Shown piece by piece: positions 1 to 64,000 of a stretch of 64,000 nt of DNA. The first letter of the stretch is position 1. Each line of letters opens with the position of its first letter. This DNA is from Desulfobacterales bacterium (GTDB lineage: Bacteria > Desulfobacterota > Desulfobacteria > Desulfobacterales > Desulfosalsimonadaceae). The stretch covers positions 269-64,268 of the forward strand of contig JAGXLR010000001.1 of the NCBI GenBank assembly GCA_018334555.1. Reading direction: 5' to 3'. The position numbers and the translations under genes were made by a program. Under the pieces are notes generated by a model. The model did no database searches. It had not been told where the DNA came from and was given only the letters and a program-made list of their open reading frames with translations.

Positions 1-38
1 TTTTACCCATTTTGAAACGGCCAAATAGAATCGCCCGG

Positions 39-1511
39 CTAGTTGCTTCGGACGCGCTCCTCGGCTTCCGCGAGGATTTTATCGATATCCTTTTTGGCTT
101 CGGGCGGCACGCGCTTGCTGGGGCCTTCGTAGTTCTCCATCAAATCGCGGGTTTTCTTGAGCACCCGGTCCTTCATGGTGGTCCGGCCCTGGGCATCCCA
201 ATCCTCGTAACTGTTCCTGTCCATAAGCGTCGGCTGGTAATGCTTGCGGAACCACTTCATGGTGTGATCCTCATACAGATAGTGGCCGCCGGGCCCCACA
301 TTGCAGATCTGCTCGACCGCCATGGTCTCCTCGTTTACATCAAGGCCACCGGTGATCAGCCGGCTCATCCCGATGATCTCGTCATCTAACACCGTCTGGT
401 GGATATCCCCGGTCATACCGGATTCGGTATAGCCGTTGTCGTGGACAAAATTTGCGCCCGAGAGCATGGCCATATGGATCGATAGTGCCGCCTCCATGCC
501 GGACTGAAGTTCCAGGCACTTGGTATCCGTACATCCGGCGGTCGAATACATAGGCAGTCCGACAAATTGAAGCATCTCGGTTAGACCGGCGCTCAAAATG
601 CTCAGTTCCGGGGCCCCATAGGAATAGATGGTATGGCGCATATCCAAAATGGACTGAACGCCGCCAATGATAATGCAGGTACCCGGATTCATGAGCTGGG
701 ATACGACGACGCCCACCATGGATTCGGACATGGCCACCACCAGCTGTCCGGCATGCGTGGCCGGCACCGTACCGCCGCCGATGGCGCATGGGCTGTAAAC
801 CTGCGGGATTCGGTGCTCCGCATTGTACATACACTTATCAATGGCGTGGTAATCGCTGACCAACGGAGAAATGGGCTCGCCGTAGCTGATATAGTTGGGC
901 CGTTTCTTGAATGCCTCTTCGCCGCCGGCCATCACGATGCCCACCCGGTGCTCATCCCGCACGCCATCTCTTGTAAACGCCCAGTTCATAACGATTTTAC
1001 GCGTATTCTGGATCATGTCCGCGAACTCATAGATGTCTGCCAGGCCGTTGGTCACATCATTGATGGAGCCCAGCGACTGGACGTATCCGATATTGGGCAG
1101 GGCGTCACAGACGCGCGCGACGGTAGTGGCATCTTTTCTGAGATACGGACGACGCTCCAGGGAGTACGGATCGATGAAATTGGGCGGCGTGGGACCGGGG
1201 CCGAAATAACCGCGGCCTTTTTCCACATAGCACATTTCCTCATTGCCGTCCCAGGAGTATAGGGTTGTGGTGGGCGGCAGCGTGGACAATGCCTGCCGGA
1301 CAATTTCCGGCGGAATGCGCACGCGAATCCCGTCCACCTGGCACCGGTTCTTGGCCAGCAATTCCCGGGCGCCCTCATGATGGACATCCGCCCCCGTATC
1401 ATTCAATGTTTTAATGACCCCGTTGAAAATGCGCTCTTTCTGGTCCTCCGACATCATGGAGAACTGCATGGTGTCATTGGCAATATAGTTGGTTACTTTA
1501 TCGTGAATCAT
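39..1511 (-). CDS. MttB-superfamily corrinoid-dependent methyltransferase, non-pyrrolysine type (glycine betaine/quaternary amine:corrinoid methyltransferase-like)
   Basis: Uninterrupted 490-aa ORF with the length and sequence character of the trimethylamine methyltransferase (MttB/MtgB) family. SD AAGGAGAG lies 5 nt before the ATG at 1511. No in-frame TAG. It sits next to a paralog and a corrinoid protein. Confidence 0.85.
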   Translation of the reverse strand: MIHDKVTNYIANDTMQFSMMSEDQKERIFNGVIKTLNDTGADVHHEGARELLAKNRCQVDGIRVRIPPEIVRQALSTLPPTTTLYSWDGNEEMCYVEKGRGYFGPGPTPPNFIDPYSLERRPYLRKDATTVARVCDALPNIGYVQSLGSINDVTNGLADIYEFADMIQNTRKIVMNWAFTRDGVRDEHRVGIVMAGGEEAFKKRPNYISYGEPISPLVSDYHAIDKCMYNAEHRIPQVYSPCAIGGGTVPATHAGQLVVAMSESMVGVVVSQLMNPGTCIIIGGVQSILDMRHTIYSYGAPELSILSAGLTEMLQFVGLPMYSTAGCTDTKCLELQSGMEAALSIHMAMLSGANFVHDNGYTESGMTGDIHQTVLDDEIIGMSRLITGGLDVNEETMAVEQICNVGPGGHYLYEDHTMKWFRKHYQPTLMDRNSYEDWDAQGRTTMKDRVLKKTRDLMENYEGPSKRVPPEAKKDIDKILAEAEERVRSN

Positions 1512-1582
1512 ATGGACTCTCCTTATATCTCCTGCCCATACCGCCGCATCGGGAACGGTATGGCCATTGTAAAGGCATTGGG

Positions 1583-3037
1583 TTATTTGGAATGGCGTTT
1601 TTCCGCATCATCTATGATCTTTTTGAGATCTTTTCTAATCCCGTCGTCAATGGGCTCGGGTTCATACTCATCAAGGATGCGCTGGGTTTCTTCATTGACC
1701 CGGTCCAGCATGGTCTTTTTTCCGTTGTCGCACCATGTCTCCCAGTCAGAGCGATCCTGCAGCTTTGGAAAATACCATTCCCGCCAATGCTCGTATGTGT
1801 GGTCTTTGGTGACATACTCCCCGCCCGGGCCGGCCTCGTCGATAAGTTGCAGGGCCAAATACTCCGGATCCGTATTAATGCCCTTTCCGATTTGACGGAC
1901 CAGACCGATAATCTCCTCGTTCATGACCAGGCTCTCCAGCGAGGCATTGACACCCGAGTCAATATAGCCCACATCGTGAACCAGGTTGGCGCCGGACAGG
2001 AAGGCATTTAGCACGGAAAGCGTGGATTCGGCGGCCGCCTGTTCATCCACCGCTTTGGAATCCGTGCATCCGCCTGTGGAAAACATGAGCAAGCCCAGCC
2101 ATTTGGAAATATCCGTGTTGGCGGCAGAAGCCAGCGAAAGCTCCGGTGCGCCATAGGAATAGGTCGTCGTACGCATGTCCATAACCGTGGTCACACCACC
2201 CATAATAAGCGGCATACCGGGTTTTTTGAGATAGCAAAGCACGGTTGCCAGAAGCGTCTCGGCAAGGGACTGCACCAGCATCCCCGGGATGGTTGCCGGC
2301 GCCGTCGCCCCGGAGCTGGGGCACGGCGTATACATGGCCGGAATCCCTTTTTCCGCTGCAAAAAGCAATTTTTCCACGGCGGTCCGATCGTTGGTAAGCG
2401 GTGAGATGGGCTCGATATAGGCCACAAACATCGGGTTCAAGCGGAACTCCTCTTCACCTCCCTGGAACAGGCAGGCCATCTTCCAGATGTCTTCGAGCCC
2501 TTCGCCGTCGACGCTGGTCACGACCATCGGCTTGGTGCAGCCTTCGAGCATCGCCATAAACTGATGGCGGTCATAGGTCAGCGGGTTCGGGGCATCACCG
2601 ACGATGCCGTGGGACATAAAAAAATCATAATTGGGGAGATAATCGACAAAGCGCGCCGCATTGACGATATCCTTATACAGGGTCCGCCGGCGCTCGCCGG
2701 TCTCCCGGTCATAGGTAAACGGCAGATCCGATCCGGTGCCGAAATAAACGTGATCCTTCTGCAGAGCTACGGAGCGCTTGCCGTTTCTGCCTTTGAGGGT
2801 AATCTTGTTGGGATAGGTTTTTAAAGCCCTTTCAACAAGCGAGACCGGCACACGAACCCGGTTCCCCCGGACGACCGCGTCGCTGTTTTTAAACAGCTCA
2901 ATGGCCTCGTCCTGAAAAACATCCGCTCCGCATCGCTCCAATACTTCAAGCGCTGAAAAATATATTTTTTCAATCTGCTGATCCGTCAACACCCGAAATT
3001 GCGGTGTTTTCTGGATCGTCTGGTTCATCTTTTCCAT
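1583..3037 (-). CDS. Second MttB-superfamily methyltransferase paralog (non-pyrrolysine)
   Basis: 484-aa ORF that aligns by eye along its length with the 39-1511 product (shared blocks such as GAPELS, SGANxVHD, EDW). SD GAAGGAG lies upstream of the ATG at 3037. Confidence 0.85.
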   Translation of the reverse strand: MEKMNQTIQKTPQFRVLTDQQIEKIYFSALEVLERCGADVFQDEAIELFKNSDAVVRGNRVRVPVSLVERALKTYPNKITLKGRNGKRSVALQKDHVYFGTGSDLPFTYDRETGERRRTLYKDIVNAARFVDYLPNYDFFMSHGIVGDAPNPLTYDRHQFMAMLEGCTKPMVVTSVDGEGLEDIWKMACLFQGGEEEFRLNPMFVAYIEPISPLTNDRTAVEKLLFAAEKGIPAMYTPCPSSGATAPATIPGMLVQSLAETLLATVLCYLKKPGMPLIMGGVTTVMDMRTTTYSYGAPELSLASAANTDISKWLGLLMFSTGGCTDSKAVDEQAAAESTLSVLNAFLSGANLVHDVGYIDSGVNASLESLVMNEEIIGLVRQIGKGINTDPEYLALQLIDEAGPGGEYVTKDHTYEHWREWYFPKLQDRSDWETWCDNGKKTMLDRVNEETQRILDEYEPEPIDDGIRKDLKKIIDDAEKRHSK

Positions 3038-3142
3038 TGGTTGACTCCTTCGCCCGAATTTTTATGAATAAAGGCCTCAGCAGGTATTTAAGGCTTATAA
3101 TGGTCGTCAGCTGGATACTAAGCCCCTGCTTTTTTTATAAAT

Positions 3143-3176
3143 GCCGGTGCGGGCGGGATCCGCCTGCCGCACCGGC
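3143..3176. other. GC-rich inverted repeat between the corrinoid-protein gene and the MttB gene
   Basis: GCCGGTGCGGGCGG-GATC-CGCCTGCCGCACCGGC forms a long imperfect stem. On the coding (minus) strand it is not followed by a U-tract, so its function is unclear (processing/stability element or weak attenuator). Confidence 0.3.
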
Positions 3177-3208
3177 GTCTTGATTGAAACCCTTTGGGAG
3201 CTACCGGA

Positions 3209-3847
3209 TTACAGCCCCAGTTCCGCCTTACCCTTGTCCACGGAACTGGCTGCATTGGCCCCGTAAAGATCGGCGCCGATTTCCTTGGCATATTCCTCGG
3301 TAACGGGCGCCCCGCCGACCATGATCTTTACCTGGTCCCTTACCCCGGCTTCCTTCAGGGCGTTAATGGTCTCACCCATCTTCGGCATGGTCGTGGTCAA
3401 AAGCGCCGACATGCCCAGCAGCTGGGGTTTATGCTCCTTGACGGCATCCACGAACACCTGGGGCTTTAAATCAATGCCCAGGTTAACGACCTTGAACCCG
3501 GCCCCCTCGAACATCATGCCGACGAGGTTCTTTCCGATGTCATGAAGGTCGCCCTCAACGGTGCCGATCACGAGCGTGCCGGCCTGCTTGGTATCACTCT
3601 CTGCCAAAGCGGGCCGGAGATGCTCCATCCCGGCACTCATGGCCTTTGCCGAACGCAGGACCTCCGGGATAAACATATCCCCCGCCTTAAACCGTTGACC
3701 GACAACGTCCATACCGGCGATAAGCCCTTTATTCAAAAGCTCTTCCGCTGCCACACCCCCATCCAGGGATTCCTTTGTCATTTTATCGACCTCTTCCACC
3801 TTACCGGCGATCAATGCCTCTGCTATTTTCCCTAAATCTTCAGCCAT
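3209..3847 (-). CDS. Cobalamin-binding corrinoid protein (MtgC/MttC-like methyl carrier)
   Basis: 212 aa. It has the B12-binding DxHxxG motif (GDLHDIGKN), a downstream SALLTTT (SxL) block and an N-terminal helical cap. SD GGAGAAGGAGG lies upstream. Confidence 0.85.
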   Translation of the reverse strand: MAEDLGKIAEALIAGKVEEVDKMTKESLDGGVAAEELLNKGLIAGMDVVGQRFKAGDMFIPEVLRSAKAMSAGMEHLRPALAESDTKQAGTLVIGTVEGDLHDIGKNLVGMMFEGAGFKVVNLGIDLKPQVFVDAVKEHKPQLLGMSALLTTTMPKMGETINALKEAGVRDQVKIMVGGAPVTEEYAKEIGADLYGANAASSVDKGKAELGL

Positions 3848-3914
3848 GTGATTTCCTCCTTCTCCTATTAAATTGCTTTAGTATTGACGTATTACGAAAC
3901 TGATAGACTTGCGG

Positions 3915-4754
3915 TTAGGGTTTGCGAAAGTGAAATACCCCCCATGCCAGATAGCCCTTGTTGCCGCCGTCCACCCAGTGGCGCAGGCCTTTTTTCATAT
4001 TGTCGATATACTCCTGGCTGATTTTGTGCTTGACCTCGTCTTCCCGTTTTTCCAGCTCCTCCAGGATACGGGCGTAGCTTTTTGTCAGATGCGGGGTCAG
4101 CTCCTCAAAATCCACGACCTCAAAACCGATCTTTTTGGCATGTTGCTGATAAAAACCCGGTGATCCCAGGCTCGTCAGATGGATCCGATCATAGATCGGC
4201 TGCAATACATCCTCCGGACAGTCATCGGCCTGCATGGGATCGGTAAATATCATCTCACCGCCGGGTTTCAAGACCCGTTTGGCCTCCTCCAGAACTTTTT
4301 CACGGTTGTCGCTGTGCAGAATCGCATCCTGGGACCAGACGATATCAAAGGATTCATCAGGAAAGGGGATGGTGTCAAAGCTTCCGTCAACGACCTCGAT
4401 CATATGATCCAGCCCCTGTTCCGCGTTCATTTTACGAGCGCGCGCATTCTCAGTTTCACTTAAATTTAAAACCACGACCTCCCAGCCGTAGGTTTTGGCC
4501 AGATACCGGGCGGAACCTGAAAACCCGCCGCCGAGATCAATGATCCGGGCCTTGCGGTTCAAAAATGCCGAACGGGATGCCATATAGTTTATAGTACGAC
4601 GACTCGCATCAAAGACGGAGTCGTCGTCCGACTCGTAAATACCCAGATGCAGGTCCTCCCCACCCCATATAGTATAATAAAAGGTATGGGCATCGTCACT
4701 ATCATAATAATGTTTGGTCGTCTGTACGGTCTCTGTGTACTCCTGGTTGGTCAT
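3915..4754 (-). CDS. Sarcosine/dimethylglycine N-methyltransferase-type SAM-dependent methyltransferase (betaine biosynthesis family)
   Basis: The ORF track gives 3915-4781. The preferred start is the ATG at 4752-4754, preceded by AAGGAGG, giving 279 aa. Blocks YYDSDDAHTFYYTIWGGEDLHLGIY, IIDLGGGFSG (SAM motif I), FTDPMQADDCPE and GLRHWVDGGNKGYLAWGVFHFRK match, as I recall them, the halophile SDMT enzymes. Confidence 0.8.
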   Translation of the reverse strand: MTNQEYTETVQTTKHYYDSDDAHTFYYTIWGGEDLHLGIYESDDDSVFDASRRTINYMASRSAFLNRKARIIDLGGGFSGSARYLAKTYGWEVVVLNLSETENARARKMNAEQGLDHMIEVVDGSFDTIPFPDESFDIVWSQDAILHSDNREKVLEEAKRVLKPGGEMIFTDPMQADDCPEDVLQPIYDRIHLTSLGSPGFYQQHAKKIGFEVVDFEELTPHLTKSYARILEELEKREDEVKHKISQEYIDNMKKGLRHWVDGGNKGYLAWGVFHFRKP

Positions 4755-4928
4755 ATTCGCCTCCTTCATTTTATTTAACAATTTATAAAATTTGCATTTT
4801 AAACTATGCGGAACAGGTATCGGATCCGCGGGTAATGTTTTTATATGTTTGGGTTTTGCCTAATAATTATTTTTTTTTATCTATAGCTTTATATATTTTT
4901 TTCTAACTTCGATTGTAATAAATTGATT

Positions 4929-4957
4929 ATACTAATTTAAAATTTATTATCTGTCAA
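4929..4957 (-). promoter_or_regulatory. Candidate sigma70-type promoter reading toward the methyltransferase/corrinoid operon
   Basis: On the minus strand: TTGACA (4952-4957), a 17-nt spacer, then TAGTAT overlapping TATAAT (4926-4934). Located in the AT-rich intergenic region about 170 nt upstream of the start at 4754. Confidence 0.3.
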
Positions 4958-5363
4958 CAAATTTCTCCGAAACTCAATTATATGTTCAAATATTCACAGG
5001 TTTGTAACGATTAAAATGTTCTTGACAAGGGGGTTTGAGGTATATTAATTGTCCCTATTTGTTCGCTCGGAGATTTCAAAAATGCATGTAATCCCAACGA
5101 ATTATCATTTTAATTGGATTTTCAGAGAGTTATTGATCAAAAAGTAGCTTTCCGTCGACTATGTTTCTAATAAAAATAGATATAAAACCCCTCAAGCGGA
5201 GAGGCGGCACTGAACCGATCGCCCGGACGCCTCCAGAAAATATCAACTTAAAAATTAAGAAATGGATTTATTTTTATTTAAAAAAGAATAACTTTAATAT
5301 ATACCCGGACTAAAGAAAATCAAAAAAACACAGCCCCCAAACACTAATAAACAGGTTGAAATT

Positions 5364-6704
5364 ATGGCAGATATTTTTCCTTTTCGCGGCATCCGATATA
5401 ATATTGAAATTGTCGGGGATCTGGCCCACGTGGCCACCCCTCCTTATGATGTCATCTCTGATGAAGAGCAGGACATGTATTATGAGCGCCACCCCAACAA
5501 CATCATTCGCCTGGATAAGGGAAAAGAAACGGCAACCGATGACGATCAGGACAACCCATATACACGGGCGGCCGAATATTTTAAAAACTGGATCTCAGAA
5601 GGCATTCTGCTGAAGGATAAGGCCCCCTGCCTCTATTTGACCAGTGTGGAATTCACCATCAACGGCCAGACGTTTACCCGCTTCGGTTTAATCGCCCGGG
5701 CCAGGCTCGAGCCTTTTGAGAAAGGCGTTATCCTTCCCCATGAAGAGACCTATTCCAAGATCAAATCCGAACGTCTGGAGCTGATGAAGGCCTGCCACGC
5801 GAATTTCAGCCATATTTTTTCCATATTTACCGATAAGGACGACATTATGGGGAGGCTAAAATCCGCCGTGTCAGGCTCAAAGCCGGAGACCGAATTCACC
5901 GATGACGCCGGACATCATCATCAAATGTGGTGTATTGCCGATCCGAAGATCCACGAAGCGGTGACGGAAAGCCTGAAAAAACGTCGGCTATTTATCGCTG
6001 ACGGCCACCACCGCTATGAAACCGCCCTGACATACAGGGACTGGCTGGCTGAGAACTCACCGGATTTCAGCCCGGAACATCCGGCCAACTTTATTATGAT
6101 GTATCTGTGCTCAATTGAAGATCCGGGATTGATTATTCTGCCCACCCACCGCCTATTGACAAGCGTCTCAGCGGCCCAACGGAACACTTTTGTATCCAAG
6201 GCGAACCAGCACTTTGACGTTCAAACATTCGCATTCGGCGACAATAACCCGGACCAGGAAAAATCCCAGGCCCGTTCAAAGCTCCTCACTACTATGAGGG
6301 CCGAAACGGATAAGCATATCATCGGCGGGTATATAAAAGGTTACCCGGAGTTCTATGCATTCACCCTCAAGCCCGATGTGATGAGACAAAAATTTAACAG
6401 CGAAATCGAGGAGCCCCTGAGAGAGCTTGACGTCACGGTATTAACGCGCATTATTCTGACGGAGCTGCTGGAATTTGACCATAAGGATCTCGATGACGAG
6501 ACCCTGATCAGTTATACCAGCGATGCGGTAGAGGCAATAGAGGCGGTCGATGGTGGGGAATACGACATGGCCTTTATTTTAAACCCGCCATCCAATGAAC
6601 AGGTCCGTGACATTGCCGATGCGGGATACACCATGCCGCGCAAAACGACCTTCTATTACCCCAAGGCGATTACCGGTCAAGTCATGAACAGTTTGGACGA
6701 CTAA
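5364..6704 (+). CDS. DUF1015 family protein
   Basis: 446 aa. N-terminal FRGIRYN...PPYDVISDEE and the central ADGHHRYETAL block are characteristic of DUF1015. Function unknown. Confidence 0.75.
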   Translation: MADIFPFRGIRYNIEIVGDLAHVATPPYDVISDEEQDMYYERHPNNIIRLDKGKETATDDDQDNPYTRAAEYFKNWISEGILLKDKAPCLYLTSVEFTINGQTFTRFGLIARARLEPFEKGVILPHEETYSKIKSERLELMKACHANFSHIFSIFTDKDDIMGRLKSAVSGSKPETEFTDDAGHHHQMWCIADPKIHEAVTESLKKRRLFIADGHHRYETALTYRDWLAENSPDFSPEHPANFIMMYLCSIEDPGLIILPTHRLLTSVSAAQRNTFVSKANQHFDVQTFAFGDNNPDQEKSQARSKLLTTMRAETDKHIIGGYIKGYPEFYAFTLKPDVMRQKFNSEIEEPLRELDVTVLTRIILTELLEFDHKDLDDETLISYTSDAVEAIEAVDGGEYDMAFILNPPSNEQVRDIADAGYTMPRKTTFYYPKAITGQVMNSLDD

Positions 6705-6717
6705 GAGGAGGCTTCCC

Positions 6718-7569
6718 ATCGAAACCATTCAAGCCCTTTCACAAGCTATTGCCCGGTCAGAAAAACTCCACCGGAAGGGGAAGAAGATTGCACTGGTGCC
6801 GACGATGGGATTCTTTCATGAGGGCCATCTCGCTCTAATGCGCAGGGGCCGAGAGATTTCAGACGATCTGGTCATCAGTCTGTTTGTCAATCCGACGCAG
6901 TTCGGCCCCAATGAGGACTATGAGACCTATCCCCGCGATACGGACCGGGACCTGGCATTGGCTGAAACGGTCGGTGTGGATGCTGTTTTTATCCCGTCGG
7001 TAGATGACATGTATCCGGAGGGATTTCAGACATATGTGGATCAGACGGATTTGCCGAAACATCTCTGCGGCTTAAACCGTCCCGGCCACTTTCGGGGCGT
7101 ACTGACGGTTGTTGCCAAGCTTTTCAATATCATCCGGCCGGACACCGCCCTGTTTGGAGAAAAAGATTACCAGCAGCTGGCCGTAATTCGTCAAATGGTG
7201 CGGGATCTCAATTTTAATATCGATATTATCGGGGTCCCGACCGTTAGGGAAGCTGACGGCCTTGCCATGAGCTCACGAAATATTCACCTTGCGCCCAAAC
7301 AGCGCGAAGCGGCGCGCAGCCTTTACAAAGCCCTTCAGTCCGCGCAGGAGAGGCTAAGCAAAGGGGAAAACAGGGCCGATCGGCTGATCCGTGCGGCAAC
7401 GGATAGGATCCAACAGTATCGGGACGCATCCATTGATTATATTAAAATCAGCGACTTGCAAAACCTGGAGGATGTCTGTACGATTGACCGCCGCGTACTT
7501 ATGGCGCTTGCGGTCAAAATTGGGGGCACCCGGCTGATTGACCATACCATACTCGATCCTGAGGCCTGA
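6718..7569 (+). CDS. panC: Pantoate--beta-alanine ligase (pantothenate synthetase); start upstream of the GTG used by the ORF track, probably ATC at 6718
   Basis: PTMGxxHEGH and downstream PanC blocks are present. The frame upstream of 6796 encodes IETIQALSQAIARSEKLHRKGKKIALV, which matches the conserved PanC N-terminus. AGGAGG (6706-6711) sits 6 nt before the ATC at 6718. There is no ATG/GTG/TTG in frame after the stop at 6685. Confidence 0.85.
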   Translation: METIQALSQAIARSEKLHRKGKKIALVPTMGFFHEGHLALMRRGREISDDLVISLFVNPTQFGPNEDYETYPRDTDRDLALAETVGVDAVFIPSVDDMYPEGFQTYVDQTDLPKHLCGLNRPGHFRGVLTVVAKLFNIIRPDTALFGEKDYQQLAVIRQMVRDLNFNIDIIGVPTVREADGLAMSSRNIHLAPKQREAARSLYKALQSAQERLSKGENRADRLIRAATDRIQQYRDASIDYIKISDLQNLEDVCTIDRRVLMALAVKIGGTRLIDHTILDPEA

Positions 7570-7660
7570 GCACAGCCTCCGCCGGTTTGGCCGCCCTCCA
7601 CAGGAAGATGACACATGAATGGCAGACTATTGTGATCAAATTCAATCAAAGGAGATTATT

Positions 7661-8830
7661 ATGAGTGGAAATCGCGTATTATTTACATCCGAATCCGTCA
7701 CTGAAGGACATCCGGATAAAGTGGCCGATGCCATATCCGATTCCGTTCTTGACGCTATCATCGGACAGGACAAAAAATGCCGAGTGGCTTGCGAAACGTT
7801 GGTAACCACGGGATTGGCGTTCATTGCCGGGGAAATTACAACCGAATGCTACGTGGATTTCCCCCAGGTCGTTCGTGAGACCATCCGGGACATCGGATAC
7901 AGCTCATCCCGAATGGGATTTGACTGGGAGACCTGCGGTGTGGTCACCAGCATTGATCACCAGTCCCCGGATATCGCCCAAGGCGTAAATGAGGGCCAAG
8001 GGCTCTACAAAGAGCAGGGAGCCGGGGACCAAGGGCTGATGTTCGGATTTGCTTCCGATGAAACGCCGGAGCTGATGCCCATGCCGATTATATTTGCCCA
8101 CAAACTCACCAAACGCCTGGCCCAGGTCCGAAAACACGGATCAGTCGACTTTCTGCGCCCGGATGGCAAATCCCAGGTCACCATTGAATACGAAGGCGGC
8201 CTGCCGAAACGGGTGGATACGGTCGTTGTCTCCACCCAGCATAAAGGTGACGTCAGCTACGAAGAGGTGCGAGAGGCGGTTATCGAAGAAGTGATCAAAA
8301 AGATTATCCCCAAGGAGATGATTGACGGGGATACCCGCTATTTTATCAATCCGACCGGCCGGTTTGAGGTCGGCGGCCCCATGGGGGACTGCGGCGTTAC
8401 GGGACGAAAAATCATCGTGGACACCTACGGCGGCCAGGGAAGCCACGGCGGCGGATGCTTTTCCGGAAAAGATCCCACAAAAGTGGATCGAAGCGCTTCC
8501 TACATGGCCCGCCACGTGGCCAAAAACATCGTTGCCGCCGGCCTGGCCAAAAAGTGTGAGGTCCAGCTGGCCTATGCCATCGGGGTCGCCGAGCCGGTTT
8601 CGATTCTGGTCGACTTTTTGAATACAGGAAATATCCCTGAAGAAAAAGCGACTGATATCATCAACGAGGTTTTCGATTTACGCCCGGGGGCGATAATCGA
8701 ATATCTGGATCTTCTTAGGCCCATATATAAAAAGACCGCCGCTTATGGCCACTTTGGCCGCAAGGACCCGGATTTTACCTGGGAGCACACCAACAAGGCG
8801 GAGGAAATAAAGGCTAAAGCCGGCATCTAA
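7661..8830 (+). CDS. metK: S-adenosylmethionine synthetase
   Basis: Has GHPDK, GAGDQG and [16 protein letters not shown] motifs. The preferred start is the ATG at 7661, preceded by AAGGAG (the ORF track start at 7619 lacks an SD). Confidence 0.95.
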
Positions 8831-8844
8831 ATCTCTGGACGCAT

Positions 8845-8868
8845 ACCGCCGGGGCATTCCCCGGCGGT
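8845..8868 (+). terminator. Probable intrinsic terminator after metK
   Basis: Perfect 10-bp stem ACCGCCGGGG/CCCCGGCGGT with a 4-nt loop, 15 nt after the stop codon, followed by the T-containing tail TATTCGATCTATT. Confidence 0.5.
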
Positions 8869-8945
8869 TATTCGATCTATTGCCCATCCATAAATGGATA
8901 GTTTGACCAATTTCTGTGGCAGACTCAAATGGGGCAGACTCAAAT

Positions 8946-9060
8946 TTTGATGGCTTCGCAAAAAGTCCAATCCCTCGGAATCTCACGTACAGCTAAGTAC
9001 CCTGCATTCCGCGGGATTTTGCGCGCCCCCGGATCTTAACTGGGGCTTGAACTTCTTACG
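8946..9060. repeat. Dispersed repeat family B, copy A (TGATGGCTTCG...AAAAAGTCC type)
   Basis: Shares long blocks with 61215-61370: TGATGGCTTCG(C/T)AAAAAGTCCAA and TCCCTCGGAAT(C/T)TCACGTACAGCTAAGTAC(C/G)CTGCATTCC(G/T)CGGGATTT. It is preceded by a 13-nt tandem duplication (8918-8945). Confidence 0.6.
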
Positions 9061-9073
9061 CGATTCTCCTTTT

Positions 9074-9970
9074 TTATTTTTCCGCACAGTTGGGCGCCAT
9101 CACGACGATAACGCGGCATTTTTTCAAAAATGCCAGGTGCTCAACCGATCCCCTCAACCGGGCGGCGGCGGTACCACTGATGACGATATTGGACGCCCCC
9201 GGCGGATGCACTTTGATCCCCTTGACCACGAGCGGATTGCCGCCGACCCGCTCACTGTCTTCAATATCCGACATACCTGAGACATAATCACACATGCCAA
9301 AGGCCACCACATTCTCCCGGCTGGCATAGGCCGGCCCATAGACCTCCATACCGTCTTCATCGAGCACTTTAAAACACATGGCCGGCGTAACCGCCAACCC
9401 CCTCGCATCCAGAACCAGACCCGTATATTCCGAGGCATCCGTCGTCGTTTCCGACTGGTCGTATTCGATTTTCTCGAGCCGGGTGATGGTATCCGGGAGC
9501 ACCATCCGCGCAAAGTCTCCGGTCAAGGAAAACTCAAGGGTGATTTCCACAGGACCGGTGGACAAAAATTCGGTCTGAACCACTTCAGCGTGCTTCAATA
9601 AATTCTCGAATTCAGCCAAAAGCCTGTCATCCGTGCCCAAAAAATCAGCCACCGACCCTGTGGGGGTCAGCTGAAGGGATTTGGCCGCGCCTAAAAGACG
9701 GCGATAGGCCTTCTGCCGGGCCTTCGCCATTGCATGAAACGGGGCGTGATGGTTGTCTCCAAAACCGGGAGCTTCGCCGCTTCCCACCGCCCGGAGGGTT
9801 TGTCGGGTCCAGTTTATCCAGGCCTTTTTCTGGTTTGCCCCCGACGGTGTCGTCTGCAAACTATTCGGGCCCTTATGCGGAACAGAGATAACATCCTGTG
9901 CATTTGGTGTGCCTGTTACCGTGAGGAGAAGGACCAAGAAAGCCCCCCATATGATGCCCCACTGCTTCAT
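9074..9970 (-). CDS. Exported protein of unknown function (possible LPP20-like N-terminal domain)
   Basis: The ORF is 9074-9985. The preferred start is the ATG at 9970 after GGAG. It has a signal peptide, WGIIWGAFLVLLLTVTGTPNAQD. The block AVGSGEA...AMAKARQKAYRRLL resembles LPP20-type lipoprotein domains, but this is only a weak recollection. Confidence 0.55.
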   Translation of the reverse strand: MKQWGIIWGAFLVLLLTVTGTPNAQDVISVPHKGPNSLQTTPSGANQKKAWINWTRQTLRAVGSGEAPGFGDNHHAPFHAMAKARQKAYRRLLGAAKSLQLTPTGSVADFLGTDDRLLAEFENLLKHAEVVQTEFLSTGPVEITLEFSLTGDFARMVLPDTITRLEKIEYDQSETTTDASEYTGLVLDARGLAVTPAMCFKVLDEDGMEVYGPAYASRENVVAFGMCDYVSGMSDIEDSERVGGNPLVVKGIKVHPPGASNIVISGTAAARLRGSVEHLAFLKKCRVIVVMAPNCAEK

Positions 9971-10033
9971 ATATTCTCCATTCATGGCCTATCCGGATGC
10001 CCTTCGATGGCACTGAGGCGCTTCATCCAGTTT

Positions 10034-10095
10034 TGATGGCTTCGTAAAATACCTTACACCCGATGCCCTATTGCGTTAAGTGGCTTACGCCTCGT
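10034..10095. repeat. Dispersed repeat family B, diverged partial copy
   Basis: TGATGGCTTCGTAAAA is identical to the left end of the copies at 8948 and 61215. The remainder is only loosely similar. Confidence 0.4.
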
Positions 10096-10099
10096 CGCA

Positions 10100-10912
10100 T
10101 TAAGGCCCAACAGCCGCCCCATAATCGGATGAAACGACCCATTCGGCATATTGATATACCCTGTCGAAAGCCTCCTCGATTTCCCGGGTCTGCGGGAGAA
10201 AAGCGTAGAGTCGCTCGATATAGCCTTTTTCCATCATGGCTTCCATCGTCGGAACGAAATTTAGATCATAAACCCAGCTGATTTGAAGCAGTTTAAAATC
10301 ATTCAAAGTTTTTAAATCCGGCATTTGAACGATTTTACGTTCACAGACGGCCTTCAGGGCCAAGTCAGAATAGTGGTTATTATCCGAAAGTCCAAGTGAT
10401 ACGCTATCAGTAGAGGATTTTGTCTGGAGTTCACAGTATTCACCGAACACCTTCCAGATGTCCAGCTTATCCGCATCCCGAAGCAGCTGCATGAAAAAAC
10501 GTTCCCGGCCCTTGACATGATCGGGAATTTTAAGCGCGTTGTGGTATTCAATGGCCCTCAAAACGAGTTCGATCTCGTCTTGGGCAAGGCCGTCCAGAAG
10601 TGAATGGGTCTTGATCTCGGAGACGCTTAAAGCGGCATGATTTTCCGAGTCCGCATCTTTAAATGTTTGATAAACCTGGTACTGTTTAAAACGCCCGATG
10701 TCATGGAACAAAGCCATAACCTCGGCAAGCACCGCCTCGTGTTCGGAAATTTTTAATTTATTCGCCAGCATTCGGGCGTTGCGGCATACCCGGCGGGTAT
10801 GGTCCCGTTTCAGCTGGATGGGCTGATTATCCTTGTCGCTATCCGAATAGAAATCATCCACATAATCAAAGAACCGTTTTTTTAACTCATCAAGCAAAAT
10901 TATCCCCGTCAT
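10100..10912 (-). CDS. HD-domain metal-dependent phosphohydrolase
   Basis: 270 aa with the H...HD signature (LFHDIGRF) and a downstream DADKLD block. Its start overlaps the mobB stop by 4 nt, which suggests an operon. Confidence 0.75.
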   Translation of the reverse strand: MTGIILLDELKKRFFDYVDDFYSDSDKDNQPIQLKRDHTRRVCRNARMLANKLKISEHEAVLAEVMALFHDIGRFKQYQVYQTFKDADSENHAALSVSEIKTHSLLDGLAQDEIELVLRAIEYHNALKIPDHVKGRERFFMQLLRDADKLDIWKVFGEYCELQTKSSTDSVSLGLSDNNHYSDLALKAVCERKIVQMPDLKTLNDFKLLQISWVYDLNFVPTMEAMMEKGYIERLYAFLPQTREIEEAFDRVYQYAEWVVSSDYGAAVGP

Positions 10913-11415
10913 CCCTCCAAAACTGCTTCTTCAATCATATCCGCGAGCCCGGCGACCTGTTCGAAACCAAAACGCCTGACCGACCCGGAGATATCCGCGT
11001 CCGTTACGACAGCGATAACCGAGCCAACGCTTTGATACAGGGGCGGCGCATTGGTATCCGCGCGATAGACCTCGATCTTCGGAAAATGCCCTGTCTTAAA
11101 CCCTTCGGCGATAACCAGATCGACATCGTCAAAATATTTTGCCAGCTCTTCAAGGCCGGCTGAGGATTCGGCCTGTGGCGGCTGACGGCGTTTGATCATA
11201 GCAAGTAGGGCGTCCGCATAGATCACGGCGGTGTCCGCCCCCGCCTCATAATGGCGCCGGCTATCCTTGCCTTCTTTGTCAACCTCCGGAAAATGGTGCG
11301 AATGCTTGACGGTACCGATGCGATAGCCCCGGCGCCTGAGCTCCGGGACCAGATTCTCGATAAGCGTCGTCTTACCGGAACCCGAATAGCCGATAACGGC
11401 AATCAATCGATTCAT
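10909..11415 (-). CDS. mobB: Molybdopterin-guanine dinucleotide biosynthesis adapter protein MobB
   Basis: 168 aa with a Walker A motif (GYSGSGKTT) followed by IGTVKHSHH, typical of MobB. Confidence 0.85.
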   Translation of the reverse strand: MNRLIAVIGYSGSGKTTLIENLVPELRRRGYRIGTVKHSHHFPEVDKEGKDSRRHYEAGADTAVIYADALLAMIKRRQPPQAESSAGLEELAKYFDDVDLVIAEGFKTGHFPKIEVYRADTNAPPLYQSVGSVIAVVTDADISGSVRRFGFEQVAGLADMIEEAVLEG

Positions 11416-11604
11416 GAAATCTTATCATCCTCAGACCCGAATGCGCCAATTATTTCTGCTTTTAAAAAATAAATCAAATGGTACCATAAATCCAGCATAA
11501 ACAGCTTGTCAAGGTAAATAGCAGTCTCCATAACCGACCGGACATTTCATTTGCTATGAACACCGGATATTTTTAGCTGCTATTGACACCGTATTTATCC
11601 ATCC

Positions 11605-11633
11605 TTGACTTCACTACCGATATCAATTATCAA
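11605..11633 (+). promoter_or_regulatory. Candidate sigma70-type promoter for the MltF-like gene
   Basis: TTGACT (11605-11610), a 17-nt spacer, then TATCAA (11628-11633), about 60 nt upstream of the ATG at 11695. Confidence 0.25.
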
Positions 11634-11694
11634 TGACCCGATTAATTTAATGAGCGAACAGGCGAGCCTTTCCATTAACATGTCCGTGAAAATA

Positions 11695-13095
11695 ATGAAT
11701 GTCCGAACTTTGGCCCGTTTGGGCATACTTCTGTCCTTAATTGCCCTTATCGGGTGTCCGGCCGGCGACACGTCATTGTCCCGTATCCTTGACCGCAACG
11801 AGATTACCGTTATCACTGACAACAGCGCCCATGGTTACTACATTTACCAGGAACAGGCGATGGGGTTTGAATACGATCTGGCAAAGGCATTCGCTGATTA
11901 TTTGGGGGTCGATCTCAGGGTGATCACGCCCGGGTGGGATAATATGCTCCCCGCCTTAAAATCCGATCAGGGCGACTTCATTGCCTCCGGCCTCACCCGG
12001 ACGTCGAGGCGCGAGTCTCAGGTGGACTTTTCCACCGGCTATATGACGGTTCAGCAACAGGTGGTGGTGCGCAAAGGCAATCGGCGTATTGATGGCATCC
12101 AGGATTTAAACGGCCAAACCGTCCACATCCGAAGCCATACCTCATATAACGAACGCTTGCTGCATTTGAAAGACCGGGGCGTTGAATTAAAAATACGGCT
12201 CCATGACAATATCCCCACCGAAGAATTTTTAAGGCAGATTCAGGAAGGGGAGATCCCACTAACCGTTGCGGATTCAAATATTATACGGCTTAACCGCCGG
12301 TACTATCCGGATATCGTCTCGGCATTCCCGATCTCAGAAAAACAGGAGCTCGGATGGGCGGTCAAAACCGGAGACCAGGCGTTACTTAAAAAGATTAACG
12401 AGTTTTTCCGCCATATCAAAAAAACCGGCGCCTATGCCAAAATATACAACCGCTATTATGCAGGCACAGAAATTTTTGACTACGTGGACATAAAAAAATT
12501 CCATCACCGGCTAAATACCCGGCTGCCAAAATATGAGGCCACCATCCGGGAGACGTCGAAAAAATACAATTTCGATTGGCGCATGATCGCCGCATTGATT
12601 TACCAGGAATCGCATTTTGACCCCCGGGCAAAAAGTTATACCGGCGCTACGGGTTTAATGCAGTTGACCCGTATAACCGCGGATGAGATGGGAGTAAAAG
12701 ACCGGCTTGACCCTGTTGCCAATATCAAAGGCGGCACCCGATATCTCAACCGCCTTTTTCAGAGGTTTGATGAAGTCGGGGGCCGGGATCGAATCAAATT
12801 CGCGCTGGCGAGCTATAACGTCGGCTATGGTCATGTCAGGGATGCGCAAATGATTTCAAAGGATCAGAATCTGGATCCCAATGCCTGGAAGAGCATGAAA
12901 AAGGCGCTTCCGATGCTTAGATATCCGAAGTACTATCAGCGGACAAAATACGGATATGCCCGCGGCACGGAACCGGTCCGCTATGTCAAACGGATCTACA
13001 AATACTATGATATCCTGAGGATGAAGACCGGCGTGGCGGCCGCCGATTTACCGCCATATCCGCCCCAGTCGCCGCCAAGGCCGGAATATAATTAA
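11695..13095 (+). CDS. mltF: Membrane-bound lytic murein transglycosylase F-like protein (solute-binding family 3 domain + SLT domain)
   Basis: The preferred start is the ATG at 11695, giving a lipoprotein-type signal (LSLIALIGC). The N-terminal part resembles a periplasmic binding domain. The C-terminal part carries the SLT motif ALIYQESHFDPRAKSYTGATGLMQL. Confidence 0.8.
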   Translation: MNVRTLARLGILLSLIALIGCPAGDTSLSRILDRNEITVITDNSAHGYYIYQEQAMGFEYDLAKAFADYLGVDLRVITPGWDNMLPALKSDQGDFIASGLTRTSRRESQVDFSTGYMTVQQQVVVRKGNRRIDGIQDLNGQTVHIRSHTSYNERLLHLKDRGVELKIRLHDNIPTEEFLRQIQEGEIPLTVADSNIIRLNRRYYPDIVSAFPISEKQELGWAVKTGDQALLKKINEFFRHIKKTGAYAKIYNRYYAGTEIFDYVDIKKFHHRLNTRLPKYEATIRETSKKYNFDWRMIAALIYQESHFDPRAKSYTGATGLMQLTRITADEMGVKDRLDPVANIKGGTRYLNRLFQRFDEVGGRDRIKFALASYNVGYGHVRDAQMISKDQNLDPNAWKSMKKALPMLRYPKYYQRTKYGYARGTEPVRYVKRIYKYYDILRMKTGVAAADLPPYPPQSPPRPEYN

Positions 13096-13305
13096 ACCTA
13101 AATTGAGCGTTTCTATTTTTTGAAGGTTTAATTTTTATTTTATTTTCAGGATATTGAATCATTTTTTAATCAAAAAATTTGAAACCCTCCGGGATTTCCA
13201 ATTTCACCGCATCTACTGCGTCAAATGATGTCTCGCATAGACAACTATCGCTCGTCATCATTTTCCTTGTATCTGCGGTAAACTTAAAAATCGCTCAATT
13301 TAGGT
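13096..13305 (+). mobile_element. MITE-like element, copy 1 (about 210 bp, 14-bp perfect terminal inverted repeats, flanked by TAA direct repeats)
   Basis: Left end ACCTAAATTGAGCG and right end CGCTCAATTTAGGT are exact reverse complements. TAA lies on both flanks (13093-13095 and 13306-13308). It aligns end to end with 15904-16114. It has no coding capacity. Confidence 0.75.
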
Positions 13306-13311
13306 TAAATT

Positions 13312-14466
13312 ATGGTAATATTAAGGAACAGATACAAAACGGCAACGGCCCTTTTGGCGCTTGGGACGATACTTTTGTGCGGCGCCGCCGTGTTTTTAAT
13401 CCACTGCCGTTTATCGTCTTCAAAAAAAGCTGCGGCACTTTCCTCCGCCCATAAAACGGGCACGGAGGCGAGCGCTCCCCCCATAAAAAAAACGGCCGAT
13501 GGCTGTTGGGAAAGCAGACAAAAAATCTATTTTAACATCCCCGCCCATATCCTTATAACGTCTCCGGATGTGAGCGAAAAGCTCGCGCATAGGGCCATCT
13601 ACAGGGCATGGGCGGAATTCGAACGTCTGGGCCGGATTTTTAATCCGTTTGACCCGGCGGCGGAGGTCGCCAGAATCAATCGAAACAGCGGCGGCGGCGG
13701 GGTGCCTGTTTCAGCCGACCTTTATAGGGCGCTTAAAATTTCCCGAAACCTCTGGGATAAGAGCAACGGATGCTTTGATCCCACTTTTCTCCCGATCAAA
13801 CGGCTCTGGCACCATGCCGAGGAAATACAGGAGATCCCCTCTGAGCGTAAAATTCTTAAAACCCTTCGTCATACAGGATTTGAAAACGTGGGGATCGAAT
13901 CCGAAAAAAGAAATCGGGTCCGAATCGAGAATCCGCCGATCCGTTTCGATTTCGGCGGCATCGCCAAAGGCTATGCGGTCGATCAGGTACGGCAGCTATT
14001 GAAAAAAAACGGCATATCGGACGGTCTCGTCCAATTGGGCGGAGAGGTCGCGGCATTCGGCCGCAATAGGGGCTCCCCGTGGCGGATCGGCATCGAGCAT
14101 CCCAAAAAAAATATGGTACAGCCCTGGGGGGTTATAAGCCGCAACGGCCAAATCCGGGTTTCCACCAGCGGCAACTACCGGCAGCCCCTACGAATTCAGG
14201 GGCAAACCTTTTATCACATTTTCAGCCCCGAGACCGGCAAACCGGTTTCAGAAAAAGTCTTAGGCGTAACCACCCTCAGCGTCACCGGAACCCGCTCAAA
14301 CGCCCTGCTTGACGGCGCGGCCACGGCCATCACCGTTATGGGCGCACGAAACGGCGTAGAATTTGCCGATAAAATGGGCATCGAGGCCTTAATCCTGACC
14401 CGGGGCCATGACCAGACGATCAGGGAAACCATGACCCCGGGATTTCCGGATTTTCCCGGGCGGTAA
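13312..14466 (+). CDS. apbE: FAD:protein FMN transferase (ApbE family), membrane-anchored/exported
   Basis: 384 aa with an N-terminal hydrophobic anchor (ALLALGTILLCGAAVFLI). ApbE-type blocks are present (FDPT, GGIAKGYAVD, VSTSGNY, HIFSP.TG). Confidence 0.85.
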   Translation: MVILRNRYKTATALLALGTILLCGAAVFLIHCRLSSSKKAAALSSAHKTGTEASAPPIKKTADGCWESRQKIYFNIPAHILITSPDVSEKLAHRAIYRAWAEFERLGRIFNPFDPAAEVARINRNSGGGGVPVSADLYRALKISRNLWDKSNGCFDPTFLPIKRLWHHAEEIQEIPSERKILKTLRHTGFENVGIESEKRNRVRIENPPIRFDFGGIAKGYAVDQVRQLLKKNGISDGLVQLGGEVAAFGRNRGSPWRIGIEHPKKNMVQPWGVISRNGQIRVSTSGNYRQPLRIQGQTFYHIFSPETGKPVSEKVLGVTTLSVTGTRSNALLDGAATAITVMGARNGVEFADKMGIEALILTRGHDQTIRETMTPGFPDFPGR

Positions 14467-14491
14467 CGGGAAGCCGTCAAGCCGTAATAGG

Positions 14492-15874
14492 CTATTCGAC
14501 ATATATTTCCACGGCGCCATAGCGAAGTTTTTCCGTATTGAAATCCAAGTCGCCGTTTACAACCGTATCGACCCCGAAATAGACCGTATATTTGCCGGGC
14601 GGCAGGGGGGTTTCCAGCACGGTAAACTCTCCCAGGCTGAACAAAGGGCCTTGATAGCTGGTTGTATCAGGTCCACCCACCCATGCGTCCTCTGTTAGCT
14701 GATAATGAAACCACCCATATGGGGTATCGGCCAACAGCCACCAATCAGCCTCAATGTTGGCAAAGCTCCCGGGGAATAATTCGACCGATAGGGAAACATT
14801 GTCGGTTGACGCTGCGGTTATAGGCCCATCCGATCCATTGGCCTTTATACCGGGAACAATTTCTGAATCACAGACATCGCCGACACCATCGCCGTCGCTG
14901 TCAACCTTGTCCGGATCATCGACCGCTTGCATCCTGACGGTGACGCTCTGAGAATCCGTCTTTTGTTCGTTGTCTTCGACTGTCAACCGGATATCCACGC
15001 TACCCTCGGCATTCGGTGCGACAAACGTCAATGTGTCCCCGGTCTCGGCACTCACTGTGGACTCGATGACATCGGTGATGGCCGTCAAACCCCCAAACAC
15101 GGTCCAGGAATACGAGGCAATGCCGCCGTCCTCATCATGGGATGCCGAACCATCGATGGTTACACAGTCTCCGCCATTGACGCTTTGATAGTCATTGTCA
15201 ACTACGGCATGGGGGGCAATATTTGTGGAATTGATGCAGATTTCCACAATGTCGGTATCCTGATCATTCTCCGCGTCCGTAACCGTCAATTCGAACGTCA
15301 AACAAGAACTTTCCCCCATAACGTTAGGGGCGGTAAATGTCGCAGTTTCCGTATTGGCACCGGAAAGTGTGACTTCCGGCGATCCGTCAGTCTGTTGCCA
15401 CGCATAGGCCAGCGGCCGGCCCAACGGGTCGGCAGAGCCCAAGCCGTCAAGGCTGACTTGCCGGCCTTCTTCATAATCTTTATTCGAACCGGCATCCGCT
15501 TCCGGAGGTTGAGCCTTTAATTCGGCTTCACTGATAAAATACGCATCAACGGATTTATTGGTATTTAAAGTGATGGTCGTCGAGCCGGTACTGCCAGATA
15601 AATCCCCCTCCCATCGGTCGAATTGATAACCCTCGTCGGGCTTGGCTTCTATACTAAGCTCAGCGTCTTTCTCGTAAGTTTGACTGTCTGCCTGTACTAC
15701 CCCACCTACCCAGATTTCGCCTTCCCCCGCTTTGACGGACACGGTCAAAGTTTTTTTGCTGCACGCGGCTCAGCCAGCAGCACTTTTGGGAATCATGGAA
15801 AAAAACAGGATTAACGCAATGCCTGCCGCCAGTCCAAAACGGAAAAAAATTTGAAAACATGCGCCCTTTGCCAT
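14492..15874 (-). CDS. Exported InlB-B-repeat/PKD-like repeat protein with thrombospondin-type Ca-binding motif; reading frame contains one in-frame TGA (15770-15772) directly after the signal peptide
   Basis: The listed ORF 14492-15748 continues upstream in the same frame to the ATG at 15874, which sits 7 nt after GGAGGAGG. That extension encodes the signal peptide MAKGACFQIFFRFGLAAGIALILFFSMIPKSAAG, then TGA, then AACSKK. The body has GYQFDRWEGD (InlB B-repeat-like), repeated PKD-like modules and DSDGDGVGDVCD. Confidence 0.6.
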
Positions 15875-15903
15875 AACAACCGCCTCCTCCTTGGTTTGGT
15901 TAA

Positions 15904-16114
15904 ACCTAAATTGAGCGTTTCAATTTTTTGAAGATTTAATTTCTATTTTATTTTTAGGATATTGGATCATTTTTTAAATCAAAAAATTTGAAACCCTCCG
16001 GGATTTCCAATTTCACCGCATCTACTGCGTCAAATGATGCCTCGCATAGGCGCCTATAGCTCGACATCATTTTCCTTGTATCTGCGGCAAACTTGAAAAT
16101 CGCTCAATTTAGGT
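15904..16114 (+). mobile_element. MITE-like element, copy 2 (same orientation as copy 1)
   Basis: It has the same 14-bp terminal inverted repeats and TAA flanks (15901-15903 and 15115-15117 equivalent at 16115-16117). By eye it differs from copy 1 by roughly a dozen-plus substitutions and one 1-nt indel. Confidence 0.75.
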
Positions 16115-16230
16115 TAAAAAAAGCCAGATTATCCTAATGGACAGTGTTTCGCTTTGTCAATCAGAAAGGCAATTTCGGGATATTACTCAAAAAACGGTAA
16201 GTTATGGGATATCACCCAAAAAAATGGCGG

Positions 16231-17088
16231 CTAGAAAAAGGCGGATAAATTGGACAGGTTCATTTCTAAAGACAGGGCCCGGCGATCAATTCCCATGGCA
16301 AGTCCCAGAAACTGGGGAAGATAGAGGATGGGGAGATGCAGATCCCTATGCGCGGACCGAGAAATCCGGCCCTGATAGCCTTCAAGGTTCACCTGGCACA
16401 TGGGGCAAACGGTGACGATGGCGTCCGCCCCCCGGGCGCCCGAAAGGATTGCCGCGACCATCTTTTGGGCGACCTCCGGTTTGATATTCATCAATGAGGC
16501 GCCGCAGCATTTGGTGGCCATATGCCAACCATGAACCCCGGCACCGGTCGCCAGAATCAATGGCTCCATGGAAGTGGGGGCCTCCGGATCGTCAAAGACC
16601 ACATAGGGACGCAGGCACTGACAGCCGTAATAGGGCGCGACCAGATAGCGGGCCATTGTCGTGTGGATATGCTCAGCTAACCCCATGGCGCCGATATCGT
16701 TTGACAGGACATCCAGCAGATGCCGGACCCGTTTTTGCCCCTGCAGTTTGAGGCCTTCGGGTTCGAGCACTTGATTGACCCTTGCCAGCAGGTCGGGATC
16801 CTTGCGCGTTTCCTCGGCGGCCCGCCTCAAGTTGAGATAACAGGCGCTGCACGGAACCAGGATGTCCCCGATCGACGTCCCCATGGACTCGGCAATGGCC
16901 AGGCTCCTTGCCGGCAGGGCGATGGACAACAGCTCGCTCTGCGCCTCGGCCGCAGACGCGCCGCAGCAGGTCCAGCCATCGATTTCCACCAGCTCAATAC
17001 CCAAAACATCAAAAAGCGCACGCGTGGAGATGTCGTATTCCATGGCTGTCCCCTCAAGCGAGCATCCCGGATAATACAAATATTTCAT
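16231..17088 (-). CDS. hdrB: Heterodisulfide reductase subunit B-like protein (two CCG domains)
   Basis: 285 aa with two CCG motifs (GWTCCGASA and TKCCGASL) and conserved Cys spacing (YYGCQC, VCPMCQ). Its start overlaps the hdrC-like stop by 4 nt. Confidence 0.8.
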   Translation of the reverse strand: MKYLYYPGCSLEGTAMEYDISTRALFDVLGIELVEIDGWTCCGASAAEAQSELLSIALPARSLAIAESMGTSIGDILVPCSACYLNLRRAAEETRKDPDLLARVNQVLEPEGLKLQGQKRVRHLLDVLSNDIGAMGLAEHIHTTMARYLVAPYYGCQCLRPYVVFDDPEAPTSMEPLILATGAGVHGWHMATKCCGASLMNIKPEVAQKMVAAILSGARGADAIVTVCPMCQVNLEGYQGRISRSAHRDLHLPILYLPQFLGLAMGIDRRALSLEMNLSNLSAFF

Positions 17089-17717
17089 TGCTGATTCTCC
17101 AGTTTCTCCACGCGCTGAAAAAATTGGTCAAGCGGGTATTCGGGTTTGCGCTTGTTCGGCAGCATAGAAATTTTTTTCTTCCGAAGCAGGCGGATGCCCA
17201 AGGGCGTAAATTTGATCGGAATCGCCGGATTTTTCATTAGGATAAAGTACCGACGCATGAACTCGACCTCGTTGATCCGGCCGTGACGGCGGACGCTGTC
17301 CAGAAAGCTTCCATAGAACCGGGCATTCGGCCGGTATCCGGCGACATCCTTTTTGGCACCCAACTGCTTCAGAAGGTTCATGGCGTCAGTCAACGGCAGG
17401 CCCCGCGGGCATCTCAGGGTACAATAATAGCAGGCCGAGCATAGGGCGAAGGTTTTGCTATGAAATATTTCCTCGGTCTGCCCCATGAGCACGAGCCGCC
17501 AAAGCCTGCGGGGCGTAAAATCCATTAAGTGGGCGTTTCTGCAGGAGGCGGTACAGGTACCGCACTGGATGCATGCGCAGAGTTTCTCCTGAAGCGGTCC
17601 CAGAAGGTCCTCCGCCTTTTCCTCAGGGTAAACGGTAGGGCTGCCTGTCGCAGATAACATGATACGCGTTGCTCCTTCTATACAAATCTCCGGCTCACAC
17701 GGGCCCCATTGCGGCAT
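17085..17717 (-). CDS. hdrC: Heterodisulfide reductase subunit C-like 4Fe-4S protein (start 17717 or, more likely, ATG 17660 after AAGGAG)
   Basis: Has two ferredoxin-type Cys clusters (CIQCGTCTASC and CSACYYCTLRCP) and the length typical of HdrC. Confidence 0.8.
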   Translation of the reverse strand: MPQWGPCEPEICIEGATRIMLSATGSPTVYPEEKAEDLLGPLQEKLCACIQCGTCTASCRNAHLMDFTPRRLWRLVLMGQTEEIFHSKTFALCSACYYCTLRCPRGLPLTDAMNLLKQLGAKKDVAGYRPNARFYGSFLDSVRRHGRINEVEFMRRYFILMKNPAIPIKFTPLGIRLLRKKKISMLPNKRKPEYPLDQFFQRVEKLENQQ

Positions 17718-20700
17718 CGATCATTTCAAACATCTCGGTTTCCGAGCCCTCGGCCAGGACCGTGGCGCTGTTCGGACAGATGGCTGCGCACGCGCCGCAT
17801 CCCTGGCATTTCAACGGATTCACTTCAATCCGGCCGAATTCGGGGTCGATTTCCCGGGCACCGTAAGGGCAGGCCGATATACATAGTTGACAGCCGGAGC
17901 AGAGACTATGCCGAACCACGGCAATTTTCCTGCCCGCAGTCAAGTATTGACGGTTAATCATCCGAACCGCCCGCATGGCAGCGGCCTCCGCCGAAGCCAT
18001 GCTCTCATCAATTAAGCGCGGCGAAAGCGCCAGACCGCATGCGAAAACTCCGGCCGCCAGGGATTCCACCGGCCGCCATTTAAAATCCGCCTCCTTGAAA
18101 AAACCGTGTTCATCCACTTCAGCCCTCAGCTTCGACATCAAGTCCCCGGGCAACACAGGGGTGATGCCGGTGGCAAGAATCAGCAGGTCCGCCTCGATTT
18201 CCACGCTTTGTCCGATGATCGGATCGTTGGCCCTTATGCGGAGCCGGGATGCGCCGTCCCCGTTTTGCCCGGGCACGACCACTTCGGGTTTGGCCTCTGG
18301 GGTATACGGAAAAAAAATAATCCCCTTCCGGCGGGCTTGGGTATAATAGGTCTCATAGAAGCCGGGGGTCATCATGTCCCGGTAGAGGATATATACGGAT
18401 AGGTCTGGATTTTGCTCCTTTAAATACATGGCATGCTTCAATGATGAGAGGCAGCAGACACGGCTGCAATAGTTTCTGGGGGGTTCGCGGCAATCCACGC
18501 ACTGGATCATGGCCACTGAAGAGAGCGCCGCCGGGTCAATCCGCCCCTCCGACCGGGCGGTTTCAAACGCCTTCTGCGTCATGACGGCGGGGCTTTTCCC
18601 ATATCCGTAGCTTTCGGTGGCCCCCTCGACGCCGCCGGTGGCCAGGAGGACCGCCCCATGATGCCCGGTTTGGGCGTTTTTTCCTTCACCGATGGTGCTC
18701 TGAAACCGGCCGACCGAGCCCCGAATATCCGCAACGGTCGAGTTCAAATGCACATGGATCAAGGAATTGTCATTTACCCGGGAGACGGTGGTTTGAAGCC
18801 GTTCGGCCACATCCGCCCCGTCGATGGTCCGGCCCAGCCAATTAAGGTTGCCGCCAAGCTGCTCGGCCTTTTCCACCAGATCGACCCGGAAACCGTGTCC
18901 GGCAATGGCTAGAGCGGCGGTCATCCCGGCAATTCCGCCGCCGATAATCAGCGCGGATTGATAGACAGGAATTTTTTCAGCCGGCCCCCAATGGATCCCT
19001 TTTAACCCGGCAATAGCGAGTTTCAGGCAGCGCTCCACATAGCCGGTGTTATACGGCGTCTGCTCTTTTGCGGGGGCACCGCCGGCAAACCAATCGGAGG
19101 GAAAGACATCTTTTATCTGAACCGCTGCTTCCGGCAGTCCGGCGGCATCGGCGATTTCAAGCCGTCTGTGGGCATATGCATTCGCCGCACAAGTCGCCAG
19201 CAGAATGCGGTTGACGGGTTTGTCCTTTAACTCTTCCAGCATTTTTGCCCATCCGTCGGGGCTGCAAAGTCCGTCCACCTCAAGACATTGGGAAACCGCC
19301 GGCTCCGTTTGTATCCGGTCAAGAAGGACGTCCATATCGATCAGCGCTTTGAGCCGGTCCCCGCAGACACATAGAATAACCAGTATATTCGGCTCTTCCC
19401 GGTTGATATCCCGGTCCCGCCCATCATCTGCTGACTCGACCGTTTCCAGACTGCCGCCGCTCTTGTGTATGGCTTTAGAGGCGCCGCAGGCCGCCGCCCC
19501 CGCCCGTATCACCGCATCATTGATATCGGTTAAGCCGGAGACCGCCCCGCCGAGGAAAACACCAGGGGCTGAAGTCTCTGTGAGGGAGAAGGGCCGGGGG
19601 GCGAGATACCCCCACGGGTTTAGCTCCAGTCCCAGCATTTCCGAAAATTTTTCGGCGTCCTCGGCCGGCCGTTGGCCGACGGACAAAACCACGAGATCGA
19701 AGAGGGCTTCACGGGCGCCATCCATATCCACATATCGGATGGCCAGGCGCGCCCCATCCTCTGAACACGCAACGGAATGCACCCGGCAGCGCTGAAACCG
19801 AACACCCGAGCGTTTGGCATCGTCCAGGTATTGTTGAAACGGTTTTTCAAACACCCGCAAATCCATATGGAAGATAACGGTTTCCACCTGCCCCCCGCCT
19901 ATTTCCCGGGCCAGCATCGCCTCTTTGACAGCCGACATGCAGCAGATGCTGGAGCAGAAATCCGAATCGGTCTGCAGATCCCTTGAGCCCACGCACTGGA
20001 TCCAGGCGATTTTGTTGACGGGCCGCCGATCCGACGGCCTTACCAGCCGCCCCCCGAAAGGGCCGGTGCCGCTGATCAGCCGTTCAAACGCCAGGTGGGT
20101 GACGACATCCGGGTATAGCCCATAGCCGAAAATATCCTTTCCCTCTGCCGGATTAAAATACCGACAGCCGGTGGCAATGATGACGGCCCCCACGCTCAAC
20201 TCGCGCTGCCGGCCCTTTCCGCTTTCCTCATAGAACCGATAGATTTGGGGCAAAAGAAAATCCTCCGAAAAGGGCTTAACCAGATAATCCGCCGCCCCCG
20301 CCTTAATGGACTCAACCGCGCTCTGGACGGCTGCGCAAGCGGTGGTCATCACGACCTGCAACGACGGCTGAACCGCCAGGGCCTCTTTCAATACATCCAC
20401 GCCTTCCATATCCGGCATCTTGATATCCAAAAGCACCAGGTGGAAGGCCTCGGATTTCAACTTTTCCAGGGCGGCCTCCCCGGATTCGGCCGTATCCACG
20501 AGAAACCCCTCCCCGGCCATGAGCGTCTGCAGTTGCTCCCGAACGCTCGATGCCTCATCAGCCACAAGGATTTTAAACTTTTTCCGATCCGCGGCTGCCA
20601 TTCGAATCGCGCCGGTCGGACAAACCGAGACGCATTCGCCGCAGTGGGTGCATGCCGAAAGATCAATCACATGGGTGCCGGGCAGCGCCTGCGGCGCCGG

Positions 20701-21144
20701 CTGATATATGGCCTTTCGGGTCGATAATCCGGCATTGAATGTATCCTTGACTTCAACGGGGCAGGCCTCGGCGCATTGGCCGCACCCCATGCACCGGTTC
20801 GGGTCCACCAAAGTGGGATGCTGGTGCAGCGTGGCGCAAAAGTTGCCCGCCTCGCCAGAGATATCCATAACCTCGGCGGATGCAAGAATCTCAATGTTGC
20901 CATGAAAAAGCCCCCGCCTCAAACATTGCTGACTGGCCTGGTCCGGCTCCACCGCGGGCAGCAGTTTGCACATCCCGCAGCGGTTGGTGGGAAACTGGTG
21001 ATCCAGCTGCTCGAGTATCCCGCCGATATGCGGGGCTTTGTCCACCAAAAATACATGGTAGCCGGTCTCTGCCAGATCGATTGCCGACCGGAGGCCGCTG
21101 ATGCCTGCCCCAATGACCAGTGCGGATCCGGATTTTTCTGCCAT
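17695..21144 (-). CDS. hdrA: Tandem (double) HdrA-like FAD/FeS oxidoreductase with an embedded CheY-like receiver domain
   Basis: 1149 aa containing:
- an N-terminal GxGxxG (VIGAGISGL) and the HdrA motif FPTNRCGMCKLLP
- an inserted ferredoxin (CMGCGQCAEACP, CTHCGECVSVCP)
- residues ~189-306, a complete receiver domain (ILVADE, LLD240, VVMTT, YLVKPF)
- a second HdrA module (IIGGGIAGM, CSRVCC)
- a C-terminal 2x[4Fe-4S]. Confidence 0.85.
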   Translation of the reverse strand: MAEKSGSALVIGAGISGLRSAIDLAETGYHVFLVDKAPHIGGILEQLDHQFPTNRCGMCKLLPAVEPDQASQQCLRRGLFHGNIEILASAEVMDISGEAGNFCATLHQHPTLVDPNRCMGCGQCAEACPVEVKDTFNAGLSTRKAIYQPAPQALPGTHVIDLSACTHCGECVSVCPTGAIRMAAADRKKFKILVADEASSVREQLQTLMAGEGFLVDTAESGEAALEKLKSEAFHLVLLDIKMPDMEGVDVLKEALAVQPSLQVVMTTACAAVQSAVESIKAGAADYLVKPFSEDFLLPQIYRFYEESGKGRQRELSVGAVIIATGCRYFNPAEGKDIFGYGLYPDVVTHLAFERLISGTGPFGGRLVRPSDRRPVNKIAWIQCVGSRDLQTDSDFCSSICCMSAVKEAMLAREIGGGQVETVIFHMDLRVFEKPFQQYLDDAKRSGVRFQRCRVHSVACSEDGARLAIRYVDMDGAREALFDLVVLSVGQRPAEDAEKFSEMLGLELNPWGYLAPRPFSLTETSAPGVFLGGAVSGLTDINDAVIRAGAAACGASKAIHKSGGSLETVESADDGRDRDINREEPNILVILCVCGDRLKALIDMDVLLDRIQTEPAVSQCLEVDGLCSPDGWAKMLEELKDKPVNRILLATCAANAYAHRRLEIADAAGLPEAAVQIKDVFPSDWFAGGAPAKEQTPYNTGYVERCLKLAIAGLKGIHWGPAEKIPVYQSALIIGGGIAGMTAALAIAGHGFRVDLVEKAEQLGGNLNWLGRTIDGADVAERLQTTVSRVNDNSLIHVHLNSTVADIRGSVGRFQSTIGEGKNAQTGHHGAVLLATGGVEGATESYGYGKSPAVMTQKAFETARSEGRIDPAALSSVAMIQCVDCREPPRNYCSRVCCLSSLKHAMYLKEQNPDLSVYILYRDMMTPGFYETYYTQARRKGIIFFPYTPEAKPEVVVPGQNGDGASRLRIRANDPIIGQSVEIEADLLILATGITPVLPGDLMSKLRAEVDEHGFFKEADFKWRPVESLAAGVFACGLALSPRLIDESMASAEAAAMRAVRMINRQYLTAGRKIAVVRHSLCSGCQLCISACPYGAREIDPEFGRIEVNPLKCQGCGACAAICPNSATVLAEGSETEMFEMIDAAMGPV

Positions 21145-21157
21145 TACAATGCCTCCG

Positions 21158-22300
21158 TCATGAGCCTAAACCGACGATTTCGTCGAACTCTTCTTCTTTG
21201 AAAATCGTAAGCGGCGGCGGCTCATCCGCGCTGCGCCCGGCCTGGTAGTCAAATGCGGCCTGGGTGCGGTGCGCCACCATGCGGAAGAGCTGGGTCAAAG
21301 GAATATCGTTTGGGCAGGCATTGGCACACTGGCCGCACCCCACGCAGGCCGTGCCCATGTGCACGAGCCGGGTGATATGATAAAAAATCGTATCCGTAGG
21401 CATTTTGAGCGCGCCCTTTCGCTCGCTCCACTTCAGGTATTGGAGGGGGTCATGGTCAAACACGTCCGTGGTGAAAACGCATTCCCGGCAATAGCAAGCC
21501 GGACAGGCCACCCGACAGTTATAGCAGTTGACGCATCCGGAGAGATATTCGGATAGCTTTTCGATCGTGTTGACTGCGGCGGCCGTTTCCTCAAACACCT
21601 GGTCCCGCTTTTCAGTTCGCTCTTTTATCAACGATTGCACCACCTGCTCCCGTTGTTCCGGGGCTTTTGCGCCCCTGGCGCCGATGTTATCAAGGACCTC
21701 TTTTCCGCGCTCCGTACGGGCCTGCAAAAAAAGCCCCTCATCCAGCGATATCCCGTAGAGCCCGAGGATAATATCGGCCCCCTCGGGGATCGGCTGCTCG
21801 CACATCCGGCAGGCCGGGCTGATTTCAACCGTATTTGACGGTTCGGCACCCGAAAGCCTGGCCCTGCAAAAGGCTTCGCTTGCCGGTCCCTCGTTTTCTT
21901 CCAGAAAGGCCTGATAGCAACGATTGGAAAAGGCGCCCAGACAGTCCATACCGATAATGAGGACCGGTTCACTGGCGCTCTGATGCAGCTTGACCAGCTC
22001 GATATGGGCACGGATCTCACAGGGGCGCAATACGGCCGCAATGTTTGCATCCAGCCCCTTGCGGGTCAATTGGGAGATGTTCTTGGCCGAATTAACGGCA
22101 AAGGCGGGCGCCAGGGGATCGGCGTCATCCAAAAGCACCGGGCGGGATACCAGCGACGGCATTACGGCATCTTTCGTTGGCAGCTGCCGGGGGACCAGCA
22201 TGGCGCTGACAGATTCCAGCCCGAGCACCGATTTTAAAAATTGACGGATATCCGTGAGGCGATCCCCCCCCTGCCTGTCGATTTTGTACCAGTCAGTCAT
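21158..22300 (-). CDS. Iron-sulfur oxidoreductase subunit (FrhB/FlxC-like; exact family uncertain)
   Basis: 380 aa with Cys clusters CVNCYNCRVACPACYCRECVF and CVGCGQCANACP. The N-terminal region loosely resembles F420-hydrogenase beta-type domains. It lies between mvhD and hdrA. Confidence 0.5.
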   Translation of the reverse strand: MTDWYKIDRQGGDRLTDIRQFLKSVLGLESVSAMLVPRQLPTKDAVMPSLVSRPVLLDDADPLAPAFAVNSAKNISQLTRKGLDANIAAVLRPCEIRAHIELVKLHQSASEPVLIIGMDCLGAFSNRCYQAFLEENEGPASEAFCRARLSGAEPSNTVEISPACRMCEQPIPEGADIILGLYGISLDEGLFLQARTERGKEVLDNIGARGAKAPEQREQVVQSLIKERTEKRDQVFEETAAAVNTIEKLSEYLSGCVNCYNCRVACPACYCRECVFTTDVFDHDPLQYLKWSERKGALKMPTDTIFYHITRLVHMGTACVGCGQCANACPNDIPLTQLFRMVAHRTQAAFDYQAGRSADEPPPLTIFKEEEFDEIVGLGS

Positions 22301-22323
22301 TCATCCACTCCGTTGTCCACAAA

Positions 22324-22749
22324 CTAAACCACCGTTTGATGCTTGCATGCATTGGGTCCGATCCTCTTTACCTGCGCCACCATTTCCTTGATGGTATCCG
22401 CGAATTCGATCCCGTCACTGGCCCCGATCCATGTCAGCCGCAGCCTTTCGGGTTCGATCCCAAAGACGGAGAGGACCTCCTTTAAAAGCCGCATCCGGCG
22501 ACGCGCCTTTAGGTTGCCGTTGATGTAATGGCAGTCGCCCGGATGACAGCCGCTGACCAGAACCGCGTCCGCCCCCTCGAGAAACGCCTTGATGATATAT
22601 TTGGGGTCCACCATGCCGGTGCACATCACCCGGATCAGCCGGACGTTCGGCGGATAGACCAACCGCGATGTGCCAGCCAGGTCGGCCGCGGTATATGTAC
22701 ACCAGTTGCAGACGAACGCGATAATGGTGGGCTCGAATTCTTCTTCCAT
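22324..22749 (-). CDS. mvhD: MvhD-like (methyl-viologen-reducing hydrogenase delta subunit family) electron-transfer protein, Cys form
   Basis: 141 aa with IIAFVCNWCTYTAADLAG ... VSGCHPGDCHY, the typical MvhD/FlxD signature. Confidence 0.85.
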   Translation of the reverse strand: MEEEFEPTIIAFVCNWCTYTAADLAGTSRLVYPPNVRLIRVMCTGMVDPKYIIKAFLEGADAVLVSGCHPGDCHYINGNLKARRRMRLLKEVLSVFGIEPERLRLTWIGASDGIEFADTIKEMVAQVKRIGPNACKHQTVV

Positions 22750-22777
22750 GGGGCCTCCTCAACCGAGTTCTATTAAA

Positions 22778-25700
22778 TCATTGATCGATTGCATAAATAG
22801 CATTAAACAACCCATCAAGCTCCGACATGACCTGTTTTTCCCTGAAATGCCGGATTTGCGCCGCCCCGCTGGGACAGATGGCCGCACAGCTGCCGCAGCC
22901 TTTGCAGACCGCCTCGTTTACGACCGCGATCTTCCGACGGCCGTCAAACTCAATGGCCGAATAGGGACAAACCGCCATACACATCTGACATCCGGCGCAA
23001 AGATCGGGATCGATCCAGGAGATGGCCGAAGGTATCTGGACTTTACCGCGAGTGGCAAGGGACAGCGCCTTTGCGGCGGCACCGGAAGCCTGGGCGACGC
23101 TGTCGGTAATATCCTTAGGCCCTTGGCAGGCGCCCGCAATAAATACACCGCCGGTTGCCGTATCCAGCGGCCCCAGTTTGGGATGCGCCTCCAGAAAAAA
23201 ACCATCAGCGCCCACGCTTACCCCAAACGTCCGTCCAACCTGCAGAGCATCCGGCCGGGCTTCTATGGCTGCACAGAGAATCACCATATCCACCGGCACC
23301 CGTACAGGGCGGCCGAGCAGCGTATCCTCGGCAACGGCGATGAGCCTGCCCGACTCCTCCGGTGTTCTCGCCTCATCGGTAATTTCAGCGACCCTGCCCC
23401 GGATAAACCGGGTGCCCTCCTCCTGGCACCGGCGATAGAACTCCTCATAGCCCTTGCCGAAGCACCGCTGGTCAATATAGAAATCGTAAACCCGGGTATC
23501 GCGGCCCACTTTGTCCTTGATCAGATGGGCAAATTTCAGGGCATACATACAGCAGACGCGGGAGCAGTACTCGTGATAGTTGACGTCCCGGCTGCCGACA
23601 CAGTGGAGAATGGCCACGCTCTCCGGTGGCCGGGTAAACTTACCGTCGCCGTCGCGCATAAGAATCTCACCGCCGGTGGGCCCGGTCGCATTGGTGAGCC
23701 GCTCAAACTCCAGGCCCGTATAGACATTCGGATATTTGCCGTATCCGTATGGCACCATCGGGCTTGGATCCATCTGGTCATAGCCCGTGGCGATAATAAT
23801 GCTGCCAACCCTTATTTCGCGTATCTCCTCCTCCATCCGATGATCGATGGCGTTTGCCTGACAAACGTTCACACACTGCATGCATTCACAGCATCCACCG
23901 CAGTTCAAGCACCGACCGGCCTCCTTCCGGGCATCGGCCTCAAGAAAGCCTGAGTTGACCTCTTCGAAGGAATGGGTGCGACTCGCGGCTTCCCGGCGTT
24001 CGGGCGCACGCCTTGGCATCGGCGCCGTATCTTCTGATACCGGCATCCATTCAGTACCCGGTGCCGGTTTTTCCGACAGGTTTGCCGCATATGCCGCCAG
24101 ATCCTCCCCACTTATATATCGATCAATGGCTTCCACGGCCCGGTGGGCCTCGGCAACCGCTTCTATCACTGAAGCCGGGCCAGTAACCGCATCCCCGCCG
24201 GCAAAAACATACGGTATGGAGGTCTGAAGGGTTTCAGGCGCAACCATAATGGTACCGCGTCTCGATGTCTCAAGTTCCGTGGCCGGCTGCTGGTCCGCCA
24301 GCCCGGTGATTTGGCCGATCGCCGGGATAACGAGATCACACGGCATTTCAAACTCCGAGCCTTCAATGGGGAGCGGTCGACGACGGCCGGTTTGATCCGG
24401 GGGGCCCAATTCCGTGCGGATACACTCAAACGCCGCCGCCCGCCCATTTTCTTCGATGATTCGAACCGGGGCGGTCAGGTAGGATATATGGACGCCCTCT
24501 GCTTCGGCACACTCGATCTCTTCGTCATAGGCAGGCATTTCACGCCGGGACCGTCTATATACCACGGTAACCGACTGCGCCCCCAGGCGTCTGGCTGAAC
24601 GGGCGGCATCAACGGCCGCGTTCCCGCCGCCCACCACCACCACCGACTTGCCCGTCTCCGGAGCCTTTCCCAGGTTTATCCGGCGGAGAAACGCCGTTGC
24701 CTCCATTATGCCCGCGCCGATATCCTCCCCCGGAATTCCCATCCGCAGGGGAAGATGGGCACCGGTTCCCATAAATACGGCGGAAAAGCCTTCCGCCTTG
24801 AGGCTGTTAAAGGTGATATCTTTACCCAGCCAGATTTTGCACCGGGTTTGGATGCCGGTTTTCAAAAGATAGTCGATCTCCCGGTCCAGAACGGCCGGAG
24901 GAAGCCGATACTCGGGGATACCCAGCCGAAGCATGCCGCCCAAAACCGCTTCGCCTTCAAAAACGGTGACCTGGTAGCCCTTTAGCCGCAGGTAATAGGC
25001 AGCGGTCAGGCCCGCCGGCCCGGAGCCGATAACCGCGATTTTCTCCGGTCGATCCTTGATTTCCGGAACGGGCAGTTCGGAAAAATCTACCTGATCCACG
25101 GCAAAACGCTTCAATTCCCGAATGGCGATCGGGCTGTCGACTTCGGCCCGCCGGCATGACGCCTCACATGGATGCGGACAGACCCGACCCAACACGCCGG
25201 GCAGCGGCAGCCGCTCCATTATCAACCGGACGGCCTCCCTGTATTTGCCCTGCCCGATCAACTGGACATAGCCCTGGACATTGACGCCCGCCGGACAGCT
25301 GATGGTACAGGGCGGCCGGTCCATCTTCTCAATCACATAGGTAATCGGCACCGCCTGAGGAAAAGAGCGATAGATGGCCTTGCGCTGAGAAAGCCCTTCA
25401 TCCCATTGACTTGGCATTGAGACCGGACAAACGTCCATACATTCCCCGCAGCCCGTGCAAACCCCTTCGAGGACATACCTGGGCTTGCGGCGTACGGTAA
25501 CCGTGTAGTTGCCGATATATCCCTCGACCTCCCGGACTTCGGAATATGACAGAAGCTCAATGTTTTCGTTCTGGGCCACCTCCACCATCTTCGGGGTACC
25601 GATACAGGCCGCACAGTCAAGCGTCGGAAAGGTCTTGTCAAACTGCAGCATGTGCCCGCCGATGGTGGTATCCTTTTCCACCAGGTAGACCTTATGGCCC

Positions 25701-26191
25701 GCATTGCCAAGATCAAGGGCCGCCTGCATACCGGCGATGCCTCCGCCTACCACCATCATATCCGGATGAACTGCAACTTCTCGGGTTTGCAGGGGATAAT
25801 GGAACTGTACCCGGCTGACCGCGGCCGCCGCCAGGGTCTTGGCCTTCTGTGTCGCGACATCCGGGTCTTTGGTCACCCAGGAGACCTGTTCCCGCATCGA
25901 GGCCATCTGAAAATAATACGGATTCAACCCCGCCCGTTGACAGGCCCCCTGAAAGGTTTTTTCGTGTAAACGGGGGGAGCAGGAGGCCACCACCACCCGG
26001 TTTAGCCCATATTCACGGATATCGTTCTCAATGAGTTCCTGGCCGGGGTCCGAACACATGAACCTGTAGTCCCGGGAAACCGTGACATTTCTCAAGTGGC
26101 GCACATATTCGGCGACTTCTTCAACCCGTACGTTTGCCGCGATGTTCATTCCGCAATGGCAAATATAGAAACCGATTCTAAGGCTCATCAA
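22778..26191 (-). CDS. hdrA: Giant HdrA-like protein fused to a GltD/NfnB-type NAD(P)H-binding module (HdrL-type), Cys form
   Basis: 1137 aa containing:
- the HdrA N-domain (FYICHCGMNI)
- an FAD motif (VVGGGIAGM) and FPTLDCAACIGTPKM
- GltD-type blocks (CPAGVNVQGY...[44 protein letters not shown])
- a C-terminal HdrA part (CVGSRD, CSRVCC) and 2x[4Fe-4S]. Confidence 0.85.
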   Translation of the reverse strand: MMSLRIGFYICHCGMNIAANVRVEEVAEYVRHLRNVTVSRDYRFMCSDPGQELIENDIREYGLNRVVVASCSPRLHEKTFQGACQRAGLNPYYFQMASMREQVSWVTKDPDVATQKAKTLAAAAVSRVQFHYPLQTREVAVHPDMMVVGGGIAGMQAALDLGNAGHKVYLVEKDTTIGGHMLQFDKTFPTLDCAACIGTPKMVEVAQNENIELLSYSEVREVEGYIGNYTVTVRRKPRYVLEGVCTGCGECMDVCPVSMPSQWDEGLSQRKAIYRSFPQAVPITYVIEKMDRPPCTISCPAGVNVQGYVQLIGQGKYREAVRLIMERLPLPGVLGRVCPHPCEASCRRAEVDSPIAIRELKRFAVDQVDFSELPVPEIKDRPEKIAVIGSGPAGLTAAYYLRLKGYQVTVFEGEAVLGGMLRLGIPEYRLPPAVLDREIDYLLKTGIQTRCKIWLGKDITFNSLKAEGFSAVFMGTGAHLPLRMGIPGEDIGAGIMEATAFLRRINLGKAPETGKSVVVVGGGNAAVDAARSARRLGAQSVTVVYRRSRREMPAYDEEIECAEAEGVHISYLTAPVRIIEENGRAAAFECIRTELGPPDQTGRRRPLPIEGSEFEMPCDLVIPAIGQITGLADQQPATELETSRRGTIMVAPETLQTSIPYVFAGGDAVTGPASVIEAVAEAHRAVEAIDRYISGEDLAAYAANLSEKPAPGTEWMPVSEDTAPMPRRAPERREAASRTHSFEEVNSGFLEADARKEAGRCLNCGGCCECMQCVNVCQANAIDHRMEEEIREIRVGSIIIATGYDQMDPSPMVPYGYGKYPNVYTGLEFERLTNATGPTGGEILMRDGDGKFTRPPESVAILHCVGSRDVNYHEYCSRVCCMYALKFAHLIKDKVGRDTRVYDFYIDQRCFGKGYEEFYRRCQEEGTRFIRGRVAEITDEARTPEESGRLIAVAEDTLLGRPVRVPVDMVILCAAIEARPDALQVGRTFGVSVGADGFFLEAHPKLGPLDTATGGVFIAGACQGPKDITDSVAQASGAAAKALSLATRGKVQIPSAISWIDPDLCAGCQMCMAVCPYSAIEFDGRRKIAVVNEAVCKGCGSCAAICPSGAAQIRHFREKQVMSELDGLFNAIYAIDQ

Positions 26192-26235
26192 AGCCCCCTG
26201 GCAGAGCGGGTGGTGATAACAGAATTGTAATTTTA

Positions 26236-26264
26236 AGCATATGCCATAAATTTTTACCGGTCAA
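26236..26264 (-). promoter_or_regulatory. Candidate sigma70-type promoter for the minus-strand hdr operon
   Basis: On the minus strand: TTGACC (26259-26264), a 17-nt spacer, then TATGCT (26236-26241), about 45 nt upstream of the ATG at 26191. Confidence 0.3.
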
Positions 26265-26566
26265 TAACAGATCCACCGCCCCCCTATCCTTAAACAGTTT
26301 TACGATAAATCAGGAATGCAATTCTTTTGCCAGGTTTAAACCTGAGGGCGTTTAAGCAGCCTCAGGGGAAAAAGGGGAAAGGGGCCCAGCCCTTTGCGTG
26401 CCGATTTTTTTTACAGGGTGAAAAAAATACGGGCGGATAGCGGATACCGCATGGGGATGGCATCTTTTGTTTTTGAGGGCCACCAGATCGGATAAAGTGC
26501 CGGGGGGTGTATCCCTGTTTGCAATCAAATGCCCTGTTTATAGAGAAAAAATAATGTTCACGGCTA

Positions 26567-26595
26567 TTGACAGTGTTTTAAATTTTTAGTATCTA
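26567..26595 (+). promoter_or_regulatory. Candidate sigma70-type promoter for the plus-strand metF-hdrA(Sec) operon
   Basis: TTGACA (26567-26572), a 17-nt spacer, then TATCTA (26590-26595), about 85 nt upstream of the ATG at 26680, which is preceded by GGAGGA. Confidence 0.35.
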
Positions 26596-26679
26596 AAATG
26601 TAACTTTGTTTCCATAAACCTTTGACAATTCCGAGATTATGCCGCCTTATCCATACCAGACGCACCCCTGGAGGAAAAA

Positions 26680-27552
26680 ATGCAGTTGAAACGTAGACTC
26701 GAAGCCGGAGAATTTACTCTTCTTGCTGAAATCGAACCCCCTAAAGGCGTTAATATTTCCCCCATGATAGACAACGCCGCCAAGGTAAAAGAGGATATCA
26801 CCGCGTTTGTCATCCCGGAGATGAGCAATGCCGTTATGCGGATGAGCGCTCTGGGATCGGCGATGATGCTGCAGAACAAGCGGATGGAGACGATCATGCA
26901 GGTGTGCTGCCGGGACCGGAATCGAATTGCCCTGCAGGCGGACCTTCTGTCCGCCTATGCCTGCGGCATCGAAAATATAATGGCGGTCACCGGCGAGGAT
27001 CCCAGCTACGGAGACCACCACCAGGCGGCGGCGGTATATGACATCACCATCGATGACCTGCTTACCGCAGTTACCGAGCTGCAGGCGGGAAGGGATATGG
27101 CCGGCATCGAGCTGGACGGCAAGCCGGATTTTTTCATGGGGGCGACTGCCAATGCCGGACTCTCCGGTAATGAGCTGGATCGGGAGGCTGACGCAGCCAA
27201 ACGAAAAATCGATGCCGGCGTCCGCTTCTTAATCACTCCCCCCGTCTTCGTGCCGGATGCCATTGAGCCCTTTGTCAAAAAACTGGCCGACCGGGATGTT
27301 TTTGTTATTCCTACGGTTGTATTGTTGAAATCCGTGGGCATGGCCCGTTACATGGCCCGAAACATGCCCAACGTGCATATTCCGGATGAGCTGATCCAGA
27401 AAATCCAGAAAGCTCCGGATAAAACGAAAGAATGCACCCACGTTGCCGTCGAAACCGTCAGGGCGCTTAAGGCCGCTCGGTTCAGCGGCGCCCTGATTGC
27501 CACCATAGGTTGGGAGCACAAACTCCCCGACATTATTCACGGGATCAAATAA
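26680..27552 (+). CDS. metF: Methylenetetrahydrofolate reductase family protein (MetF paralog)
   Basis: 290 aa. The block [31 protein letters not shown] parallels TRDRNRIAIQSDILGAASFDIPNMLCLSGDH of the second MetF at 33141. Confidence 0.8.
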
Positions 27553-27568
27553 AGCAGGAGTATCTTTG

Positions 27569-30500
27569 ATGACACAGCATACGGCAAATGAAAAAGGCGG
27601 GCAAACATTCGGATCGGCAATGGTGGTTGGCGGCGGCATCGCCGGCATGCAGTCCGCCCTCGATCTGGCCAACGCCGGATACTATGTGTATCTGCTTGAG
27701 AAGTCTTCAGCCATTGGCGGAATGATGTCCCAGCTGGACAAGACATTCCCCACAAATGACTGTGCCATGTGAATCATCTCGCCGAAACTGGTCGAGGTCG
27801 GCCGGCACTTGAACATTGAGCTTAGAACCGGAACAGAGCTCATGGGCCTGGAAGGCGAGCCGGGCCATTTCACCGCCCGGGTGCACCAGGAGCCCAGATA
27901 TATAGACACATCAAAGTGCACCAGCTGTGGGGAATGCACCGAGGTTTGCCCCATCGAGATTCCCAATGAATACGACCAGGGGCTCACCACCCGCAAGGCC
28001 ATTTACAAAAAATATGCCCAGGCCATTCCAGGCGCCTATGCCATCAGCAAGCGGGGCACGGCGCCCTGCAAAGCCACCTGCCCCGCCCATGTCAGCATCC
28101 AGGGCTACATCGCCCTTATCAGGGAAAAAAGATATGAAGAGGCCCTCAGGCTATTCAAACAGGACCACCCGTTTCCCGGCATTTGCGGCCGGGTCTGCCA
28201 TCATCCGTGTGAGGACATCTGCACCCGGGGCGACTACGACGAACCCCTGGCCATCCGGGAGCTTCACCGGTTTTTGGCGGACTGGGAAAACAGCCAGGAC
28301 AGCCTGTACGTGCCGGAGATCCCGGAAGAGCGGGATGAAACAATCGCCGTCATCGGCTCCGGTCCGGCCGGACTTGCCGCCGCCTATTTCTTGAGGCGCG
28401 AGGGCTATTCGGTCACTATTTTCGAAAAACTCCCGGTAAAAGGCGGCATGATGGCCGTTGGAATACCGGAATACCGGCTGCCGCGGGACATTCTGGCAAA
28501 CGAGATAGGCGTCATCGAAAAGATGGGGGTCACTATAAAAACCGGGGTCTCCTTTGGCGGCGACATTACCCTGGACAGCCTGCAGGCCGATGGGTATGCC
28601 GCCGTTTTTCTGGGCATCGGCCTGCACGGTGGCCGCCGCTTGGGCGTGGAAAACGAGGATGCGGCGGGCGTTCTCCAGGGCGTTGATTTTTTGCGGGCCA
28701 CGGCCATGGGTGAAGAAACTGCCGTTGGCAAGGATGTCCTCGTGATCGGGGGCGGTAATGTGGCTATTGATGTTGCGCTCACCGCCAAACGCAAAGGGGC
28801 GGAGAACGTAAAAATGGTTTGCCTGGAAACCCGCGAGGAGATGCCGGCCTGGGCGCATGAAATCCGGGAAGCCCTGGAGAGTAATATCGAAATTATCAAC
28901 AGTTTCGGCCCCAAGTCCTTTTTTATTGACAAGAACAACCGGTTTTCAGGCATAGAGTTTAAAACCTGCACGGCCGTTTTTGATGAAAATGGCCGTTTTT
29001 CGCCAAAATACGATGAGAATGCCTGCCAGTCCTATTTCGGCGATACGGTAATCATCGCTATCGGCCAAAAGGCGGAGCTTTCCGGCATTACCGATCAGAA
29101 TATCCCCGTTTCCAAAGCCGGCGGCCTGGAGGCCGACCCCGTAACCCTCCAAACACCCATTGAATGGGTATTCGCCGGCGGAGATGTGTTCTACGGGCCC
29201 AAATCCGTAGTCGAAGCCGTCGCCTGCGGGAAAGAGGCCGCGGAAAGCATCTGCCGATACATCGACGGTAAGGATCTTTACGAGGGCCGTGAGAAAGACT
29301 GGACGTATGAAAAGCCGGATGCCATTGATGAGCCCCATAAACCGCGCGTACCGGTCCGTTGTCTTGAGCCGGAGGCCCGGGAGTGCAACTTCCTTGAGGT
29401 ATCCTTCGGATACGATGAGTCCGAAGCCCAAATTGAAGCCGACCGGTGCCTGAAATGCGGCATCTGCTCGGAGTGCTACCGATGCGTGGACGCCTGCCTG
29501 GCAGGGGCCATCGACCATACGCAAACAGCCGTTGATGAAGATCTGGAGGTGGGCTCGGTTGTTCTCTCTGCCGGCAACGAGGTTTTCGATCCGTCCACGC
29601 TGGAGGATACCTATCGTTATAAGAGCCACCCAAACGTGATCACCAGCCTTGAATTCGAACGGTTTTTAAGCGCATCAGGCCCTACGATGGGCCATTTGGT
29701 GAGGCCATCGGACCATAAGGAGCCGAAAAAAATTGCCTGGCTCCAATGCATCGGATCAAGGGATACCAATCGCTGCGGCAACGGTTACTGCTCATCGGTC
29801 TGCTGCATGTATGCCATAAAAGAGGCCATGATCGCCAAAGAGCATGCCAAGGAGGAACTGGACGCGGTTATCTTCAACATGGATATCCGGACATTCGGCA
29901 AGGATTATGAGAAGTATTATCTAAGGGCCAAGGAGGAAATCGGCGTCCGGTTTGAAAAAGCGCGGGTCCATACCATTAATGAAGCCGAAACCCCCGGAAG
30001 CCTGATCCTTCGCTTTGCCAAAGAAAACGGCGAGCTGGTAAAAGAGGAATTCGACATGGTGGTCCTCTCCGTCGGCATGCAGGTGTCGCCCGCCACCATT
30101 GAAAATGCCAGACGGCTGGATATCGAGCTGGATCAGTACAACTTTGCCGTCACCTCCCCCTTTGAACCGGTATCCACCAGCCGGCCGGGCGTTTTTGCCT
30201 GTGGGACCTTCCAGGGGCCAAAGGATATTCCGAGCTCCGTTACCGAAGCCAGCGCTGCCGCCTGTGCCGCCGGCAGAGATCTGGCCGCTGCCCGGGGGAC
30301 AAGGACGAAGACGGTCGAAATACCGGAAGAAAAGGATGTTGAAGGCGAAGAACCGCGGATCGGGGTTTTTGTCTGCGACTGCGGCATCAATATTGCCGGT
30401 GTTGTCGATGTCCCGGCGGTTCGGGAGTATGCCGCCACCCTGCCGCACGTGGTCTACGCGGGCGAGAATCTCTTCACCTGCAGTCAGGACGCCCAGGACA

Positions 30501-32020
30501 AGATGAAAGAAACCCTGGTGGAGAATAATATCAACCGCGTCGTGGTCTCCTCCTGCACCCCGAAAACCCACGAGCCGATATTCATGGATACCCTGGAAAA
30601 ATGCGGACTGAACAAATATCTTTTTGAAATGGCCAATATCCGGAACCAGGACTCCTGGGTGCACCCGGATGACCCGGAAAAAGCCACGCAAAAGGCCAAG
30701 GAGCTGGTTCGCATGTCGGTTGCCCGGGCTGCCTCCTTGAGGCCCCTCAAGGAACGCCAAATCCCTGTCACCCGAAGGGCATTGATAATCGGCGGGGGGG
30801 TGGCCGGAATGAACGCCGCCCTGGGCATCGCCGACCAGGGATATGACGTGGTGCTGATAGAAAAGGAGTCGGCACTCGGCGGTCTTTGCAACCGGCTGAC
30901 AAAAACCATAGAAGGCGCTGATATTCAATCCTATGTCTCAGAACTGGGCGAGCGTGTAAAAAACCACAGCCATATCCAGGTTCTGACCAATTCCCTGATC
31001 GTCGACTTCTCAGGCTTTAAGGGCAACTTCACCACCGAGGTGCTCGTCGGCCCCGGGATGTATGAACGAAAAATCGACCACGGCGTCGTAATCGTGGCCA
31101 CCGGCGCCAACGAATATCGGCCCAAGGAGTACCTGTATGGGGAAAATCCCCATGTCCTCACCCAGATTGAATTGGCTGAAAAGCTCGAAGACGGGGATCT
31201 CGGGGATCCTGACCGGGTCGTGATGATTCAATGCGTGGGCTCCAGGAACGAAGAGAATCCCGGCTGCTCCCGGGTCTGCTGCCAAAGCGCCATAAAAAAC
31301 GCCATCCATATCAAAAAATTAAACCCGGACGCCCAGGTCTACATCCTTTACCGCGATATCCGGACCTATGGACGCCTCGAGGACTACTATACGGAAGCCA
31401 GAAAACTGGGGGTCATCTTCTCCCGTTTTGATCCGGAGGCCCCGCCTGAGGTCGCCTCGACTGACGAGGGGGTATCCGTTACGTTCCATGATCCCATTCT
31501 GGATCGGGATATCGCTGTGGATGCCGATATCCTGGCATTGAGCACCGGAATGCGGGCAGCCGACACCGAAGAGCTCGCCTCGATCATGAAACTGGGCAGA
31601 AATTCGGAGGACTACTTCATTGAAGCCCATGCCAAGCTTCGCCCAATAGACCTGGAGACGGAAGGGATTTTTGTCTGCGGCACCGCCCACAGCCCCCAGC
31701 TGATTTCCGAGTCCATCGCCCAGGCTTTGGCCGCCGCCGCCCGGGCAACGACCTTTCTTATCCAGCCACACCTCACCCTGTCTGCGGTAACGGCCAAAGT
31801 GGACCCGGATAAATGCACGGCCTGTCTGATATGTGTTCGCACCTGCCCCTATGGAGTGCCGCGGATTAATGAGGACGGGGTCAGTGAAATCGACGACGCC
31901 CTTTGCCAGGGATGCGGCGCATGCGCCGCGGAATGCCCGGCCAAGGCGATTGAACTATCCTGGTATGAAGACGAGCAACTATTAAGCAAAGTGGACGCAT
32001 TATTGGAGGACATCCCATGA
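27569..32020 (+). CDS. hdrA: Giant HdrA/GltD-fusion (HdrL-type) selenoprotein; in-frame TGA at 27770-27772 read as selenocysteine
   Basis: ORFs 27566-27772 and 27809-32020 are in the same frame and separated only by the TGA. Joined, they read [15 protein letters not shown], which aligns with FPTLDCAACIGTPKM and FPTNRCGMCKLLP of the two Cys paralogs. An FAD motif (VVGGGIAGM) precedes the TGA. The start ATG at 27569 follows CAGGAG. Confidence 0.85.
27788..27805 (+). promoter_or_regulatory. Candidate bacterial SECIS hairpin for the hdrA UGA
   Basis: CUGGUC-GAGGUC-GGCCGG forms a 6-bp stem (two G-U pairs) with a GGU-containing loop. It starts 15 nt after the UGA. Folded by eye only. Confidence 0.4.
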
Positions 32021-32448
32021 GTGAAGTATTCGAACCCATCATTCTCGCATTCTGCTGCAACTACTGAGGATACTCAGCTGCGGACCTGGCAGGTTCGATG
32101 CGACTGACTTACCCGACCAGCCTCCGGATCATCCGGGTGCCATGCTCCGGAAAGGTAGATATTATTCATATCCTTCGGGCATTTGAGAAAGGCGCCGATG
32201 GCGTTTGCGTGATTGGCTGCAGGGAGGGCGAGTGTCATTTCAAAACAGGGAACTTTCGTGCCCGCAGACATGTGGAACAGGCCCAAACAGTGCTCGATAC
32301 CATTGGTATAGGCGGCGAGCGGGCGATGATGTACAACCTCTCTTCAGGGGACGGCCCTTTATTCGCCAAGTACGCCGAAGAGATCTATGAAAAAATCAAG
32401 GCGCTGGGGCCGAATCCAATCAGAAGGCAAAAAAAGCATGCGGCATAA
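32017..32448 (+). CDS. mvhD: MvhD-like protein, selenocysteine form; in-frame TGA at 32065-32067
   Basis: The ATG at 32017 follows GGAGGA by 6 nt and overlaps the hdrA stop (ATGA). The frame reads [26 protein letters not shown] and joins the listed ORF at 32098. The Sec aligns with the second Cys of CNWCTY in the paralog at 22324-22749. Confidence 0.8.
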
Positions 32449-32475
32449 AATAGATTATAAATAGTGAGGTCATCC

Positions 32476-33144
32476 ATGATTATCGCCGAAAAGAAGCCCA
32501 TCGAAGAAATTATCGGATATGTCGATGACTGCGGCAAGCTCCTGATCCTGGGATGCAATGAATGCGTCACCGTCTGTGAAGCAGGGGGGAAAAAAGAAGT
32601 CGGTATTCTGGCCTCGGCCCTTCGGATGTATTTCTTAAACCAGGGCAGGGAGGTTAAAATAGACGAGATTACCCTGGAGCGGCAGTGTGACCACGAATAC
32701 CTGGAGGAGATCCGGGATGTCGCCGACCAGTATGACGCCATCGTCTCCCTTGCCTGCGGCGTGGGGGTCCAGTTTGTGGCGGAAAAATACCATTCCCAGC
32801 GCGTCTATCCGGGGGTTAACACCTGTTTTCTGGGGGCTACGGAAGAACGCGGCCGATGGAGCGAGCGCTGCCAAGCCTGCGGCACCTGCATTCTGGCCTA
32901 TACAGGCGGCATATGCCCGATCGCGCGCTGCGCCAAACGGCTTTTAAACGGCCCCTGCGGCGGCTCCAGCAACGGAAAATGTGAGGTCAATCCCGAACTG
33001 GACTGTGCCTGGCAGCTGATCATTGACCGATTGAAAGCCTTGGGCAGACTTGAGGATTACGAAAAACTTCTGGAAATAAAGGACTGGTCTACAGACAGGG
33101 CCGGCGGCCCCCGTAAAGTTGTCAGGGAGGATCTACAAATATGA
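32476..33144 (+). CDS. metV: Methylene-THF reductase-associated zinc-ribbon/FeS subunit (MetV-like)
   Basis: Cys-rich blocks (GCNECVTVCEAGG, CQACGTCILAYTGGICPIARCAKRLLNGPCGGS, CEVNPELDCAW) are typical of the MetF C-terminal-domain/MetV family. The preferred start is the ATG at 32476 after GAGG. Its stop overlaps the metF start. Confidence 0.8.
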   Translation: MIIAEKKPIEEIIGYVDDCGKLLILGCNECVTVCEAGGKKEVGILASALRMYFLNQGREVKIDEITLERQCDHEYLEEIRDVADQYDAIVSLACGVGVQFVAEKYHSQRVYPGVNTCFLGATEERGRWSERCQACGTCILAYTGGICPIARCAKRLLNGPCGGSSNGKCEVNPELDCAWQLIIDRLKALGRLEDYEKLLEIKDWSTDRAGGPRKVVREDLQI

Positions 33145-34073
33145 GCGATACAGCGCGGAGCAAACTGCAACGGATTCTATCGGAAGGCCACTTGGCTGTG
33201 ACATCGGAGTGCGGCCCCCCACGCGGCAGCGATCCCGAAGCCATCAAAGAAAAAGCGGAAATGATCAAAGACTATGTGGATGCGGTAAATGTCACGGACA
33301 ACCAGACATCCGTCACCCGGCTATGCAGCATGGCGGCCTGTATTCATTTAAAGCTCATGGGGGTTGAACCGGTGCTGCAAATGGTCACCCGGGACCGCAA
33401 CAGGATTGCCATTCAAAGCGATATCCTGGGGGCAGCCTCCTTTGACATCCCGAACATGCTCTGCCTCTCCGGCGATCACCAGAGCTTCGGCGACTGTCCG
33501 CAGGGGCAGAATGTCCATGACATCGACTCCATGCAGCTGGTTCAGACCGTCCGCATGATGCGCGACGAGGGGAAATTTTTGGGCGGAGCGGAAATCAAGC
33601 GCCCCCCCAATATGTTCGTGGGCGCTGCCGCCAATCCGTTCGCCGACCCGTTTGAGATCCGGGTGCCGCGGCTGGCTAAAAAAGTAGCGGCCGGCACGGA
33701 GTTTATCCAAACCCAGTGCATCTACAACCTGGATAAGTTTGAAGAATGGATGAAGGGCGTTTGCGACCGCGGCCTTCATGAAAAGGTCCACATCCTGGCC
33801 GGCGTCACCCCGTTTAAGTCCGCCGGCATGGCCAAATTCATGAAAAAGCGGGTGCCGGGCATGGACGTTCCCGATGAGGTGGTCAAGCGCATGTCCGATA
33901 CCCCAAAGGAAAAGCAGCCCGAAGAAGGCATCAATATTTGTGTGGAGAGCATTGAACGGTTGAAATCCGTGGAAGGCGTTCACGGGTTTCATATCATGGC
34001 CATCGAGTGGGAGGGCAAGGTTCCGGAAATCGTTGAACGCGCCGGATTGTATCCGCGCCCGAAAATTGATTGA
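33141..34073 (+). CDS. metF: Methylenetetrahydrofolate reductase
   Basis: 310 aa with the MetF TIM-barrel blocks (VNVTDN, TRDRNRIAIQSD, GDH, FIQTQ). Confidence 0.9.
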   Translation: MSDTARSKLQRILSEGHLAVTSECGPPRGSDPEAIKEKAEMIKDYVDAVNVTDNQTSVTRLCSMAACIHLKLMGVEPVLQMVTRDRNRIAIQSDILGAASFDIPNMLCLSGDHQSFGDCPQGQNVHDIDSMQLVQTVRMMRDEGKFLGGAEIKRPPNMFVGAAANPFADPFEIRVPRLAKKVAAGTEFIQTQCIYNLDKFEEWMKGVCDRGLHEKVHILAGVTPFKSAGMAKFMKKRVPGMDVPDEVVKRMSDTPKEKQPEEGINICVESIERLKSVEGVHGFHIMAIEWEGKVPEIVERAGLYPRPKID

Positions 34074-34163
34074 TTCATTTGTTGAGATTATATACAATAT
34101 ATTTAACATAGATAGCCCGAAGTAACCATCCCAGACATCTGGAGCCAAAAGGAGGAAATAGAG

Positions 34164-34556
34164 ATGTCCGATAAAAAAACAATTCTTGTGGTTGATGATG
34201 AGCCGGATTTCGTCTCGATCGTGAAAAAAAATCTCGAAAAGGCCGGATTTGATGTGGAAGTCGCCTATGACGGCGTTGAGGGCATGGATAAGGTTAAAGC
34301 GAATCCGCCGGATGCAATTGTCCTGGATGTGATGATGCCTGAAAAGGATGGTTATAAGGTATGCTCCGAATTAAAGAGGGATGAGCAGTACGCGGATATC
34401 CCGATTCTCCTGTTGACGGCCGTCGCCGATCATGTCTCCTCCACCCGGTACTCCCATTATGACGGCATGAGCACGGAGGCCGATGACTACCTACCCAAGC
34501 CCGCATCGGCGGATGATATTCTGGATTCCGTGAAAAGCCTGCTGGGCATGACATAA
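34164..34556 (+). CDS. Single-domain CheY-like response regulator receiver
   Basis: 130 aa with VVDDE, the phospho-acceptor context VLDVMMP, LLLT and LPKP. There is no output domain. Confidence 0.9.
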   Translation: MSDKKTILVVDDEPDFVSIVKKNLEKAGFDVEVAYDGVEGMDKVKANPPDAIVLDVMMPEKDGYKVCSELKRDEQYADIPILLLTAVADHVSSTRYSHYDGMSTEADDYLPKPASADDILDSVKSLLGMT

Positions 34557-34570
34557 TATTCGTTCGGCAT

Positions 34571-34622
34571 GCCTGATTTTTACCTAAATTGAAACGCTCG
34601 ATTTAGGTTTTAGAAATCAGGC
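34571..34622. repeat. 52-nt extended palindrome containing a miniature (TIR-only) derivative of the MITE
   Basis: The outer arms are GCCTGATTT ... AAATCAGGC. The inner ACCTAAATTGA-AA-CGCTCGATTTAGGT (34582-34608) is the two MITE terminal repeats joined with one mismatch. Confidence 0.55.
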
Positions 34623-34755
34623 GGCAATGGTTGACGCCGCTGGAGGAATGATCGCCTCTTTAGCTCCAGCGGCTTTATTTTTTTAATAAAAAGATCGCAC
34701 AAATGGGTACCGGATCAACTATGAAGGCGCCTCCCGATCGTGCCGGAAAATCCCT

Positions 34756-35604
34756 ATGTCCCATATAGACGACCAATTGCACCGCGTTTTTTGTATTATC
34801 AGCGACCACCGGGTCTTTGCATCCAAATCACCGACCGTCTTTAACCGCGTGATGACAAAAATCGGTCTCAATGCGACGTATGTCCCGTTTCGGGTCGAAG
34901 CCAAACACCTCGGCGAGGCGGTGCGAAGCCTCAAAATATTGAATATCGCCGGCGCCAATATCGCCGTGCCGTATAAAGAGGCCATGATCCCCTACATTGA
35001 TGCCCTCTCGGAAAGCGCCAACATTATCGGCGCCATCAATACCATCGCCATTAACGGAGGCCAGTTAAAGGGCTACAACACTAACGCCATCGGCATCATG
35101 GAGGCCCTGGAGGAGACCGCCTTTAACCCGGCGGGCAAAAAAGCGCTTATTCTGGGTGCCGGCGGGGCGGCAAAGGCTGTCGCCTTTGTATTGAAATGGC
35201 TAAAAGCGGAACAGATATTCATTGCCGGTCGAAACACCGCCAAAACCAAAAACGTCGCCGGCCGTGTCCGGGGGACCCCCATGTCACTCGAGGATTTGGC
35301 CAATAATCCGGTCCCTGCCCATCTCATCGTCAATGCCACCACGGTTTCGAGTCGGGCAGAATCCCGGGAGATGGCTGAACTGGTCGAAAAGATGGATGTT
35401 CCGGGCTGCGAACTGGTCTTTGACCTAAACTACGGCCGAGCGCCGAACATATGGGAAACGCTGGCGAAAGGCGCCAACATCCGGTTCATGGACGGTCTGC
35501 CCACCCTTATCCATCAGGCGCGAAACAGCCTGTCCCTCTGGACCGGTGTCGACGTAAATCCGGAGGATTTTAAAAATGCGCTGACCGGCCGGGTTTTATC
35601 CTAA
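34756..35604 (+). CDS. aroE: Shikimate dehydrogenase
   Basis: 282 aa with the blocks SKSP.VFN, NIAGANIAVPYKE, GAINTI, and GAGGAAKAV as the NADP-binding motif. Confidence 0.85.
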   Translation: MSHIDDQLHRVFCIISDHRVFASKSPTVFNRVMTKIGLNATYVPFRVEAKHLGEAVRSLKILNIAGANIAVPYKEAMIPYIDALSESANIIGAINTIAINGGQLKGYNTNAIGIMEALEETAFNPAGKKALILGAGGAAKAVAFVLKWLKAEQIFIAGRNTAKTKNVAGRVRGTPMSLEDLANNPVPAHLIVNATTVSSRAESREMAELVEKMDVPGCELVFDLNYGRAPNIWETLAKGANIRFMDGLPTLIHQARNSLSLWTGVDVNPEDFKNALTGRVLS

Positions 35605-37115
35605 CCGGCCTCCCCCCTGCCGGCCCCCGACTCCAACGGTAGAAAAACCGTAAATACCGAGCCTTTGCCGGGTTGGCTGTCGAGTTCGATTTTTCCGCCC
35701 ATACTATCCACCAGCCCTTTAACAATGGGCAGCCCAAGGCCGGTTCCGGTAATATGTCGGGTATTTTCGTCTTTCACCCGGTAAAAGCGCTCAAAAATTT
35801 TGGCCCGGTGTTTTTCATCAATACCGAATCCGGTATCCGAGACGGTCACTTTTATCTGATGATCCACGGTTTCCACAGAGACTGTTATCTCTCCGCCCTC
35901 GGGGGTATAATTAATGGCATTCGTCACCAGATTGCCGAATATGCTCTCCAGTGCCATGGGATCGGCCGTGATCTCCGGGATATCCTCCGCGCCTCCCTGA
36001 AAAAAAAGCGACTGGCCGTTTGCCGTGGCCCGGCTGTCCAAAAAATCAACGATGCTTGAGAGCAACTCGGTCACCTGGACCGGCTTCTTGTTTTCCGTGA
36101 GCGAGCCGGACTCGATCCGGGAGAGATCCAGCAAATCGCTGATCAGTGAAATCAACGCATTGGTCTTCTCCTTGGCGCGTGTAATAAGATCATGATCCAC
36201 CTCTGCCCCCTCGAGCGCCATGTCTTTCAAAACCGTGGCCAGTTGTTCATGGATGGTTGACAGGGGGGAGCGGAGCTCGTGGGAGACTTTGGCCACAAAC
36301 TCGGATTTCAGCTGATCAAGCATTTTAAGGCTGGTAATGTTGGAAAGGGTGACCACTGCCCCCATGCATTCGTTCTTTTCATTCATCACGGGGCGCCCCC
36401 GGGAGAGCAGGTATTTATTCTCGGAGACGCACAATTCATAGGTGGGGACCTCCCCCTCGATTCCGCGGCTGCCAGTGGAAATTTCCCGGACAAAGCTGCA
36501 GAACCCCTCATCGGCCACGCAGGCATCGATCAACGCGCCGGCTTCGGGATCCGAGGACAGCTCGAGGCTTTGCATAAAAGCCGGGTTCTTTAGCACCACT
36601 TCGCCCGCCGTATTGGTGACGACGACCCCGATGGGAAGCGATTCGATAATCGTCCGTGTCCGGCTTTTTTCCCGGTCCAGATCGATTAGGGTCCGCTCCC
36701 GTTCGGCCTGCAGCTTTTCAGCCTCCCGGGAAAGCCGGATTTTTTCGATGGCCCGGTTGACGACAATCTTTAAATGATCCGGCTCAAAGGGTTTCGGAAT
36801 AAAATCATATGCCCCCTGTTTCATGGCATTGATGGCGGTTTCAATCGTGGCATAGCCGGTAATGATAATAACCACAATCCGCTCATCGATCTCCCGGATG
36901 CGCTGGTGGAGCTCCATACCGTCCATTCCCGGCATCTTCAAATCCAGAATGGCAATTGAGACCGCTTCGCGCTTTAAAATATCAAGGCCCTCTTTACCAT
37001 TCTGAGCCGTGGTCACTTCACATCCCATGCGGCTCAATACCCGCTCCACGCCTTCCCGGATACTGCGCTCGTCATCAACCACCAAAATTTTATATTCAGC
37101 CAACGATTCAGCCAA
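35601..37115 (-). CDS. Hybrid response-regulator/sensor histidine kinase (REC-PAS-HisKA-HATPase)
   Basis: 504 aa with an N-terminal receiver ([16 protein letters not shown]), an H-box (SHELRSPL) and C-terminal N/G boxes ([14 protein letters not shown]). Confidence 0.85.
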
Positions 37116-38607
37116 TTTTTTCGTCTTTCCTTGTCTGTTCCATCACAGGAAGTTCAATATGAAACAGGGTCCCCTCACCGCCCTTGCTTTCCGCCCGGAT
37201 GGTGCCGCCATGGCTCTCAAGAATGCCATATACCATGCTCAACCCCAGGCCGGTGCCCTTGCCCTGTTCCTTGGTGGTATAAAACGGCTCAAATATATGG
37301 GGCAGCACATCATCGGGGATGCCCGGGCCCGTATCAGAGATTTCGATGCAGATCCTGTTTTTCTCCGCCGCATGCCAGGTTTTAATACTCAAAACGCCGT
37401 TTCCCTCCAATGCGTCCGCCCCGTTTAAAATAATATTCATAAATACATGGTTTAACTGTTGGGCATCCCCGCTTATGGGGGGAAGGCTCTCGGCCAGCGC
37501 CTTCTCTATCTTGATATTGTGAAATATCGATTGGTTCTCTAACAAAAAAATGGTGCGGCTGATGATCTCGTTGATATCCTGGGGCTTCATCTCCTGATCG
37601 GTCTGACGGGCGAACTCGAGCAGCTCCTTGACCGTTTCCTTGGCCCGCTCCGCATCCTCCAGGACCCGGGTGAGGTCCGCCGTGGCCTCCTCGGGCAGAT
37701 CATATTCATCCATCACAAGCTTTGTATACAGAATGATCCCGCCCAGGGGGTTGTTCAACTGATGGGCCACGCCCGCGGCCATTTTCCCGAGCGACGCCAT
37801 CTTTTCCGCCTGGAGCAGCTGTACCTGGGTATTTTCCAATTCCTTCTGCATTCGGATTTCATCCCGGCGGTCATGGAAGAATCCGATTGTCGCCACCTTA
37901 TTGCCGTTGGCATCATAGACGATGGAGGCGTTCAGGCTGATGGGGATGAGGTCCCCATTCTTGTGCTGTCCGTTAATATGGTAGCCTTTCAACTTGCCAA
38001 CGCCGCCGTAGGCCTCGGAAAGCAGCATCCGCATCACCTCCCTGGCCCCATCGCCCGGATAGACATCCCGGATGGTTATCTCATTCAAGGCCTCTTCAAC
38101 CGCATAGCCGAGGATTTGCTCGGCGGCCTCGTTGAAAATTAGTATCCGGCCGGAGGGATCCGAGGCGATCACGGCATCCACCGCACTGTGCAGCAGATTA
38201 CGAAGGAAGGCATTTGACTGCAGCCTTTTTTCTTCCATGTTTTTTAACGCCGGCAAATCAAAATCCAGCATCACCAACGCCTCCACCTTATCCCCTTTAT
38301 ATATGGGATAGGAAAACAGGCACATGGTTTCATCGAAATCCCTTGAATCGTTCCAGTGATCATATCGGAGTGAGGATTTGCCGGTGCGCATGACTTCATC
38401 AGCCGGACAAGTGGCGCATGGCTGCTTTCGGCCAAATAAGGCCTCATGGCAGGACCGGCCGACTAAATCCCGGGAATTACCCTGTATGGCCGTGTCATTT
38501 GCGGCTAAAATTTTATAGTCGGGCGATACGATAAAAATTCTCCGGTTGAATGCATCAATCGCATCCAGAAGATAGGCCTTCTCGCTTTCCGTGCGGTCGG
38601 CTACCAT
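37108..38607 (-). CDS. PAS-domain sensor histidine kinase
   Basis: 499 aa with two PAS-like regions, an H-box (AHQLNNPL) and an ATPase domain (DTGPGI, GTGLGLSM). Its stop overlaps the start of the downstream hybrid kinase by 8 nt. Confidence 0.85.
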   Translation of the reverse strand: MVADRTESEKAYLLDAIDAFNRRIFIVSPDYKILAANDTAIQGNSRDLVGRSCHEALFGRKQPCATCPADEVMRTGKSSLRYDHWNDSRDFDETMCLFSYPIYKGDKVEALVMLDFDLPALKNMEEKRLQSNAFLRNLLHSAVDAVIASDPSGRILIFNEAAEQILGYAVEEALNEITIRDVYPGDGAREVMRMLLSEAYGGVGKLKGYHINGQHKNGDLIPISLNASIVYDANGNKVATIGFFHDRRDEIRMQKELENTQVQLLQAEKMASLGKMAAGVAHQLNNPLGGIILYTKLVMDEYDLPEEATADLTRVLEDAERAKETVKELLEFARQTDQEMKPQDINEIISRTIFLLENQSIFHNIKIEKALAESLPPISGDAQQLNHVFMNIILNGADALEGNGVLSIKTWHAAEKNRICIEISDTGPGIPDDVLPHIFEPFYTTKEQGKGTGLGLSMVYGILESHGGTIRAESKGGEGTLFHIELPVMEQTRKDEKIG

Positions 38608-38810
38608 AGCGGATTTCCTAACTGTTGGGGTTGTCTGACGAGATGAAAATATCCTATGAAACCGCGTTAGTCAAGCAGAACCCTGTCCAGAAAAAGCGCC
38701 GGTACGTTCCTGCAGATGCCCAAAGCGGCTGTCTGCACAAAATATTTCTGTTGCAAGGGCTTTTAAATAAATGATATCCGAAGTGACGGGAACTGTTATG
38801 GATCAAACAG

Positions 38811-40127
38811 ATGGCGATCAATATGATGCGCTTGGGAAAACTGCAGAAATTCTCATTTATCCTCTATGATATGGGCTGGCGATTGGCCTTACCGCTGCTC
38901 AGGTTAAACCCCCGTCTAAAAGACGGATATGCGGCGCGTATATTGAAAGTTTTGCCGAAGGGACCGATCGATATCTGGATTCAGGCGGCATCGGCCGGAG
39001 AGGCCTACCTCGCCGTCTCTCTGATAAAAGCCCTGCCGACGGACAGGGAATTGGATATACTGGTCAGCACCAATACCCGCCAGGGGATGGGGATTCTGGA
39101 AAAAGCCGGGGCCGAGCTAAAGGCCCAGGGTTCTCGACTCAATGTGGGGCTCTCATTTTTTCCATTTGACAAGCCGTCCATAATGGAAACGGCTGTCCGC
39201 AAAATTGCCCCACGGGTGATGGTATTGCTGGAGACCGAATTATGGCCCGGCCTTTTGTTCGCACTGCACAAATACGGGTGCCGGATCCTTATTATCAATG
39301 CCCGGATGACGACTAAAAGTTTAAAGCGGTACCGGATGCTGCCCAACCTTTGGAAGAAACTGGCGCCTGAGCGGGTACTAGCCATATCAAGGGCTGACGC
39401 GGATCGATTCGCCGAACTTTTCGGCGCCAAAACCGTCGGGATCATGCCGAACATAAAATTTGATCGGGTAAGCCTCGATGGTTCGCCTGATGACAAAGCC
39501 GGCAGGCTCCACGGACTGCTCCCCGAAGACTGCGGCTTCCTGGTTTTAGGCTCCATCCGGCAGGAAGAAGAATCCGATATCATAGCCATGATCGAGAAAA
39601 TCAGAAGCCGTTTCCCGGATCTTATTATCGGGCTTTTCCCCCGGCATATGCACAGACTGACTGCCTGGCGGCAGAATCTCCAGAAAATACAGAAGAACTG
39701 GACATACCGCTCCGCCCTTTCCACCGAACCGATTAAGCCGGGGGCCATCGTATTGTGGGACGCCTTTGGGGAGTTGAACGCGGCCTACGCCATAGCTACA
39801 GCTGTTTTTGTCGGCGGCAGCCTGGCGCCATTAGGGGGGCAGAATTTTCTGGAACCGTTAATCCACGGGATAATTCCGGTCATCGGGCCGTCATGGGAAA
39901 ACTTCGCCTGGGTCGAAGAAGGCCTTTTCTCCCTGGGGCTGGTACGAAAAACCAAAAACTGGCAGACGGCGGCTGCGGAGTTGATCGATTGGATTGAGAA
40001 CCCGGCGCCCCGGGATCAGATCCGGGACATGGCCGCCGATTATGTAAAAAAAAGACAGGGAGGTACAGAGCAGGCATGCCGGCTGCTCATGCAGACGCTT
40101 GCCTCCCAACCATCGGATAAGCCGTAA
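38811..40127 (+). CDS. waaA: 3-deoxy-D-manno-octulosonic acid (Kdo) transferase
   Basis: 438 aa with the WIQAASAGE motif and glycosyltransferase family 30 character. It abuts kdsB. Confidence 0.85.
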   Translation: MAINMMRLGKLQKFSFILYDMGWRLALPLLRLNPRLKDGYAARILKVLPKGPIDIWIQAASAGEAYLAVSLIKALPTDRELDILVSTNTRQGMGILEKAGAELKAQGSRLNVGLSFFPFDKPSIMETAVRKIAPRVMVLLETELWPGLLFALHKYGCRILIINARMTTKSLKRYRMLPNLWKKLAPERVLAISRADADRFAELFGAKTVGIMPNIKFDRVSLDGSPDDKAGRLHGLLPEDCGFLVLGSIRQEEESDIIAMIEKIRSRFPDLIIGLFPRHMHRLTAWRQNLQKIQKNWTYRSALSTEPIKPGAIVLWDAFGELNAAYAIATAVFVGGSLAPLGGQNFLEPLIHGIIPVIGPSWENFAWVEEGLFSLGLVRKTKNWQTAAAELIDWIENPAPRDQIRDMAADYVKKRQGGTEQACRLLMQTLASQPSDKP

Positions 40128-40891
40128 TGGAAGATAAACCGAACTGCTATGGCATTATTCCGGCCAGATACGCTTCGACCCGTTTTCCCGGCAAGCCCTT
40201 GGCTGACATCTGCGGGAAACCCATGTTCTGGCACGTATACCATCGGGCCAAACAGTGCGAGGATATCTCAGAGGTCTACCTGGCCACAGACGACGAACGG
40301 ATCGCCGAGGCGGCAAAGCATCTGGAGGTGCCGGTCACTATAACCCGATCCGACCATGCCAGCGGCACGGACCGGGTATTTGAAGCCGCGAGAAGACTAA
40401 ATATCCATAGCAACGATGTGGTGATCAATATTCAGGGCGATGAGCCGGTGCTAAGCCCCATGATACTGACTGAATTGATCCGGCCTTTCGCGAATGCGGA
40501 AGTCTGCGTTACCACGCCGGTCCGCCCCATTGATCCGGAAAGCGCCCAAAGCCCGGACCGCGTAAAGGTCGTATTTTCATCCGAAAACGAGGCTTTATAT
40601 TTCTCCCGCGCCCGGATTCCCTATGCCAGGCAGGCCGGAAAAGAAAAGTTTTACGGTCATATCGGCATGTACGCATTCCGGATGTCCGTACTGGCAAAAT
40701 TCGTTTCGCTGCCACCGGGGCGGATTGAAACCATAGAAAAACTCGAGCAGCTGCGTCTGCTGGAAAACAGCATTCCCATCCATATCGTCGTTACGGATCA
40801 TGAAAGCCTGAGCGTGGACCGGCCGGAAGACCTTGAAACGGTTGTCCGCTATCTCGGCTGCAGCCAAAATCAAAAACCCAATCATACCTGA
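40127..40891 (+). CDS. kdsB: 3-deoxy-manno-octulosonate cytidylyltransferase (CMP-Kdo synthetase)
   Basis: 254 aa with IIPARYASTRFPGKPL and NIQGDEP motifs. Confidence 0.9.
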   Translation: MEDKPNCYGIIPARYASTRFPGKPLADICGKPMFWHVYHRAKQCEDISEVYLATDDERIAEAAKHLEVPVTITRSDHASGTDRVFEAARRLNIHSNDVVINIQGDEPVLSPMILTELIRPFANAEVCVTTPVRPIDPESAQSPDRVKVVFSSENEALYFSRARIPYARQAGKEKFYGHIGMYAFRMSVLAKFVSLPPGRIETIEKLEQLRLLENSIPIHIVVTDHESLSVDRPEDLETVVRYLGCSQNQKPNHT

Positions 40892-40901
40892 AGGAAAAAA
40901 T

Positions 40902-41483
40902 ATGGCGTTTCATCGGATCAACGATTTTTTCAACAGCAAAAAAGTCCGCTCCGTATTTCTCAAACTGAGATACCCGTTGTTTATCGTGCTGCTGGTGCTT
41001 TTGCTGACGCAGCTGACGCCCCGTTGGTTCGTTCCGGGTCTGATCGTCTCGATATTGGGGGAAATATTGCAGGTATGGTGTTTTTCAACCATTAAAACCA
41101 AAAAACGGCTCACCCGGGTCGGCCCCTACATGCTCATGCGCAATCCCATGTATATCGGTCGATTCTTTCTCATATTCGGCGTTTTGATGATGACCGGCAA
41201 TATCTGGATACTCATCGGGTTTACCCTCCTCTACTACTTCTATATGGTCAACCGGGTCAGGCGGGAGGAAGAGACCCTGGGGAAAATATTCGGTGAGGCC
41301 TATGAAGACTATTGCCGGACGGTAAATCGCTATATGCCCAGCTTAAAAAAGATCGAGCCCAAAAATTTGCTCGCCGTCTCATCGGAGAGTTTTTTTCAAA
41401 ACAATGCCCATTGGAACATACTTCTGGTCCTATTCTGCTATATCATCCTGTTCTGTGCGACGTTTATCCGGCCGATGGCATAG
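40902..41483 (+). CDS. Isoprenylcysteine carboxyl methyltransferase (ICMT)-family membrane methyltransferase
   Basis: The preferred start is the ATG at 40902. The protein is polytopic and hydrophobic, with the C-terminal block RVGPYMLMRNPMYIGRF...RVRREEETL typical of the ICMT/PEMT family. It is embedded in the Kdo/lipid A cluster. Confidence 0.7.
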   Translation: MAFHRINDFFNSKKVRSVFLKLRYPLFIVLLVLLLTQLTPRWFVPGLIVSILGEILQVWCFSTIKTKKRLTRVGPYMLMRNPMYIGRFFLIFGVLMMTGNIWILIGFTLLYYFYMVNRVRREEETLGKIFGEAYEDYCRTVNRYMPSLKKIEPKNLLAVSSESFFQNNAHWNILLVLFCYIILFCATFIRPMA

Positions 41484-42633
41484 GCTTAAGAAATTGATTG
41501 ATATAGTCCGTCAACCCTTCCCGGTCACTGCCGAAATCCATCTCTATCCCGATCACAGCCAGGTCTACCGGCGTTCTTATCCGCCCCTGGATTCGGGCAT
41601 AATCTTTTTGTGTGGTAACGACGCAGTCGACTGAAACCGCCTCGGCGCGTTTGAAAATCCGACGGAGATCCGCCCCGGAATATCCATAATGATCCGGAAA
41701 TTCAAAAAAATCAACTAACTCTTTGGACACGTCCGTAACCATACGTCTAAATTCCGTGTTCCGGGCGATCCCTGAAAACCCCAGAATACGCTTATTTTGG
41801 AACGATCCGAAATCATATGGGTCAAGGCCGGCGGCGGCATCAATCGGCATTTCCTCACCGGCTTTTACAACCCCATATAAAAAAGGCCGGTTAGCCGATC
41901 GAAAAATCGGTATATGCGGAACAGCCTTCGCTATTTTGGCATCAAAGGCTATATCCGTGGGATCGGAGCGCGTCATCACGATGGCATCCGCCCTCGCCAG
42001 AGCCTCCAGCGGCTCTCGCAGGATCCCCCGGGGCAACAAAAACCCGTTTCCGAACCCCACGGTGGCATCCACCAGGACAAAATCAAGATCCCGGTGCAAC
42101 CGACGATGCTGAAAGCCGTCATCTAGAATAATCACATCCGGAGTAAACCTGGCTATCGCTTTTCTGGCGGCTGTATAGCGATCCGCGCCAACGAGAAAAG
42201 GGATATGCGGCAGGCAGGCGGCCATCATAAAGGGCTCATCTCCCGCCTGATCCGGCCCCATCAAAATATTTGTCCCGTCACTGACGACACCGCCCGCCTT
42301 TTCCATTTTTCCCTTGTACCCCCGGCTGAGGACCGCCGGTGAATACCCGGAATCCTTCAGCGTTTGCGCCAGATACATCGTCATGGGCGTCTTGCCGCTG
42401 CCGCCGACCGTCAGGTTACCAACCGATATGACCCGGCATGGGAGTCGGTGTTCACGGAAGATGCCGTTCTCAAACCCTTTGGATCGCAGACGGACGCCCG
42501 CCTCATAAAAGCCGGATAAAAGATACAGCCCCTTTTCCAACAGGCCCCGGTTCTGCCTGGCATCATTTCTCATGCATGCCTGAACCCGGGCTGACACTGT
42601 TTCTATAATCCCTTCGCGACGTCTATTACTCAA
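41464..42633 (-). CDS. lpxK: Tetraacyldisaccharide 4'-kinase
   Basis: 389 aa with the P-loop VGNLTVGGSGKTP typical of LpxK. Confidence 0.85.
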   Translation of the reverse strand: MSNRRREGIIETVSARVQACMRNDARQNRGLLEKGLYLLSGFYEAGVRLRSKGFENGIFREHRLPCRVISVGNLTVGGSGKTPMTMYLAQTLKDSGYSPAVLSRGYKGKMEKAGGVVSDGTNILMGPDQAGDEPFMMAACLPHIPFLVGADRYTAARKAIARFTPDVIILDDGFQHRRLHRDLDFVLVDATVGFGNGFLLPRGILREPLEALARADAIVMTRSDPTDIAFDAKIAKAVPHIPIFRSANRPFLYGVVKAGEEMPIDAAAGLDPYDFGSFQNKRILGFSGIARNTEFRRMVTDVSKELVDFFEFPDHYGYSGADLRRIFKRAEAVSVDCVVTTQKDYARIQGRIRTPVDLAVIGIEMDFGSDREGLTDYINQFLKPMPSAG

Positions 42634-43702
42634 GATTTAGCACCATGAAGCCGGCGATACAGATAAAAATCAAATTGGCCATCCATGCGGCAAACAGGGG
42701 GGGCAGGATCTCCCCATAGCCGAGCGACAGGCAAAAACTGTACAGGGACCAGTATACAAAAGCGGTAACAATCCCGTAGGCAAAGCTGACGGCCATGCCC
42801 TCCCGCGTTTTTCCCCTCAGGGCGATGGCGGAGCCGATCAGGCACATAATCAAACACACGACCGGAAACGCGGTCTTTGCATAGAAATCTACCTTGTAAT
42901 GCGTCGCATCATAGCCATTGCGCTCCGCCTTACGGATATAGTGCCACAGCCTTGAAAAATTCATCTCTTCCGCCGATTTGGCCACCCGTTTCAAGTCACC
43001 CGGCTTTAATGGCAGATCGACTTTTTTCTTGTCATAAAAGGTGCTGTCGGGGGTGCCCGCCGCCCCGTCGAAATGCTGAACCATGGCTGAGAAAAATGTC
43101 CATTGCCCGCCTTGATATACGCCCTTTTCGGCATCGATACGGCGGCTTAGGTGGAACTCGCCATCGAAAAACATCGTAGAGACCCCGTAAATAATCTTCT
43201 CTGCCGGATGGAAATATTGAATATGGGTAATCCCCCGATGATGCCGAAGCCATATGTTTTTCTCCCTCGAGGTCATCATCGCCTTGTTGGCGGATCCGCC
43301 CTCTTCCAGATGAAATGCCCGGCTGATCGTGATGGGGACAAAGGCTTCTGAAAAGATGAAAAGCCCCGCGCTTAAAAGCAGTCCGATCCCCAAGACAGGC
43401 ATCAGCAAATACTGCAGACTCACGCCGGAGCTTTTTAGCGCCACCACCTCGTTGTTTTTCGACATTAGCCCGAAAACGATTAATACCGACAGCAATACGG
43501 CCACGGGGGTAATTTGTGAGACGATCAACGGCACCTTGTAGACAAAATAAAGCGCCATCTCCATCGCCCGCAATTCGGCGTCGAGCAGGTTATCCATCTT
43601 TCCGAATACATCGACGGAAAGATAAATCGCTATCACCATGACCAGCACAATGCCAAAAAACTTAAAAAACATTCGGGTGATATAGCGGTGGATAATGGGC
43701 AT
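42626..43702 (-). CDS. lptG: LPS export ABC permease LptG (YjgP/YjgQ family)
   Basis: 358-aa polytopic permease and the second of two adjacent YjgP/YjgQ-type genes. Overlaps lpxK by 8 nt. Confidence 0.7.
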   Translation of the reverse strand: MPIIHRYITRMFFKFFGIVLVMVIAIYLSVDVFGKMDNLLDAELRAMEMALYFVYKVPLIVSQITPVAVLLSVLIVFGLMSKNNEVVALKSSGVSLQYLLMPVLGIGLLLSAGLFIFSEAFVPITISRAFHLEEGGSANKAMMTSREKNIWLRHHRGITHIQYFHPAEKIIYGVSTMFFDGEFHLSRRIDAEKGVYQGGQWTFFSAMVQHFDGAAGTPDSTFYDKKKVDLPLKPGDLKRVAKSAEEMNFSRLWHYIRKAERNGYDATHYKVDFYAKTAFPVVCLIMCLIGSAIALRGKTREGMAVSFAYGIVTAFVYWSLYSFCLSLGYGEILPPLFAAWMANLIFICIAGFMVLNLE

Positions 43703-43715
43703 AACAGTTAGGCGT

Positions 43716-44867
43716 TTAGCGTTTGAATGGGTTGAAAAGTTTGAACCGCATCAACGGCTTGTCGTTGGCCGCCCTGATGAGGAGGTAGATGCCGGCCCCG
43801 CCCATAACTATATTGGGCGCCCACATACCGATCAATGGCGGATAGATACCGGTTTCGCCAAAAACGAGACCGGCCGACAGCATGACATAGTATAATAGAA
43901 AAGCGAACAGTCCGATCCCGAGGCCGGCGGAACGACGGGTTGAGATGGAACCGATGCCCAGCGGCACCGCCAGTAAGGCCAGGGCGATGCTGGCGGCCGG
44001 AATGGAAAATTTTTTGTGCAGCTCCATCAATACAGCATAATAGTCTGCCGTTGGCTCCTTTGCCCGGCTCAAATAGCTATTGAGCTCGGAAAAAGTCATT
44101 TCCTCCTCATCCTTCTCCCCCTCTTTAATATCCGCCACTGCGCTCTTAAAATCGAGTCGCAGATCGTAAGTATCAAAGCGGATGGTATGGGCGGAGCGGT
44201 CCGCCAGATCCACCTGATTGATAGTGCCGTCATAAAGCCTTAGTATAAAGGCATATTTATTCTCCTCGGCAAACATATGCCCTTTGGGAGCCACAACGGT
44301 GCTGCTTATGCCCTCTTTGCGCTGATCCTCGATAAAAATATTTTCCAACATCTGATTTTTCTTGCTGATATGGCTTACATAGAATGTAACCCCTTTGAAG
44401 CTGTCGTTAAACCGCTTTTCCTTGAGCCCGACGCTGAAGTTGGAGCGGGCGACGTCAAGGGCCAGCATTTTAGACGCGTTGCTGCCCCAGGGCATTCCAT
44501 AGACCGCCATGAAGCCGGTTATCCCTGCGCAAATGGCGCCAAAAATCAAAACCGGCGGCAATAGCTGGTAAAGGCTGACCCCCGCGGCTTTTAAAGCGAC
44601 GATCTCATTATCGCCGGCCATCCGCAGGAAGGTAAGAAGAATGCCCATCATGACGGACATGGGAATAATATAGACCAGAAAATAGGGCATGGAATAGAGG
44701 AGCATCAGCATAAAGGTTGTGATGCTGACCTGATAATTGACAATCATGTTTGTGATCTCAAGGATCTGTTCCATCAAAAAGATAAAAGAAAAAAATATCA
44801 GATTGATCACAAACGGCGGGATAAATTCCAGCAGCAGGTATCGATGGATGATCAAATGGGATTTCAT
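43716..44867 (-). CDS. lptF: LPS export ABC permease LptF (YjgP/YjgQ family)
   Basis: 383-aa polytopic permease and the first of the pair. Confidence 0.7.
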   Translation of the reverse strand: MKSHLIIHRYLLLEFIPPFVINLIFFSFIFLMEQILEITNMIVNYQVSITTFMLMLLYSMPYFLVYIIPMSVMMGILLTFLRMAGDNEIVALKAAGVSLYQLLPPVLIFGAICAGITGFMAVYGMPWGSNASKMLALDVARSNFSVGLKEKRFNDSFKGVTFYVSHISKKNQMLENIFIEDQRKEGISSTVVAPKGHMFAEENKYAFILRLYDGTINQVDLADRSAHTIRFDTYDLRLDFKSAVADIKEGEKDEEEMTFSELNSYLSRAKEPTADYYAVLMELHKKFSIPAASIALALLAVPLGIGSISTRRSAGLGIGLFAFLLYYVMLSAGLVFGETGIYPPLIGMWAPNIVMGGAGIYLLIRAANDKPLMRFKLFNPFKR

Positions 44868-44876
44868 GATGGGACT

Positions 44877-46667
44877 CTACCCTGTGGTCGCCCCCTGTGC
44901 TGACACATCGTCAGCCTCGGTTTCGGCAAACTGAACTTTATAGAGATTATAGTATTCGCCCTTACGGGCAAGCAGCTCCGAATGCGTCCCCTCTTCAACG
45001 ACATGCCCCCCTGCCAGGACAATGATACGATGGGCGTAATGAACCGTTGAAAGACGATGGGCAATGACCAATGAGGTGCGACCTTTCATGAGATTCTCCA
45101 ACGCCTTTTGCACCAGGCGCTCCGATTCGGTGTCCAAGGCGGCGGTGGCCTCATCGAGAATCAGGATCGGGGCATCCTTTAGCAACGCCCGGGCAATGCA
45201 CATCCGCTGCTTTTCTCCGCCGGAAAGACGGTTGCCAAGCTCGCCGATATTCGTATCCAATCCTTTAGGCAGCGTTTTAACAAAATTAAGAATATATGCC
45301 GCCTCAGCGGCTTCTTCGATCTGGCGCTCCGAGGCCTCGAAGCTGCCATATGTTATATTGGCCCGGATGGTGTCATTAAAAAGAATCGGTTCCTGGGTAA
45401 CAATGGCGATTTCCCGGCGAAGGTTTTCGACGGTGATATCTCGGATATCCAGCCCGTCAATCCGGATCGCCCCGGCGGTGACATCATAGAAGCGGGGAAT
45501 CAGATTGACGAGGGTGGTCTTGCCGCCACCGCTGGAGCCGACAAGCGCCAGGACCTCACCGGGTTCAACCCTCAACCCGATATTTTCCAGGACCGTTTCC
45601 GCCCCATCATAAGAAAACGAGACCTCGTCGAATTCAATCCGATGGGTTTGCCGGGGCAGCAGCTCCGGCGCTTTCGGGTCCTGAATATCGGACTCGGTCT
45701 CCAGTATGTCAAATATCCGATCAGCTGCGGCAAGGCCCTGCTGAGCCGTGTTGTTTAACTTGCTTAGCTTCTTGACTGGCGGATACAGAAGCATCACAGC
45801 CGTCATAAAGGAAAAAAACGTGCCCGGCGTTGAAGAGCCGTAGATGACGCTTTTGCCGCCATACCAGATTACAAGCGCGATGCCGATGCCGCCAAAAACC
45901 TCCATTACCGGTGAGGTCAACGCCCGGGCCCGGATGGATTTGACCTCGAACCGGAAGACTTTTTGGTTTTTCCGGAAAAAATTCTGTTTTTCGTAGGACT
46001 CCATGCCAAAGGCTTTAACGATTTTAGCCCCGGAAAATTTTTCATGAAGAAATGCGTTTAGATCCGCCATGGATTCCTGGGTCCGGGTGGAAAAGCGTCT
46101 GACGCGGCGGCCGAATTCTACGACCGGGAAAAATGCCACAGGAAGCACGAACACGGCGATTAATGCAAGCTTCCAATCCCGGTAGAATATCACGCCGATC
46201 AACCCGATAATGGTGAAAACATCGCGAAGCGCGCCGGTTATCGCCCGTGAAACCATATTTTTTATGACATGTACATCATATGTAATCCTTGACATCAATA
46301 CGCCGGTTCGCTGGGCGTAAAAAAAGGAGAGCGGCAAACTGTTGATCCGCTCATACAGGCTGTCCCGAAGCTGTTTGATGATCTTCTCGCCCACGTAGTG
46401 CATTAAAAAATCCTGGCCGTACATCCCGGCCCCGCGCAAGACGTAGATAATCATGATCAGTGCCGGCATGAGTTTGAGCATGAATACGTTTTCTTTCAGA
46501 AAAATATCGTCAAGCACGGGCTTGACAATAAATGCGGTGGCCGAAGTCGTGGCCGCAACAATCAACATGCAGATCATCGCCATGATAAACCTTGGCCACT
46601 CATTCTTCATATAGGCGATGAGCTGCTGGTTTCGTCTCCGGATGACTTCTTTACGACTTTTCTGCAT
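44877..46667 (-). CDS. msbA: Lipid A export ATP-binding/permease protein MsbA-type ABC transporter
   Basis: 596 aa with six N-terminal TM segments, Walker A (GSSGGGKTT), the signature LSGGEKQR and Walker B (ILILDEATA). It sits in an lpx/lpt context. Confidence 0.8.
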   Translation of the reverse strand: MQKSRKEVIRRRNQQLIAYMKNEWPRFIMAMICMLIVAATTSATAFIVKPVLDDIFLKENVFMLKLMPALIMIIYVLRGAGMYGQDFLMHYVGEKIIKQLRDSLYERINSLPLSFFYAQRTGVLMSRITYDVHVIKNMVSRAITGALRDVFTIIGLIGVIFYRDWKLALIAVFVLPVAFFPVVEFGRRVRRFSTRTQESMADLNAFLHEKFSGAKIVKAFGMESYEKQNFFRKNQKVFRFEVKSIRARALTSPVMEVFGGIGIALVIWYGGKSVIYGSSTPGTFFSFMTAVMLLYPPVKKLSKLNNTAQQGLAAADRIFDILETESDIQDPKAPELLPRQTHRIEFDEVSFSYDGAETVLENIGLRVEPGEVLALVGSSGGGKTTLVNLIPRFYDVTAGAIRIDGLDIRDITVENLRREIAIVTQEPILFNDTIRANITYGSFEASERQIEEAAEAAYILNFVKTLPKGLDTNIGELGNRLSGGEKQRMCIARALLKDAPILILDEATAALDTESERLVQKALENLMKGRTSLVIAHRLSTVHYAHRIIVLAGGHVVEEGTHSELLARKGEYYNLYKVQFAETEADDVSAQGATTG

Positions 46668-46678
46668 CTATTGAAATC

Positions 46679-47839
46679 CTAATGGGCCTTCTTTTCCGAG
46701 AGCATCCGAAGGGCAATCTCGGCCGTTCTTTCGGCGGCGCCGGGCGACCCCAGCCGCTTGCGAACCGATACCAGTTTCTGCCGGATGCTTTCCAGCCGTT
46801 CGGGGTTGTTTAAAATTTCCACAGCCTCACGGGCGATGTTCGCCGGCGTGGCCTCGGACTGGATCAACTCCGGCACGACGCGCTCGTTGGCGATGATATT
46901 GACAAGCCCGATATGCTCCACGTTCACCAGCGCCTCCCCCAATCGATAGCTGATGCCGGAGATCCGGTACATAATGACCATGGGAACGCCGAATATAGCG
47001 GTTTCCAAAGTCACCGTGCCGGATGCGGCCAAAACGAGTGCACTTTTTTTGAATACCTGACGGACGTCGCCGGCGACCCGATCGATCCGACAGACCTTAA
47101 TGTAGGGCATGATAAATTGGTCCACCCGTTCCTGATCAATTCCCGGTGCGATGGAGATCAAAAACCGGACATCGGGAAAAACCGCCTGAATGCGGGTCGC
47201 TGCCGCCAGCATCACGGGAAGATTTTTTTCGATTTCGCTGTACCGTGAGCCCGGTAGTATACCGATGATTAAAGAGTTAGCGGAGGTATCCTCGTTCACG
47301 ACCTCCTGCTCCTCGTAATAATCCAGCAATGGGTGGCCCACAAAGGTCGCCGGTATATTATGGTTTTGATAGTAATCCTCCTCAAAAGGCAGGATCACGG
47401 CCATTTGATCCACATACTGCCTGATTTTTTCGATGCGCCCGGAGCGCCATGCCCAGATCTGCGGGCTGATATAGTACAATACCGGTACGCCCTGATTTTT
47501 GGCGAGCTTTGCGATATGCAGGTTAAAATCCGGGAAATCGATAAGGATGATCAAATCCGGACGCAGCCCGTTGAATATTTTTTTGATTGCCGATATACCG
47601 CTTAAAACTTTCGGTATTTTGGATATGACTTCGGTAATACCCACCACGGACAGCTCGTGGGAATCCATCAACAACCTGACGCCTGCGGCTTTCAGCCGCT
47701 CTCCCCCGATGCCGCAGAAAAACATGTGCTCGTCTTTTTTCCGCATGGCGCGGACCAGATGCGCGCCATGGAAGTCACCGGATGTTTCCCCCGCAATAAT
47801 GGCGATACATTTCGGCGTTTCAGCCCCGATCATGGCCAT
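46679..47839 (-). CDS. lpxB: Lipid-A-disaccharide synthase
   Basis: 386 aa with the N-terminal IAGETSGD motif and LpxB-typical length. Confidence 0.9.
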   Translation of the reverse strand: MAMIGAETPKCIAIIAGETSGDFHGAHLVRAMRKKDEHMFFCGIGGERLKAAGVRLLMDSHELSVVGITEVISKIPKVLSGISAIKKIFNGLRPDLIILIDFPDFNLHIAKLAKNQGVPVLYYISPQIWAWRSGRIEKIRQYVDQMAVILPFEEDYYQNHNIPATFVGHPLLDYYEEQEVVNEDTSANSLIIGILPGSRYSEIEKNLPVMLAAATRIQAVFPDVRFLISIAPGIDQERVDQFIMPYIKVCRIDRVAGDVRQVFKKSALVLAASGTVTLETAIFGVPMVIMYRISGISYRLGEALVNVEHIGLVNIIANERVVPELIQSEATPANIAREAVEILNNPERLESIRQKLVSVRKRLGSPGAAERTAEIALRMLSEKKAH

Positions 47840-48814
47840 CTATCCCATAAACCATCGACTCGATTCCCTGATCTGACGGGTAATGCTCAACGCAATATTT
47901 AGGGCCTCCCGTCCCATTTGGCCGGAGACCTCCGGTTGGCCCCGCCTATCGACGGCATCTAAGAACGAGCGGATTTCATCTTTCAATGCATCCCCCTGCT
48001 CAAAACTGCGCTCCTCCATCTGCATTCCGGGGACTACGGAGCCCCCATCCTCCTCGCCGGGCCAGATATGGATAATCGAGCGATTGGCAAAATCCAAGGA
48101 TAAGTATCCGTCTTTTTGAAACAGCCGGATCTTACGTTCGTTTTTACTCGAGATCCGACTGGCCGTAGCATTGGCCACAGCCCCATTTTCAAATTCCAGA
48201 TGGGCGTTGGCGATATCCACATGCCCGGATACCACAGGCGCCCCCATGGCATGGGAATAGGAAATTTTGGATCTAACAAAATTTAATATAATATCAATAT
48301 CATGTATCATCAAATCCAGGACAACGCTGACATCCGTCCCGCGCTCATGATACAGGCTCAACCGGTTTGATTCAATAAACATTGGATTTTTAATGATATC
48401 CTTAACCGCCAGGACCGCCGGATTGAATCGTTCCAAATGCCCGACTTGCAGTATAAGCCCCCGTTCTTCCGCAATATCAATCAGTTCGTCCGCCTCGTCG
48501 ATGGTCGTCGTGATCGGCTTTTCAATTAAAACGTCAACGCCGTTTTCAAGAAATGCCTTGGCGATTTGATAGTGTTCGGGCGTGGTAACGGCAATACTTA
48601 CCGCATCCACACGACCGAAAAGCTCGCGATAATCCGTAAAGGCCCGCGTGTTATTTTTCTTCGCCACCTGGGCGGCCTGCTCCCTTTCGATGTCGACGAC
48701 GCCGATTAACTCCGCACAATCCGCATCGGCATATTTCTCCGCATGAAATTTACCCAAATAACCGACGCCCACCACACCGGCACGAATTTTTCCCATTGGA
48801 CAGTCCTTTGACAA
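47840..48814 (-). CDS. Gfo/Idh/MocA-family NAD-dependent oxidoreductase embedded in the lpx cluster (possible GnnA-like UDP-GlcNAc 3-oxidase)
   Basis: 324 aa with an N-terminal Rossmann motif (GVVGVGYLG) and the EKP motif (LIEKPI). It lies directly between lpxI and lpxB with no gap to the lpxB start. Confidence 0.75.
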   Translation of the reverse strand: MSKDCPMGKIRAGVVGVGYLGKFHAEKYADADCAELIGVVDIEREQAAQVAKKNNTRAFTDYRELFGRVDAVSIAVTTPEHYQIAKAFLENGVDVLIEKPITTTIDEADELIDIAEERGLILQVGHLERFNPAVLAVKDIIKNPMFIESNRLSLYHERGTDVSVVLDLMIHDIDIILNFVRSKISYSHAMGAPVVSGHVDIANAHLEFENGAVANATASRISSKNERKIRLFQKDGYLSLDFANRSIIHIWPGEEDGGSVVPGMQMEERSFEQGDALKDEIRSFLDAVDRRGQPEVSGQMGREALNIALSITRQIRESSRWFMG

Positions 48815-48843
48815 CCTATATCAATAACATAAAAGGCGTGCGC

Positions 48844-49665
48844 CTAATCGTCGGCACGATTCAGCGCAACAATTGAAATTTTATATCGATCCGCGAGATC
48901 GATCATTTCGGCCTGATCAAAAACCAGGGATTTTCCCGCTTCGATAACAAGCACCGAAGCCCCGGCCGCATGCATGGTCTTGATGGTTTCCGAACCGACC
49001 GTCGGTACATCAAACCGGAAATCCTGAATTGGTTTGCAGACTTTTACGACCACCGCCTTCCCGTTTGTCAACCGGCCGCCGCGACGGATGGTGCTGTCCG
49101 TGCCGTCAATGGCCTCTACCGCCAATACCGATCCATTAGAGACAACGACGCACTGGCCGATATCGAGTTTACCGATGGCTTTGGCCATTTTCCAGCCCAA
49201 CTCGATATCAGGCTGTTCATCCTTTCTGGGGGCCCGCTTCGTCCAGCAGCCTTTTCTGGCCAGCAATTCGGGAAGCAAAAAAGTCGACGGCCGAATATAG
49301 ATCCCCTCTTCTTCCAAACCCTTGGCAAAGGCCCGAAGCAGCCGATCATCATGGGTATTTTGCCGCGTTCCGGTATATAGGGATATGGCCTTGATATCGG
49401 GGCGGACCTCGGCGATCGATCCCGGCTTTTTGATCGCCCCGATCATCACCGCGTCCGTTATCTGATGGCGTTTAAAAAATTTGATCAGCCGTTTGATCTG
49501 TCCGATATGTATCGTCTCTACCGCCTCAACGGTATCAGCCAGCGCCGGATCGGTCTCATTGACATATCCAACCGCATAGACCCGATACCCTTTTTCTTTC
49601 GCCTTCTGCGAAAAGATCAGCGGAAAAGGCCCGCTTCCGGCAATCAAACCGATACGTCGCGTCAT
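48844..49665 (-). CDS. lpxI: UDP-2,3-diacylglucosamine hydrolase LpxI (DUF1009)
   Basis: 273 aa with IGLIAGSGPFP at the N-terminus and DIGQCVVV in the C-terminal domain. Position after lpxA. Confidence 0.8.
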   Translation of the reverse strand: MTRRIGLIAGSGPFPLIFSQKAKEKGYRVYAVGYVNETDPALADTVEAVETIHIGQIKRLIKFFKRHQITDAVMIGAIKKPGSIAEVRPDIKAISLYTGTRQNTHDDRLLRAFAKGLEEEGIYIRPSTFLLPELLARKGCWTKRAPRKDEQPDIELGWKMAKAIGKLDIGQCVVVSNGSVLAVEAIDGTDSTIRRGGRLTNGKAVVVKVCKPIQDFRFDVPTVGSETIKTMHAAGASVLVIEAGKSLVFDQAEMIDLADRYKISIVALNRADD

Positions 49666-49674
49666 TTTTTACAG

Positions 49675-50445
49675 CTACCTTGTAATCCCCCGCTCGGTGG
49701 ATTTGATAAAATTAACCAGATTCAAGACTTCAGGGGTGTTTTCAACTTCCGCGACGACCCTTTCCAACGCCTCGTTGACCGTAAGACCGATCCGGAAAAT
49801 GATTCGGTATGCCTTCTTTAGGCTAGACAGCGTATTTTCGGAGAACCCATAGCGTTTGAGCCCGACTTTATTCAGCCCATGAAGTGTGGCGCGGTCACCG
49901 GCGGCGATCACATACGGCGGGATATCCTTGACGACTGCGGATTTGCCGCCGATATAGCCGTAGTCCCCGATACGAACAAACTGATGGATCGCTACCAGCC
50001 CGCCGACGATTACATAATCGCCGATTGTGATATGGCCGGCAAGGGTGGCATTGTTGGCAAGTATGACGCCTCTGCCGGTTTTACAGTCATGGGCGATATG
50101 GGTATAGGCCATTAGAAAATTATCCTCGCCGACTTCGGTGATCCCGCCGCCGAATTCGGTCCCCCGATTCAACGTCGCAAATTCCCGGATAATGGTGTTT
50201 CGGCCAATCTTGAGGTAGGTTTCTTCCCCCTTGAACTTGACTGCCTGTGGCACCGCCCCGATAGATGCATATTGAAAAATTTGGCAGCCCGGACCCATTT
50301 CAACATAAGGATCGATGGTCACATGGGGTCCGATAACACAGTTTGCACTGATGGATACATTATCCCGGATGATGGCATAAGGCCCAACCTCTACGGTTTC
50401 ATCGATTTCAGCCCCTGGATCCACAATCGCCGTTGGATGTATCAT
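49675..50445 (-). CDS. lpxA: Acyl-ACP--UDP-N-acetylglucosamine O-acyltransferase
   Basis: 256 aa with MIHPTAIVDP and hexapeptide repeats throughout. Confidence 0.9.
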   Translation of the reverse strand: MIHPTAIVDPGAEIDETVEVGPYAIIRDNVSISANCVIGPHVTIDPYVEMGPGCQIFQYASIGAVPQAVKFKGEETYLKIGRNTIIREFATLNRGTEFGGGITEVGEDNFLMAYTHIAHDCKTGRGVILANNATLAGHITIGDYVIVGGLVAIHQFVRIGDYGYIGGKSAVVKDIPPYVIAAGDRATLHGLNKVGLKRYGFSENTLSSLKKAYRIIFRIGLTVNEALERVVAEVENTPEVLNLVNFIKSTERGITR

Positions 50446-50885
50446 TGATCGCCTCCGATTAACGCCATAAGTTTCGCCTGGGCAACCCGATGTTTGCCGA
50501 CAAAGGCATTGCCGGACATTTTAATAACGCCTGGCCGCCGCTTCCTGATTTCGACCCTGAGTATCAACTGATCCCCCGGTAATACCGGCTTTCTGAACCT
50601 TGCCCCATCAATGCCGGCAAAGCATACCTGGTTCTTGTCCACTTCGGGCAAGGTTTCGTATAAAAGCAACGCACCGCTTTGCACCATCCCTTCTATAATC
50701 AAAACGCCGGGCATAATCGGCCTATCCGGGAAATGGCCCTGAAAAAAAGGCTCATTGATGGACACATTTTTCAACGCAGTAATTTTTTCATCCGGCACCA
50801 CCTCAAGCACCCGGTCAACAAATATGAAGGGGTATCGGTGCGGAAGCACCGAAAGTATTTTCTGGGTATCATAGGCCGTCGTCAT
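50442..50885 (-). CDS. fabZ: 3-hydroxyacyl-ACP dehydratase
   Basis: 147 aa with LPHRYPF and FFQGHFP...PGVL motifs. Confidence 0.9.
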   Translation of the reverse strand: MTTAYDTQKILSVLPHRYPFIFVDRVLEVVPDEKITALKNVSINEPFFQGHFPDRPIMPGVLIIEGMVQSGALLLYETLPEVDKNQVCFAGIDGARFRKPVLPGDQLILRVEIRKRRPGVIKMSGNAFVGKHRVAQAKLMALIGGDQ

Positions 50886-50911
50886 CGTCTGAAAACCTGA
50901 AATCGACTGAT

Positions 50912-51991
50912 TTAACCATTTTTGGCTTCCCCGTTGCCGGTCATTTTTTTTACCATGGCCTCCAGTTTATCCACCCGTTTCTTTATCTCCGGCAACCGCG
51001 CTATAATCCGGTTCACCTTAAGCCATTGCCGATGCGGCATTTCCGGAGTACCCGAGACGACTTCTCCCTGGGCCACGGAGCGCGACACCCCCGCCTGGGG
51101 GCCGACGGTTGCAGCGTCGCCGATGTTAATATGCCCGGAAATGCCCGCCTGCCCGGCAAGCGTCACATTCCTGCCGATGCTGGTGCTGCCGGCGATGCCC
51201 ACCTGGGCGACGATTAGGGAGTTTTCCCCGATCGTGACATTATGACCGATATGCACCTGGTTGTCGGTTTTCACCCCCTGACGAATCCATGTCCTGCCAA
51301 AGGTTGCCCGATCGATGGTATTGCAGGCCCCGATCTCGACATCATCTTCAATTTGCACGATCCCCACCTGAGGGATTTTAAAATGCGTATCGCCGTCCGG
51401 TACAAACCCATAGCCGTCGCTGCCTATCACCGTGCCGGAATGGATAATTACCCGAGAGCCCACATAACAGTCAGCCAGAATGGTTACATTCGGATAGACC
51501 TCAGAGTCATCCCCAATTTTGACATTGTCGCCAACCACGACGCCGGGATAGAGACACACCCGATCCCCGAGGACGACGTTATCCCCAATTACAACAGAGG
51601 GGCCGATCGACACATCCCGGCCAGCGCGGAGATCCGCCCCGATAGACGCTTTCCGGCTGATGCCGGCATCTGGCGGGGATTTTGGGTAAAAATACCGCAG
51701 GGCCCGGGCAAATGTCAGACGGGGTGAGCTGGAGTATACCAGGTTTACCGAAACAGAGGAAGTGAAACTGCATGGGACAATGACGGCCCCGGCATGGATC
51801 CCTTCCAGTTGTTTGAGGGCTTTTGCACTATCGGCAAATGTAATGTCATTTTTGCCCGCCGTATCAATAGGTGCGATGCCGCAGATAGGCTTGTTGGCAT
51901 CCCCGGCGATATCGCCCCCGATGATATCGACCAGCTCGGCAAGCGTTACCTCATTATCAGTTTTCTGAATAGCTTTCATTGTATCTTTCAA
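50912..51991 (-). CDS. lpxD: UDP-3-O-(3-hydroxyacyl)glucosamine N-acyltransferase
   Basis: 359 aa with a hexapeptide-repeat body and an LpxD-type N-terminal domain. Confidence 0.9.
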
Positions 51992-52481
51992 TCAACCGAT
52001 CCGTTATGTCAATGGAACTGGGGTAATAAATGGCCGCACTTTTTTCGATAATCAGCAGGTATCCTTCTTTCTTGCCGATTTTTTCAGCCAGCGAGAAGAC
52101 CTCGGTTTGAAGTTTTTCAAGCAGCTTGTTCTCTAACTCACGCAGCTGGGACTGGTATTGTTTCTGCTTGGACTGGAAATCATATTTTTTAATATCCAGC
52201 TCCCGCTGCTTCTCTTCCCTTTTTTTTCGGCTCATCACCATGGTTTCCTGGTTTAGCTTTTCGCGCAGCGTTTCAATTTCATTGCCGAGTTCCCGGATAT
52301 CGGTCTCCATCTCGCGGCCCTTTTTCTGCAGCTGGGCCTGAATGTCTTTGCCCGCCTCGGATTCGGTCAAAATCCGCTGAAAATCCACAACGCCGATCTT
52401 TGCGATATCCGCTGCGAATGCCGGGCAGGCAAACATTGCCATTGTTGCCATACATGCCAAAACGCAAACAGTCGCTCGCAT
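51957..52481 (-). CDS. OmpH/Skp-family periplasmic chaperone
   Basis: 174 aa with a signal peptide and a Lys/Glu/Gln-rich coiled-coil body. Position between bamA and lpxD. Confidence 0.8.
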
Positions 52482-52563
52482 AACATAACCCCCTTCTATA
52501 ATTCATTAAAGCTAATTGGGCTCTAGGTTTTTTGGTTTTGGGTGTACTGACGGCGCCTCCACA

Positions 52564-54795
52564 TTAAAAACTGCCGCCAATAGAGAATTCCCATCGTCCG
52601 CTGTCCTCGTCCTCCTGTTGATCGATAATATTTCCGCGTTCCAGACGCAGCGGTCCCATCGGAGAGTACCAGCGGATGCCATAGCCCCAGCTCTCCCGCA
52701 GATTATCCAGTTCAATGGGACCGTCATCATAGGCATTGCCCGTATCATAGAAAACAAGGCCTATCAGGCCCTGATCTGGCAATAAAGGGATAATATACTC
52801 AATATTGAACTGAATATATTTCTCGCCGCCGATCTCGATGCCCGCCTCATTCTCAGGGCTGACATCCCGCCAGTCGAATCCGCGCAGGGAGTTGATCCCG
52901 CCCAGATAAAAACGTTCATAGTCCGGCAATATTTTTCCTGAATTTTCAGTAATATAACCAATCTCCCCGTGCAGAAATCCGACGGTTTTCCAGAACAGGG
53001 GAAAATACCACCCGGTTTCAGCCGTCACCTTCGTAAACCCGATATCACCGCCTAGACCCGTATATTCGAGGGTCAACCGATGTTTGGAGCCCTCGGTAGG
53101 GTTGAATCTCCGGTTTCTGGAATCATAGACAAGGCTCGTCGAAACCCCGCTTTCCACATAGTCGCCTTCGGCAATAATGGACTTGTAGGCCGCATCGACA
53201 TCCTCAATACTACTCACATCATAGGCGTACTGGATATATGCCCGGGTATAGTCGAAAATTTCATATCCGAACCGGAGTGCGCCGCCCGTGCTGTCCCGAT
53301 CATACTCATCATAATCGCGCTCCCACTTGTTAGCCTCAACCGTCATGGATAGCGGAATATCAAACAGCCAGGGCTCTGTGAAGCTGATATCATACTGTTG
53401 GTTCTCGCCGATCTGAAGCCTGAGGTCAAGCCTCTGCCCCCGGCCAAACAGGTTCGCCTCAGTAATGGAGGCCATCATATACATATTGTCGATCGCGCTG
53501 TATCCCCCGCCGAAGCTGAAGGTTCCGGTTGGCTTTTCCTCGACTTCGATATTGAGCACCATCTGATCCTCGGCGCTGCCGGTATTGCGCCTGACCTTGA
53601 CATCCTTGAAGTAATCCAGCCGGTATAGATCCCGGATGCTCTTTTTAAGCCGGGATCCGCTGTATTTTTCCCTCTCATACACTTCGAGCTCCCGGCGTAT
53701 CACTTTATCCCGCGTCTTTGTATTGCCTTCGATGATGATTTTTTCAAAATAAACCGGCTTATTTTTTTTGATATGGAATACGATATCAATCGCCCTGGCC
53801 CCTTCTTCCGGTTTTCGTATCTCCGGAGCGATGTCGGCCCTTGCATAGCCCTCATCCGCATACAGATTCGAAAGGGTCATCACATCCTGCCGGATGGCCT
53901 TGCGGTTAAAATACGTCTCTTCAGGGGTGGCAAGCTTTTCATGCATCTTTTTCTCGGATCGGATAAGATCCCCGGCCAGGGAGACCTCCCCCATTTTAAA
54001 CCGTTCGCCCTCTTCGATTTTTATTGTGATATAGATCCAGTTCTCCCTGTATGTAATTTCAGGGTCGGCAATACGGGCCTCGGCATACCCATTATTATGA
54101 TAAAAATCCGAAAGCTTGATAATATCCTGGCTCAGGGTTTCCGAATCCAGTTCACCCGAACCCGTCAACCAGGAAAAGAACCCTTTTTCGGATGTTTCGA
54201 TCTGCTTCTTGAGCTTCTTGTCATCAAATGCCTTATTGCCCGCCAATCGAATCTCCCGGATCCGGAGCTTTTTGCCCTCCTCGATTTGGAATTCCAGGTT
54301 GGCCTGATTGTGCGCCAACTCTTCGACCGTATAGGTGACCCGGACATTATGATAGTTTTTCTCCTTGTACAGGGTCTCGATCTGTTTAATATTTCGCTTG
54401 ATTCGAAAAATATTGAGGATGGAGCCGGTTGTAATATCGATGTTTTCTTTGATTTTCGAATCCTCATATATCTGGTTGCCCGATATTTCGATCTGCCGAA
54501 TGGTCGGTTTCTCCTTAACCTTGAAAATAACAATTTTGCCATCCGGCTGGGTCTCTGTTTCCACCCGGATATCGTCGAAATACCCCATGGAAAAGATGGC
54601 CTCCAAATCCCGGGAAAGCTGCTTTTCATCATACGAATCGCCGGGCCGGGTCTCAACCACCCTCAGGATCGCATCGTCCTCGATCCTCTGATTGCCTTTT
54701 ACCTGCACATCCTTAACCGTTACGGCCGAAGCGATACCGTTTATCGAGACCAGACAGACGAGAAATGCCAGAGACCAAACAAGCTGTTTTTGCAT
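52564..54795 (-). CDS. bamA: Outer membrane protein assembly factor BamA
   Basis: 743 aa with a signal peptide, POTRA-like repeats (VKGNQRIEDD...) and a C-terminal beta-barrel ending in an aromatic residue (SIGGSF). Confidence 0.9.
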   Translation of the reverse strand: MQKQLVWSLAFLVCLVSINGIASAVTVKDVQVKGNQRIEDDAILRVVETRPGDSYDEKQLSRDLEAIFSMGYFDDIRVETETQPDGKIVIFKVKEKPTIRQIEISGNQIYEDSKIKENIDITTGSILNIFRIKRNIKQIETLYKEKNYHNVRVTYTVEELAHNQANLEFQIEEGKKLRIREIRLAGNKAFDDKKLKKQIETSEKGFFSWLTGSGELDSETLSQDIIKLSDFYHNNGYAEARIADPEITYRENWIYITIKIEEGERFKMGEVSLAGDLIRSEKKMHEKLATPEETYFNRKAIRQDVMTLSNLYADEGYARADIAPEIRKPEEGARAIDIVFHIKKNKPVYFEKIIIEGNTKTRDKVIRRELEVYEREKYSGSRLKKSIRDLYRLDYFKDVKVRRNTGSAEDQMVLNIEVEEKPTGTFSFGGGYSAIDNMYMMASITEANLFGRGQRLDLRLQIGENQQYDISFTEPWLFDIPLSMTVEANKWERDYDEYDRDSTGGALRFGYEIFDYTRAYIQYAYDVSSIEDVDAAYKSIIAEGDYVESGVSTSLVYDSRNRRFNPTEGSKHRLTLEYTGLGGDIGFTKVTAETGWYFPLFWKTVGFLHGEIGYITENSGKILPDYERFYLGGINSLRGFDWRDVSPENEAGIEIGGEKYIQFNIEYIIPLLPDQGLIGLVFYDTGNAYDDGPIELDNLRESWGYGIRWYSPMGPLRLERGNIIDQQEDEDSGRWEFSIGGSF

Positions 54796-54801
54796 CTCAC
54801 C

Positions 54802-55536
54802 TCACTTTAGATCCACCAGTTTTCCATCAGCGAGAGTCAATTGGCGCCGCATGTAATCCGCCAGATAAAGATTATGGGTAACCACCACGATCGTCATGCC
54901 GAACTCTTTATTCAACTCGAGCAATAGATCATGTATCTGTTTACTGTTTCTTTTGTCAAGATTACCCGTCGGCTCATCGGCCAGCAATAAATCCGGCCTT
55001 AATACAAGCGCGCGGGCCAATGCCACACGCTGCTGCTCACCTCCGGACAACTGAGCCACCCGGTGCTGCAGCCGATGCTTCAAGCCCACCCGTATCAGAA
55101 TGGATTCCGCGGCCGCCTCAACCTCCTTTCGCCCTAACCGTTTGATCAATCCAGGCATCATGACGTTTTCAAGGGCGCTAAACTCCTCCAGCAGATAATG
55201 GAACTGGAACACAAACCCCATGATGCTATTTCTGAAAGCGGCCAGCCGGGCACTGTCAAAAGTGCTCACATCTATGCCGTTATAAATGATCTGCCCCTGA
55301 TCCGGCGGGTCAAGGGTGCCCAAAACATGCAGAAATGTCGATTTCCCGATCCCGGATTCCCCCAGAACCGCAATGGTTTCGCCGGCATGGACGTCAAAGG
55401 ACAGGTCGTTTAGAATCTCTATCACCGTGCCGCTGCTATCAAACCGCTTGGATATCCCCTGCAGCCGGATCAGCGGGGCCCCGGCCTCAGAATCCGTCGT
55501 TTGTCGTTGATGGGACGCCGGATTGTTTTTACCCAT
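54802..55536 (-). CDS. lolD: Lipoprotein-releasing system ATP-binding protein LolD
   Basis: 244 aa with Walker A (GESGIGKST), the signature LSGGEQQR and Walker B (LLLADEPTG). Confidence 0.85.
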   Translation of the reverse strand: MGKNNPASHQRQTTDSEAGAPLIRLQGISKRFDSSGTVIEILNDLSFDVHAGETIAVLGESGIGKSTFLHVLGTLDPPDQGQIIYNGIDVSTFDSARLAAFRNSIMGFVFQFHYLLEEFSALENVMMPGLIKRLGRKEVEAAAESILIRVGLKHRLQHRVAQLSGGEQQRVALARALVLRPDLLLADEPTGNLDKRNSKQIHDLLLELNKEFGMTIVVVTHNLYLADYMRRQLTLADGKLVDLK

Positions 55537-56764
55537 ATCGAAGCGCCTCTACCGGGTTTAGTCGCGATGCCTTATAAGCGGGATAAATCGTTGAAAGGAA
55601 ACAGATGGCCATCGCAGCCGTGACAATGGCCAGCACATCAAACGCCTCGAGCTGTACCGGCAGGGTCGTGAAATAATAAACATCTCCCGGCAATTCGATA
55701 AACTTGTAATGTTTTAAAAGGATACAGCCGCCGATGCCCAAGCCGGTGCCCAACGCGGTTCCGATGGCACCAATGACCGTGCCTTTGAAGACAAAAATTT
55801 TGCGAATACTCCGATGGGTGGCGCCCATGGCCTTTAATATGGCGATATCCCGAGTTTTTCCCATTACCATCATAATCAGGGTGCTCGCAATATTAAATGC
55901 CGCCACCAGAATGATCAGGGTCAAAATGATAAACATGGCTTTTTTTTCAAGCTTCAGGGCGGAAAAAAAATTCCGGTTCATCTGCATCCAATCCGTCGTC
56001 CAGTACGGATATCCCATATCATCGGCGATTTGATCCGCAACCGCGTCAGCCGCATAGATATCGGTTACCCGCAGGCCGATGCCGGTGACAGCATCATCCA
56101 TTTTCAACAAATTCTGCGCGGTCTGAATATGAATATAGGCAAGAGAGGCATCATACTCATAGAAACCGGACTCAAAAACGCCGGTGACCTTAAACCGCTT
56201 CATTGTCGGCATATGGCCGATGGGCGACATCATCCCGCGGGGCGATATCAGGTACACCAAGGCCCCCCTGCTGACGCCGAGCTTGGCGGCAAGCTCCTTG
56301 CCAAGGATGATCCCCGGCACCCGGATTTCGCCATCGATTTCCCGCTGGGGGGTCAGCTTCCGCTCAAGCGTCCTGCGGTCATAGCCTTTTACCGGATTGC
56401 CCTTGGCTTCCGGGTCAAGCCCCCGCAAAACCGCACCCGATAATCCGGAGGCGGATCTTAACATAACCTGCGTATAGACAAAGGGCGCCGCAGATGTCAC
56501 CCGGGAATCCGCCTCGAGATTCCGGATGATCTGCCGATAATTTTCGATGGGGCCATCCTGACATCGGAGCACCACATGCGATTCGACACCCAGGATCTGG
56601 TCCTTGAAATAGGATTCCGCACCGGCCATTACCGCGATAACAATGATCAGCGCCATAACGCCGACCGTCACCCCGGCAACAGAGAGAAAAGTGATAAACG
56701 AAATAAACGCCTGTTTCTGCCTGGATCGAAGGTATCGCCCGCCTATAAAGTATTCAAAGGACAT
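55529..56764 (-). CDS. Lipoprotein-releasing system transmembrane permease (LolC/LolE family)
   Basis: 411 aa with MacB/FtsX-type topology. Overlaps lolD by 8 nt. Confidence 0.85.
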   Translation of the reverse strand: MSFEYFIGGRYLRSRQKQAFISFITFLSVAGVTVGVMALIIVIAVMAGAESYFKDQILGVESHVVLRCQDGPIENYRQIIRNLEADSRVTSAAPFVYTQVMLRSASGLSGAVLRGLDPEAKGNPVKGYDRRTLERKLTPQREIDGEIRVPGIILGKELAAKLGVSRGALVYLISPRGMMSPIGHMPTMKRFKVTGVFESGFYEYDASLAYIHIQTAQNLLKMDDAVTGIGLRVTDIYAADAVADQIADDMGYPYWTTDWMQMNRNFFSALKLEKKAMFIILTLIILVAAFNIASTLIMMVMGKTRDIAILKAMGATHRSIRKIFVFKGTVIGAIGTALGTGLGIGGCILLKHYKFIELPGDVYYFTTLPVQLEAFDVLAIVTAAMAICFLSTIYPAYKASRLNPVEALRYG

Positions 56765-56825
56765 GTATGATTCGCCAGCGTATGTATTTAGCGCCCCGAT
56801 GAAAACCGTCTTTTTCGTTGGGGCG

Positions 56826-58322
56826 CTATTTATCTGTCTGCTTCATGTGGGGGAACATAATAACTTCCCGGATTGATGACGAATTGGTCAAAAGCATGGC
56901 CAAACGATCGATGCCCACCCCCTCCCCCGCCGTGGGGGGCATCCCGTATTCCAGGGCCTGAATATAATCCTCATCAAGCATGGGCGTCTCATCGCCATCT
57001 GCCTCTTTATCCTTCAGCTGTTGAACAAACCGGTCTTTCTGATCCACCGGGTCGTTGAGTTCAGAAAATCCGTTGGCGATTTCCCGGCCGGCGATAAAGA
57101 GTTCGAATCGATCGGTAATATTCGGATTCTCCTTGTTTCGTCGCGAAAGCGGGGAGACCTCGACCGGATAACCGGTAATAAATGTCGGCTGCTGCAATTC
57201 GGGCTCCACCAGCACATCAAAAATTTTTGTCATCAACTTGCCGGTGCCGACGGATCGCCCCGACTCACCGGAGGCCAATGCAACGCCATGGTTTTCGGCG
57301 AATATCTCCAGCCGTTCGCGGTCCTGTAAGACATCCGGAGGCACCCCCCCGACCGAGGAAAGCGACTCCTCAAGGGTGAGGCGGCGCCAGGGGCCGTTAA
57401 AATCTAGGATACGGCCCTGATAGGCCACATTCAGATCGCCGCAGACCGCCGCCGCCAAAGTCTTAACCATTTCTTCGGTCAAATCCATCAGGTCTTCAAA
57501 CGTCGCATACGCCTGATAGAATTCAAGCATGGTAAACTCTGGATTATGTTGGGTGGAGATGCCTTCATTCCTAAAATTCCGATTGATTTCAAACACCCGC
57601 TCAAAACCGCCGACCACCAGCCGTTTTAAATATAGCTCCGGTGCAATGCGCAGGTATAAGTCCATATCCAACGCATTATGATGGGTTTTAAACGGCCTTG
57701 CATCAGCTCCTCCCGGAATCGGCTGCATCATCGGGGTTTCGACTTCGAGATAGTCCCTGTCGATTAAAAACTGCCGAATGGTTTTTATCAGCAAGCTGCG
57801 CTTTAAAAAAACGTCCCGGATTTCCGGGTTCATGATAAGATCCAGGTATCGTTGCCGAAATCTTTTCTCCGGATCCCTTAACCCATGGAACTTCTCGGGC
57901 AGGGGTCTTATGGACTTGGAGAGCAGCTTGACCCCATTTGCCAGAAGCGTCCATTCCCCTGTCTTTGTCTGAAACATACCGCCGACGAGTCCGATAAAAT
58001 CGCCCACATCGAACTGTTTAAACAATGCATACGCTTCACTACCGACTTTATCCTTCCGCACATAGGCCTGCAACTGTCCGGTCCTGTCTCTGAACCGGAT
58101 AAATGCGGATTTGCCGAATCTGTTAATCGCCATGATACGACCCGCCGCATTAAAAAGCGGGGAATCCGGCTGCATCTTTTCAGAATCAGAGTCTACAAGT
58201 GCCAGGATATCCCCGACCGTATGGGAGACGAGGAAATCATTCGGGTAAAGCTCAACCCCCGTTTCTTTTAGAGATCGGGCCTTTTCATGCCTTTTTTCGA
58301 TGATATCTTTTGGCTGTTCCAT
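56826..58322 (-). CDS. lysS: Lysine--tRNA ligase (class II)
   Basis: 498 aa with an OB-fold N-domain and class II motifs (ELYLKRL, FRNEG, GIDRL). Confidence 0.95.
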   Translation of the reverse strand: MEQPKDIIEKRHEKARSLKETGVELYPNDFLVSHTVGDILALVDSDSEKMQPDSPLFNAAGRIMAINRFGKSAFIRFRDRTGQLQAYVRKDKVGSEAYALFKQFDVGDFIGLVGGMFQTKTGEWTLLANGVKLLSKSIRPLPEKFHGLRDPEKRFRQRYLDLIMNPEIRDVFLKRSLLIKTIRQFLIDRDYLEVETPMMQPIPGGADARPFKTHHNALDMDLYLRIAPELYLKRLVVGGFERVFEINRNFRNEGISTQHNPEFTMLEFYQAYATFEDLMDLTEEMVKTLAAAVCGDLNVAYQGRILDFNGPWRRLTLEESLSSVGGVPPDVLQDRERLEIFAENHGVALASGESGRSVGTGKLMTKIFDVLVEPELQQPTFITGYPVEVSPLSRRNKENPNITDRFELFIAGREIANGFSELNDPVDQKDRFVQQLKDKEADGDETPMLDEDYIQALEYGMPPTAGEGVGIDRLAMLLTNSSSIREVIMFPHMKQTDK

Positions 58323-58604
58323 GGATACTGAAAACCTTGCCGTTCAATGATAGTGGTATGGCATTGGCCTTGCTGCGCAGATACCGTCTTAATCTGAAAT
58401 GCGCGGTTTGATCAACTACATTTTCCGGGTTGTTTATTGCGACAGGGGGTTTAAACCGATGCCCAATCCAGGCCCAAAAATGCGCCTTCCGTCTATTGCC
58501 AATGCATTCTCGTTAAACGGCTTGCTATCCCATTTACCATTTACTGTCAAGATTTAGTTGCGATGCCAATCTATTGGAAAAAGGGTTAAATCTGATCGAG
58601 GGGG

Positions 58605-59933
58605 CTAGACGGAGGGGCTCTCTTGGCTCGGGGAGGCGCCGGTTAGCGGCAGCTTCACGGTAAACGTGCTGCCTTGATCGGGTATACTTTCCACCTCGAT
58701 CAGACCATCATATGAAGTAAGTATCCGTTGAACAATGGAGAGGCCCAGGCCGGTGCCCTTGGCTTTTCTTGTAAAAAACGGGTCGAAAATGGTGTTTTGA
58801 ATCTCTTCGGACATGCCGCATCCGTTATCCGAGACGGTCATACAGGCATACTTATTGTCCTGGGCATATAACCGAACCCCAATCCGCCCCTGTTTTTCAA
58901 TGGCTTCAACGGCATTCAAAAGGAGATTCCAAACCACCTGCCGGAAGTGTTCCGGATCGATATCCACCCGGATATCCCCGTCAATTCTTTTTTCGATCTC
59001 AGGCCTCTGTTGATGATTACCGGCCTCGAACTGTTTGATAATCTCATTGAGCTCACGATCCAGTGAAACGACCTTTTTATTTCCCTGCTGCGGCCGGGCG
59101 AACATCAAAAATTCGTTCACCAGGGAACTGATACGATCCGATTCCTTTAATACGATCCCCATTAGACGGGCATGATCGCTCTTATAGTCGACTTCGTCCT
59201 TTAACACCTGGATCGCCCCGGACATTGATGCCAGCGGATTTTTTATCTCATGAGCCAAACCGGCAGCCATCTCTCCTATGGCCGCCAGCTTTTCGACCCT
59301 CTTAACCTGCGCCTCCATAGCCCATAGATCACGCTTTGCCCGCTTTTCCTGCTCTGAAAGATATCCGGCGAGGAAGGCGACGGCAAAACAAGCAGCGATG
59401 GTAATTAACAATCTGAATAGGACATAGCTCCAATCATAATTCGACATCAAAAAATTCGGCGCCACGTTAAAGGGATGAATGATGCCGTAATATTCAAGAT
59501 CCACCATGATCCCATATTCAATGCTGCATAAGACGGCTACGACCATACCGCCCTTCCGAAAAAGCACCATGCTGGCGTAGATAATGACCAGAATATAGAG
59601 GAATGAGAAGATGCTCGAAAAACTGCCGGTAAGAAATATAATTCCGCTCACAAGGAGGGTATCAATGGCAATCTGGACATAGCCCAATGCCAACAGCGTA
59701 AACAGCCGCCGGCACAGCAGCAGAAACGCGGCATAGGCTAATGAGAGGAAAACGGCGATGCCGGCGATGACATTTAAAAAGAACAGCGGAGGGGTAAAAA
59801 ATGTCTGATGATCCCGAATGCCCGCAAATGTCGCTGATGCCAGAAGCACCAGGGCGAAGAGCACCCGGAAAAAAATCAGCCATTTCAGCTTGCGATATTG
59901 ATCGAATTCAGGGGTATTTTTTTCAAAAACCAT
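58605..59933 (-). CDS. PilS-like membrane sensor histidine kinase
   Basis: 442 aa with about six N-terminal TM helices, an H-box (AHEIKNPL) and an ATPase domain (DNGCGM, GTGLGLSI). It lies directly downstream of pilC. No cognate regulator gene is adjacent. Confidence 0.7.
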   Translation of the reverse strand: MVFEKNTPEFDQYRKLKWLIFFRVLFALVLLASATFAGIRDHQTFFTPPLFFLNVIAGIAVFLSLAYAAFLLLCRRLFTLLALGYVQIAIDTLLVSGIIFLTGSFSSIFSFLYILVIIYASMVLFRKGGMVVAVLCSIEYGIMVDLEYYGIIHPFNVAPNFLMSNYDWSYVLFRLLITIAACFAVAFLAGYLSEQEKRAKRDLWAMEAQVKRVEKLAAIGEMAAGLAHEIKNPLASMSGAIQVLKDEVDYKSDHARLMGIVLKESDRISSLVNEFLMFARPQQGNKKVVSLDRELNEIIKQFEAGNHQQRPEIEKRIDGDIRVDIDPEHFRQVVWNLLLNAVEAIEKQGRIGVRLYAQDNKYACMTVSDNGCGMSEEIQNTIFDPFFTRKAKGTGLGLSIVQRILTSYDGLIEVESIPDQGSTFTVKLPLTGASPSQESPSV

Positions 59934-59952
59934 TTAAACAGCGGATTGGCGC

Positions 59953-61158
59953 TTAGAGGTTACCCGCCATTTTGAATATCGGAAGATACATGGCAACGAC
60001 CAGTCCACCAATGGTCACCCCTAGAAAAACAAGCATAAACGGTTCAATCAACGCCGTCATGTTATCAACCGCCTGATCCACTTCGTCCTCATAAAAGTCG
60101 GCGATTTTTTCCATCATGGCGTCTATGGCACCGGTGGATTCCCCCACGGCGATCATCTGGCAAACCATCGGGGGGAAAACCCCGGTCTCAGACAAGGGAT
60201 CCGCAATCGTCTGGCCTTCGGCGATACCGGAGCGCACATGGTAGACCGCCTTTTCGACGCTTTTATTATCGGCCGTCTTCGCGACGATATCCAGGGCCTC
60301 CAGAATCGCCACCCCGCTGGAGAGCATGGTTCCCATGGTCCGGGTAAATCTCGCCACTGCCGATTTCCTGATCAGGATACCGATTACCGGCATTTTCAAT
60401 AGCATATCATCGACTATGGCCCGGCCTTTTTCCGTCTTATAAAACCGTCGGAACGCGAAAATAAAGAGTACCAATCCTATAATAATCCATAGAATATTGC
60501 CTTTGACAAACCGGCTCATGTTGATCACGACCCGTGTGGGGGCGGGCAGGGCCTTCCCAAAAGTGGAAAACATTTCCTCGAATACGGGGATAACAAAAAC
60601 CAGGATGACGGCCACGACGACGATGGCGATAATGATGGTGACGGCCGGGTAGGTCATCGCGCCTTTAATCTGGGCCTTTAGTTTGGCCGCCTTTTCCATA
60701 TAGGCCGCCAGACGGCGCAGGATAACGTCCAGGATGCCGCCTGCCTCCCCGGCGGCGACCATGTTGACGAACAAGGCATCGAACTGTTTCGGATATTTTT
60801 TTAAGGCTTCGGCCAGCGTTTGGCCGCCCTCCACGGACTCCTTGATATCCTTTAACATCTTTTTGAAGGTAGGGTTTTCCTGCTGGGACTGCAGGATTTC
60901 CAGGCACTGAATAATGGGCAGGCCGGCGTCGATCATGGTGGAGAACTGACGGGCGAAGACGATGACGTCCTGTTCTTTGACTTTGGGCTGTAGAAACGCA
61001 ACGTTTCCGAACAAATCCTTCGGCTTTGGCTTGACCTTTTCCGCTGTAATCCCCTGCCTTTGAAGCTTTGTGCGTACTTCCTGCTCAGAGGATGCCTCCA
61101 TTTCCCCTTTTGTGGCCGCATTATTCCTTCCTCGGCCGCGCCATTGATAAACCGGCAT
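59953..61158 (-). CDS. pilC: Type IV pilus assembly platform protein PilC (GspF family)
   Basis: 401 aa with the duplicated GspF domains and their typical blocks (FSTMIDAGLPI, MIAVGESTG). Confidence 0.9.
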   Translation of the reverse strand: MPVYQWRGRGRNNAATKGEMEASSEQEVRTKLQRQGITAEKVKPKPKDLFGNVAFLQPKVKEQDVIVFARQFSTMIDAGLPIIQCLEILQSQQENPTFKKMLKDIKESVEGGQTLAEALKKYPKQFDALFVNMVAAGEAGGILDVILRRLAAYMEKAAKLKAQIKGAMTYPAVTIIIAIVVVAVILVFVIPVFEEMFSTFGKALPAPTRVVINMSRFVKGNILWIIIGLVLFIFAFRRFYKTEKGRAIVDDMLLKMPVIGILIRKSAVARFTRTMGTMLSSGVAILEALDIVAKTADNKSVEKAVYHVRSGIAEGQTIADPLSETGVFPPMVCQMIAVGESTGAIDAMMEKIADFYEDEVDQAVDNMTALIEPFMLVFLGVTIGGLVVAMYLPIFKMAGNL

Positions 61159-61214
61159 GCTCCCCCCTATCTAAATTAATGAGAATGGATAGCAGAATTC
61201 TAATGACACAATCA

Positions 61215-61370
61215 TGATGGCTTCGTAAAAAGTCCAATATCTGTGTTGCGCTTCCATCCCTCGGAATTTCACGTACAGCTAAGTACGCTGCATTCCTCGG
61301 GATTTGCGACGCCTTGATCTTGAACTTTTTACTTTGCCATCCCAAAATCGACTTTTTACGAGACTGTCAA
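61215..61370. repeat. Dispersed repeat family B, full copy with imperfect terminal inverted repeats
   Basis: The left end TGATGGCTTCGTAAAAAGTCC and the reverse complement of the right end (TGACAGTCTCGTAAAAAGTCG) share CGTAAAAAGTC plus flanking matches. The internal blocks match copy A at 8946-9060. Confidence 0.55.
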
Positions 61371-61510
61371 TCATTATTTTCAATAAAAGGACAATACGGA
61401 ACCGTTTCCGCGGGATGAGAATAAGTACTATGTGAACCGGACCCCATTTCCGGATTCCAATAATACATAGATTTATTTGGATTGTCTACCACAAACACTT
61501 TCCGATTACA

Positions 61511-61532
61511 ACCTAAATTGAGCGTTTCAATT
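61511..61532 (+). repeat. Solo left end of the 210-bp MITE
   Basis: ACCTAAATTGAGCGTTTCAATT is identical to the first 22 nt of MITE copy 2 (15904-). The similarity stops afterwards. Confidence 0.5.
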
Positions 61533-61656
61533 AAATTCAAATGCCGATATTTTGCGTCGGATCGCATGAACATGTTTGCATAAAGCATATCTTTTTTGGT
61601 AACTAAAAATTTCAAATACTTGTTTAACAGCTTGGTTGGTTATAGGGCTTGGATTC

Positions 61657-64000
61657 ATGGATAAAACACGAAACGGCCTGACGGTTATCACGACCCATTT
61701 GAATGCGGATTATGATGCGATCGGATCCATGCTGGCCGCTCAAAAACTCTATACTGATGCGATCGTCGTTTTTCCGGGTTTTCATGAAAAATCCGCAAGG
61801 CACTTTTTCATTGATGCGATGGCATACCTGTTTAATATGGCGGATGCCAAATCGATCAACGATGCCGATATAGAAAGGCTGGTTGTCGTCGACACCAAGC
61901 AGCCCTCCCGAATAGGGAGCCTGAGCCGTCTGTTGGGCCGAAGTCGTGTTGAAGTCCATGTCTTCGATCATCACCCGGCGTTAAAAGATGACATCAAGGC
62001 TGATTATGAGGTATCGCGACTGACCGGGGCCAATGTGACGCTCTTAACCGAAATCATCCGGGAACGAAACCTCGATATTCTTCCTGATGAGGCCACCATC
62101 ATGTGTCTCGGGATTTTTGAGGACACCGGATCCTTCACATTCCCATCGACGACCCCCGAAGATTTTTCCGCCGCCGGCTTCCTCGTCTCAAAAGGCGCAA
62201 ACCTCACGACCATTGCCAATCTGATCGCCAAAGAGATGGACCCGGATCAGATCGCCCTTTTAAACGATTTGATCCACGCCGCGGTCCATCATGCGATTAA
62301 CGGCGTGGATGTGGTCATAAGCAGCGTCTCCTGCGAAGCCTATGTGCATGACCTGGCGTTTCTGGTCCAGAAAATTTTAAAAATAGAGAATTTAAACGCC
62401 ATCATCGCCATCGCCCAGATGAAGAATAAAATATATCTGGCCGCAAGAAGCCGGGTGCCGGAAGTCGACGTGGGAGCGATTGTCACGGAAATGGGGGGCG
62501 GAGGGCACAGTTTCGCCGCCGCCGCCACAATAAAAGACAAAACCCTCGTCCAGACGGAACAAAAGCTTCTCGAAATATTGAGAAAAAAAGTCAAATCCAA
62601 ACAGCGCGCCCGGGATATCATGTCATCCCCGCCCATTACGGCGGACCCCGAAATTTCATGTGCCCAGGCCAGAAACCGGCTTTCCAGGTATAACATCAAT
62701 GCGCTCATTGTGATCAAAGAAACCGATGGCGGGGCCCTCGTGCAAGGCTTTATCACCCGTCCGGTCATTGAAAAAACGCTCTATCATCAATTGGACGATA
62801 TTCCGATCAGCGAATACATGACGACCGAATTCGCCACTGTCGCTCCGGATGCCGATATCTTCGAAATCCAGGAGAAAATAATCGAAAACAATCAACGGGT
62901 CCTGCCGGTTATGGCGGACAATGCCCTGCTCGGCGTCATCACCCGGACCGACCTGTTGAACATACTCTTTCAGGAGTCCCATGAAAAGCTCCTCCAGCCA
63001 CAGGATCCATTGAAGGAGACCCTGCATCCCCGCACCAAAAAAATTGTCGGCTTTATGAAGGAACGGCTCCCGGATCGACTGTACCAGTTGCTGGTCCGCA
63101 TCGGTCAGGTAGCCGAAGAGATCGGCTACAATGCCTATGTGGTGGGCGGATTCGTGAGAGATCTTTTTCTGTACCGGCATAATGAAGATTTGGATATCGT
63201 CATCGAAGGCGACGGCATCGCGTTCGCCAAAGAGTTCGCCCGCCGCTCTGATGCGCGCATCAATGCCTACGCGAAATTCGGGACAGCCGTCATTATCTTT
63301 CCGGATGGATTTAAAATCGACGTGGCCTCCGCCCGCATGGAATATTACAAATTCCCGGCGGCGCTGCCCACTGTGGAGATGAGCTCAATCAAGCTCGATC
63401 TTTTCAGACGGGACTTTACGATTAACACACTGGCCGTGTTTCTCAATCAATCCAAATTCGGGAAGCTGATCGATTTTTTCGGCGGGCAAAGGGATATCAA
63501 GGAAAAAGCCATCCGCATCCTCCATAATTTGAGCTTTGTCGAAGATCCGACGCGGGTCTTCAGGGCCATTAGGTTTGAGCAACGGTTCGGCTTTACCATC
63601 GGCAAGCTGACATCCGGATTAATCGAAAATGCGGTGCGGATGGATTTTTTCGAACGCCTCTCCGGCCGGCGGGTGTTCTCGGAGCTCTGCCAGATCTTAA
63701 AGGAGGATACGCCGCTGCCGGCCCTGTCGCGTTTAAATGACTACCACCTGCTCAGGGTCATTGACCCGACGATTCAATTCGATCAGGCGATGATCGCCCG
63801 CTTCAATGCCGCACGAAAGGTCATCTCATGGTTTGACCTCTTGTATACCGAAGAGGCCTATATGCGGTGGGCGGTATACTTCCTCGTTTTACTCCGCCAT
63901 GTCGATGGGGAAACTTCAACCCGTATCTGCCAGCGTTTTGAGCTGGGGCCGAAATATGAGAAGATTTTTGTCAAGGAACGGATTGCCGCTGAAGCGTGCG
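61657..64000 (+). CDS. DHH/DHHA1 phosphoesterase - CBS pair - poly(A) polymerase/CCA-adding nucleotidyltransferase fusion protein (3' end outside window)
   Basis: An open frame runs from the ATG at 61657 to the window end, so it is absent from the ORF track. It has DHH motifs (HLNADYDAIGS, DHH at FDHHPA, GGGHSFAAA), two CBS-like segments, and then the nucleotidyltransferase motif VVGGFVRDLFL...DLDIV...RRDFTIN. Confidence 0.8.
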   Translation, partial: MDKTRNGLTVITTHLNADYDAIGSMLAAQKLYTDAIVVFPGFHEKSARHFFIDAMAYLFNMADAKSINDADIERLVVVDTKQPSRIGSLSRLLGRSRVEVHVFDHHPALKDDIKADYEVSRLTGANVTLLTEIIRERNLDILPDEATIMCLGIFEDTGSFTFPSTTPEDFSAAGFLVSKGANLTTIANLIAKEMDPDQIALLNDLIHAAVHHAINGVDVVISSVSCEAYVHDLAFLVQKILKIENLNAIIAIAQMKNKIYLAARSRVPEVDVGAIVTEMGGGGHSFAAAATIKDKTLVQTEQKLLEILRKKVKSKQRARDIMSSPPITADPEISCAQARNRLSRYNINALIVIKETDGGALVQGFITRPVIEKTLYHQLDDIPISEYMTTEFATVAPDADIFEIQEKIIENNQRVLPVMADNALLGVITRTDLLNILFQESHEKLLQPQDPLKETLHPRTKKIVGFMKERLPDRLYQLLVRIGQVAEEIGYNAYVVGGFVRDLFLYRHNEDLDIVIEGDGIAFAKEFARRSDARINAYAKFGTAVIIFPDGFKIDVASARMEYYKFPAALPTVEMSSIKLDLFRRDFTINTLAVFLNQSKFGKLIDFFGGQRDIKEKAIRILHNLSFVEDPTRVFRAIRFEQRFGFTIGKLTSGLIENAVRMDFFERLSGRRVFSELCQILKEDTPLPALSRLNDYHLLRVIDPTIQFDQAMIARFNAARKVISWFDLLYTEEAYMRWAVYFLVLLRHVDGETSTRICQRFELGPKYEKIFVKERIAAEAC

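Follow-up and report, generated by a model that had tools for sequence, protein, structure and literature searches.

The window, a 64,000-nucleotide stretch of a Desulfobacterales contig, opens with an operon in which a gene for a sarcosine/dimethylglycine N-methyltransferase (SDMT) is joined to genes for a corrinoid protein and two MttB-type methyltransferases. We tentatively read this operon as the core of a betaine-synthesis supercluster whose corrinoid module methylates glycine/sarcosine from methyl-tetrahydrofolate (methyl-THF) while SAM is used only by SDMT, though we stop short of calling this reading probable. If true, an energy-poor anaerobe that must hold molar betaine would be spared most of the ATP that SAM regeneration costs. 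The joining of SDMT to B12 chemistry, seen in this halophilic sulfate reducer and in bacteria of four or more further phyla, suggests a route to this major osmolyte that costs less and depends only in part on SAM.

Organization of the operon

All four genes lie on the minus strand. SDMT (3915-4754; 279 aa from an ATG) comes first, followed by a corrinoid (B12) carrier protein of the MtgC/MttC type (3209-3847; 212 aa), MttBa (1583-3037; 484 aa), and a second paralog always paired with it, MttBb (39-1511; 490 aa). A sequence-only reading had given these coordinates, gaps of 67, 171, and 71 nt, and a strong ribosome-binding site for each gene; the ORF list confirmed the layout, and GGAG-type Shine-Dalgarno sequences lie 6-8 nt upstream of all four starts. 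An upstream TTG at 4781 is a less likely start for SDMT because its homologs are 277-281 aa long. Domain and NCBIfam profile searches upheld the three family assignments as well as the oddity of their pairing. The corrinoid protein contains B12-binding_2 (PF02607) and B12-binding (PF02310) domains with a visible DLHDIG His-on motif; its best NCBIfam match is MtgC_2 (230 bits, under that model's cut-off of 370), and it matches PDB entry 1Y80 and the MttC chain of 7XCN. MttBa (PF06253, E = 1.8e-96) falls in the Glu/aromatic/Cys/His-Asp class of the non-pyrrolysine MttB superfamily. MttBb also matches PF06253 (E = 1.3e-77), and neither gene has an in-frame TAG.

The window starts at base 269 of its contig, 268 nt from the contig end, and the operon is therefore truncated. 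We read its continuation from contig C68 of this genome and from metagenome contigs with 2 differences to the window in 4800 nt. These longer, near-identical contigs encode a hydantoinase-A-like ATPase, a YbaK-like protein, a GcvR-like ACT protein, a RACo/RamA activase, an MtgA-like methyl-THF:corrinoid methyltransferase, and SerA. The earlier statement that MtgA and RamA are missing is thus correct within the window but not for the operon, where both lie just downstream; they drop out of the window only because the contig stops short of them.

In the gap between the corrinoid-protein and MttBa genes, a GC-rich hairpin (3143-3176, minus strand) whose tail is a short AUUUAU resembles a terminator or an attenuator. 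A simple terminator scan did not call it. The hairpin, proposed earlier as a point where transcription might end, is real (-28.4 kcal/mol, z = -4.0) and recurs with stem changes and a T-run in related Desulfobacterales (L010, L011, L013, L014, and L016, with 8 T in L013). Its conservation with a T-rich tail makes partial termination between the two genes possible. Upstream of SDMT, GC falls to 0.37 in an AT-rich divergent control region (4755-5363; leader of ~170 nt) with a promoter-like site on the minus strand (4957-4929, TTGACA-17-TAGTAT, 10/12 matches); an Rfam riboswitch search of this region found none. Divergent from the operon is a DUF1015 gene (5364-6704, plus strand; PF06245, E = 1e-93), whose product SerBK is a serine-synthesis protein replacing SerB (bioRxiv 10.1101/2024.10.14.618325). 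The MetK (S-adenosylmethionine synthetase) gene (7619-8830, plus strand; from the ORF list) is linked in all Desulfobacterales copies and stands ~4 kb from SDMT in L002-L018.

SDMT and the conservation of its linkage

Judged by its sequence, the first gene product (279 aa) is a typical SAM-dependent SDMT, an enzyme that converts sarcosine via dimethylglycine to betaine. It matches NCBIfam NF041675 over its full length with 417 bits; the model's cut-off of 550 is too stringent to settle membership, as a Methanohalophilus ortholog of a characterized SDMT scores only 486. Among PDB entries it matches 2O57, a putative SDMT, best (230 bits), and identity is 62% to the Methanohalophilus ortholog, 57% to that of Halorhodospira, and 55-64% to SDMTs linked to a GSMT gene. 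Kinship with methyltransferases of unrelated substrates, which had been raised as a possible objection, was not seen; the protein groups with SDMTs, in an MttB-linked clade of their tree (SH-aLRT 96). This clade has a single specific position, a conservative one, and no clade-specific active-site change was found against the GSMT-linked SDMTs.

Sixteen of the 19 SDMTs in the clade sit with CoP-MttBa-MttBb-(HydA/RACo)-MtgA, and all 54 GSMT-linked SDMTs fall on the other side of the same branch. The adjacency seen in the window is kept in related genomes: the module of SDMT, corrinoid protein, MttBa, MttBb, and MtgA recurs in five phyla, its hosts belonging to Thermodesulfobacteriota, Bacteroidota, Verrucomicrobiota, and Ignavibacteriota, with one unclassified bacterium. 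MttBa orthologs are 64-94% identical across phyla, and SDMT belongs to the cluster in all four that were chosen by MttBa similarity alone, and also in G080 and G086. The place of SDMT is shuffled (first in the window, last in Bacteroidota, before SerA in L106 and L111). Recurrent neighbors are MetK, AhcY, adenosine kinase, SerA, SerBK, and MTHFR or SHMT, and the reactivation factors are RACo, hydantoinase-A-like, or DUF1638 proteins. MetK lies inside the cluster in L023, L025, L104, L105, and L107; SerA is mid-operon in L106 and L111; SerBK is next to SerA and SDMT in a same-strand cluster in L105, L106, and L111; SHMT and MTHFR occur in L030 and MetV-MetF in L039.

The MetK-AhcY-PfkB set near the module is that of the canonical Methanohalophilus cluster, MetK-AhcY-GSMT-SDMT-PfkB. 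Halophile GSMT/SDMT clusters (Methanohalophilus, Halorhodospira/Ectothiorhodospira, and Aphanothece type) often read MetK-AhcY-GSMT-SDMT-adenosine kinase and share with ours the orthologous SDMT, the MetK/AhcY/PfkB companions, and hypersaline habitats. Here, however, GSMT is not adjacent, and a corrinoid protein, two MttBs, MtgA, and an activase are found instead. A search for GSMT anywhere in the genome found none in eight of 12 SDMT-linked genomes (G000, G003, G004, G006, G008, G009, and the 99% complete G080, in 3 contigs, and G086, also 99% complete), and the same query does find GSMT in control genomes. The other four (G001, G002, G005, G007) carry GSMT elsewhere, which means that the corrinoid module does not strictly replace GSMT.

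The MttB paralogs compared with MtgB

MttBa and MttBb are 39% identical to each other and 29-31% to MtgB (MttBa 31% to that of Desulfitobacterium hafniense). Each keeps one of the four glycine-betaine-binding residues of MtgB; Y97/R312/F356 correspond to S103/F319/G362 in MttBa and to P/Y/G in MttBb. The glycine betaine:THF system MtgB-MtgC-MtgA of D. hafniense and Acetobacterium woodii (PDB 2QNE, 9YCE) has the same three components, an MttB-superfamily TIM-barrel MT1, an MtgC-like corrinoid protein, and a pterin-binding MT2, plus a reductive activase. It differs in that our MT1s have these replacements and a Cys at the Pyl/Leu317 position (MttBa C324, aligned with Pyl334 of Methanosarcina barkeri MttB, and MttBb C327), are always paired, lack a BCCT transporter, and come with SDMT and anabolic genes. 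MtgB orthologs were found in 0/12 SDMT-linked genomes. MttBa and MttBb are thus predicted not to be betaine demethylases of the MtgB type, and the earlier picture of a maker paired with two breakers of one compound is not supported.

Corrinoid-assisted betaine synthesis as a candidate route

Under the betaine-synthesis reading, MttBa and MttBb would act on the glycine/sarcosine/dimethylglycine series in the methylating direction, with methyl groups passing from methyl-THF via MtgA to the CH3-Co(III) corrinoid protein and via MttBa/MttBb to glycine (and sarcosine). They would thereby stand in for GSMT, and SAM would be spent only at the SDMT step(s) that make the high-energy quaternary nitrogen. 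The thermodynamic argument for this direction is that, by standard values for methylotrophic methanogenesis, the N-methyl groups in secondary and tertiary amines would lie ~20 kJ/mol below methyl-THF. To our knowledge, all characterized MttB-family enzymes demethylate, and none is known to methylate an amine. Serine/glycine and C1 units may be supplied by SerA, SerBK, SHMT, and MTHFR, and the SAM cycle by MetK, AhcY, and adenosine kinase; we count these neighbors, as anabolic genes, in favor of synthesis, although SHMT and MTHFR fit either direction. Also against the reading, the paired paralogs are always kept though SDMT already accepts sarcosine. Among the meanings first proposed for the operon, an osmolyte synthesis module comes closest; a SAM-to-corrinoid shuttle and SAM-dependent corrinoid re-methylation are unsupported because SDMT cannot be told apart from ordinary SDMTs and the operon encodes a RACo activase of its own.

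A precedent for the methylating direction is the bidirectional corrinoid methyl transfer described for MtgD (PMC12478193). MtgBCD(E), a split cobalamin methyltransferase/methionine synthase of Ruegeria pomeroyi and Phaeobacter inhibens for which bidirectional THF-cobalamin methyl flow is proposed (PMC12478193), likewise has separate corrinoid and pterin-binding proteins and RamA and DUF1638 reactivation factors; here, in contrast, no PF02574 homocysteine module was found, the MttBs are of another class, and the host is anaerobic.

Alternative explanations

The module may instead serve dimethylglycine/sarcosine utilization, which we regard as unlikely. MttBa and MttBb would demethylate imported substrates to methyl-THF, the harvested methyls would recharge SAM, and SDMT would make betaine from part of the substrate (net, for example, 2 dimethylglycine to betaine and sarcosine); sharing of substrates would then explain co-regulation with no futile cycle. 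In 'Ca. Formimonas warabiya' DCMF, glycine betaine induces a CoP-MTI-CoP-MTI-HydA-MTII half-cluster that Sporomusa ovata and 'Ca. Frackibacter' also have; strain DCMF demethylates betaine to dimethylglycine to sarcosine and has a separate MtgB-type enzyme (PMC9768040). This half-cluster resembles our module by gene content, order, and protein sizes alone (MTIs of 485 and 488 aa, a hydantoinase-like protein of 668 aa, and an MTII of 265 aa), and its induction ties the module to the dimethylglycine/sarcosine level, a link on which the synthesis reading draws as well. There, as in G041, the module probably demethylates, and the experimental data on a similar module (DCMF proteomics) come only from this catabolic setting, which counts against the synthesis reading. 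DCMF is, however, a betaine fermenter with a true MtgB, BCCT transporters, and sarcosine reductase, whereas the clusters here have SDMT, SerA, and the SAM cycle but no MtgB.

G041 and G044, which have the MttBa/b pair without SDMT, also carry an MtgB ortholog, a transporter, and sarcosine-oxidase genes; the G041 pair (56% and 62% identical) stands with an MFS transporter, an RpiR regulator, SoxB/SoxA, and the true MtgB. Dimethylglycine or sarcosine may be taken up, given a ProV-type osmoprotectant ABC ATPase adjoining SDMT in L054 and BCCT and ProV-like genes in G000. Yet utilization would require an external supply of these substrates, and most SDMT-MttB clusters contain no transporter gene. 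SerA lies inside the operon, and serine synthesis from 3-phosphoglycerate by SerA/SerBK would be useless if glycine were released. SDMT-linked genomes have only this MttB pair or one pair more, unlike the methylotrophic G041 and G044 with seven paralogs each.

It is improbable that MttBa and/or MttBb form the homocysteine-methylating module of a split B12-dependent methionine synthase that, with MtgA, the corrinoid protein, and RACo/DUF1638, closes an in-cluster SAM cycle. Every other step of that cycle is in the cluster, canonical GSMT genes adjoin MetE in G005 and G007, a MetH reactivation domain gene is adjacent in L107, and the MttB barrel has invariant Glu, Cys, His, and Asp residues. PF02574 and PF01717 are both missing from G000, G002, G003, G004, G080, and G086, but this is not specific, as nine of 21 high-quality same-order genomes without MttBa also lack MetH and MetE, and the Bacteroidota, Verrucomicrobiota, and Ignavibacteriota carriers own a full-length MetH. 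A zinc-thiolate site is argued against by Ser at the Pyl position in two MttBb orthologs and Ala, Ser, or Thr there in many relatives. GSMT-less genomes would be left without a sarcosine source, with SDMT giving no sign of changed specificity, and the related DCMF and G041 modules point to N-methylglycines.

Still more doubtful is demethylation of glycine betaine itself for pool homeostasis, as a methyl reserve, or in the SAM-to-corrinoid shuttle. Family-level annotation and the best PDB matches, which are MtgB structures, favor it, and the aromatic pair of MtgB is missing from other quaternary-amine MttB enzymes too (PMC13080624). R312, however, is kept in MtcB, MtpB, MthB, and MtyB (PMC13080624) and is Phe or Tyr here. 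Low identity to MtgB, the anabolic neighbors, and the lack of a BCCT gene in the cluster also speak against it, the net reaction would waste SAM, and catabolic genomes hold a separate MtgB besides the MttBa/b pair.

That SDMT merely stands beside an unrelated methylotrophy operon, as might be suggested by the SDMT-less module of G044 and by the terminator-like hairpin that, in Desulfobacterales, lies between the SDMT and corrinoid-protein genes on one side and the MttB genes on the other, was already disfavored and is very improbable, since the linkage survives gene-order shuffling across five phyla and the linked SDMTs form a clade of their own.

Organization of the operon and its continuation

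Our ORF listing bore out the four minus-strand genes, gaps, and Shine-Dalgarno sites from which a sequence-only reading had proposed an operon. The genes encode a sarcosine/dimethylglycine N-methyltransferase-like protein (SDMT; 3915-4754, 279 aa), a corrinoid protein (CoP; 3209-3847, 212 aa), and two MttB homologs, MttBa (1583-3037, 484 aa) and MttBb (39-1511, 490 aa). They are separated by 67, 171, and 71 nt, and every ATG is preceded at 6-8 nt by a GGAG-type ribosome-binding site. Genes for DUF1015 (SerBK; 5364-6704), panC, and metK (7619-8830) run divergently from the operon in that order, and the AT-rich divergent region holds a promoter-like site, TTGACA-17-TAGTAT, at 4957-4929.

An Rfam search found no riboswitch in the 170-nt leader or in the rest of positions 1-9000. 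The sole match was a sub-threshold PYLIS_3 hit (25.6 bits, E = 0.045; 1969-2068, minus strand), for which we rejected a riboswitch or PYLIS reading. The match opens precisely with MttBa codon Cys324, the counterpart of the amber codon in mttB, and is coding-sequence homology, not an RNA element. A hairpin at 3143-3176, 3' of the corrinoid-protein gene, forms a stable fold and is kept, with a T-run and compensatory substitutions in the stem, in L010, L011, L013, L014, and L016, within Desulfobacterales only. It is absent from the operon copies of other phyla, where the corresponding gap is about 20 nt. This hairpin probably lowers read-through into the MttB genes, and is a likely internal attenuator that sets how much SDMT and corrinoid protein is made relative to the MttB proteins.

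The window corresponds to bases 269-64268 of contig C114, and the operon is cut by the contig end. Longer metagenome contigs (L002-L004) carry an identical SDMT protein, and L002 differs from the window at 2 of 4800 nt. On these contigs the operon continues with genes for a hydantoinase-A-like protein (HydA, 689 aa), a YbaK/tRNA_edit protein (150 aa), a GcvR-like protein with two ACT domains (180 aa), a RACo/RamA-type corrinoid activase (588 aa), a pterin-binding methyl-THF:corrinoid methyltransferase (MtgA-like, 265 aa), and SerA. Contig C68 of the window's own genome also has the continuation genes, starting 233 nt in, at 99-100% identity. Because the same genes are found on C68 and L002, the organism does possess the MtgA and RamA that the sequence-only reading had noted as absent from the window, and both lie directly downstream. 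PRK07535 matches the MtgA-like protein at 355 bits (cut-off 259), the RACo protein has Fer2, Raco_middle, and RACo_C_ter domains, and the two-domain corrinoid protein carries the DxHxxG motif as DLHDIG. All parts of a three-component corrinoid system (MT1, corrinoid protein, MT2, and activase) are encoded together.

The 279-aa protein falls within the SDMT family

Searches of Pfam and NCBIfam placed the 279-aa protein among class I SAM methyltransferases, with a single strong family match, to NF041675 (417 bits over 272 of 278 positions; curated cut-off 550). The Methanohalophilus SDMT ortholog also fails this cut-off (486), which is therefore narrower than the SDMT family and too tight to settle membership; the Halorhodospira protein passes (605), and MttB-linked proteins score 397-417. 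SDMTs have been characterized in both genera. Among 80 genomic homologs, those of Methanohalophilus and Halorhodospira shared 62% and 57% identity, respectively, with the window protein, whose closest solved structure was 2O57, a putative SDMT from Galdieria (230 bits).

A maximum likelihood tree of 81 sequences contained a branch (SH-aLRT 96) splitting all 16 MttB-linked proteins and 3 others from all 54 proteins linked to GSMT, the usual glycine-methylating partner of SDMT. Across the 81 sequences, 48 alignment columns were invariant, and the only column separating the MttB-linked from the GSMT-linked clade was position 35, a conservative change (I35L). The family assignment made earlier thus stands, since the protein groups within the SDMT tree and keeps the conserved residues; by this placement it is an SDMT, with no sign of a new substrate. 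A SAM-dependent corrinoid methylase was rejected, as the CpaM model gave 39.6 bits against a cut-off of 180 and the protein is indistinguishable from ordinary SDMTs.

Conservation of the SDMT-MttB cluster

Searching from the SDMT side, we found the module CoP-MttBa-MttBb-(HydA and/or RACo)-MtgA beside SDMT. In Desulfobacterales/Desulfosalsimonadaceae SDMT comes first, while the Bacteroidales order is CoP-MttBa-MttBb-HydA-DUF1638-MtgA-SDMT-AhcY-MetK-PfkB, that of Verrucomicrobiota is SHMT ... CoP-CoP-MttBa-MttBb-HydA-MtgA-SDMT-MTHFR-RACo, and that of Ignavibacteriales is MetV-MetF-CoP-MttBa-MttBb-RACo-DUF1638-MtgA-SDMT; an unclassified bacterium also has the module next to SDMT. Searching from the MttBa side, SDMT was in the cluster of 4 of 4 orthologs picked by MttBa similarity alone. 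Locus L105 reads MetK-AhcY-DUF1015-SerA-CoP-MttBa-MttBb-HydA-YbaK-ACT-RACo-DUF1638-MtgA-SDMT and L106 reads DUF1015-SDMT-SerA-CoP-...-MtgA-PfkB; upstream are cobalamin salvage genes in L104 and a MetH reactivation-domain gene with MTHFR in L107. Two genomes of the window's order (G080 and G086) have the same cluster. The adjacency first seen in the window is therefore conserved in related genomes, as found from both sides.

The SAM-cycle set MetK-AhcY-PfkB also accompanies GSMT-SDMT in Methanohalophilus, a set of companions shared with the MttB-linked SDMT clusters. DUF1015 is SerBK, a replacement for phosphoserine phosphatase in serine synthesis (bioRxiv 10.1101/2024.10.14.618325). Full-text literature searches found no published description of the SDMT-MttB cluster, the nearest being a cluster comparison for the 'Ca. 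Formimonas warabiya' strain DCMF. The chloromethane CdmB system (PMC13222342) was set aside as an unrelated family.

HydA-like proteins of 660-690 aa accompany several kinds of MttB/corrinoid cluster (L101, L102, L103; L023:5104-7101), and at an Ignavibacteriales locus (L039:6714-8378) RACo stands in HydA's place between MttBb and DUF1638/MtgA. We rejected an N-methylhydantoin or creatinine enzyme for this general companion of varied clusters; its company and the RACo swap make an accessory ATPase role more likely, and rather than a hydantoinase the protein is likely to be an ATP-dependent factor serving in corrinoid reactivation or as a chaperone.

A gene for an aminoacyl-tRNA deacylase of the YbaK/ProX type, lying downstream of the window at L092:2320-2772, recurs in Desulfobacterota MttB/corrinoid clusters (L101:4917-5408, L105, L106, and L014), and in Desulfonema it occurs with BCCT, ornithine-cyclodeaminase-like, and MttB genes. 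Its targets may be tRNAs wrongly loaded with sarcosine or another N-methyl amino acid.

Residues and likely substrates of the MttB pair

MttBa and MttBb match PF06253 (E = 1.8e-96 and 1.3e-77), have no in-frame TAG, and are 39% identical to each other. Their identity to the D. hafniense glycine betaine:corrinoid methyltransferase MtgB is 31% and 29%, respectively, as against 52% for a true MtgB ortholog (in G041). A glycine-betaine-bound MtgB structure and mutagenesis defined four binding residues, with Y97 and F356 making cation-pi contacts and R312 and H348 binding the carboxylate; R312 is also conserved in MtcB, MtpB, MthB, and MtyB (PMC13080624). Only H348 is retained in the pair (His in both). 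The Y97 position is Ser in MttBa and Pro in MttBb, the R312 position is Phe and Tyr, and the F356 position is Gly in both, a pattern that is the same in every ortholog across five phyla. Judged by these residues and by overall identity, MttBa and MttBb are not MtgB.

At the position of M. barkeri MttB Pyl334 (7XCL; Leu317 in MtgB), both proteins have a Cys codon in place of the UAG of pyrrolysine-type MttB, and they score 388 and 354 against TIGR02369 (cut-off 525). Glu209/212, Cys239/242, His354/357, and Asp355/358 are invariant in both paralogs. The case for a MetE-like zinc site (Glu209/Cys239/Cys324/His354) was weakened because Ser replaces the Pyl-position Cys in two MttBb orthologs, many relatives have Ala, Ser, or Thr there, and Cys239 is rare outside the pair. 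We aligned the 142 full-length (at least 440 aa) sequences among the best-scoring 150 superfamily representatives at 50%-identity clustering. Cys occupied the Pyl position in 70 of them, against 19 with Ala, 9 with Ser, and 7 with Thr; at the Arg312 position 122 had an aromatic residue (Phe, Trp, or Tyr) and 3 had Arg. This places the pair in a large, uncharacterized branch of the MttB superfamily.

None of the 12 SDMT-linked genomes has an MtgB ortholog, the best match to an MtgB-like query being MttBa at 29-33% identity. Genomes G041 and G044 have an MttBa/b-like pair without SDMT, but with an MtgB ortholog (the query itself in G041, 66% identical to it in G044) and seven MttB paralogs each; the G041 pair adjoins an RpiR regulator, an MFS transporter, and SoxB/SoxA. 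The pair thus appears in two settings, one catabolic, with MtgB, transporters, and sarcosine consumers, and the other with SDMT, serine synthesis, and the SAM cycle but no MtgB. In strain DCMF, a betaine-induced CoP-MTI-CoP-MTI-HydA-MTII module lies beside a separate MtgB and BCCT transporters, and the organism converts betaine to dimethylglycine and then to sarcosine (PMC9768040). That module represents the catabolic setting, and its relation to the window's module is read from gene order and protein sizes only. The gene content of these genomes and the DCMF module together point to dimethylglycine, sarcosine, and glycine, rather than betaine, as substrates of the pair, in which case the window's organism would run no futile cycle.

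A candidate SAM-sparing route to glycine betaine

The sequence-only reading found no GSMT partner in the window, and GSMT is absent also from the source genome (G000, 94.9% complete) and from G003, G004, G006, G008, G009, G080, and G086 (the last two 99% complete), neither adjoining SDMT nor elsewhere; the same query does find GSMT in control genomes. Four other carriers do have GSMT elsewhere, as a solo gene (G001, G002, G005) or fused to SDMT (G007), so a strict replacement of GSMT was rejected. The solo GSMT in G005 (C308) and the fused GSMT-SDMT in G007 (C124, a 570-aa frame) are directly adjoined by metE, so that a methionine synthase gene also accompanies canonical genes for betaine synthesis.

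SDMT catalyzes an irreversible step of biosynthesis. Serine is provided from 3-phosphoglycerate by SerA and SerBK, SHMT yields glycine and methylene-THF, and MTHFR yields methyl-THF, from which MtgA-type enzymes load corrinoid proteins reversibly. By the standard free energies of methylotrophic methanogenesis, an N-methyl group on a secondary or tertiary amine is about 20 kJ/mol lower than methanol and methyl-THF, while that of betaine is higher than methyl-THF. Passing methyl groups from methyl-THF to glycine and sarcosine would therefore be downhill, with SAM needed for the final step only. In genomes with neither GSMT nor MtgB, SDMT would have no encoded supply of sarcosine except the MttB pair, passing the methyl group of CH3-Co(III) to glycine. 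Bidirectional corrinoid/THF methyl transfer has a precedent (PMC12478193).

We therefore favor, at a shade under an even chance, a module for methyl-THF-fed corrinoid methylation of glycine and sarcosine. MtgA would load the corrinoid protein from methyl-THF, the MttB-family enzymes would run in reverse to methylate glycine (and sarcosine), and SAM would be spent only on the last step, by SDMT. MttB enzymes are not known to methylate amines. We are more tentative, clearly short of evens, that such reversal provides halophilic anaerobes of several phyla with a hybrid, SAM-sparing betaine route in place of GSMT.

Halophiles rely on glycine betaine as their main organic osmolyte, and the cost of its SAM-based synthesis is a standard argument for the scarcity of low-energy anaerobes at high salt. 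That cost would fall sharply if methyl-THF directly supplied one or two of betaine's three methyl groups. Genome-based predictions of betaine synthesis would then need revision, as many MAGs with SDMT and without GSMT are otherwise scored as unable. The large MttB branch (aromatic at Arg312 in 122 and Cys at the Pyl position in 70 of the 142 sequences from the best 150) would gain a function, and the superfamily its first biosynthetic role and its first pyrrolysine-independent chemistry at a secondary or tertiary amine nitrogen.

Imported dimethylglycine or sarcosine might instead meet a dual fate, an unlikely reading that nonetheless deserves weight. It agrees with the DCMF and G041 data and with a ProV-like ATPase in L054 and BCCT and ProV-like genes in G000, but leaves SerA and SerBK inside the cluster unexplained. 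Were the module catabolic, it would still be the leading candidate for dimethylglycine/sarcosine:corrinoid methyltransferases that work without pyrrolysine in anaerobes.

As the homocysteine-methylating module of a split methionine synthase, the pair would close the SAM cycle, and G000 lacks MetH and MetE; neither PF02574 (MetH/BHMT) nor PF01717 (MetE) was found anywhere in G000, G080, or G086. However, of 21 high-quality genomes from this order that have no MttBa, 9 also miss both (G017, G018, G031, G032, G043, G050, G062, G088, and G091), and carriers in other phyla possess MetH, which leaves this role improbable. The missing enzymes were not accepted as proof of it, being commonly absent in the order with or without MttBa; an unrecognized methionine synthase must, on these profiles, be common there. 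Slightly less probable still is the betaine demethylation pictured by the sequence-only reading, with a futile or homeostatic cycle, for which the pair departs from MtgB in both binding residues and sequence closeness (31% and 29%). Mere adjacency of SDMT to a module that recurs beside it is very improbable.

Further MttB homologs in the compared genomes

Contig C81 of G000 carries a second tandem pair, MttBa'/MttBb' (L090:7176-10097, minus strand), each 48% identical to its counterpart, with no adjoining corrinoid protein and followed by two Pfam-less ORFs (240 and 217 aa). The b' copy retains the Glu, the Cys at the Pyl position, the His, and the Asp. They are lost from the a' copy (Met, Tyr, Gly), a division suggesting that pairs of the MttBa/b type act as heterodimers with one catalytic subunit. 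In G044, four MttB homologs (on C31, C73, C6, and C334) have one in-frame TAG each, which indicates a pyrrolysine-using member of the same order that also has an MttBa/b pair and an MtgB ortholog.

Follow-up and report, generated by a model that had tools for sequence, protein, structure and literature searches.

Genes of the E. coli fdhF type carry an in-frame UGA and, 16-37 nt downstream of it, a short intragenic stem-loop, of which the small apical loop opens with G[G/U] (PMC13188914). The geometry published for such bacterial SECIS (bSECIS) elements is a loop of 3-9 nt, a stem of 4-16 bp, a G among the first two nucleotides of the loop and a spacing of 16-37 nt (PMC13188914; consensus model of Zhang and Gladyshev), with a minimum free energy cut-off of -7.5 kcal/mol or lower. 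The BSepDB catalogue holds roughly 111 families and subfamilies (PMC13326102), and nearly every accepted selenoprotein family has a Cys-containing homologue (PMC13188914). A set of predicted exported selenoproteins, including DsbA-like, DsbG-like and thiol:disulfide interchange proteins and SaoB, SaoX and SaoC, have a signal peptide and an extracytoplasmic selenocysteine (Sec), in some cases as U-x-x-C, and their Sec resides within a thioredoxin fold or a substrate-binding pocket or, in SaoC, at the C-terminal end. TsoA (NF045695, LULAxC; in PMC13188914) carries Sec a few residues before A-x-C. A PKD, repeat, secreted or surface selenoprotein family is included in neither PMC13188914 nor PMC13326102.

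In the stretch of DNA analyzed in this study (64,000 nt, hereafter referred to as the window), the minus-strand segment 14492-15874 represents, with a probability that we estimate at about 0.8, a single uninterrupted gene encoding an exported selenoprotein (Table 1). An earlier examination of this DNA from its letters alone (the sequence-only reading) had claimed that the listed 418-aa ORF, starting with TTG at 15748, continues upstream in frame through a TGA. Direct reading of the minus strand confirmed that this ORF is the tail of a frame that starts with ATG at 15874-15872. The sequence noted upstream of this ATG, a Shine-Dalgarno sequence, was also confirmed, except that the spacer to the ATG is 8 nt and not 7 nt. 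The 34 codons up to the TGA encode MAKGACFQIFFRFGLAAGIALILFFSMIPKSAAG, the textbook signal peptide noticed at that time, for which homologous signal peptides were found in frame in nine other lineages. After the TGA the frame resumes with AACSKKTLTVSVK... and ends at TAG. As in the genes of the fdhF type, the in-frame UGA is followed by an intragenic stem-loop.

Table 1. Positions of the features at the locus within the window.
Feature	Position	Strand	Basis
Conserved block TTTTTGAGTAATATCCCGAAAYYGYCTTWYTGA, possible regulator site	16161..16194	-	near-invariant in four lineages
Sigma-70-like promoter TTGACA-18 nt-TAGGAT	16131..16160	-	score 10/12
MITE-like insertion, about 218 nt, TIR TTAAACCTAAATTGAGCG	15900..16118		between promoter and ribosome-binding site
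Shine-Dalgarno GGAGGAGG	15883..15890	-	direct sequence reading
34 codons for the signal peptide (MAKG..R n-region, hydrophobic core, P-K-S-A-A-G c-region)	15773..15874	-	translation; same-frame homologues in 9 other lineages
In-frame TGA, proposed Sec codon, precursor residue 35	15770..15772	-	kept in 10/10 lineages and 3 independent same-species assemblies
TGC, sole Cys of N-terminal domain (U-A-A-C)	15761..15763	-	translation and lineage comparison
SECIS-like hairpin CUUUGAC-CGUGUCC-GUCAAAG, within codons of first beta-strand L-T-V-S-V-K	15730..15750	-	pairing and covariation in TGA lineages
Post-TGA coding region, 425 codons	14495..15769	-	Pfam, AF2; stop TAG at 14492-14494
InlB B-repeat	about 15536-15706	-	Pfam
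Two K319L-like PKD domains	about 14945-15493	-	Pfam

The conservation of TGA was analyzed for ten lineages, i.e., the window, L001, L002, L082, L003, L004, L007, L008, L083 and L009. The nine lineages besides the window, eight of Desulfobacterales type and one Dehalococcoidia (L009, from a MAG), encode proteins with 35-59% identity to that of the window, and in all ten the signal peptide, the TGA and the InlB repeat lie in one frame. The TGA is also identical in three separate metagenome assemblies of the window species (L022-L024; 98-99% identity), which do not differ from -110 to +200 around the TGA except for one substitution at +176 in L024. Differences in the signal peptide among the lineages were most frequent at the third codon position, followed by the first and then the second, indicating that the region upstream of the TGA is coding. 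Indels separating the TGA from the LTV motif are whole codons in the TGA lineages compared, and the 425 codons past the TGA remain uninterrupted, with 93-99% conservation among close relatives. As one of its two readings, the sequence-only reading had proposed a lipoprotein gene killed by a nonsense mutation from TTA or TTG to TGA, and such a mutation might be linked to the two flanking MITEs: one base change turns the TGA into a Leu codon, the resulting L-A-A-C would suit a lipobox, and one of the MITEs is inserted in the 5' leader. This proposal failed, since the TGA occupies one position in ten lineages and in three independent same-species assemblies, neither Leu nor any other sense codon was found there in any orthologue, the +3 Cys is missing altogether in six lineages, and the downstream codons are conserved as above; such a pseudogene can practically be discarded. 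The comparison of orthologues had itself been proposed beforehand, and its outcome, the retention of both the TGA and the hairpin, favors the reading as selenocysteine.

The TGA might instead be a true stop, in which case the product would be a 34-aa hydrophobic leader, and the repeat protein would be either re-initiated at TTG or GTG without signal peptide or left untranslated. Gene callers indeed annotate mini-ORFs of 34-35 aa and 48 aa followed by a truncated ORF. In all the public copies seen, an NCBI MAG annotation included, the gene is split into an orphan ORF of 34-48 aa and a 'PKD domain-containing protein' that is truncated at its N-terminus and has no signal peptide, and members of the family are currently annotated in the databases as truncated. 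Elsewhere in the window TGA is an ordinary stop. The starts called past the TGA, however, vary between TTG, GTG and a distant ATG (75 codons downstream in L009), and neither a conserved start codon nor a conserved Shine-Dalgarno sequence was found downstream of the TGA across the TGA loci. Moreover, the frame is kept through the whole-codon indels, the extracytoplasmic InlB-repeat/PKD proteins would be left without export signal, and the constraint on synonymous sites at the hairpin (see below) would be unexplained. Termination at this TGA is thus considered highly improbable. A global reassignment of TGA was ruled out separately, because TGA terminates 9 of the 43 long ORFs in the window.

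With respect to the hairpin past the UGA, the sequence-only reading was correct in that a perfect 7-bp stem with a 7-nt loop begins 19 nt downstream. The distance from UGA to loop is 26 nt, and GU is present at loop positions 2-3. A hairpin follows the TGA in all ten lineages, with a CUGAC/GUCAG core and a loop of CGUGNNN or GGUC; the stem is 5-7 bp, the loop is 7 nt (4 nt in L009), and the distance from UGA to loop is 17-26 nt (nine lineages measured; 17 nt in L083 by direct reading). The loop, stem, G position and spacing fall within the published bSECIS values, in agreement with the geometry claimed earlier for the window (PMC13188914). The hairpin was independently predicted by RNAalifold, and 91.4% of cells were paired at the hairpin as compared with 17-34% in slid controls. 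The GGUC loop of L009 is presumably the same as the apical loop of fdhF. Compensatory changes were detected at three of the seven pairs (CG/GC/AU, UA/GU/AU/GC and UA/CG), and the four innermost pairs are invariant and thus give no covariation information. The covariation score was reached by none of 500 shuffles, a significance that is overstated because the ten lineages are related to each other. The codons for L, T and V in the stem are nearly fixed, whereas 3-4 different codons are in use for other invariant residues with 4-fold degeneracy. The 5-bp core is present in all the Sec-adjacent LTVxV sequences, as compared with 2 of 21 LTVxV-encoding sequences in non-TGA InlB genes. The motif TGACCGTGNNNGTCA appears once in the window against an expectation of 0.01. 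Among the first 82 loci it is confined to TGA loci, it is also carried by L083, and the only TGA locus without it is L009, of which the loop is shorter.

The sequence comparison as a whole revealed a conserved UGA, one frame on both of its sides, a covarying hairpin, and Sec decoding elsewhere in the same genome (see below). The preservation of TGA in the ten relatives together with the conserved hairpin after it indicates that this TGA is almost certainly a selenocysteine codon.

Single-sequence folding does not favor the hairpin, and hence the evidence beyond chance comes from the comparison of orthologues. In contrast to that of the fdhF type, the stem is rich in AU and no longer than 5-7 bp, and the hairpin alone shows -4.3 to -7.6 kcal/mol, above the cut-off of -7.5 kcal/mol in most lineages. 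Local folds of 47 nt reach -7.7 to -14.0 kcal/mol, some of them without the hairpin. The RNAfold check suggested in the sequence-only reading turned out negative: for the 81-nt context of the window, the minimum free energy structure omits the hairpin, and its stability is no better than that of shuffles (z = +2.08). Rfam searches of the UGA region, in both gathering and E-value modes, gave nothing relevant, but this carries no information, since the known Sec sites of HdrA and MvhD gave no match either. Another difference from the fdhF type is that the hairpin maps onto the segment encoding the first beta-strand (L-T-V-x-V) in a domain of structural repeat type. The locus suggests that the codons of such a beta-strand can themselves make up a SECIS, with a clean overlap of RNA and protein constraints. 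We also considered a plus-strand terminator (15729-15751 plus T-run), which was rejected after finding that the T-run is the complement of two Lys codons and is missing in orthologues, and that no plus-strand gene feeds into it.

The genome under study recodes UGA elsewhere, as had been pointed out before: the in-frame TGA at 27770 of the HdrA-like gene and the TGA at 32065, across which the MvhD/FlpD domain runs, are real Sec sites. In the window, L003, L004 and L083, the new gene adjoins an HdrA-like gene that contains Sec, and the HdrA Sec site of L003 and L004 is as in the window. With these HdrA and MvhD/VhuD genes the new gene shares one genome, the site-specific recoding of UGA and comparably modest downstream structures. 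The difference is that HdrA and MvhD/VhuD are cytoplasmic redox enzymes, in which Sec takes the place of a Cys known from catalysis or cluster binding and for which Cys homologues are abundant, whereas the new protein is exported, shows a non-enzymatic fold and lacks a Cys form among the sequences searched (see below). Within the 64-kb window, we detected neither selA, selB, selC or selD nor tRNA of any kind. A working Sec-decoding system is nevertheless strongly, though indirectly, suggested by the canonical Sec sites in HdrA and MvhD of the window and by those in L003 and L004. The lack of Sec machinery genes in the window and the weakness of the hairpin as a SECIS would also agree with selenium-independent read-through, in which a near-cognate standard tRNA (Trp, Cys or Arg) decodes the UGA under stimulation by the hairpin and the residue inserted is not Sec; such programmed read-through would likewise conserve both UGA and hairpin. 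The genomes concerned, however, decode UGA as Sec at the canonical HdrA and MvhD sites, the loop sequence and spacing agree with the bSECIS model, and each protein has exactly one partner Cys as is typical of Sec/Cys redox pairs. In addition, efficient hairpin-driven read-through of UGA with a standard amino acid is not known as an established mechanism in bacteria. We give such decoding a very small chance.

For the upstream region, features of signal peptide and lipobox were judged by eye, and so was the putative cleavage site, according to the -3/-1 rule. In the ten lineages K or R is present within the first 3-12 residues, followed by a hydrophobic stretch of about 15-20 residues, and Pro is located at about -5 to -8 in eight of them (none in L008 and L083). 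Provided that the cut precedes Sec, A, S or G occupies -3 and -1 in nine lineages, and A-E-A in L009 would put Sec at +2. By eye, the signal peptides of the ten lineages are devoid of the twin-arginine motif. The end of the signal peptide thus resembles a signal peptidase I site, by which Sec would become mature residue +1; cleavage one to three residues later would take Sec away together with the signal peptide.

Alternatively, Sec might serve as the +1 residue of a lipobox, with Lgt and signal peptidase II acting on A-A-G-U to yield a lipoprotein anchored through a diacylglyceryl-selenoether. The sequence [AS]-[AG]-[GS] before Sec and the small G, S or A after it are as in many lipoproteins, and distant InlB-repeat homologues are ordinary Cys lipoproteins, for instance P0126 (LGVGC, InlB-plus-rhodanese). 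The lipobox rule of PROSITE PS51257 demands [LVI][ASTVI][GAS]-C and bars charged residues from the six positions that precede -4. Inspection by eye of the ten signal peptides indicated, against this rule, Sec instead of Cys at +1, a charged K, D or E at -3, -4 or -5 in every case, and no Leu, Val or Ile at -3, the usual Leu included; furthermore, the Pro at about -5 to -8 suits the c-region for signal peptidase I. A selenoether lipoprotein is therefore very unlikely. The InlB B-repeat (TIGR02543/PF18998) lipoproteins (P0126-P0131, L034, L040 and others) resemble the new protein in the signal peptide, the short linker and the repeat starting with (Y)xLTVxV, and P0126 has a rhodanese insertion of the L003 type. 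They differ in the Cys lipobox, the longer linker, and the absence of TGA and of hairpin-forming codons, and are distant homologues, not orthologues.

Pfam assigns to the post-TGA region a single InlB B-repeat (Flg_new_2) and a pair of PKD domains, past which come a linker rich in Asp and, at the C-terminus, a beta-rich domain. The AF2 model shows pLDDT above 90 over residues 10-280, and Foldseek search against PDB gave only generic multi-Ig adhesin-like chains. By Pfam and AF2 the protein consists of the InlB B-repeat and PKD beta-sandwiches, without the thioredoxin fold in which UxxC/CxxU redox selenoproteins carry their motif at the N-terminus of a helix. For such extracytoplasmic domain content, a signal peptide is expected on the protein. 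As a separate matter, we examined by eye the possibility of an ApbE flavinylation target, but the search for a [ST]GA[ST]-type motif gave only the PKD-typical LSGAN, and this candidate was rejected.

In every lineage, exactly one Cys is located near Sec, either at +3 (U-x-x-C) or in the InlB repeat. The label of UxxC selenoprotein given in the sequence-only reading holds for four of the ten lineages; in the remaining six, in which the sequence is U-G-G-V, U-G-S-S, U-G-G-T, U-G-G-P or U-G-N-D, a single Cys is found 25-40 residues downstream, inside the InlB repeat. Expression of the gene would proceed as follows. Translation would start at ATG 15874 to produce a Sec-pathway signal peptide, and the UGA would be recoded by SelB carrying Sec-tRNA(Sec), which the hairpin would recruit. 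After insertion of Sec, translation would run on to the TAG to give a 460-residue precursor. Cleavage of this precursor by signal peptidase I, most likely behind A-A-G, would leave a 426-residue mature protein, with Sec as its first residue ahead of the InlB B-repeat, the two PKD domains and the C-terminal beta-rich domain. Sec would thus be displayed on a short flexible N-terminal tail of a surface scaffold, and together with the nearby single Cys (U-A-A-C in the window) would probably constitute a redox site of the selenylsulfide type or a site that binds chalcogen or metal. In eukaryotic TrxR (GCUG), SelK and SelS, Sec and one partner Cys are carried on an unstructured terminal arm of a folded body. 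In these analogous cases the arm is C-terminal, the protein is cytosolic or in the ER, and the SECIS is in the 3'-UTR, whereas the new protein is exported and has its arm at the N-terminus, with the SECIS inside the coding region. An N-terminal Sec exposed in this way by sulfate reducers and Dehalococcoidia would point to selenium chemistry outside the cell, either of redox type or involving metal or chalcogen. A more speculative and rather unlikely proposal is that Sec as the first residue of a surface protein exported through the Sec translocon serves for covalent chemistry in the envelope, for example as a selenoether lipid anchor produced via the lipoprotein pathway, an Se-S tether to some other component of the envelope or an N-terminal aminoselenol 'brace' for metal or chalcogen. 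If this were true, the protein would be the first selenoprotein in which Sec is defined by signal-peptide processing and not by an enzyme active site, with no Cys counterpart.

Search for a Cys form at the Sec position was carried out by genome and metagenome scans, with a set of 5.8 billion proteins and with a set of 1.84 billion representatives, and none was found, a result that speaks against the Sec reading given the Cys homologues of nearly all accepted families. The profile used against the 5.8 billion proteins was made of eight N-termini with U replaced by C; this search and the scans returned only distant InlB lipoproteins, of which the lipobox Cys is at a non-equivalent distance. A phmmer search of the 1.84 billion representatives with the signal peptide of the window gave one match, which was a further TGA lineage. 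Methods based on Cys/Sec pairs would miss the family by construction. The NCBIfam selenoprotein models (release 20.0, June 2026) gave no match to the protein even at E = 10. TsoA, compared by name and model only, is superficially similar in that its Sec lies a few residues before A-x-C as in U-A-A-C, but NF045695 gave no match and the motif is not family-wide here. The new protein differs from the predicted exported selenoproteins in the location of its Sec, which lies where the signal peptide joins an InlB-repeat/PKD scaffold. As judged from the NCBIfam models, PMC13188914 and PMC13326102, the protein corresponds to no selenoprotein family described so far. It would extend the BSepDB catalogue by a family that is unusual in three respects: the fold is not that of an oxidoreductase, no Cys form was found, and Sec is placed between the signal peptide and an adhesin-like scaffold.

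Upstream of the gene, the TTGACA of the putative promoter and its surroundings are conserved at the orthologous loci L001, L002 and L082. The block TTTTTGAGTAATATCCCGAAAYYGYCTTWYTGA is nearly unchanged in four lineages although the proteins are only 54-59% identical. The location of the gene between two MITEs, as described in the sequence-only reading, was verified: a second MITE-like copy of about 218 nt is present at 13092-13309, both copies have 21-nt terminal inverted repeats, and the two flank the ApbE gene and the repeat-protein gene. The copy listed in Table 1 is missing at the orthologous L001, L002 and L082 and is present in the same-species L022-L024. In the window strain, this MITE occupies the 5' leader of the gene copy.

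The listed 418-aa ORF (TTG start at 15748) was found by direct reading to be the tail of a longer frame that opens upstream, as the sequence-only reading had proposed: an ATG with a textbook signal peptide, then a TGA, and then the InlB/PKD protein in the same frame. The ribosome-binding site claimed before this ATG is also present, but with a spacer of 8 nt and not 7 nt. Pfam search of the post-TGA protein identified one InlB B-repeat (Flg_new_2) and two K319L-like PKD domains. The TGA is conserved and translated through, and it most likely encodes selenocysteine (Sec), to which we give a probability of roughly 0.8.

Positions of the features in the window and in the loci of relatives (L-numbers), with the residues on both sides of the in-frame TGA
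Feature	Position	Strand	Basis or remark
GGAGGAGG (Shine-Dalgarno)	15890-15883	-	direct reading
Start codon ATG	15874-15872	-	8-nt spacer after GGAGGAGG
Signal peptide MAKGACFQIFFRFGLAAGIALILFFSMIPKSAAG, 34 codons	15874 down to TGA	-	translation
In-frame TGA	15772-15770	-	direct reading
Post-TGA frame AACSKKTLTVSVK..., 425 codons	ends at TAG 14494-14492	-	same frame as signal peptide
Perfect hairpin CUUUGAC-CGUGUCC-GUCAAAG	15750-15730	-	starts 19 nt after UGA
Promoter-like site TTGACA-18-TAGGAT	16160-16131		
Block TTTTTGAGTAATATCCCGAAA...TTGACA	16161-16215	-	
MITE-like element, ~218 nt, 21-nt terminal inverted repeats TTAAACCTAAATTGAGCGTTT	13092-13309 and 15900-16118		same orientation
Convergent ApbE gene	13312-14466	+	window
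Convergent ApbE gene	~3971-5192	-	L003-L005
1149-aa HdrA-like protein	17695-21144	-	
Sec codon, HdrA-like flavoprotein	27770-27772	+	in-frame TGA
Sec codon, MvhD/FlpD	32065-32067	+	...FCCNY-U-GYSAADLAG
GCDNCPDAFNPAQTDTDGDGVGD absent	~14865-14905	-	23 residues
Protein P0008	3001-5061		L001
Protein P0004	374-2446		L002
Junction, L001			...KDASAG, TGA, ASCKHTLTVSVK; Desulfobacterales MAG, syntenic with window
Junction, L002			...QEAAG, TGA, GGVTLTVEVK
Junction, L003			...NDAAG, TGA, GSSNLTVTV
Junction, L004			...NDAAG, TGA, GGTEYRLTVNV
Junction, L007			...FDAAG, TGA, GGPTLTVTV
Junction, L008			...NDAAG, TGA, GSSNLTVIV
Junction, L009			...SPAEAS, TGA, PKCPKLTVV; Dehalococcoidia MAG
Junction, L082			...NDAAGG, TGA, ASCSYTLTVSVK
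Junction, L083			...AAAEAG, TGA, GNDPLTVDV

Protein search with the joined sequence yielded close and distant relatives, all beginning abruptly at or just after TLTVxV without a signal peptide, because the homologous signal peptide sits upstream in the same frame and is closed by TGA at the same junction. The orthologue comparison showed TGA and hairpin to be kept in all ten distinct lineages, the window included, and indels from the TGA to LTV are whole codons. The alternative raised from sequence alone, a lipoprotein gene with an LAAC lipobox killed by one substitution, is refuted, since neither Leu nor Cys nor any other sense codon occupies the TGA position in any of the ten lineages. Between the window and three independent JGI assemblies of its species (L022-L024, 98-99% identity), the stretch from -110 to +200 around the TGA differs only by one substitution, at +176 in L024, which excludes sequencing error as well as a mutation private to one strain. 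Codon differences in the signal peptide between lineages follow the order third > first > second position, which marks the piece upstream of the TGA as coding sequence. The orthologous loci share no start codon or Shine-Dalgarno sequence after the TGA, and the starts chosen by gene callers vary (TTG, GTG, or an ATG 75 codons further).

The claim that this genome recodes UGA at 27770 and 32065 was borne out: the HdrA-like and MvhD/FlpD genes are classic selenoproteins with canonical Sec codons, the latter with a full-length domain match (PF02662) spanning the TGA. ORF listings break both genes at their TGA. In both L003 and L004 this HdrA Sec site is found beside the new gene, and a split HdrA-like gene flanks L083, where a cytochrome c3 gene is adjacent too. 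TGA closes 9 of the 43 window ORFs that span 250 codons or more, so the genetic code itself is unchanged and recoding is local only. The mechanism is ordinary bacterial Sec recoding; genes for Sec machinery and tRNAs were absent from the 64-kb window.

The perfect hairpin 19 nt downstream of the UGA, proposed as a bacterial SECIS (bSECIS), was confirmed by reading; taken singly it is unimpressive. For the 81-nt context of the UGA, RNAfold preferred a different fold, and this region did not surpass shuffles in stability (z = +2.08). RNAalifold on the orthologues predicted exactly this hairpin. Rfam gave no match at the new UGA site, and none at the known HdrA-like and MvhD/FlpD Sec sites either. 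The stem core CUGAC/GUCAG is present in all ten lineages and reaches 6-7 bp in seven (window, L001, L002, L082, L004, L083 and L009), with the loop CGUGNNN, or GGUC in L009. Across the alignment of ten sequences, pairing holds in 91.4% of cells and falls to 17-34% when the 3' arm is slid, three of the seven pairs vary on both sides (columns 8-28, CG/GC/AU; 9-27, UA/GU/AU/GC; 10-26, UA/CG), and no shuffle reached the covariation score; these figures are supportive but short of proof, because the lineages are related to one another and four of the pairs never change. Stronger support comes from codon fixation and control genes: each invariant Leu, Thr and Val of the stem is encoded by what is essentially a single codon (TTG or CTG, ACC, GTG, GTC), while the A, G, P and L residues that are invariant and four-fold elsewhere in the domain draw on 3-4 codons, and LTVxV, the first beta-strand of the InlB repeat, forms the 5-bp core in every Sec-adjacent case but in just 2 of 21 InlB-repeat genes lacking an upstream TGA. 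Judged from these comparisons, the hairpin is conserved as an RNA element and is not a by-product of the peptide sequence. As a DNA motif, TGACCGTGNNNGTCA is found a single time in the window, against 0.01 expected; among the first 82 loci fetched it was confined to TGA loci, and L083 carries it as well.

In the bSECIS model (PMC13188914) the UGA lies 16-37 nt from a loop of 3-9 nt, the stem has 4-16 bp, and the first two loop positions contain G, as a rule with G or U next. The corresponding values in the new family are a distance of 17-26 nt, a loop of 7 or 4 nt (CGU.. or GGUC) and a stem of 5-7 bp. The isolated hairpins, at -4.3 to -7.6 kcal/mol, are borderline against the energy criterion of the model (-7.5 kcal/mol or lower). 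On the plus strand (15729-15751) the complement of the hairpin plus TTTTTTT scans as an intrinsic terminator, a resemblance judged to be chance because the T-run is what two Lys codons give on the opposite strand, and orthologues do not keep it.

The residues preceding Sec (P-K-S-A-A-G, P-K-D-A-S-A-G, P-Q-E-A-A-G, P-N-D-A-A-G, P-F-D-A-A-G, A-N-D-A-A-G, P-N-D-A-A-G-G, A-A-A-E-A-G and S-P-A-E-A-S) have the look of a signal peptidase I c-region, with a helix-breaking Pro in eight of ten lineages, a charged or polar residue, and small residues at -3 and -1. No twin-arginine motif was found in the ten signal peptides. Examined by eye against the lipobox rule (PROSITE PS51257), the junction carries a charged residue at -3, -4 or -5 in every lineage and an aliphatic residue at -3 in none, and a lipobox was rejected. 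With such a c-region and no lipobox, Sec is likeliest to be the first mature residue (the second in L009), a placement to which we give about even odds; cleavage 1-3 residues further downstream would take Sec away with the signal peptide.

The UxxC motif noticed in the window recurs in L001, L082 and L009, but with four of ten lineages it is not a family motif. The N-terminal domain instead contains exactly one Cys in every lineage, never at both positions and never at neither: at +3 in these four, and some 25-40 residues further on in L002, L003, L004, L007, L008 and L083, within or close to the '(S)CGY' turn of the InlB repeat. Both states are intermingled in the tree: L002 groups with the window clade yet has the distal Cys. 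Such regularity would be expected of a Sec needing one resolving or ligating Cys, and we put the pairing of Sec with this Cys at about even odds. As a working guess, the protein may perform extracytoplasmic selenylsulfide redox chemistry, or metal or chalcogen capture, on a surface scaffold.

AlphaFold reached pLDDT >90 for the InlB repeat and the two PKD domains and modelled the C-terminal 130 residues poorly, and Foldseek returned only generic multi-Ig adhesin or cadherin-like chains. Behind the signal peptide-Sec-InlB module, the window protein has two PKD domains and a C-terminal domain; P0004 and P0008 two PKD domains and ~400 aa of repeats; L003, L004, L007 and L008 a rhodanese, three PKD domains and the same C-terminal domain; and L009 two InlB repeats and a C-terminal membrane anchor. 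The conserved unit is therefore the Sec-bearing N-terminus. The rhodanese is apparently inactive, with Asp, in a by-eye alignment, at what we take to be the catalytic Cys position. P0008 and P0004 are the closest cross-species orthologues, and their repeats, which replace the C-terminal domain of the window protein, are ~110 aa each with the motif 'FPH[IV](A/D)S...W(W)TG'. Compared with the GEM protein P0001 (93% identical), the window protein lacks GCDNCPDAFNPAQTDTDGDGVGD in an Asp-rich, thrombospondin-type-3-like linker, which looks like a repeat-mediated in-frame deletion.

The selenoprotein family appears not to have been described before. NCBIfam selenoprotein models (June 2026) gave no match even at E = 10; those from Haft and Tolstoy 2025 likewise gave none, and the new family is set apart from theirs by models alone. 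No PKD, repeat, secreted or surface selenoprotein family is included in the 2026 review table (PMC13188914) or in the BSepDB paper, which covers 111 families and subfamilies (PMC13326102). DsbA/DsbG-like proteins and SaoB/SaoX/SaoC are likewise exported selenoproteins, but have Sec inside a thioredoxin fold or binding pocket or, in SaoC, at the C-terminal end. No Cys homologue was found in the genome, metagenome and protein searches; in this the family departs most from what is usually asked of a selenoprotein, and for this reason pipelines based on Cys/Sec pairs would miss it.

The two MITEs said to surround the gene were both verified; the copies are 82-94% identical over aligned segments and bracket the ApbE (FAD:protein FMN transferase) and selenoprotein genes. 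The 15900-16118 copy lies in the 5' leader between the conserved promoter-like site, which belongs to the selenoprotein gene, and the RBS, and is missing from the orthologous loci of other species; the ORF is intact despite this insertion and conserved in related strains. Recurrent neighbours are Sec-containing HdrA-like, HdrB/C-like and convergent ApbE genes, an arrangement that could reflect shared synteny or a functional link; no flavinylation-type motif was found in the new selenoprotein. Just upstream in the same orientation, the 1149-aa HdrA-like protein carries Cys in place of Sec at the HdrA site and has an embedded response-regulator receiver domain (FKILVADE...LLDIKMPDMEG; Pfam PF00072 for the L001 orthologue). 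The TTTTTGAGTAATATCCCGAAA block, preceded in the window by a degenerate direct copy (GTGATATCCCATAAC / GTAATATCCCGAAAT), is near-invariant in four lineages with proteins of no more than 54-59% identity, and may be a candidate operator for a regulator.

Follow-up and report, generated by a model that had tools for sequence, protein, structure and literature searches.

The HdrA gene and its operon

The window analysed here, a 64,000-nucleotide stretch of DNA from a Desulfobacterales bacterium, carries a tight operon in the order HdrL-MvhD-FrhB-like-[HdrA-REC-HdrA]-HdrC-HdrB, made up of the following genes:

22778..26191, minus strand: HdrL-type HdrA paralog, first gene of the operon (Pfam Fer4_20 and Pyr_redox_2; HdrL definition in PMC2702500)
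22324..22749, minus strand: MvhD, the [2Fe-2S] electron-transfer subunit (Pfam FlpD, 1.3e-54), a conserved neighbour
21158..22300, minus strand: FrhB/FdhB-like FeS flavoprotein (Pfam FrhB_FdhB_C)
17695..21144, minus strand: fused HdrA-REC-HdrA gene (Pfam Pyr_redox_2, Fer4 and Response_reg; four-segment alignment to HdrA 5odc_A)
17085..17717, minus strand: HdrC-like FeS subunit (Pfam Fer4_17; NCBIfam CoB_CoM_SS_C 1.4e-19, under the family cutoff)
16231..17088, minus strand: HdrB-like subunit with CCG domains (Pfam CCG 7.1e-21; NCBIfam CoB_CoM_SS_B 2.3e-45, under the family cutoff)

Directly upstream of the fused gene and separated from it by 13 nt is the FrhB/FdhB-like gene, a neighbour kept in both of the clades compared below. 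At the other end the start of the HdrC-like gene, which is conserved next to the fused gene in most loci, overlaps the fused HdrA stop by 23 nt and is in turn overlapped over 4 nt by the HdrB-like gene, also a conserved neighbour. HdrB (CCG), HdrC and MvhD are associated with the fused HdrA through overlapping or closely spaced genes, in an arrangement that is kept in related loci. The HdrL-type paralog is likewise kept as a neighbour in Desulfobacterales loci and has a GltD/NfnB-like NAD(P)H module that interrupts its inserted ferredoxin domain.

The fused gene begins with ATG and encodes a protein of 1149 aa (ORF call and translation) whose best structural matches in Foldseek were HdrA 8rvu, 8rvy, 7bkb and 5odc, and which is, as judged from its sequence, an HdrA-family homolog, HdrA being the flavin-based subunit of heterodisulfide reductase in which electron pairs are split (bifurcated). 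Assignment to the CoM-S-S-CoB reductase equivalog was rejected as all NCBIfam scores fell far under the equivalog cutoffs (641.7 bits against 1100 for HdrA2, 471.5 against 1400 for HdrA and 465.2 against 1300 in a third comparison). The original prediction had a receiver embedded within a tandem HdrA and the four-segment alignment to 5odc_A bears this out. From the N-terminus the protein is organised as follows:

20830..21144, minus strand: half 1 FAD domain, N-terminal part, thioredoxin-reductase-like (aligns with 5odc_A 145-236)
20587..20829, minus strand: inserted ferredoxin domain (Pfam Fer4, Fer4_9 and Fer4_7; aligns with 5odc_A 237-309)
20227..20580, minus strand: CheY-like receiver (REC), residues 189-306 (PF00072 match; AlphaFold2 fold)
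20425..20427, minus strand: codon of the predicted phospho-acceptor Asp240, read as 'gat' (D in 121/121 sequences)
19435..20196, minus strand: half 1 FAD domain, C-terminal part (aligns with 5odc_A 318-514)
19000..19398, minus strand: half 2 HdrA N-terminal-type domain (query 583-659 aligns with 5odc_A 2-78 and 8rvu 8-107)
17935..18999, minus strand: half 2 FAD domain (Pfam Pyr_redox_2 at 732-840; NCBIfam HdrA at 830-1135)
17740..17934, minus strand: half 2 C-terminal ferredoxin domain with 2 x CxxCxxCxxxC (Pfam Fer4_7 and Fer4_10 at 1079-1126; aligns with 5odc_A 568-647)

Both halves contain a GxGxxG FAD-binding domain of the thioredoxin-reductase-like type, as seen from Pfam FAD/NAD-binding matches and the HdrA structural matches. 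The N-terminal part of the half 1 FAD domain contains GAGISG (residues 12-17) and C56/C59, which correspond to HdrA Cys194/Cys197 and are both invariant across the family. It is followed by the only inserted ferredoxin domain of the protein, whose eight cysteines, arranged in a pair of [4Fe-4S] motifs (C118/121/124/128; C165/168/171/175), are all invariant; in solved HdrA structures this domain is the low-potential exit to ferredoxin (PMC9012536, PMC13518236). Half 1 also contains a CVGSRD...CSSICC cluster motif (C384/397/401/402, all invariant) and, on inspection of domains and alignment, has no C-terminal ferredoxin domain after its FAD domain. Half 2 opens with the N-terminal-type domain (C592/C594/C627/C652, invariant) and its FAD domain contains GGGIAG (735-740) and the variant motif CVDCRE...CSRVCC (C882/893/897/898, all invariant), while sequence inspection of this FAD domain found neither Cys194/197 equivalents nor an inserted ferredoxin domain. 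It ends in the only C-terminal ferredoxin domain, which in solved HdrA is the point of entry from MvhD (electron paths in PMC9012536 and PMC13518236). The full HdrA set of N-terminal domain, Cys197 and both ferredoxin domains is found in neither half alone and is complete only across the fused pair. In the 1149-aa protein two complementary HdrA halves form an asymmetric pseudo-dimer within a single chain. This complementary content matches the logic of fused and tandem HdrA proteins and the electron paths described for them (PMC9012536, PMC13518236).

The methanogen HdrA of the HdrABC-MvhAGD complex, together with its counterparts in related complexes (PDB 5ODC, 7BKB, 8RVU), has in common with the window protein the FAD domain, the N-terminal cluster domain, both ferredoxin domains, the CxGSRD...CSxxCC cluster and the neighbouring genes for HdrB, HdrC and MvhD. 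In contrast to it the window protein is bacterial, combines two copies with complementary domain loss in one chain and has a receiver inserted, and its partners include HdrL and an FrhB-like protein where methanogen HdrA has a hydrogenase. Fused or tandem HdrA proteins are known from ANME archaea (HdrA3/4, 5/6 and 12/13; Chadwick et al. 2022, PMC9012536) and resemble the window protein in an implied built-in heterodimer with broken two-fold symmetry (PMC9012536). They differ from it in the order of the halves, as the window protein has its Cys197-bearing half first, and in having no receiver domain.

The receiver and its insertion site

PF00072 (Response_reg) matches residues 192-298 over profile positions 1-107 of 111 with E = 4.9e-25 and a score of 88.3 bits against a curated cutoff of 30.2, and the closest solved receivers are 3crn, FleR and CheY (E of 1e-18 to 1e-14). 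Translation of 20227-20580(-) reads KFKILVADE...HLVLLDIKMP...VVMTTA...DYLVKPF, in which the catalytic quintet (acidic pair D196/E197, acceptor D240, T268 and K290) and the switch residue Y287 are all present. In the AlphaFold2 model (pLDDT 82.5, pTM 0.82) residues 191-308 adopt the canonical (beta-alpha)5 fold (DSSP: b1 191-195, a1 199-211, b2 215-219, a2 223-231, b3 236-240, a3 248-258, b4 263-268, a4 273-281, b5 286-289, a5 294-308), with block-mean pLDDT mostly above 80 and dips to 68-79. A complete receiver at residues ~189-306 with these motifs, and the D240 codon at 20425-20427, had both been predicted; profile and model together confirm the insert as a genuine complete CheY-type receiver whose acceptor pocket is predicted to be intact.

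Since query residues 7-181 align with 5odc_A 145-309 and residues 315-510 with 5odc_A 318-514, the receiver replaces a linker of ~8 residues that lies past HdrA's inserted ferredoxin domain, in agreement with its predicted place directly after that domain. The site is the hinge where the chain leaves the inserted ferredoxin domain and re-enters the half 1 flavin domain; the linkers are short, and in the model alpha5 of the receiver runs almost straight into a flavin-domain strand.

HdrA proteins with an HdrL/NfnB-type insert have been described in Desulfobacterium autotrophicum (HdrL, PMC2702500) and in ANME-1 (PMC9012536). In Desulfobacterales HdrL is encoded in the same operon as the fused HdrA, and both HdrA paralogs in the window are HdrL-like. 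In HdrL the ferredoxin domain is broken up by a catalytic GltD/NfnB module that binds NAD(P)H, whereas the insert studied here is a signalling receiver that follows this domain; by Pfam the Fer4_20/GltD module is present in both paralogs and absent from the fused HdrA. The suggestion that the paralogs carry this module at the position equivalent to the receiver therefore holds for the domain and hinge region and fails at finer scale, the module sitting between the two cluster motifs and the receiver after the second (PMC9012536).

Conservation in Desulfobacterales and decay in Desulfovibrionales

The HdrA-REC-HdrA architecture is found in over 120 protein clusters and in no fewer than 80 species-level genomes, nearly all of them Desulfobacterales. 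A chimera joining an HdrA gene to a response-regulator gene by mis-assembly had been raised as a concern and can now be practically dismissed. An independent ENA assembly contains a full-length copy of the protein that is 99% identical, full-length homologs occur in hundreds of genomes, and length and domain order are the same in all homolog clusters (at least 120) among the matches listed. Matches at the best 80 genome loci cover residues 1-1146 and both receiver junctions are conserved, with F190 and G326 invariant.

Across a set of 121 sequences spanning roughly 50-99% identity there is no variation at D196, D240, T268, Y287, K290, P291 or F292, and at position 197 there is a D in 119 sequences and an E in the other two. 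Within the clade the receiver has an identity of 0.73, exceeded by just one other region of the protein. Few parts of the protein are as well conserved as the receiver, a pattern that suggests purifying selection on the phosphochemistry.

Desulfovibrionales such as Desulfocurvibacter africanus P0291, Desulfolutivibrio sulfoxidireducens P0272 and Pseudodesulfovibrio spp. keep the fused tandem HdrA architecture and the operon core but have a degenerate receiver insert. Their protein is ~40% identical to that of the window and like it in length, in its two-half architecture and in having an insert of equal size at the same site, and the two share the operon core MvhD-FrhB-like-[A-insert-A]-HdrC-HdrB. 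Both the second acidic residue and the Thr are gone from the insert, and its acceptor D survives in about half of cases with G, S or A in the rest; with an identity of 0.43 it is conserved less well than any other region of the protein. These genomes have a plain HdrA where Desulfobacterales have HdrL, and in 6/6 of them the downstream kinase pair described below is absent with a Usp protein in its place. The contrast between the two orders amounts effectively to one phylogenetic event.

That the complex can exist in the sister clade with a receiver unable to be phosphorylated means that the fold may also, or mainly, be structural. The receiver might then be an unphosphorylated spacer or docking module that holds the inserted ferredoxin domain in place or serves to bind a partner subunit, and retention of a same-size insert with degenerate catalytic residues in Desulfovibrionales is what such a fold kept without phosphochemistry would look like. 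We nevertheless consider this distinctly improbable for the Desulfobacterales protein, where five residues that serve only the chemistry of phosphorylation and its conformational read-out are invariant in 121 sequences and position 197 stays acidic. These positions have decayed in the sister clade, and kinase linkage tracks the intact version.

Linked kinases and proposed control of the Hdr complex

Of the 49 loci for which 5 kb or more of downstream sequence is available, 42 encode a histidine kinase no more than 6 kb downstream of the fused HdrA, 33 of them on the same strand, and the other seven have no nearby kinase. The commonest arrangement is a kinase orthogroup of ~772 aa (40 loci) followed by a REC-kinase of ~406 aa (29 loci). 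The linked kinase of ~770 aa has two predicted TM helices and a sensor loop with CxxCH in 34/34 members and a second Cx3-5CH in 33/34, compared with CxxCH in 0.2% of shuffled loops. PF21563 was the best match in 10 of 11 orthologs tested, four of them above cutoff. By its sequence this kinase resembles a redox sensor, the CxxCH motifs being of the heme-c type.

In the window itself no kinase adjoins the operon, and its 64 kb contain no ortholog of the linked kinase. The two co-oriented kinases at 35601..38607 are:

37108-38607, minus strand: PAS-HisKA-HATPase candidate kinase (Pfam)
35601-37115, minus strand: REC-HisKA-HATPase candidate kinase (Pfam)

The receiver and kinases noted originally at 34164-38607 do exist, without being demonstrable orthologs of the family-linked kinases. 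The co-oriented pair at 35601..38607 is only 24-37% identical to the latter, even when the comparison is with those of the closest relatives, which have an HdrA 68-73% identical to that of the window, and for this reason cannot be called the cognate partners, as had been proposed. They appear to be paralog-level matches and are candidates only.

Our best reading, held with moderate confidence, is that of a phosphorylation-controlled electron-bifurcating Hdr complex that is tuned post-translationally. Post-translational control had been put forward originally and is strengthened by the invariant phosphorylation residues, the tight kinase linkage and the joint loss of both in the sister clade. 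Asp240 would be phosphorylated by a histidine kinase, which in most relatives would be the co-located membrane kinase with the CxxCH sensor loop, probably acting with or through the adjacent REC-kinase. Phosphorylation would shift the alpha4-beta5-alpha5 face (T268/Y287/K290) and the shifted face could move the adjoining ferredoxin-exit domain or change its accessibility, or else affect how the complex is assembled, so that a redox signal would switch or tune the Hdr complex post-translationally. We infer the receiver's phosphorylation, the gating of electron flow and any effect on assembly alike. Such an arrangement suggests that in these sulfate reducers a sensor kinase controls an energy-coupling enzyme directly and not via gene expression. 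A literature search, with some key reviews beyond its reach, found no paper on an HdrA-receiver architecture or on a response regulator with a multi-cluster flavoenzyme of this kind as its output.

The receiver may conversely be an input, with a rate of phosphorylation or dephosphorylation that varies with the redox state or the conformation of the FeS and flavin domains next to it. The enzyme would in that case be a phosphate sink or a node of a phosphorelay, and would signal the state of Hdr to the linked kinase and REC-kinase pair and from them to gene expression. We regard this as rather unlikely. The modelled receiver is wedged between redox domains by short linkers, and several REC proteins and kinases per locus could make up a branched relay, with the REC-kinase downstream and REC or REC-PAS-kinase genes also found upstream of the fused HdrA. 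On the other hand the Desulfobacterales loci examined do not consistently include a DNA-binding output regulator, and enzymes with a receiver fused in cis are usually regulated by it, as established for CheB, PleD and RpfG.

Regulation of its own enzyme by the receiver would place the protein beside the response regulators with enzymatic output domains (CheB, PleD/WspR, RpfG), which likewise have a receiver with the full catalytic set in cis with an enzyme; most relatives of the window protein also have kinase genes close by. In CheB, PleD/WspR and RpfG the receiver is N-terminal whereas here it lies inside the enzyme, and unlike theirs its output would be a multi-cluster flavoenzyme of energy metabolism.

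Anatomy of the fused HdrA and its receiver insert

The original prediction placed a CheY-like receiver inside the HdrA-like protein encoded at 17695-21144 (-), and its nucleotide boundaries were exact, with 20227-20580 (-) encoding KFKILVADE...DYLVKPF...RFYE and the predicted phospho-acceptor D240 read from a gat codon at 20425-20427. Pfam returned a full-length Response_reg domain at residues 192-298 of the 1149-aa ORF (E 4.9e-25, 88.3 bits against a cutoff of 30.2), with 4Fe-4S ferredoxin motifs and signatures of FAD/pyridine-nucleotide-disulfide oxidoreductases on either side, and in a PDB sequence search residues ~188-310 matched dozens of CheY, NtrC and FixJ receivers, which ranked after HdrA. 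An AlphaFold2 model built from a 66-sequence alignment (pLDDT 82.5, pTM 0.82) contains a textbook (beta-alpha)5 receiver from residue 191 to 308 and, together with the full-length Pfam match, this bears out the claim that the insert is a genuine receiver fold. All tests of sequence and fold returned a receiver.

The best PDB sequence matches of the whole protein were HdrA (5odc, 8rvu, 9sfi and 7bkb) and the top PDB structural matches of the AlphaFold2 model were likewise HdrA subunits. In the sequence search the HdrA alignment falls into four pieces:

Query 7-181 = HdrA 145-309, flavin domain start and inserted ferredoxin domain
Query 315-510 = HdrA 318-514, remainder of the flavin domain
Query 583-659 = HdrA 2-78, N-terminal cluster domain
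Query 967-1143 = HdrA 468-647, end of the second flavin domain and C-terminal ferredoxin domain

The break between 7-181 and 315-510 puts the receiver where it had been proposed to lie, after the inserted ferredoxin domain and before the rest of the flavin domain. It takes the place of a ~8-residue linker at the C-terminal hinge of the inserted ferredoxin domain, and in the model helix alpha5 (294-308) is joined to the following strand of the flavin domain (312-318) by only about three residues.

The two halves of the protein are complementary. Half 1 (1-570) carries C56/C59, which correspond to Cys194/Cys197, plus the inserted ferredoxin domain and is without both the N-terminal domain and the ferredoxin domain at the C terminus, and half 2 is without Cys194/197 and the inserted ferredoxin domain; the cluster cysteines are all invariant across the family. 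Complementary halves have been described in fused or tandem ANME HdrAs and read as a heterodimer within one chain (Chadwick et al. 2022, PMC9012536), although the order of the halves is reversed here. The protein belongs to the same family as the methanogen CoB-CoM HdrA but is no equivalog of it, scoring far under the NCBIfam cutoffs, and it is not an HdrL. In HdrA a high-potential branch passes electrons to HdrBC and a low-potential branch leads out via the inserted ferredoxin domain (PMC9012536, PMC13518236), with the transfers gated by conformational mobility (PMC9012536; 2026 super-assembly structure, PMC13518236). As the protein has only one inserted ferredoxin domain it therefore has only one low-potential exit.

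Across 121 aligned sequences D196, D240, T268 and K290 are invariant, as are Y287 (the CheY Tyr106 switch position), P291 and F292, and position 197 is acidic throughout, with D in 119 sequences and E in two, one of which is the protein studied here. The receiver has a mean within-clade pairwise identity of 0.73, exceeded only by the first 105 residues of the protein (0.80), and the other regions lie between 0.45 and 0.68. Because the invariant residues matter only for phosphoryl transfer and conformational read-out, this is strong evidence, at the level of sequence, that the receiver is under selection for phosphorylation. Our analysis shows a fused asymmetric HdrA with a receiver, predicted to be competent for phosphorylation, at the hinge of its sole low-potential exit domain.

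A neighbouring regulator was considered as the source of the embedded receiver and rejected, as identity to every neighbouring receiver is ~26-35% and none stands out; the best NCBIfam matches are of NtrC/ZraR/AtoC type, which is not diagnostic of origin. Relative to archaeal HdrA there is also a ~10-residue insertion after C56-x2-C59 (residues 57-78, ~nt 20911-20976), which holds a third invariant Cys, C74, and has the lowest AlphaFold2 confidence (pLDDT below 50). C74 may serve as an additional ligand for a cofactor or as a redox-active thiol.

Distribution and novelty of the architecture

A chimera or mis-assembly at the receiver junctions was ruled out by the conservation of the architecture in hundreds of sequences and by a 99%-identical copy with the same neighbours in an independent metagenome assembly. 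PF00072 was present in all 120 homolog clusters among the matches listed (49-99% identity), the clusters listed being 1129-1165 aa at 99-100% coverage bar one partial sequence. A one-genome-per-species scan gave 589 matching stretches, which may correspond to fewer genes as two patterns were used, and the best 80 of these all span residues 1-1146 at 48-73% identity. In a 50%-identity library ~20 representatives bridge the ferredoxin-receiver-flavin junction in a single stretch. Within this one-genome-per-species set the nearest relative, from a Desulfobacterales MAG, has 73% identity, and the species of the window is therefore absent from the representatives.

Hosts are nearly all Desulfobacterales sensu lato (Desulfobacteraceae, Desulfosarcinaceae, Desulfosalsimonadaceae, Desulfococcaceae and Desulfatiglandales, with a few labelled Syntrophobacteria) and include Desulfonema magnum and an Olavius symbiont. 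By these sequence comparisons the HdrA-REC-HdrA proteins form a compact family. Their public annotations are automatic ('response regulator', 'FAD-dependent oxidoreductase' or 'heterodisulfide reductase subunit A') and a search of NCBIfam found no model specific to the architecture.

Both the fusion of complementary HdrAs and the grafting of domains onto the inserted ferredoxin domain have precedents (PMC9012536, PMC2702500). A report of 501 HdrA sequences in 11 domain architectures contains no receiver in its text (bioRxiv 10.1101/2024.09.26.615249), and locus VIII of D. autotrophicum (hdrL/hdrA4, hdrB/hdrC and an fdhB-type gene) looks syntenic with the genome paper silent on an HdrA receiver (PMC2702500). 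We found no description of a receiver graft in HdrA in the full-text literature searched, and mention in earlier reviews is possible. What appears to be new here is the receiver graft, a variant on the known fused and grafted HdrAs, and the receiver within HdrA is real, conserved and experimentally tractable.

Operon context and the linked histidine kinase

The operon in the window runs HdrL (22778-26191), MvhD, FrhB-like, HdrA-REC-HdrA, HdrC and HdrB, with gaps of 13-28 nt and two overlaps, and a promoter and terminator scan of it gave matches at chance level. The gene order from HdrL to HdrB recurs across the best 80 related loci. In some Desulfobacterales loci (L002, L013, L017, L028, L030, L040, L060 and L073) an additional HdrC-like gene separates the FrhB-like gene from the fused HdrA, followed in the Pfam-annotated L002 by a short CCG-domain gene; the extra HdrC-like gene is absent from the window operon.

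The genes that typically come after HdrB, on its strand, encode a ~772-aa HAMP-PAS-PAS-HisKA-HATPase kinase and then a ~406-aa REC-HATPase protein carrying a conserved H-box-like motif, and many loci have REC or REC-PAS-kinase genes upstream of HdrL. Downstream sequence extends for at least 5 kb in 49 loci, and 42 of these have a kinase of more than 300 aa within 6 kb downstream, on the same strand in 33 of the 42. The ~772-aa kinase forms one orthogroup present in 40 loci, for example:

L007:15040-17373, ~772-aa kinase, in a related genome outside the window
L004:19014-21344, ~772-aa kinase, in a related genome outside the window (about 38 other loci are similar)

Two predicted transmembrane helices of this kinase bracket a ~165-residue loop, in which CxxCH occurs at position ~119 in 34/34 full-length members and a second Cx3-5CH at ~162 in 33/34; only 0.2% of shuffled loops contain CxxCH. 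PF21563 (Mcp40H-20_sensor) was the top Pfam match in 10/11 orthologs tested; the matches range from weak to slightly over the gathering cutoff, which four exceeded. A single-sequence PDB search with the loop gave nothing significant, and a loop profile ranked the 'Methyl-accepting chemotaxis protein' entries 3b47 second (E 0.29) and 3b42 third (E 0.56), both non-significant, with the second Cys motif of the loop adjoining the C..C..H of 3b47 in the alignment. We take both entries to be PAS-like c-heme sensor domains from the Geobacter periplasm. A Cys-rich motif, C..AYKG..(K)C..CP, is conserved in the first cytoplasmic PAS domain of the kinase in 32/40 members. These motifs make the ~772-aa kinase a heme-c redox-sensor candidate, and the loci show that the receiver is linked family-wide to a probable redox-sensing kinase pair.

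In the window HdrB is followed by genes for a PKD-domain protein, ApbE and an SBP-SLT protein, with no kinase downstream of it within the window. Signalling genes elsewhere in the window are:

37108-38607 (-), PAS-HisKA-HATPase kinase (Pfam), overlapping the next gene
35601-37115 (-), REC-HisKA-HATPase kinase (Pfam)
34164-34556, single-domain receiver following the methylene-THF reductase/Hdr module

The original prediction had drawn attention to these kinases and this orphan receiver. The genes exist, and the kinase pair resembles the 'sensor kinase then REC-kinase' logic of the linked loci, but orthology of the kinases (35601-38607) and the receiver (34164-34556) to the family-linked genes was rejected as unproven. 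The window kinases share no more than 24-37% identity with any locus-linked kinase, including those of genomes with an HdrA that is 68-73% identical, and the heme-motif sensor region of the linked kinase has no match anywhere in the window. The cognate kinase of this genome thus probably lies outside the window. A further histidine-kinase-like region at 58600-59350 (-) has an HATPase part that matches locus kinases at 27-38% identity (tblastn).

A search seeded with a divergent junction-spanning match (P0150) recovered a second large clade in Pseudodesulfovibrio, Solidesulfovibrio, Desulfocurvibacter africanus, Desulfolutivibrio, Maridesulfovibrio, Desulfobaculum and others. These Desulfovibrionales proteins have the same length and two-half architecture at 40% identity to the window protein, and their insert is degenerate: the second acidic residue is gone, Thr aligns to a gap, Lys is mostly retained, and about half keep D at the acceptor position where the rest have G, S or A. 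The insert is their least conserved region (0.43), with the remaining regions on a par with those of the Desulfobacterales-type family (clade 1). A rival reading, that the role of the receiver is purely structural, can be set beside the persistence of such an insert in proteins of unchanged length, and has to be weighed against the invariant phosphorylation residues of clade 1. Genomic context was taken from six Desulfovibrionales contigs (L085-L090, five over 1.7 Mb and one of 276 kb), the contig of the first degenerate-receiver example, L084, being too short. In 6/6 the operon core is unchanged with a plain ~680-aa HdrA in place of HdrL, a Usp protein and another ORF (HdrD-like where Pfam-annotated) come after HdrB, and the downstream kinase pair is absent; the upstream flank carries a divergently transcribed sigma54-type response regulator. 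That the kinase pair accompanies the intact receiver and is missing where the receiver has decayed is suggestive but falls short of statistical proof, being essentially one evolutionary contrast.

Possible control of bifurcation, and the neighbouring Hdr module

Flavin-based electron bifurcation is the central energy-coupling device of many anaerobes, and its control is to our knowledge either conformational, within the enzyme, or transcriptional. By analogy only, plausible substrates of the present complex are NAD(P)H by way of HdrL, then ferredoxin and, at HdrBC, a disulfide. We tentatively propose, while regarding it as rather doubtful, that a two-component pathway headed by the membrane kinase, with conserved heme-c-type motifs in its sensor loop, phosphorylates Asp240 and so directly switches the cytoplasmic bifurcating Hdr complex, either on and off or between bifurcation and confurcation. 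In the broader reading that we favour, phosphorylation of D240 would change the alpha4-beta5-alpha5 surface. The altered surface would in turn affect either where the inserted ferredoxin domain sits or how accessible it is, or else the complex's state of assembly, and bifurcation would thereby be tuned post-translationally. HdrA-REC-HdrA would then work like a response regulator with enzymatic output. A rival reading takes the opposite direction, with the receiver acting as an input or phosphate sink that reports the state of the enzyme into the signalling pathway.

If it works as proposed, the receiver would feed a signal directly into a bifurcating enzyme and, if true, this would be the first His-Asp phosphotransfer control of electron bifurcation, exerted post-translationally. 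It would couple membrane-sensed redox state to the ferredoxin, NAD(P)H and disulfide balance in complete-oxidising marine sulfate reducers, the Desulfobacterales being key carbon mineralisers of marine sediments. The family is widespread in this order, and the Desulfovibrionales with their decayed switch offer a natural control, which makes the hypothesis testable.

Divergent from the Hdr operon, 26680-34073 (+) carries MTHFR, HdrL(Sec), MvhD(Sec), MetV-like (DUF5981) and MetF, the methylene-THF reductase/Hdr module to be expected in a complete oxidiser of the Wood-Ljungdahl type. Its HdrA-GltD-HdrA paralog (27569-32020, +) has an in-frame TGA at 27770-27772, FPTNDCAM[TGA]IISPK, exactly at the HdrA Cys197 position, which is selenocysteine in Methanococcus maripaludis HdrA (PMC13518236). 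The paralog is thus probably a selenoprotein, and its ORF start is therefore placed at 27569; an independent assembly calls it as a 67-aa gene and a 1403-aa gene. The downstream MvhD (~32026-32448, +) has an in-frame TGA at 32065-32067, FCCNY[TGA]GYSAADLAG, and probably also contains Sec, as reported for D. autotrophicum; when it is translated from 32098 the Pfam match begins only at profile position 21.
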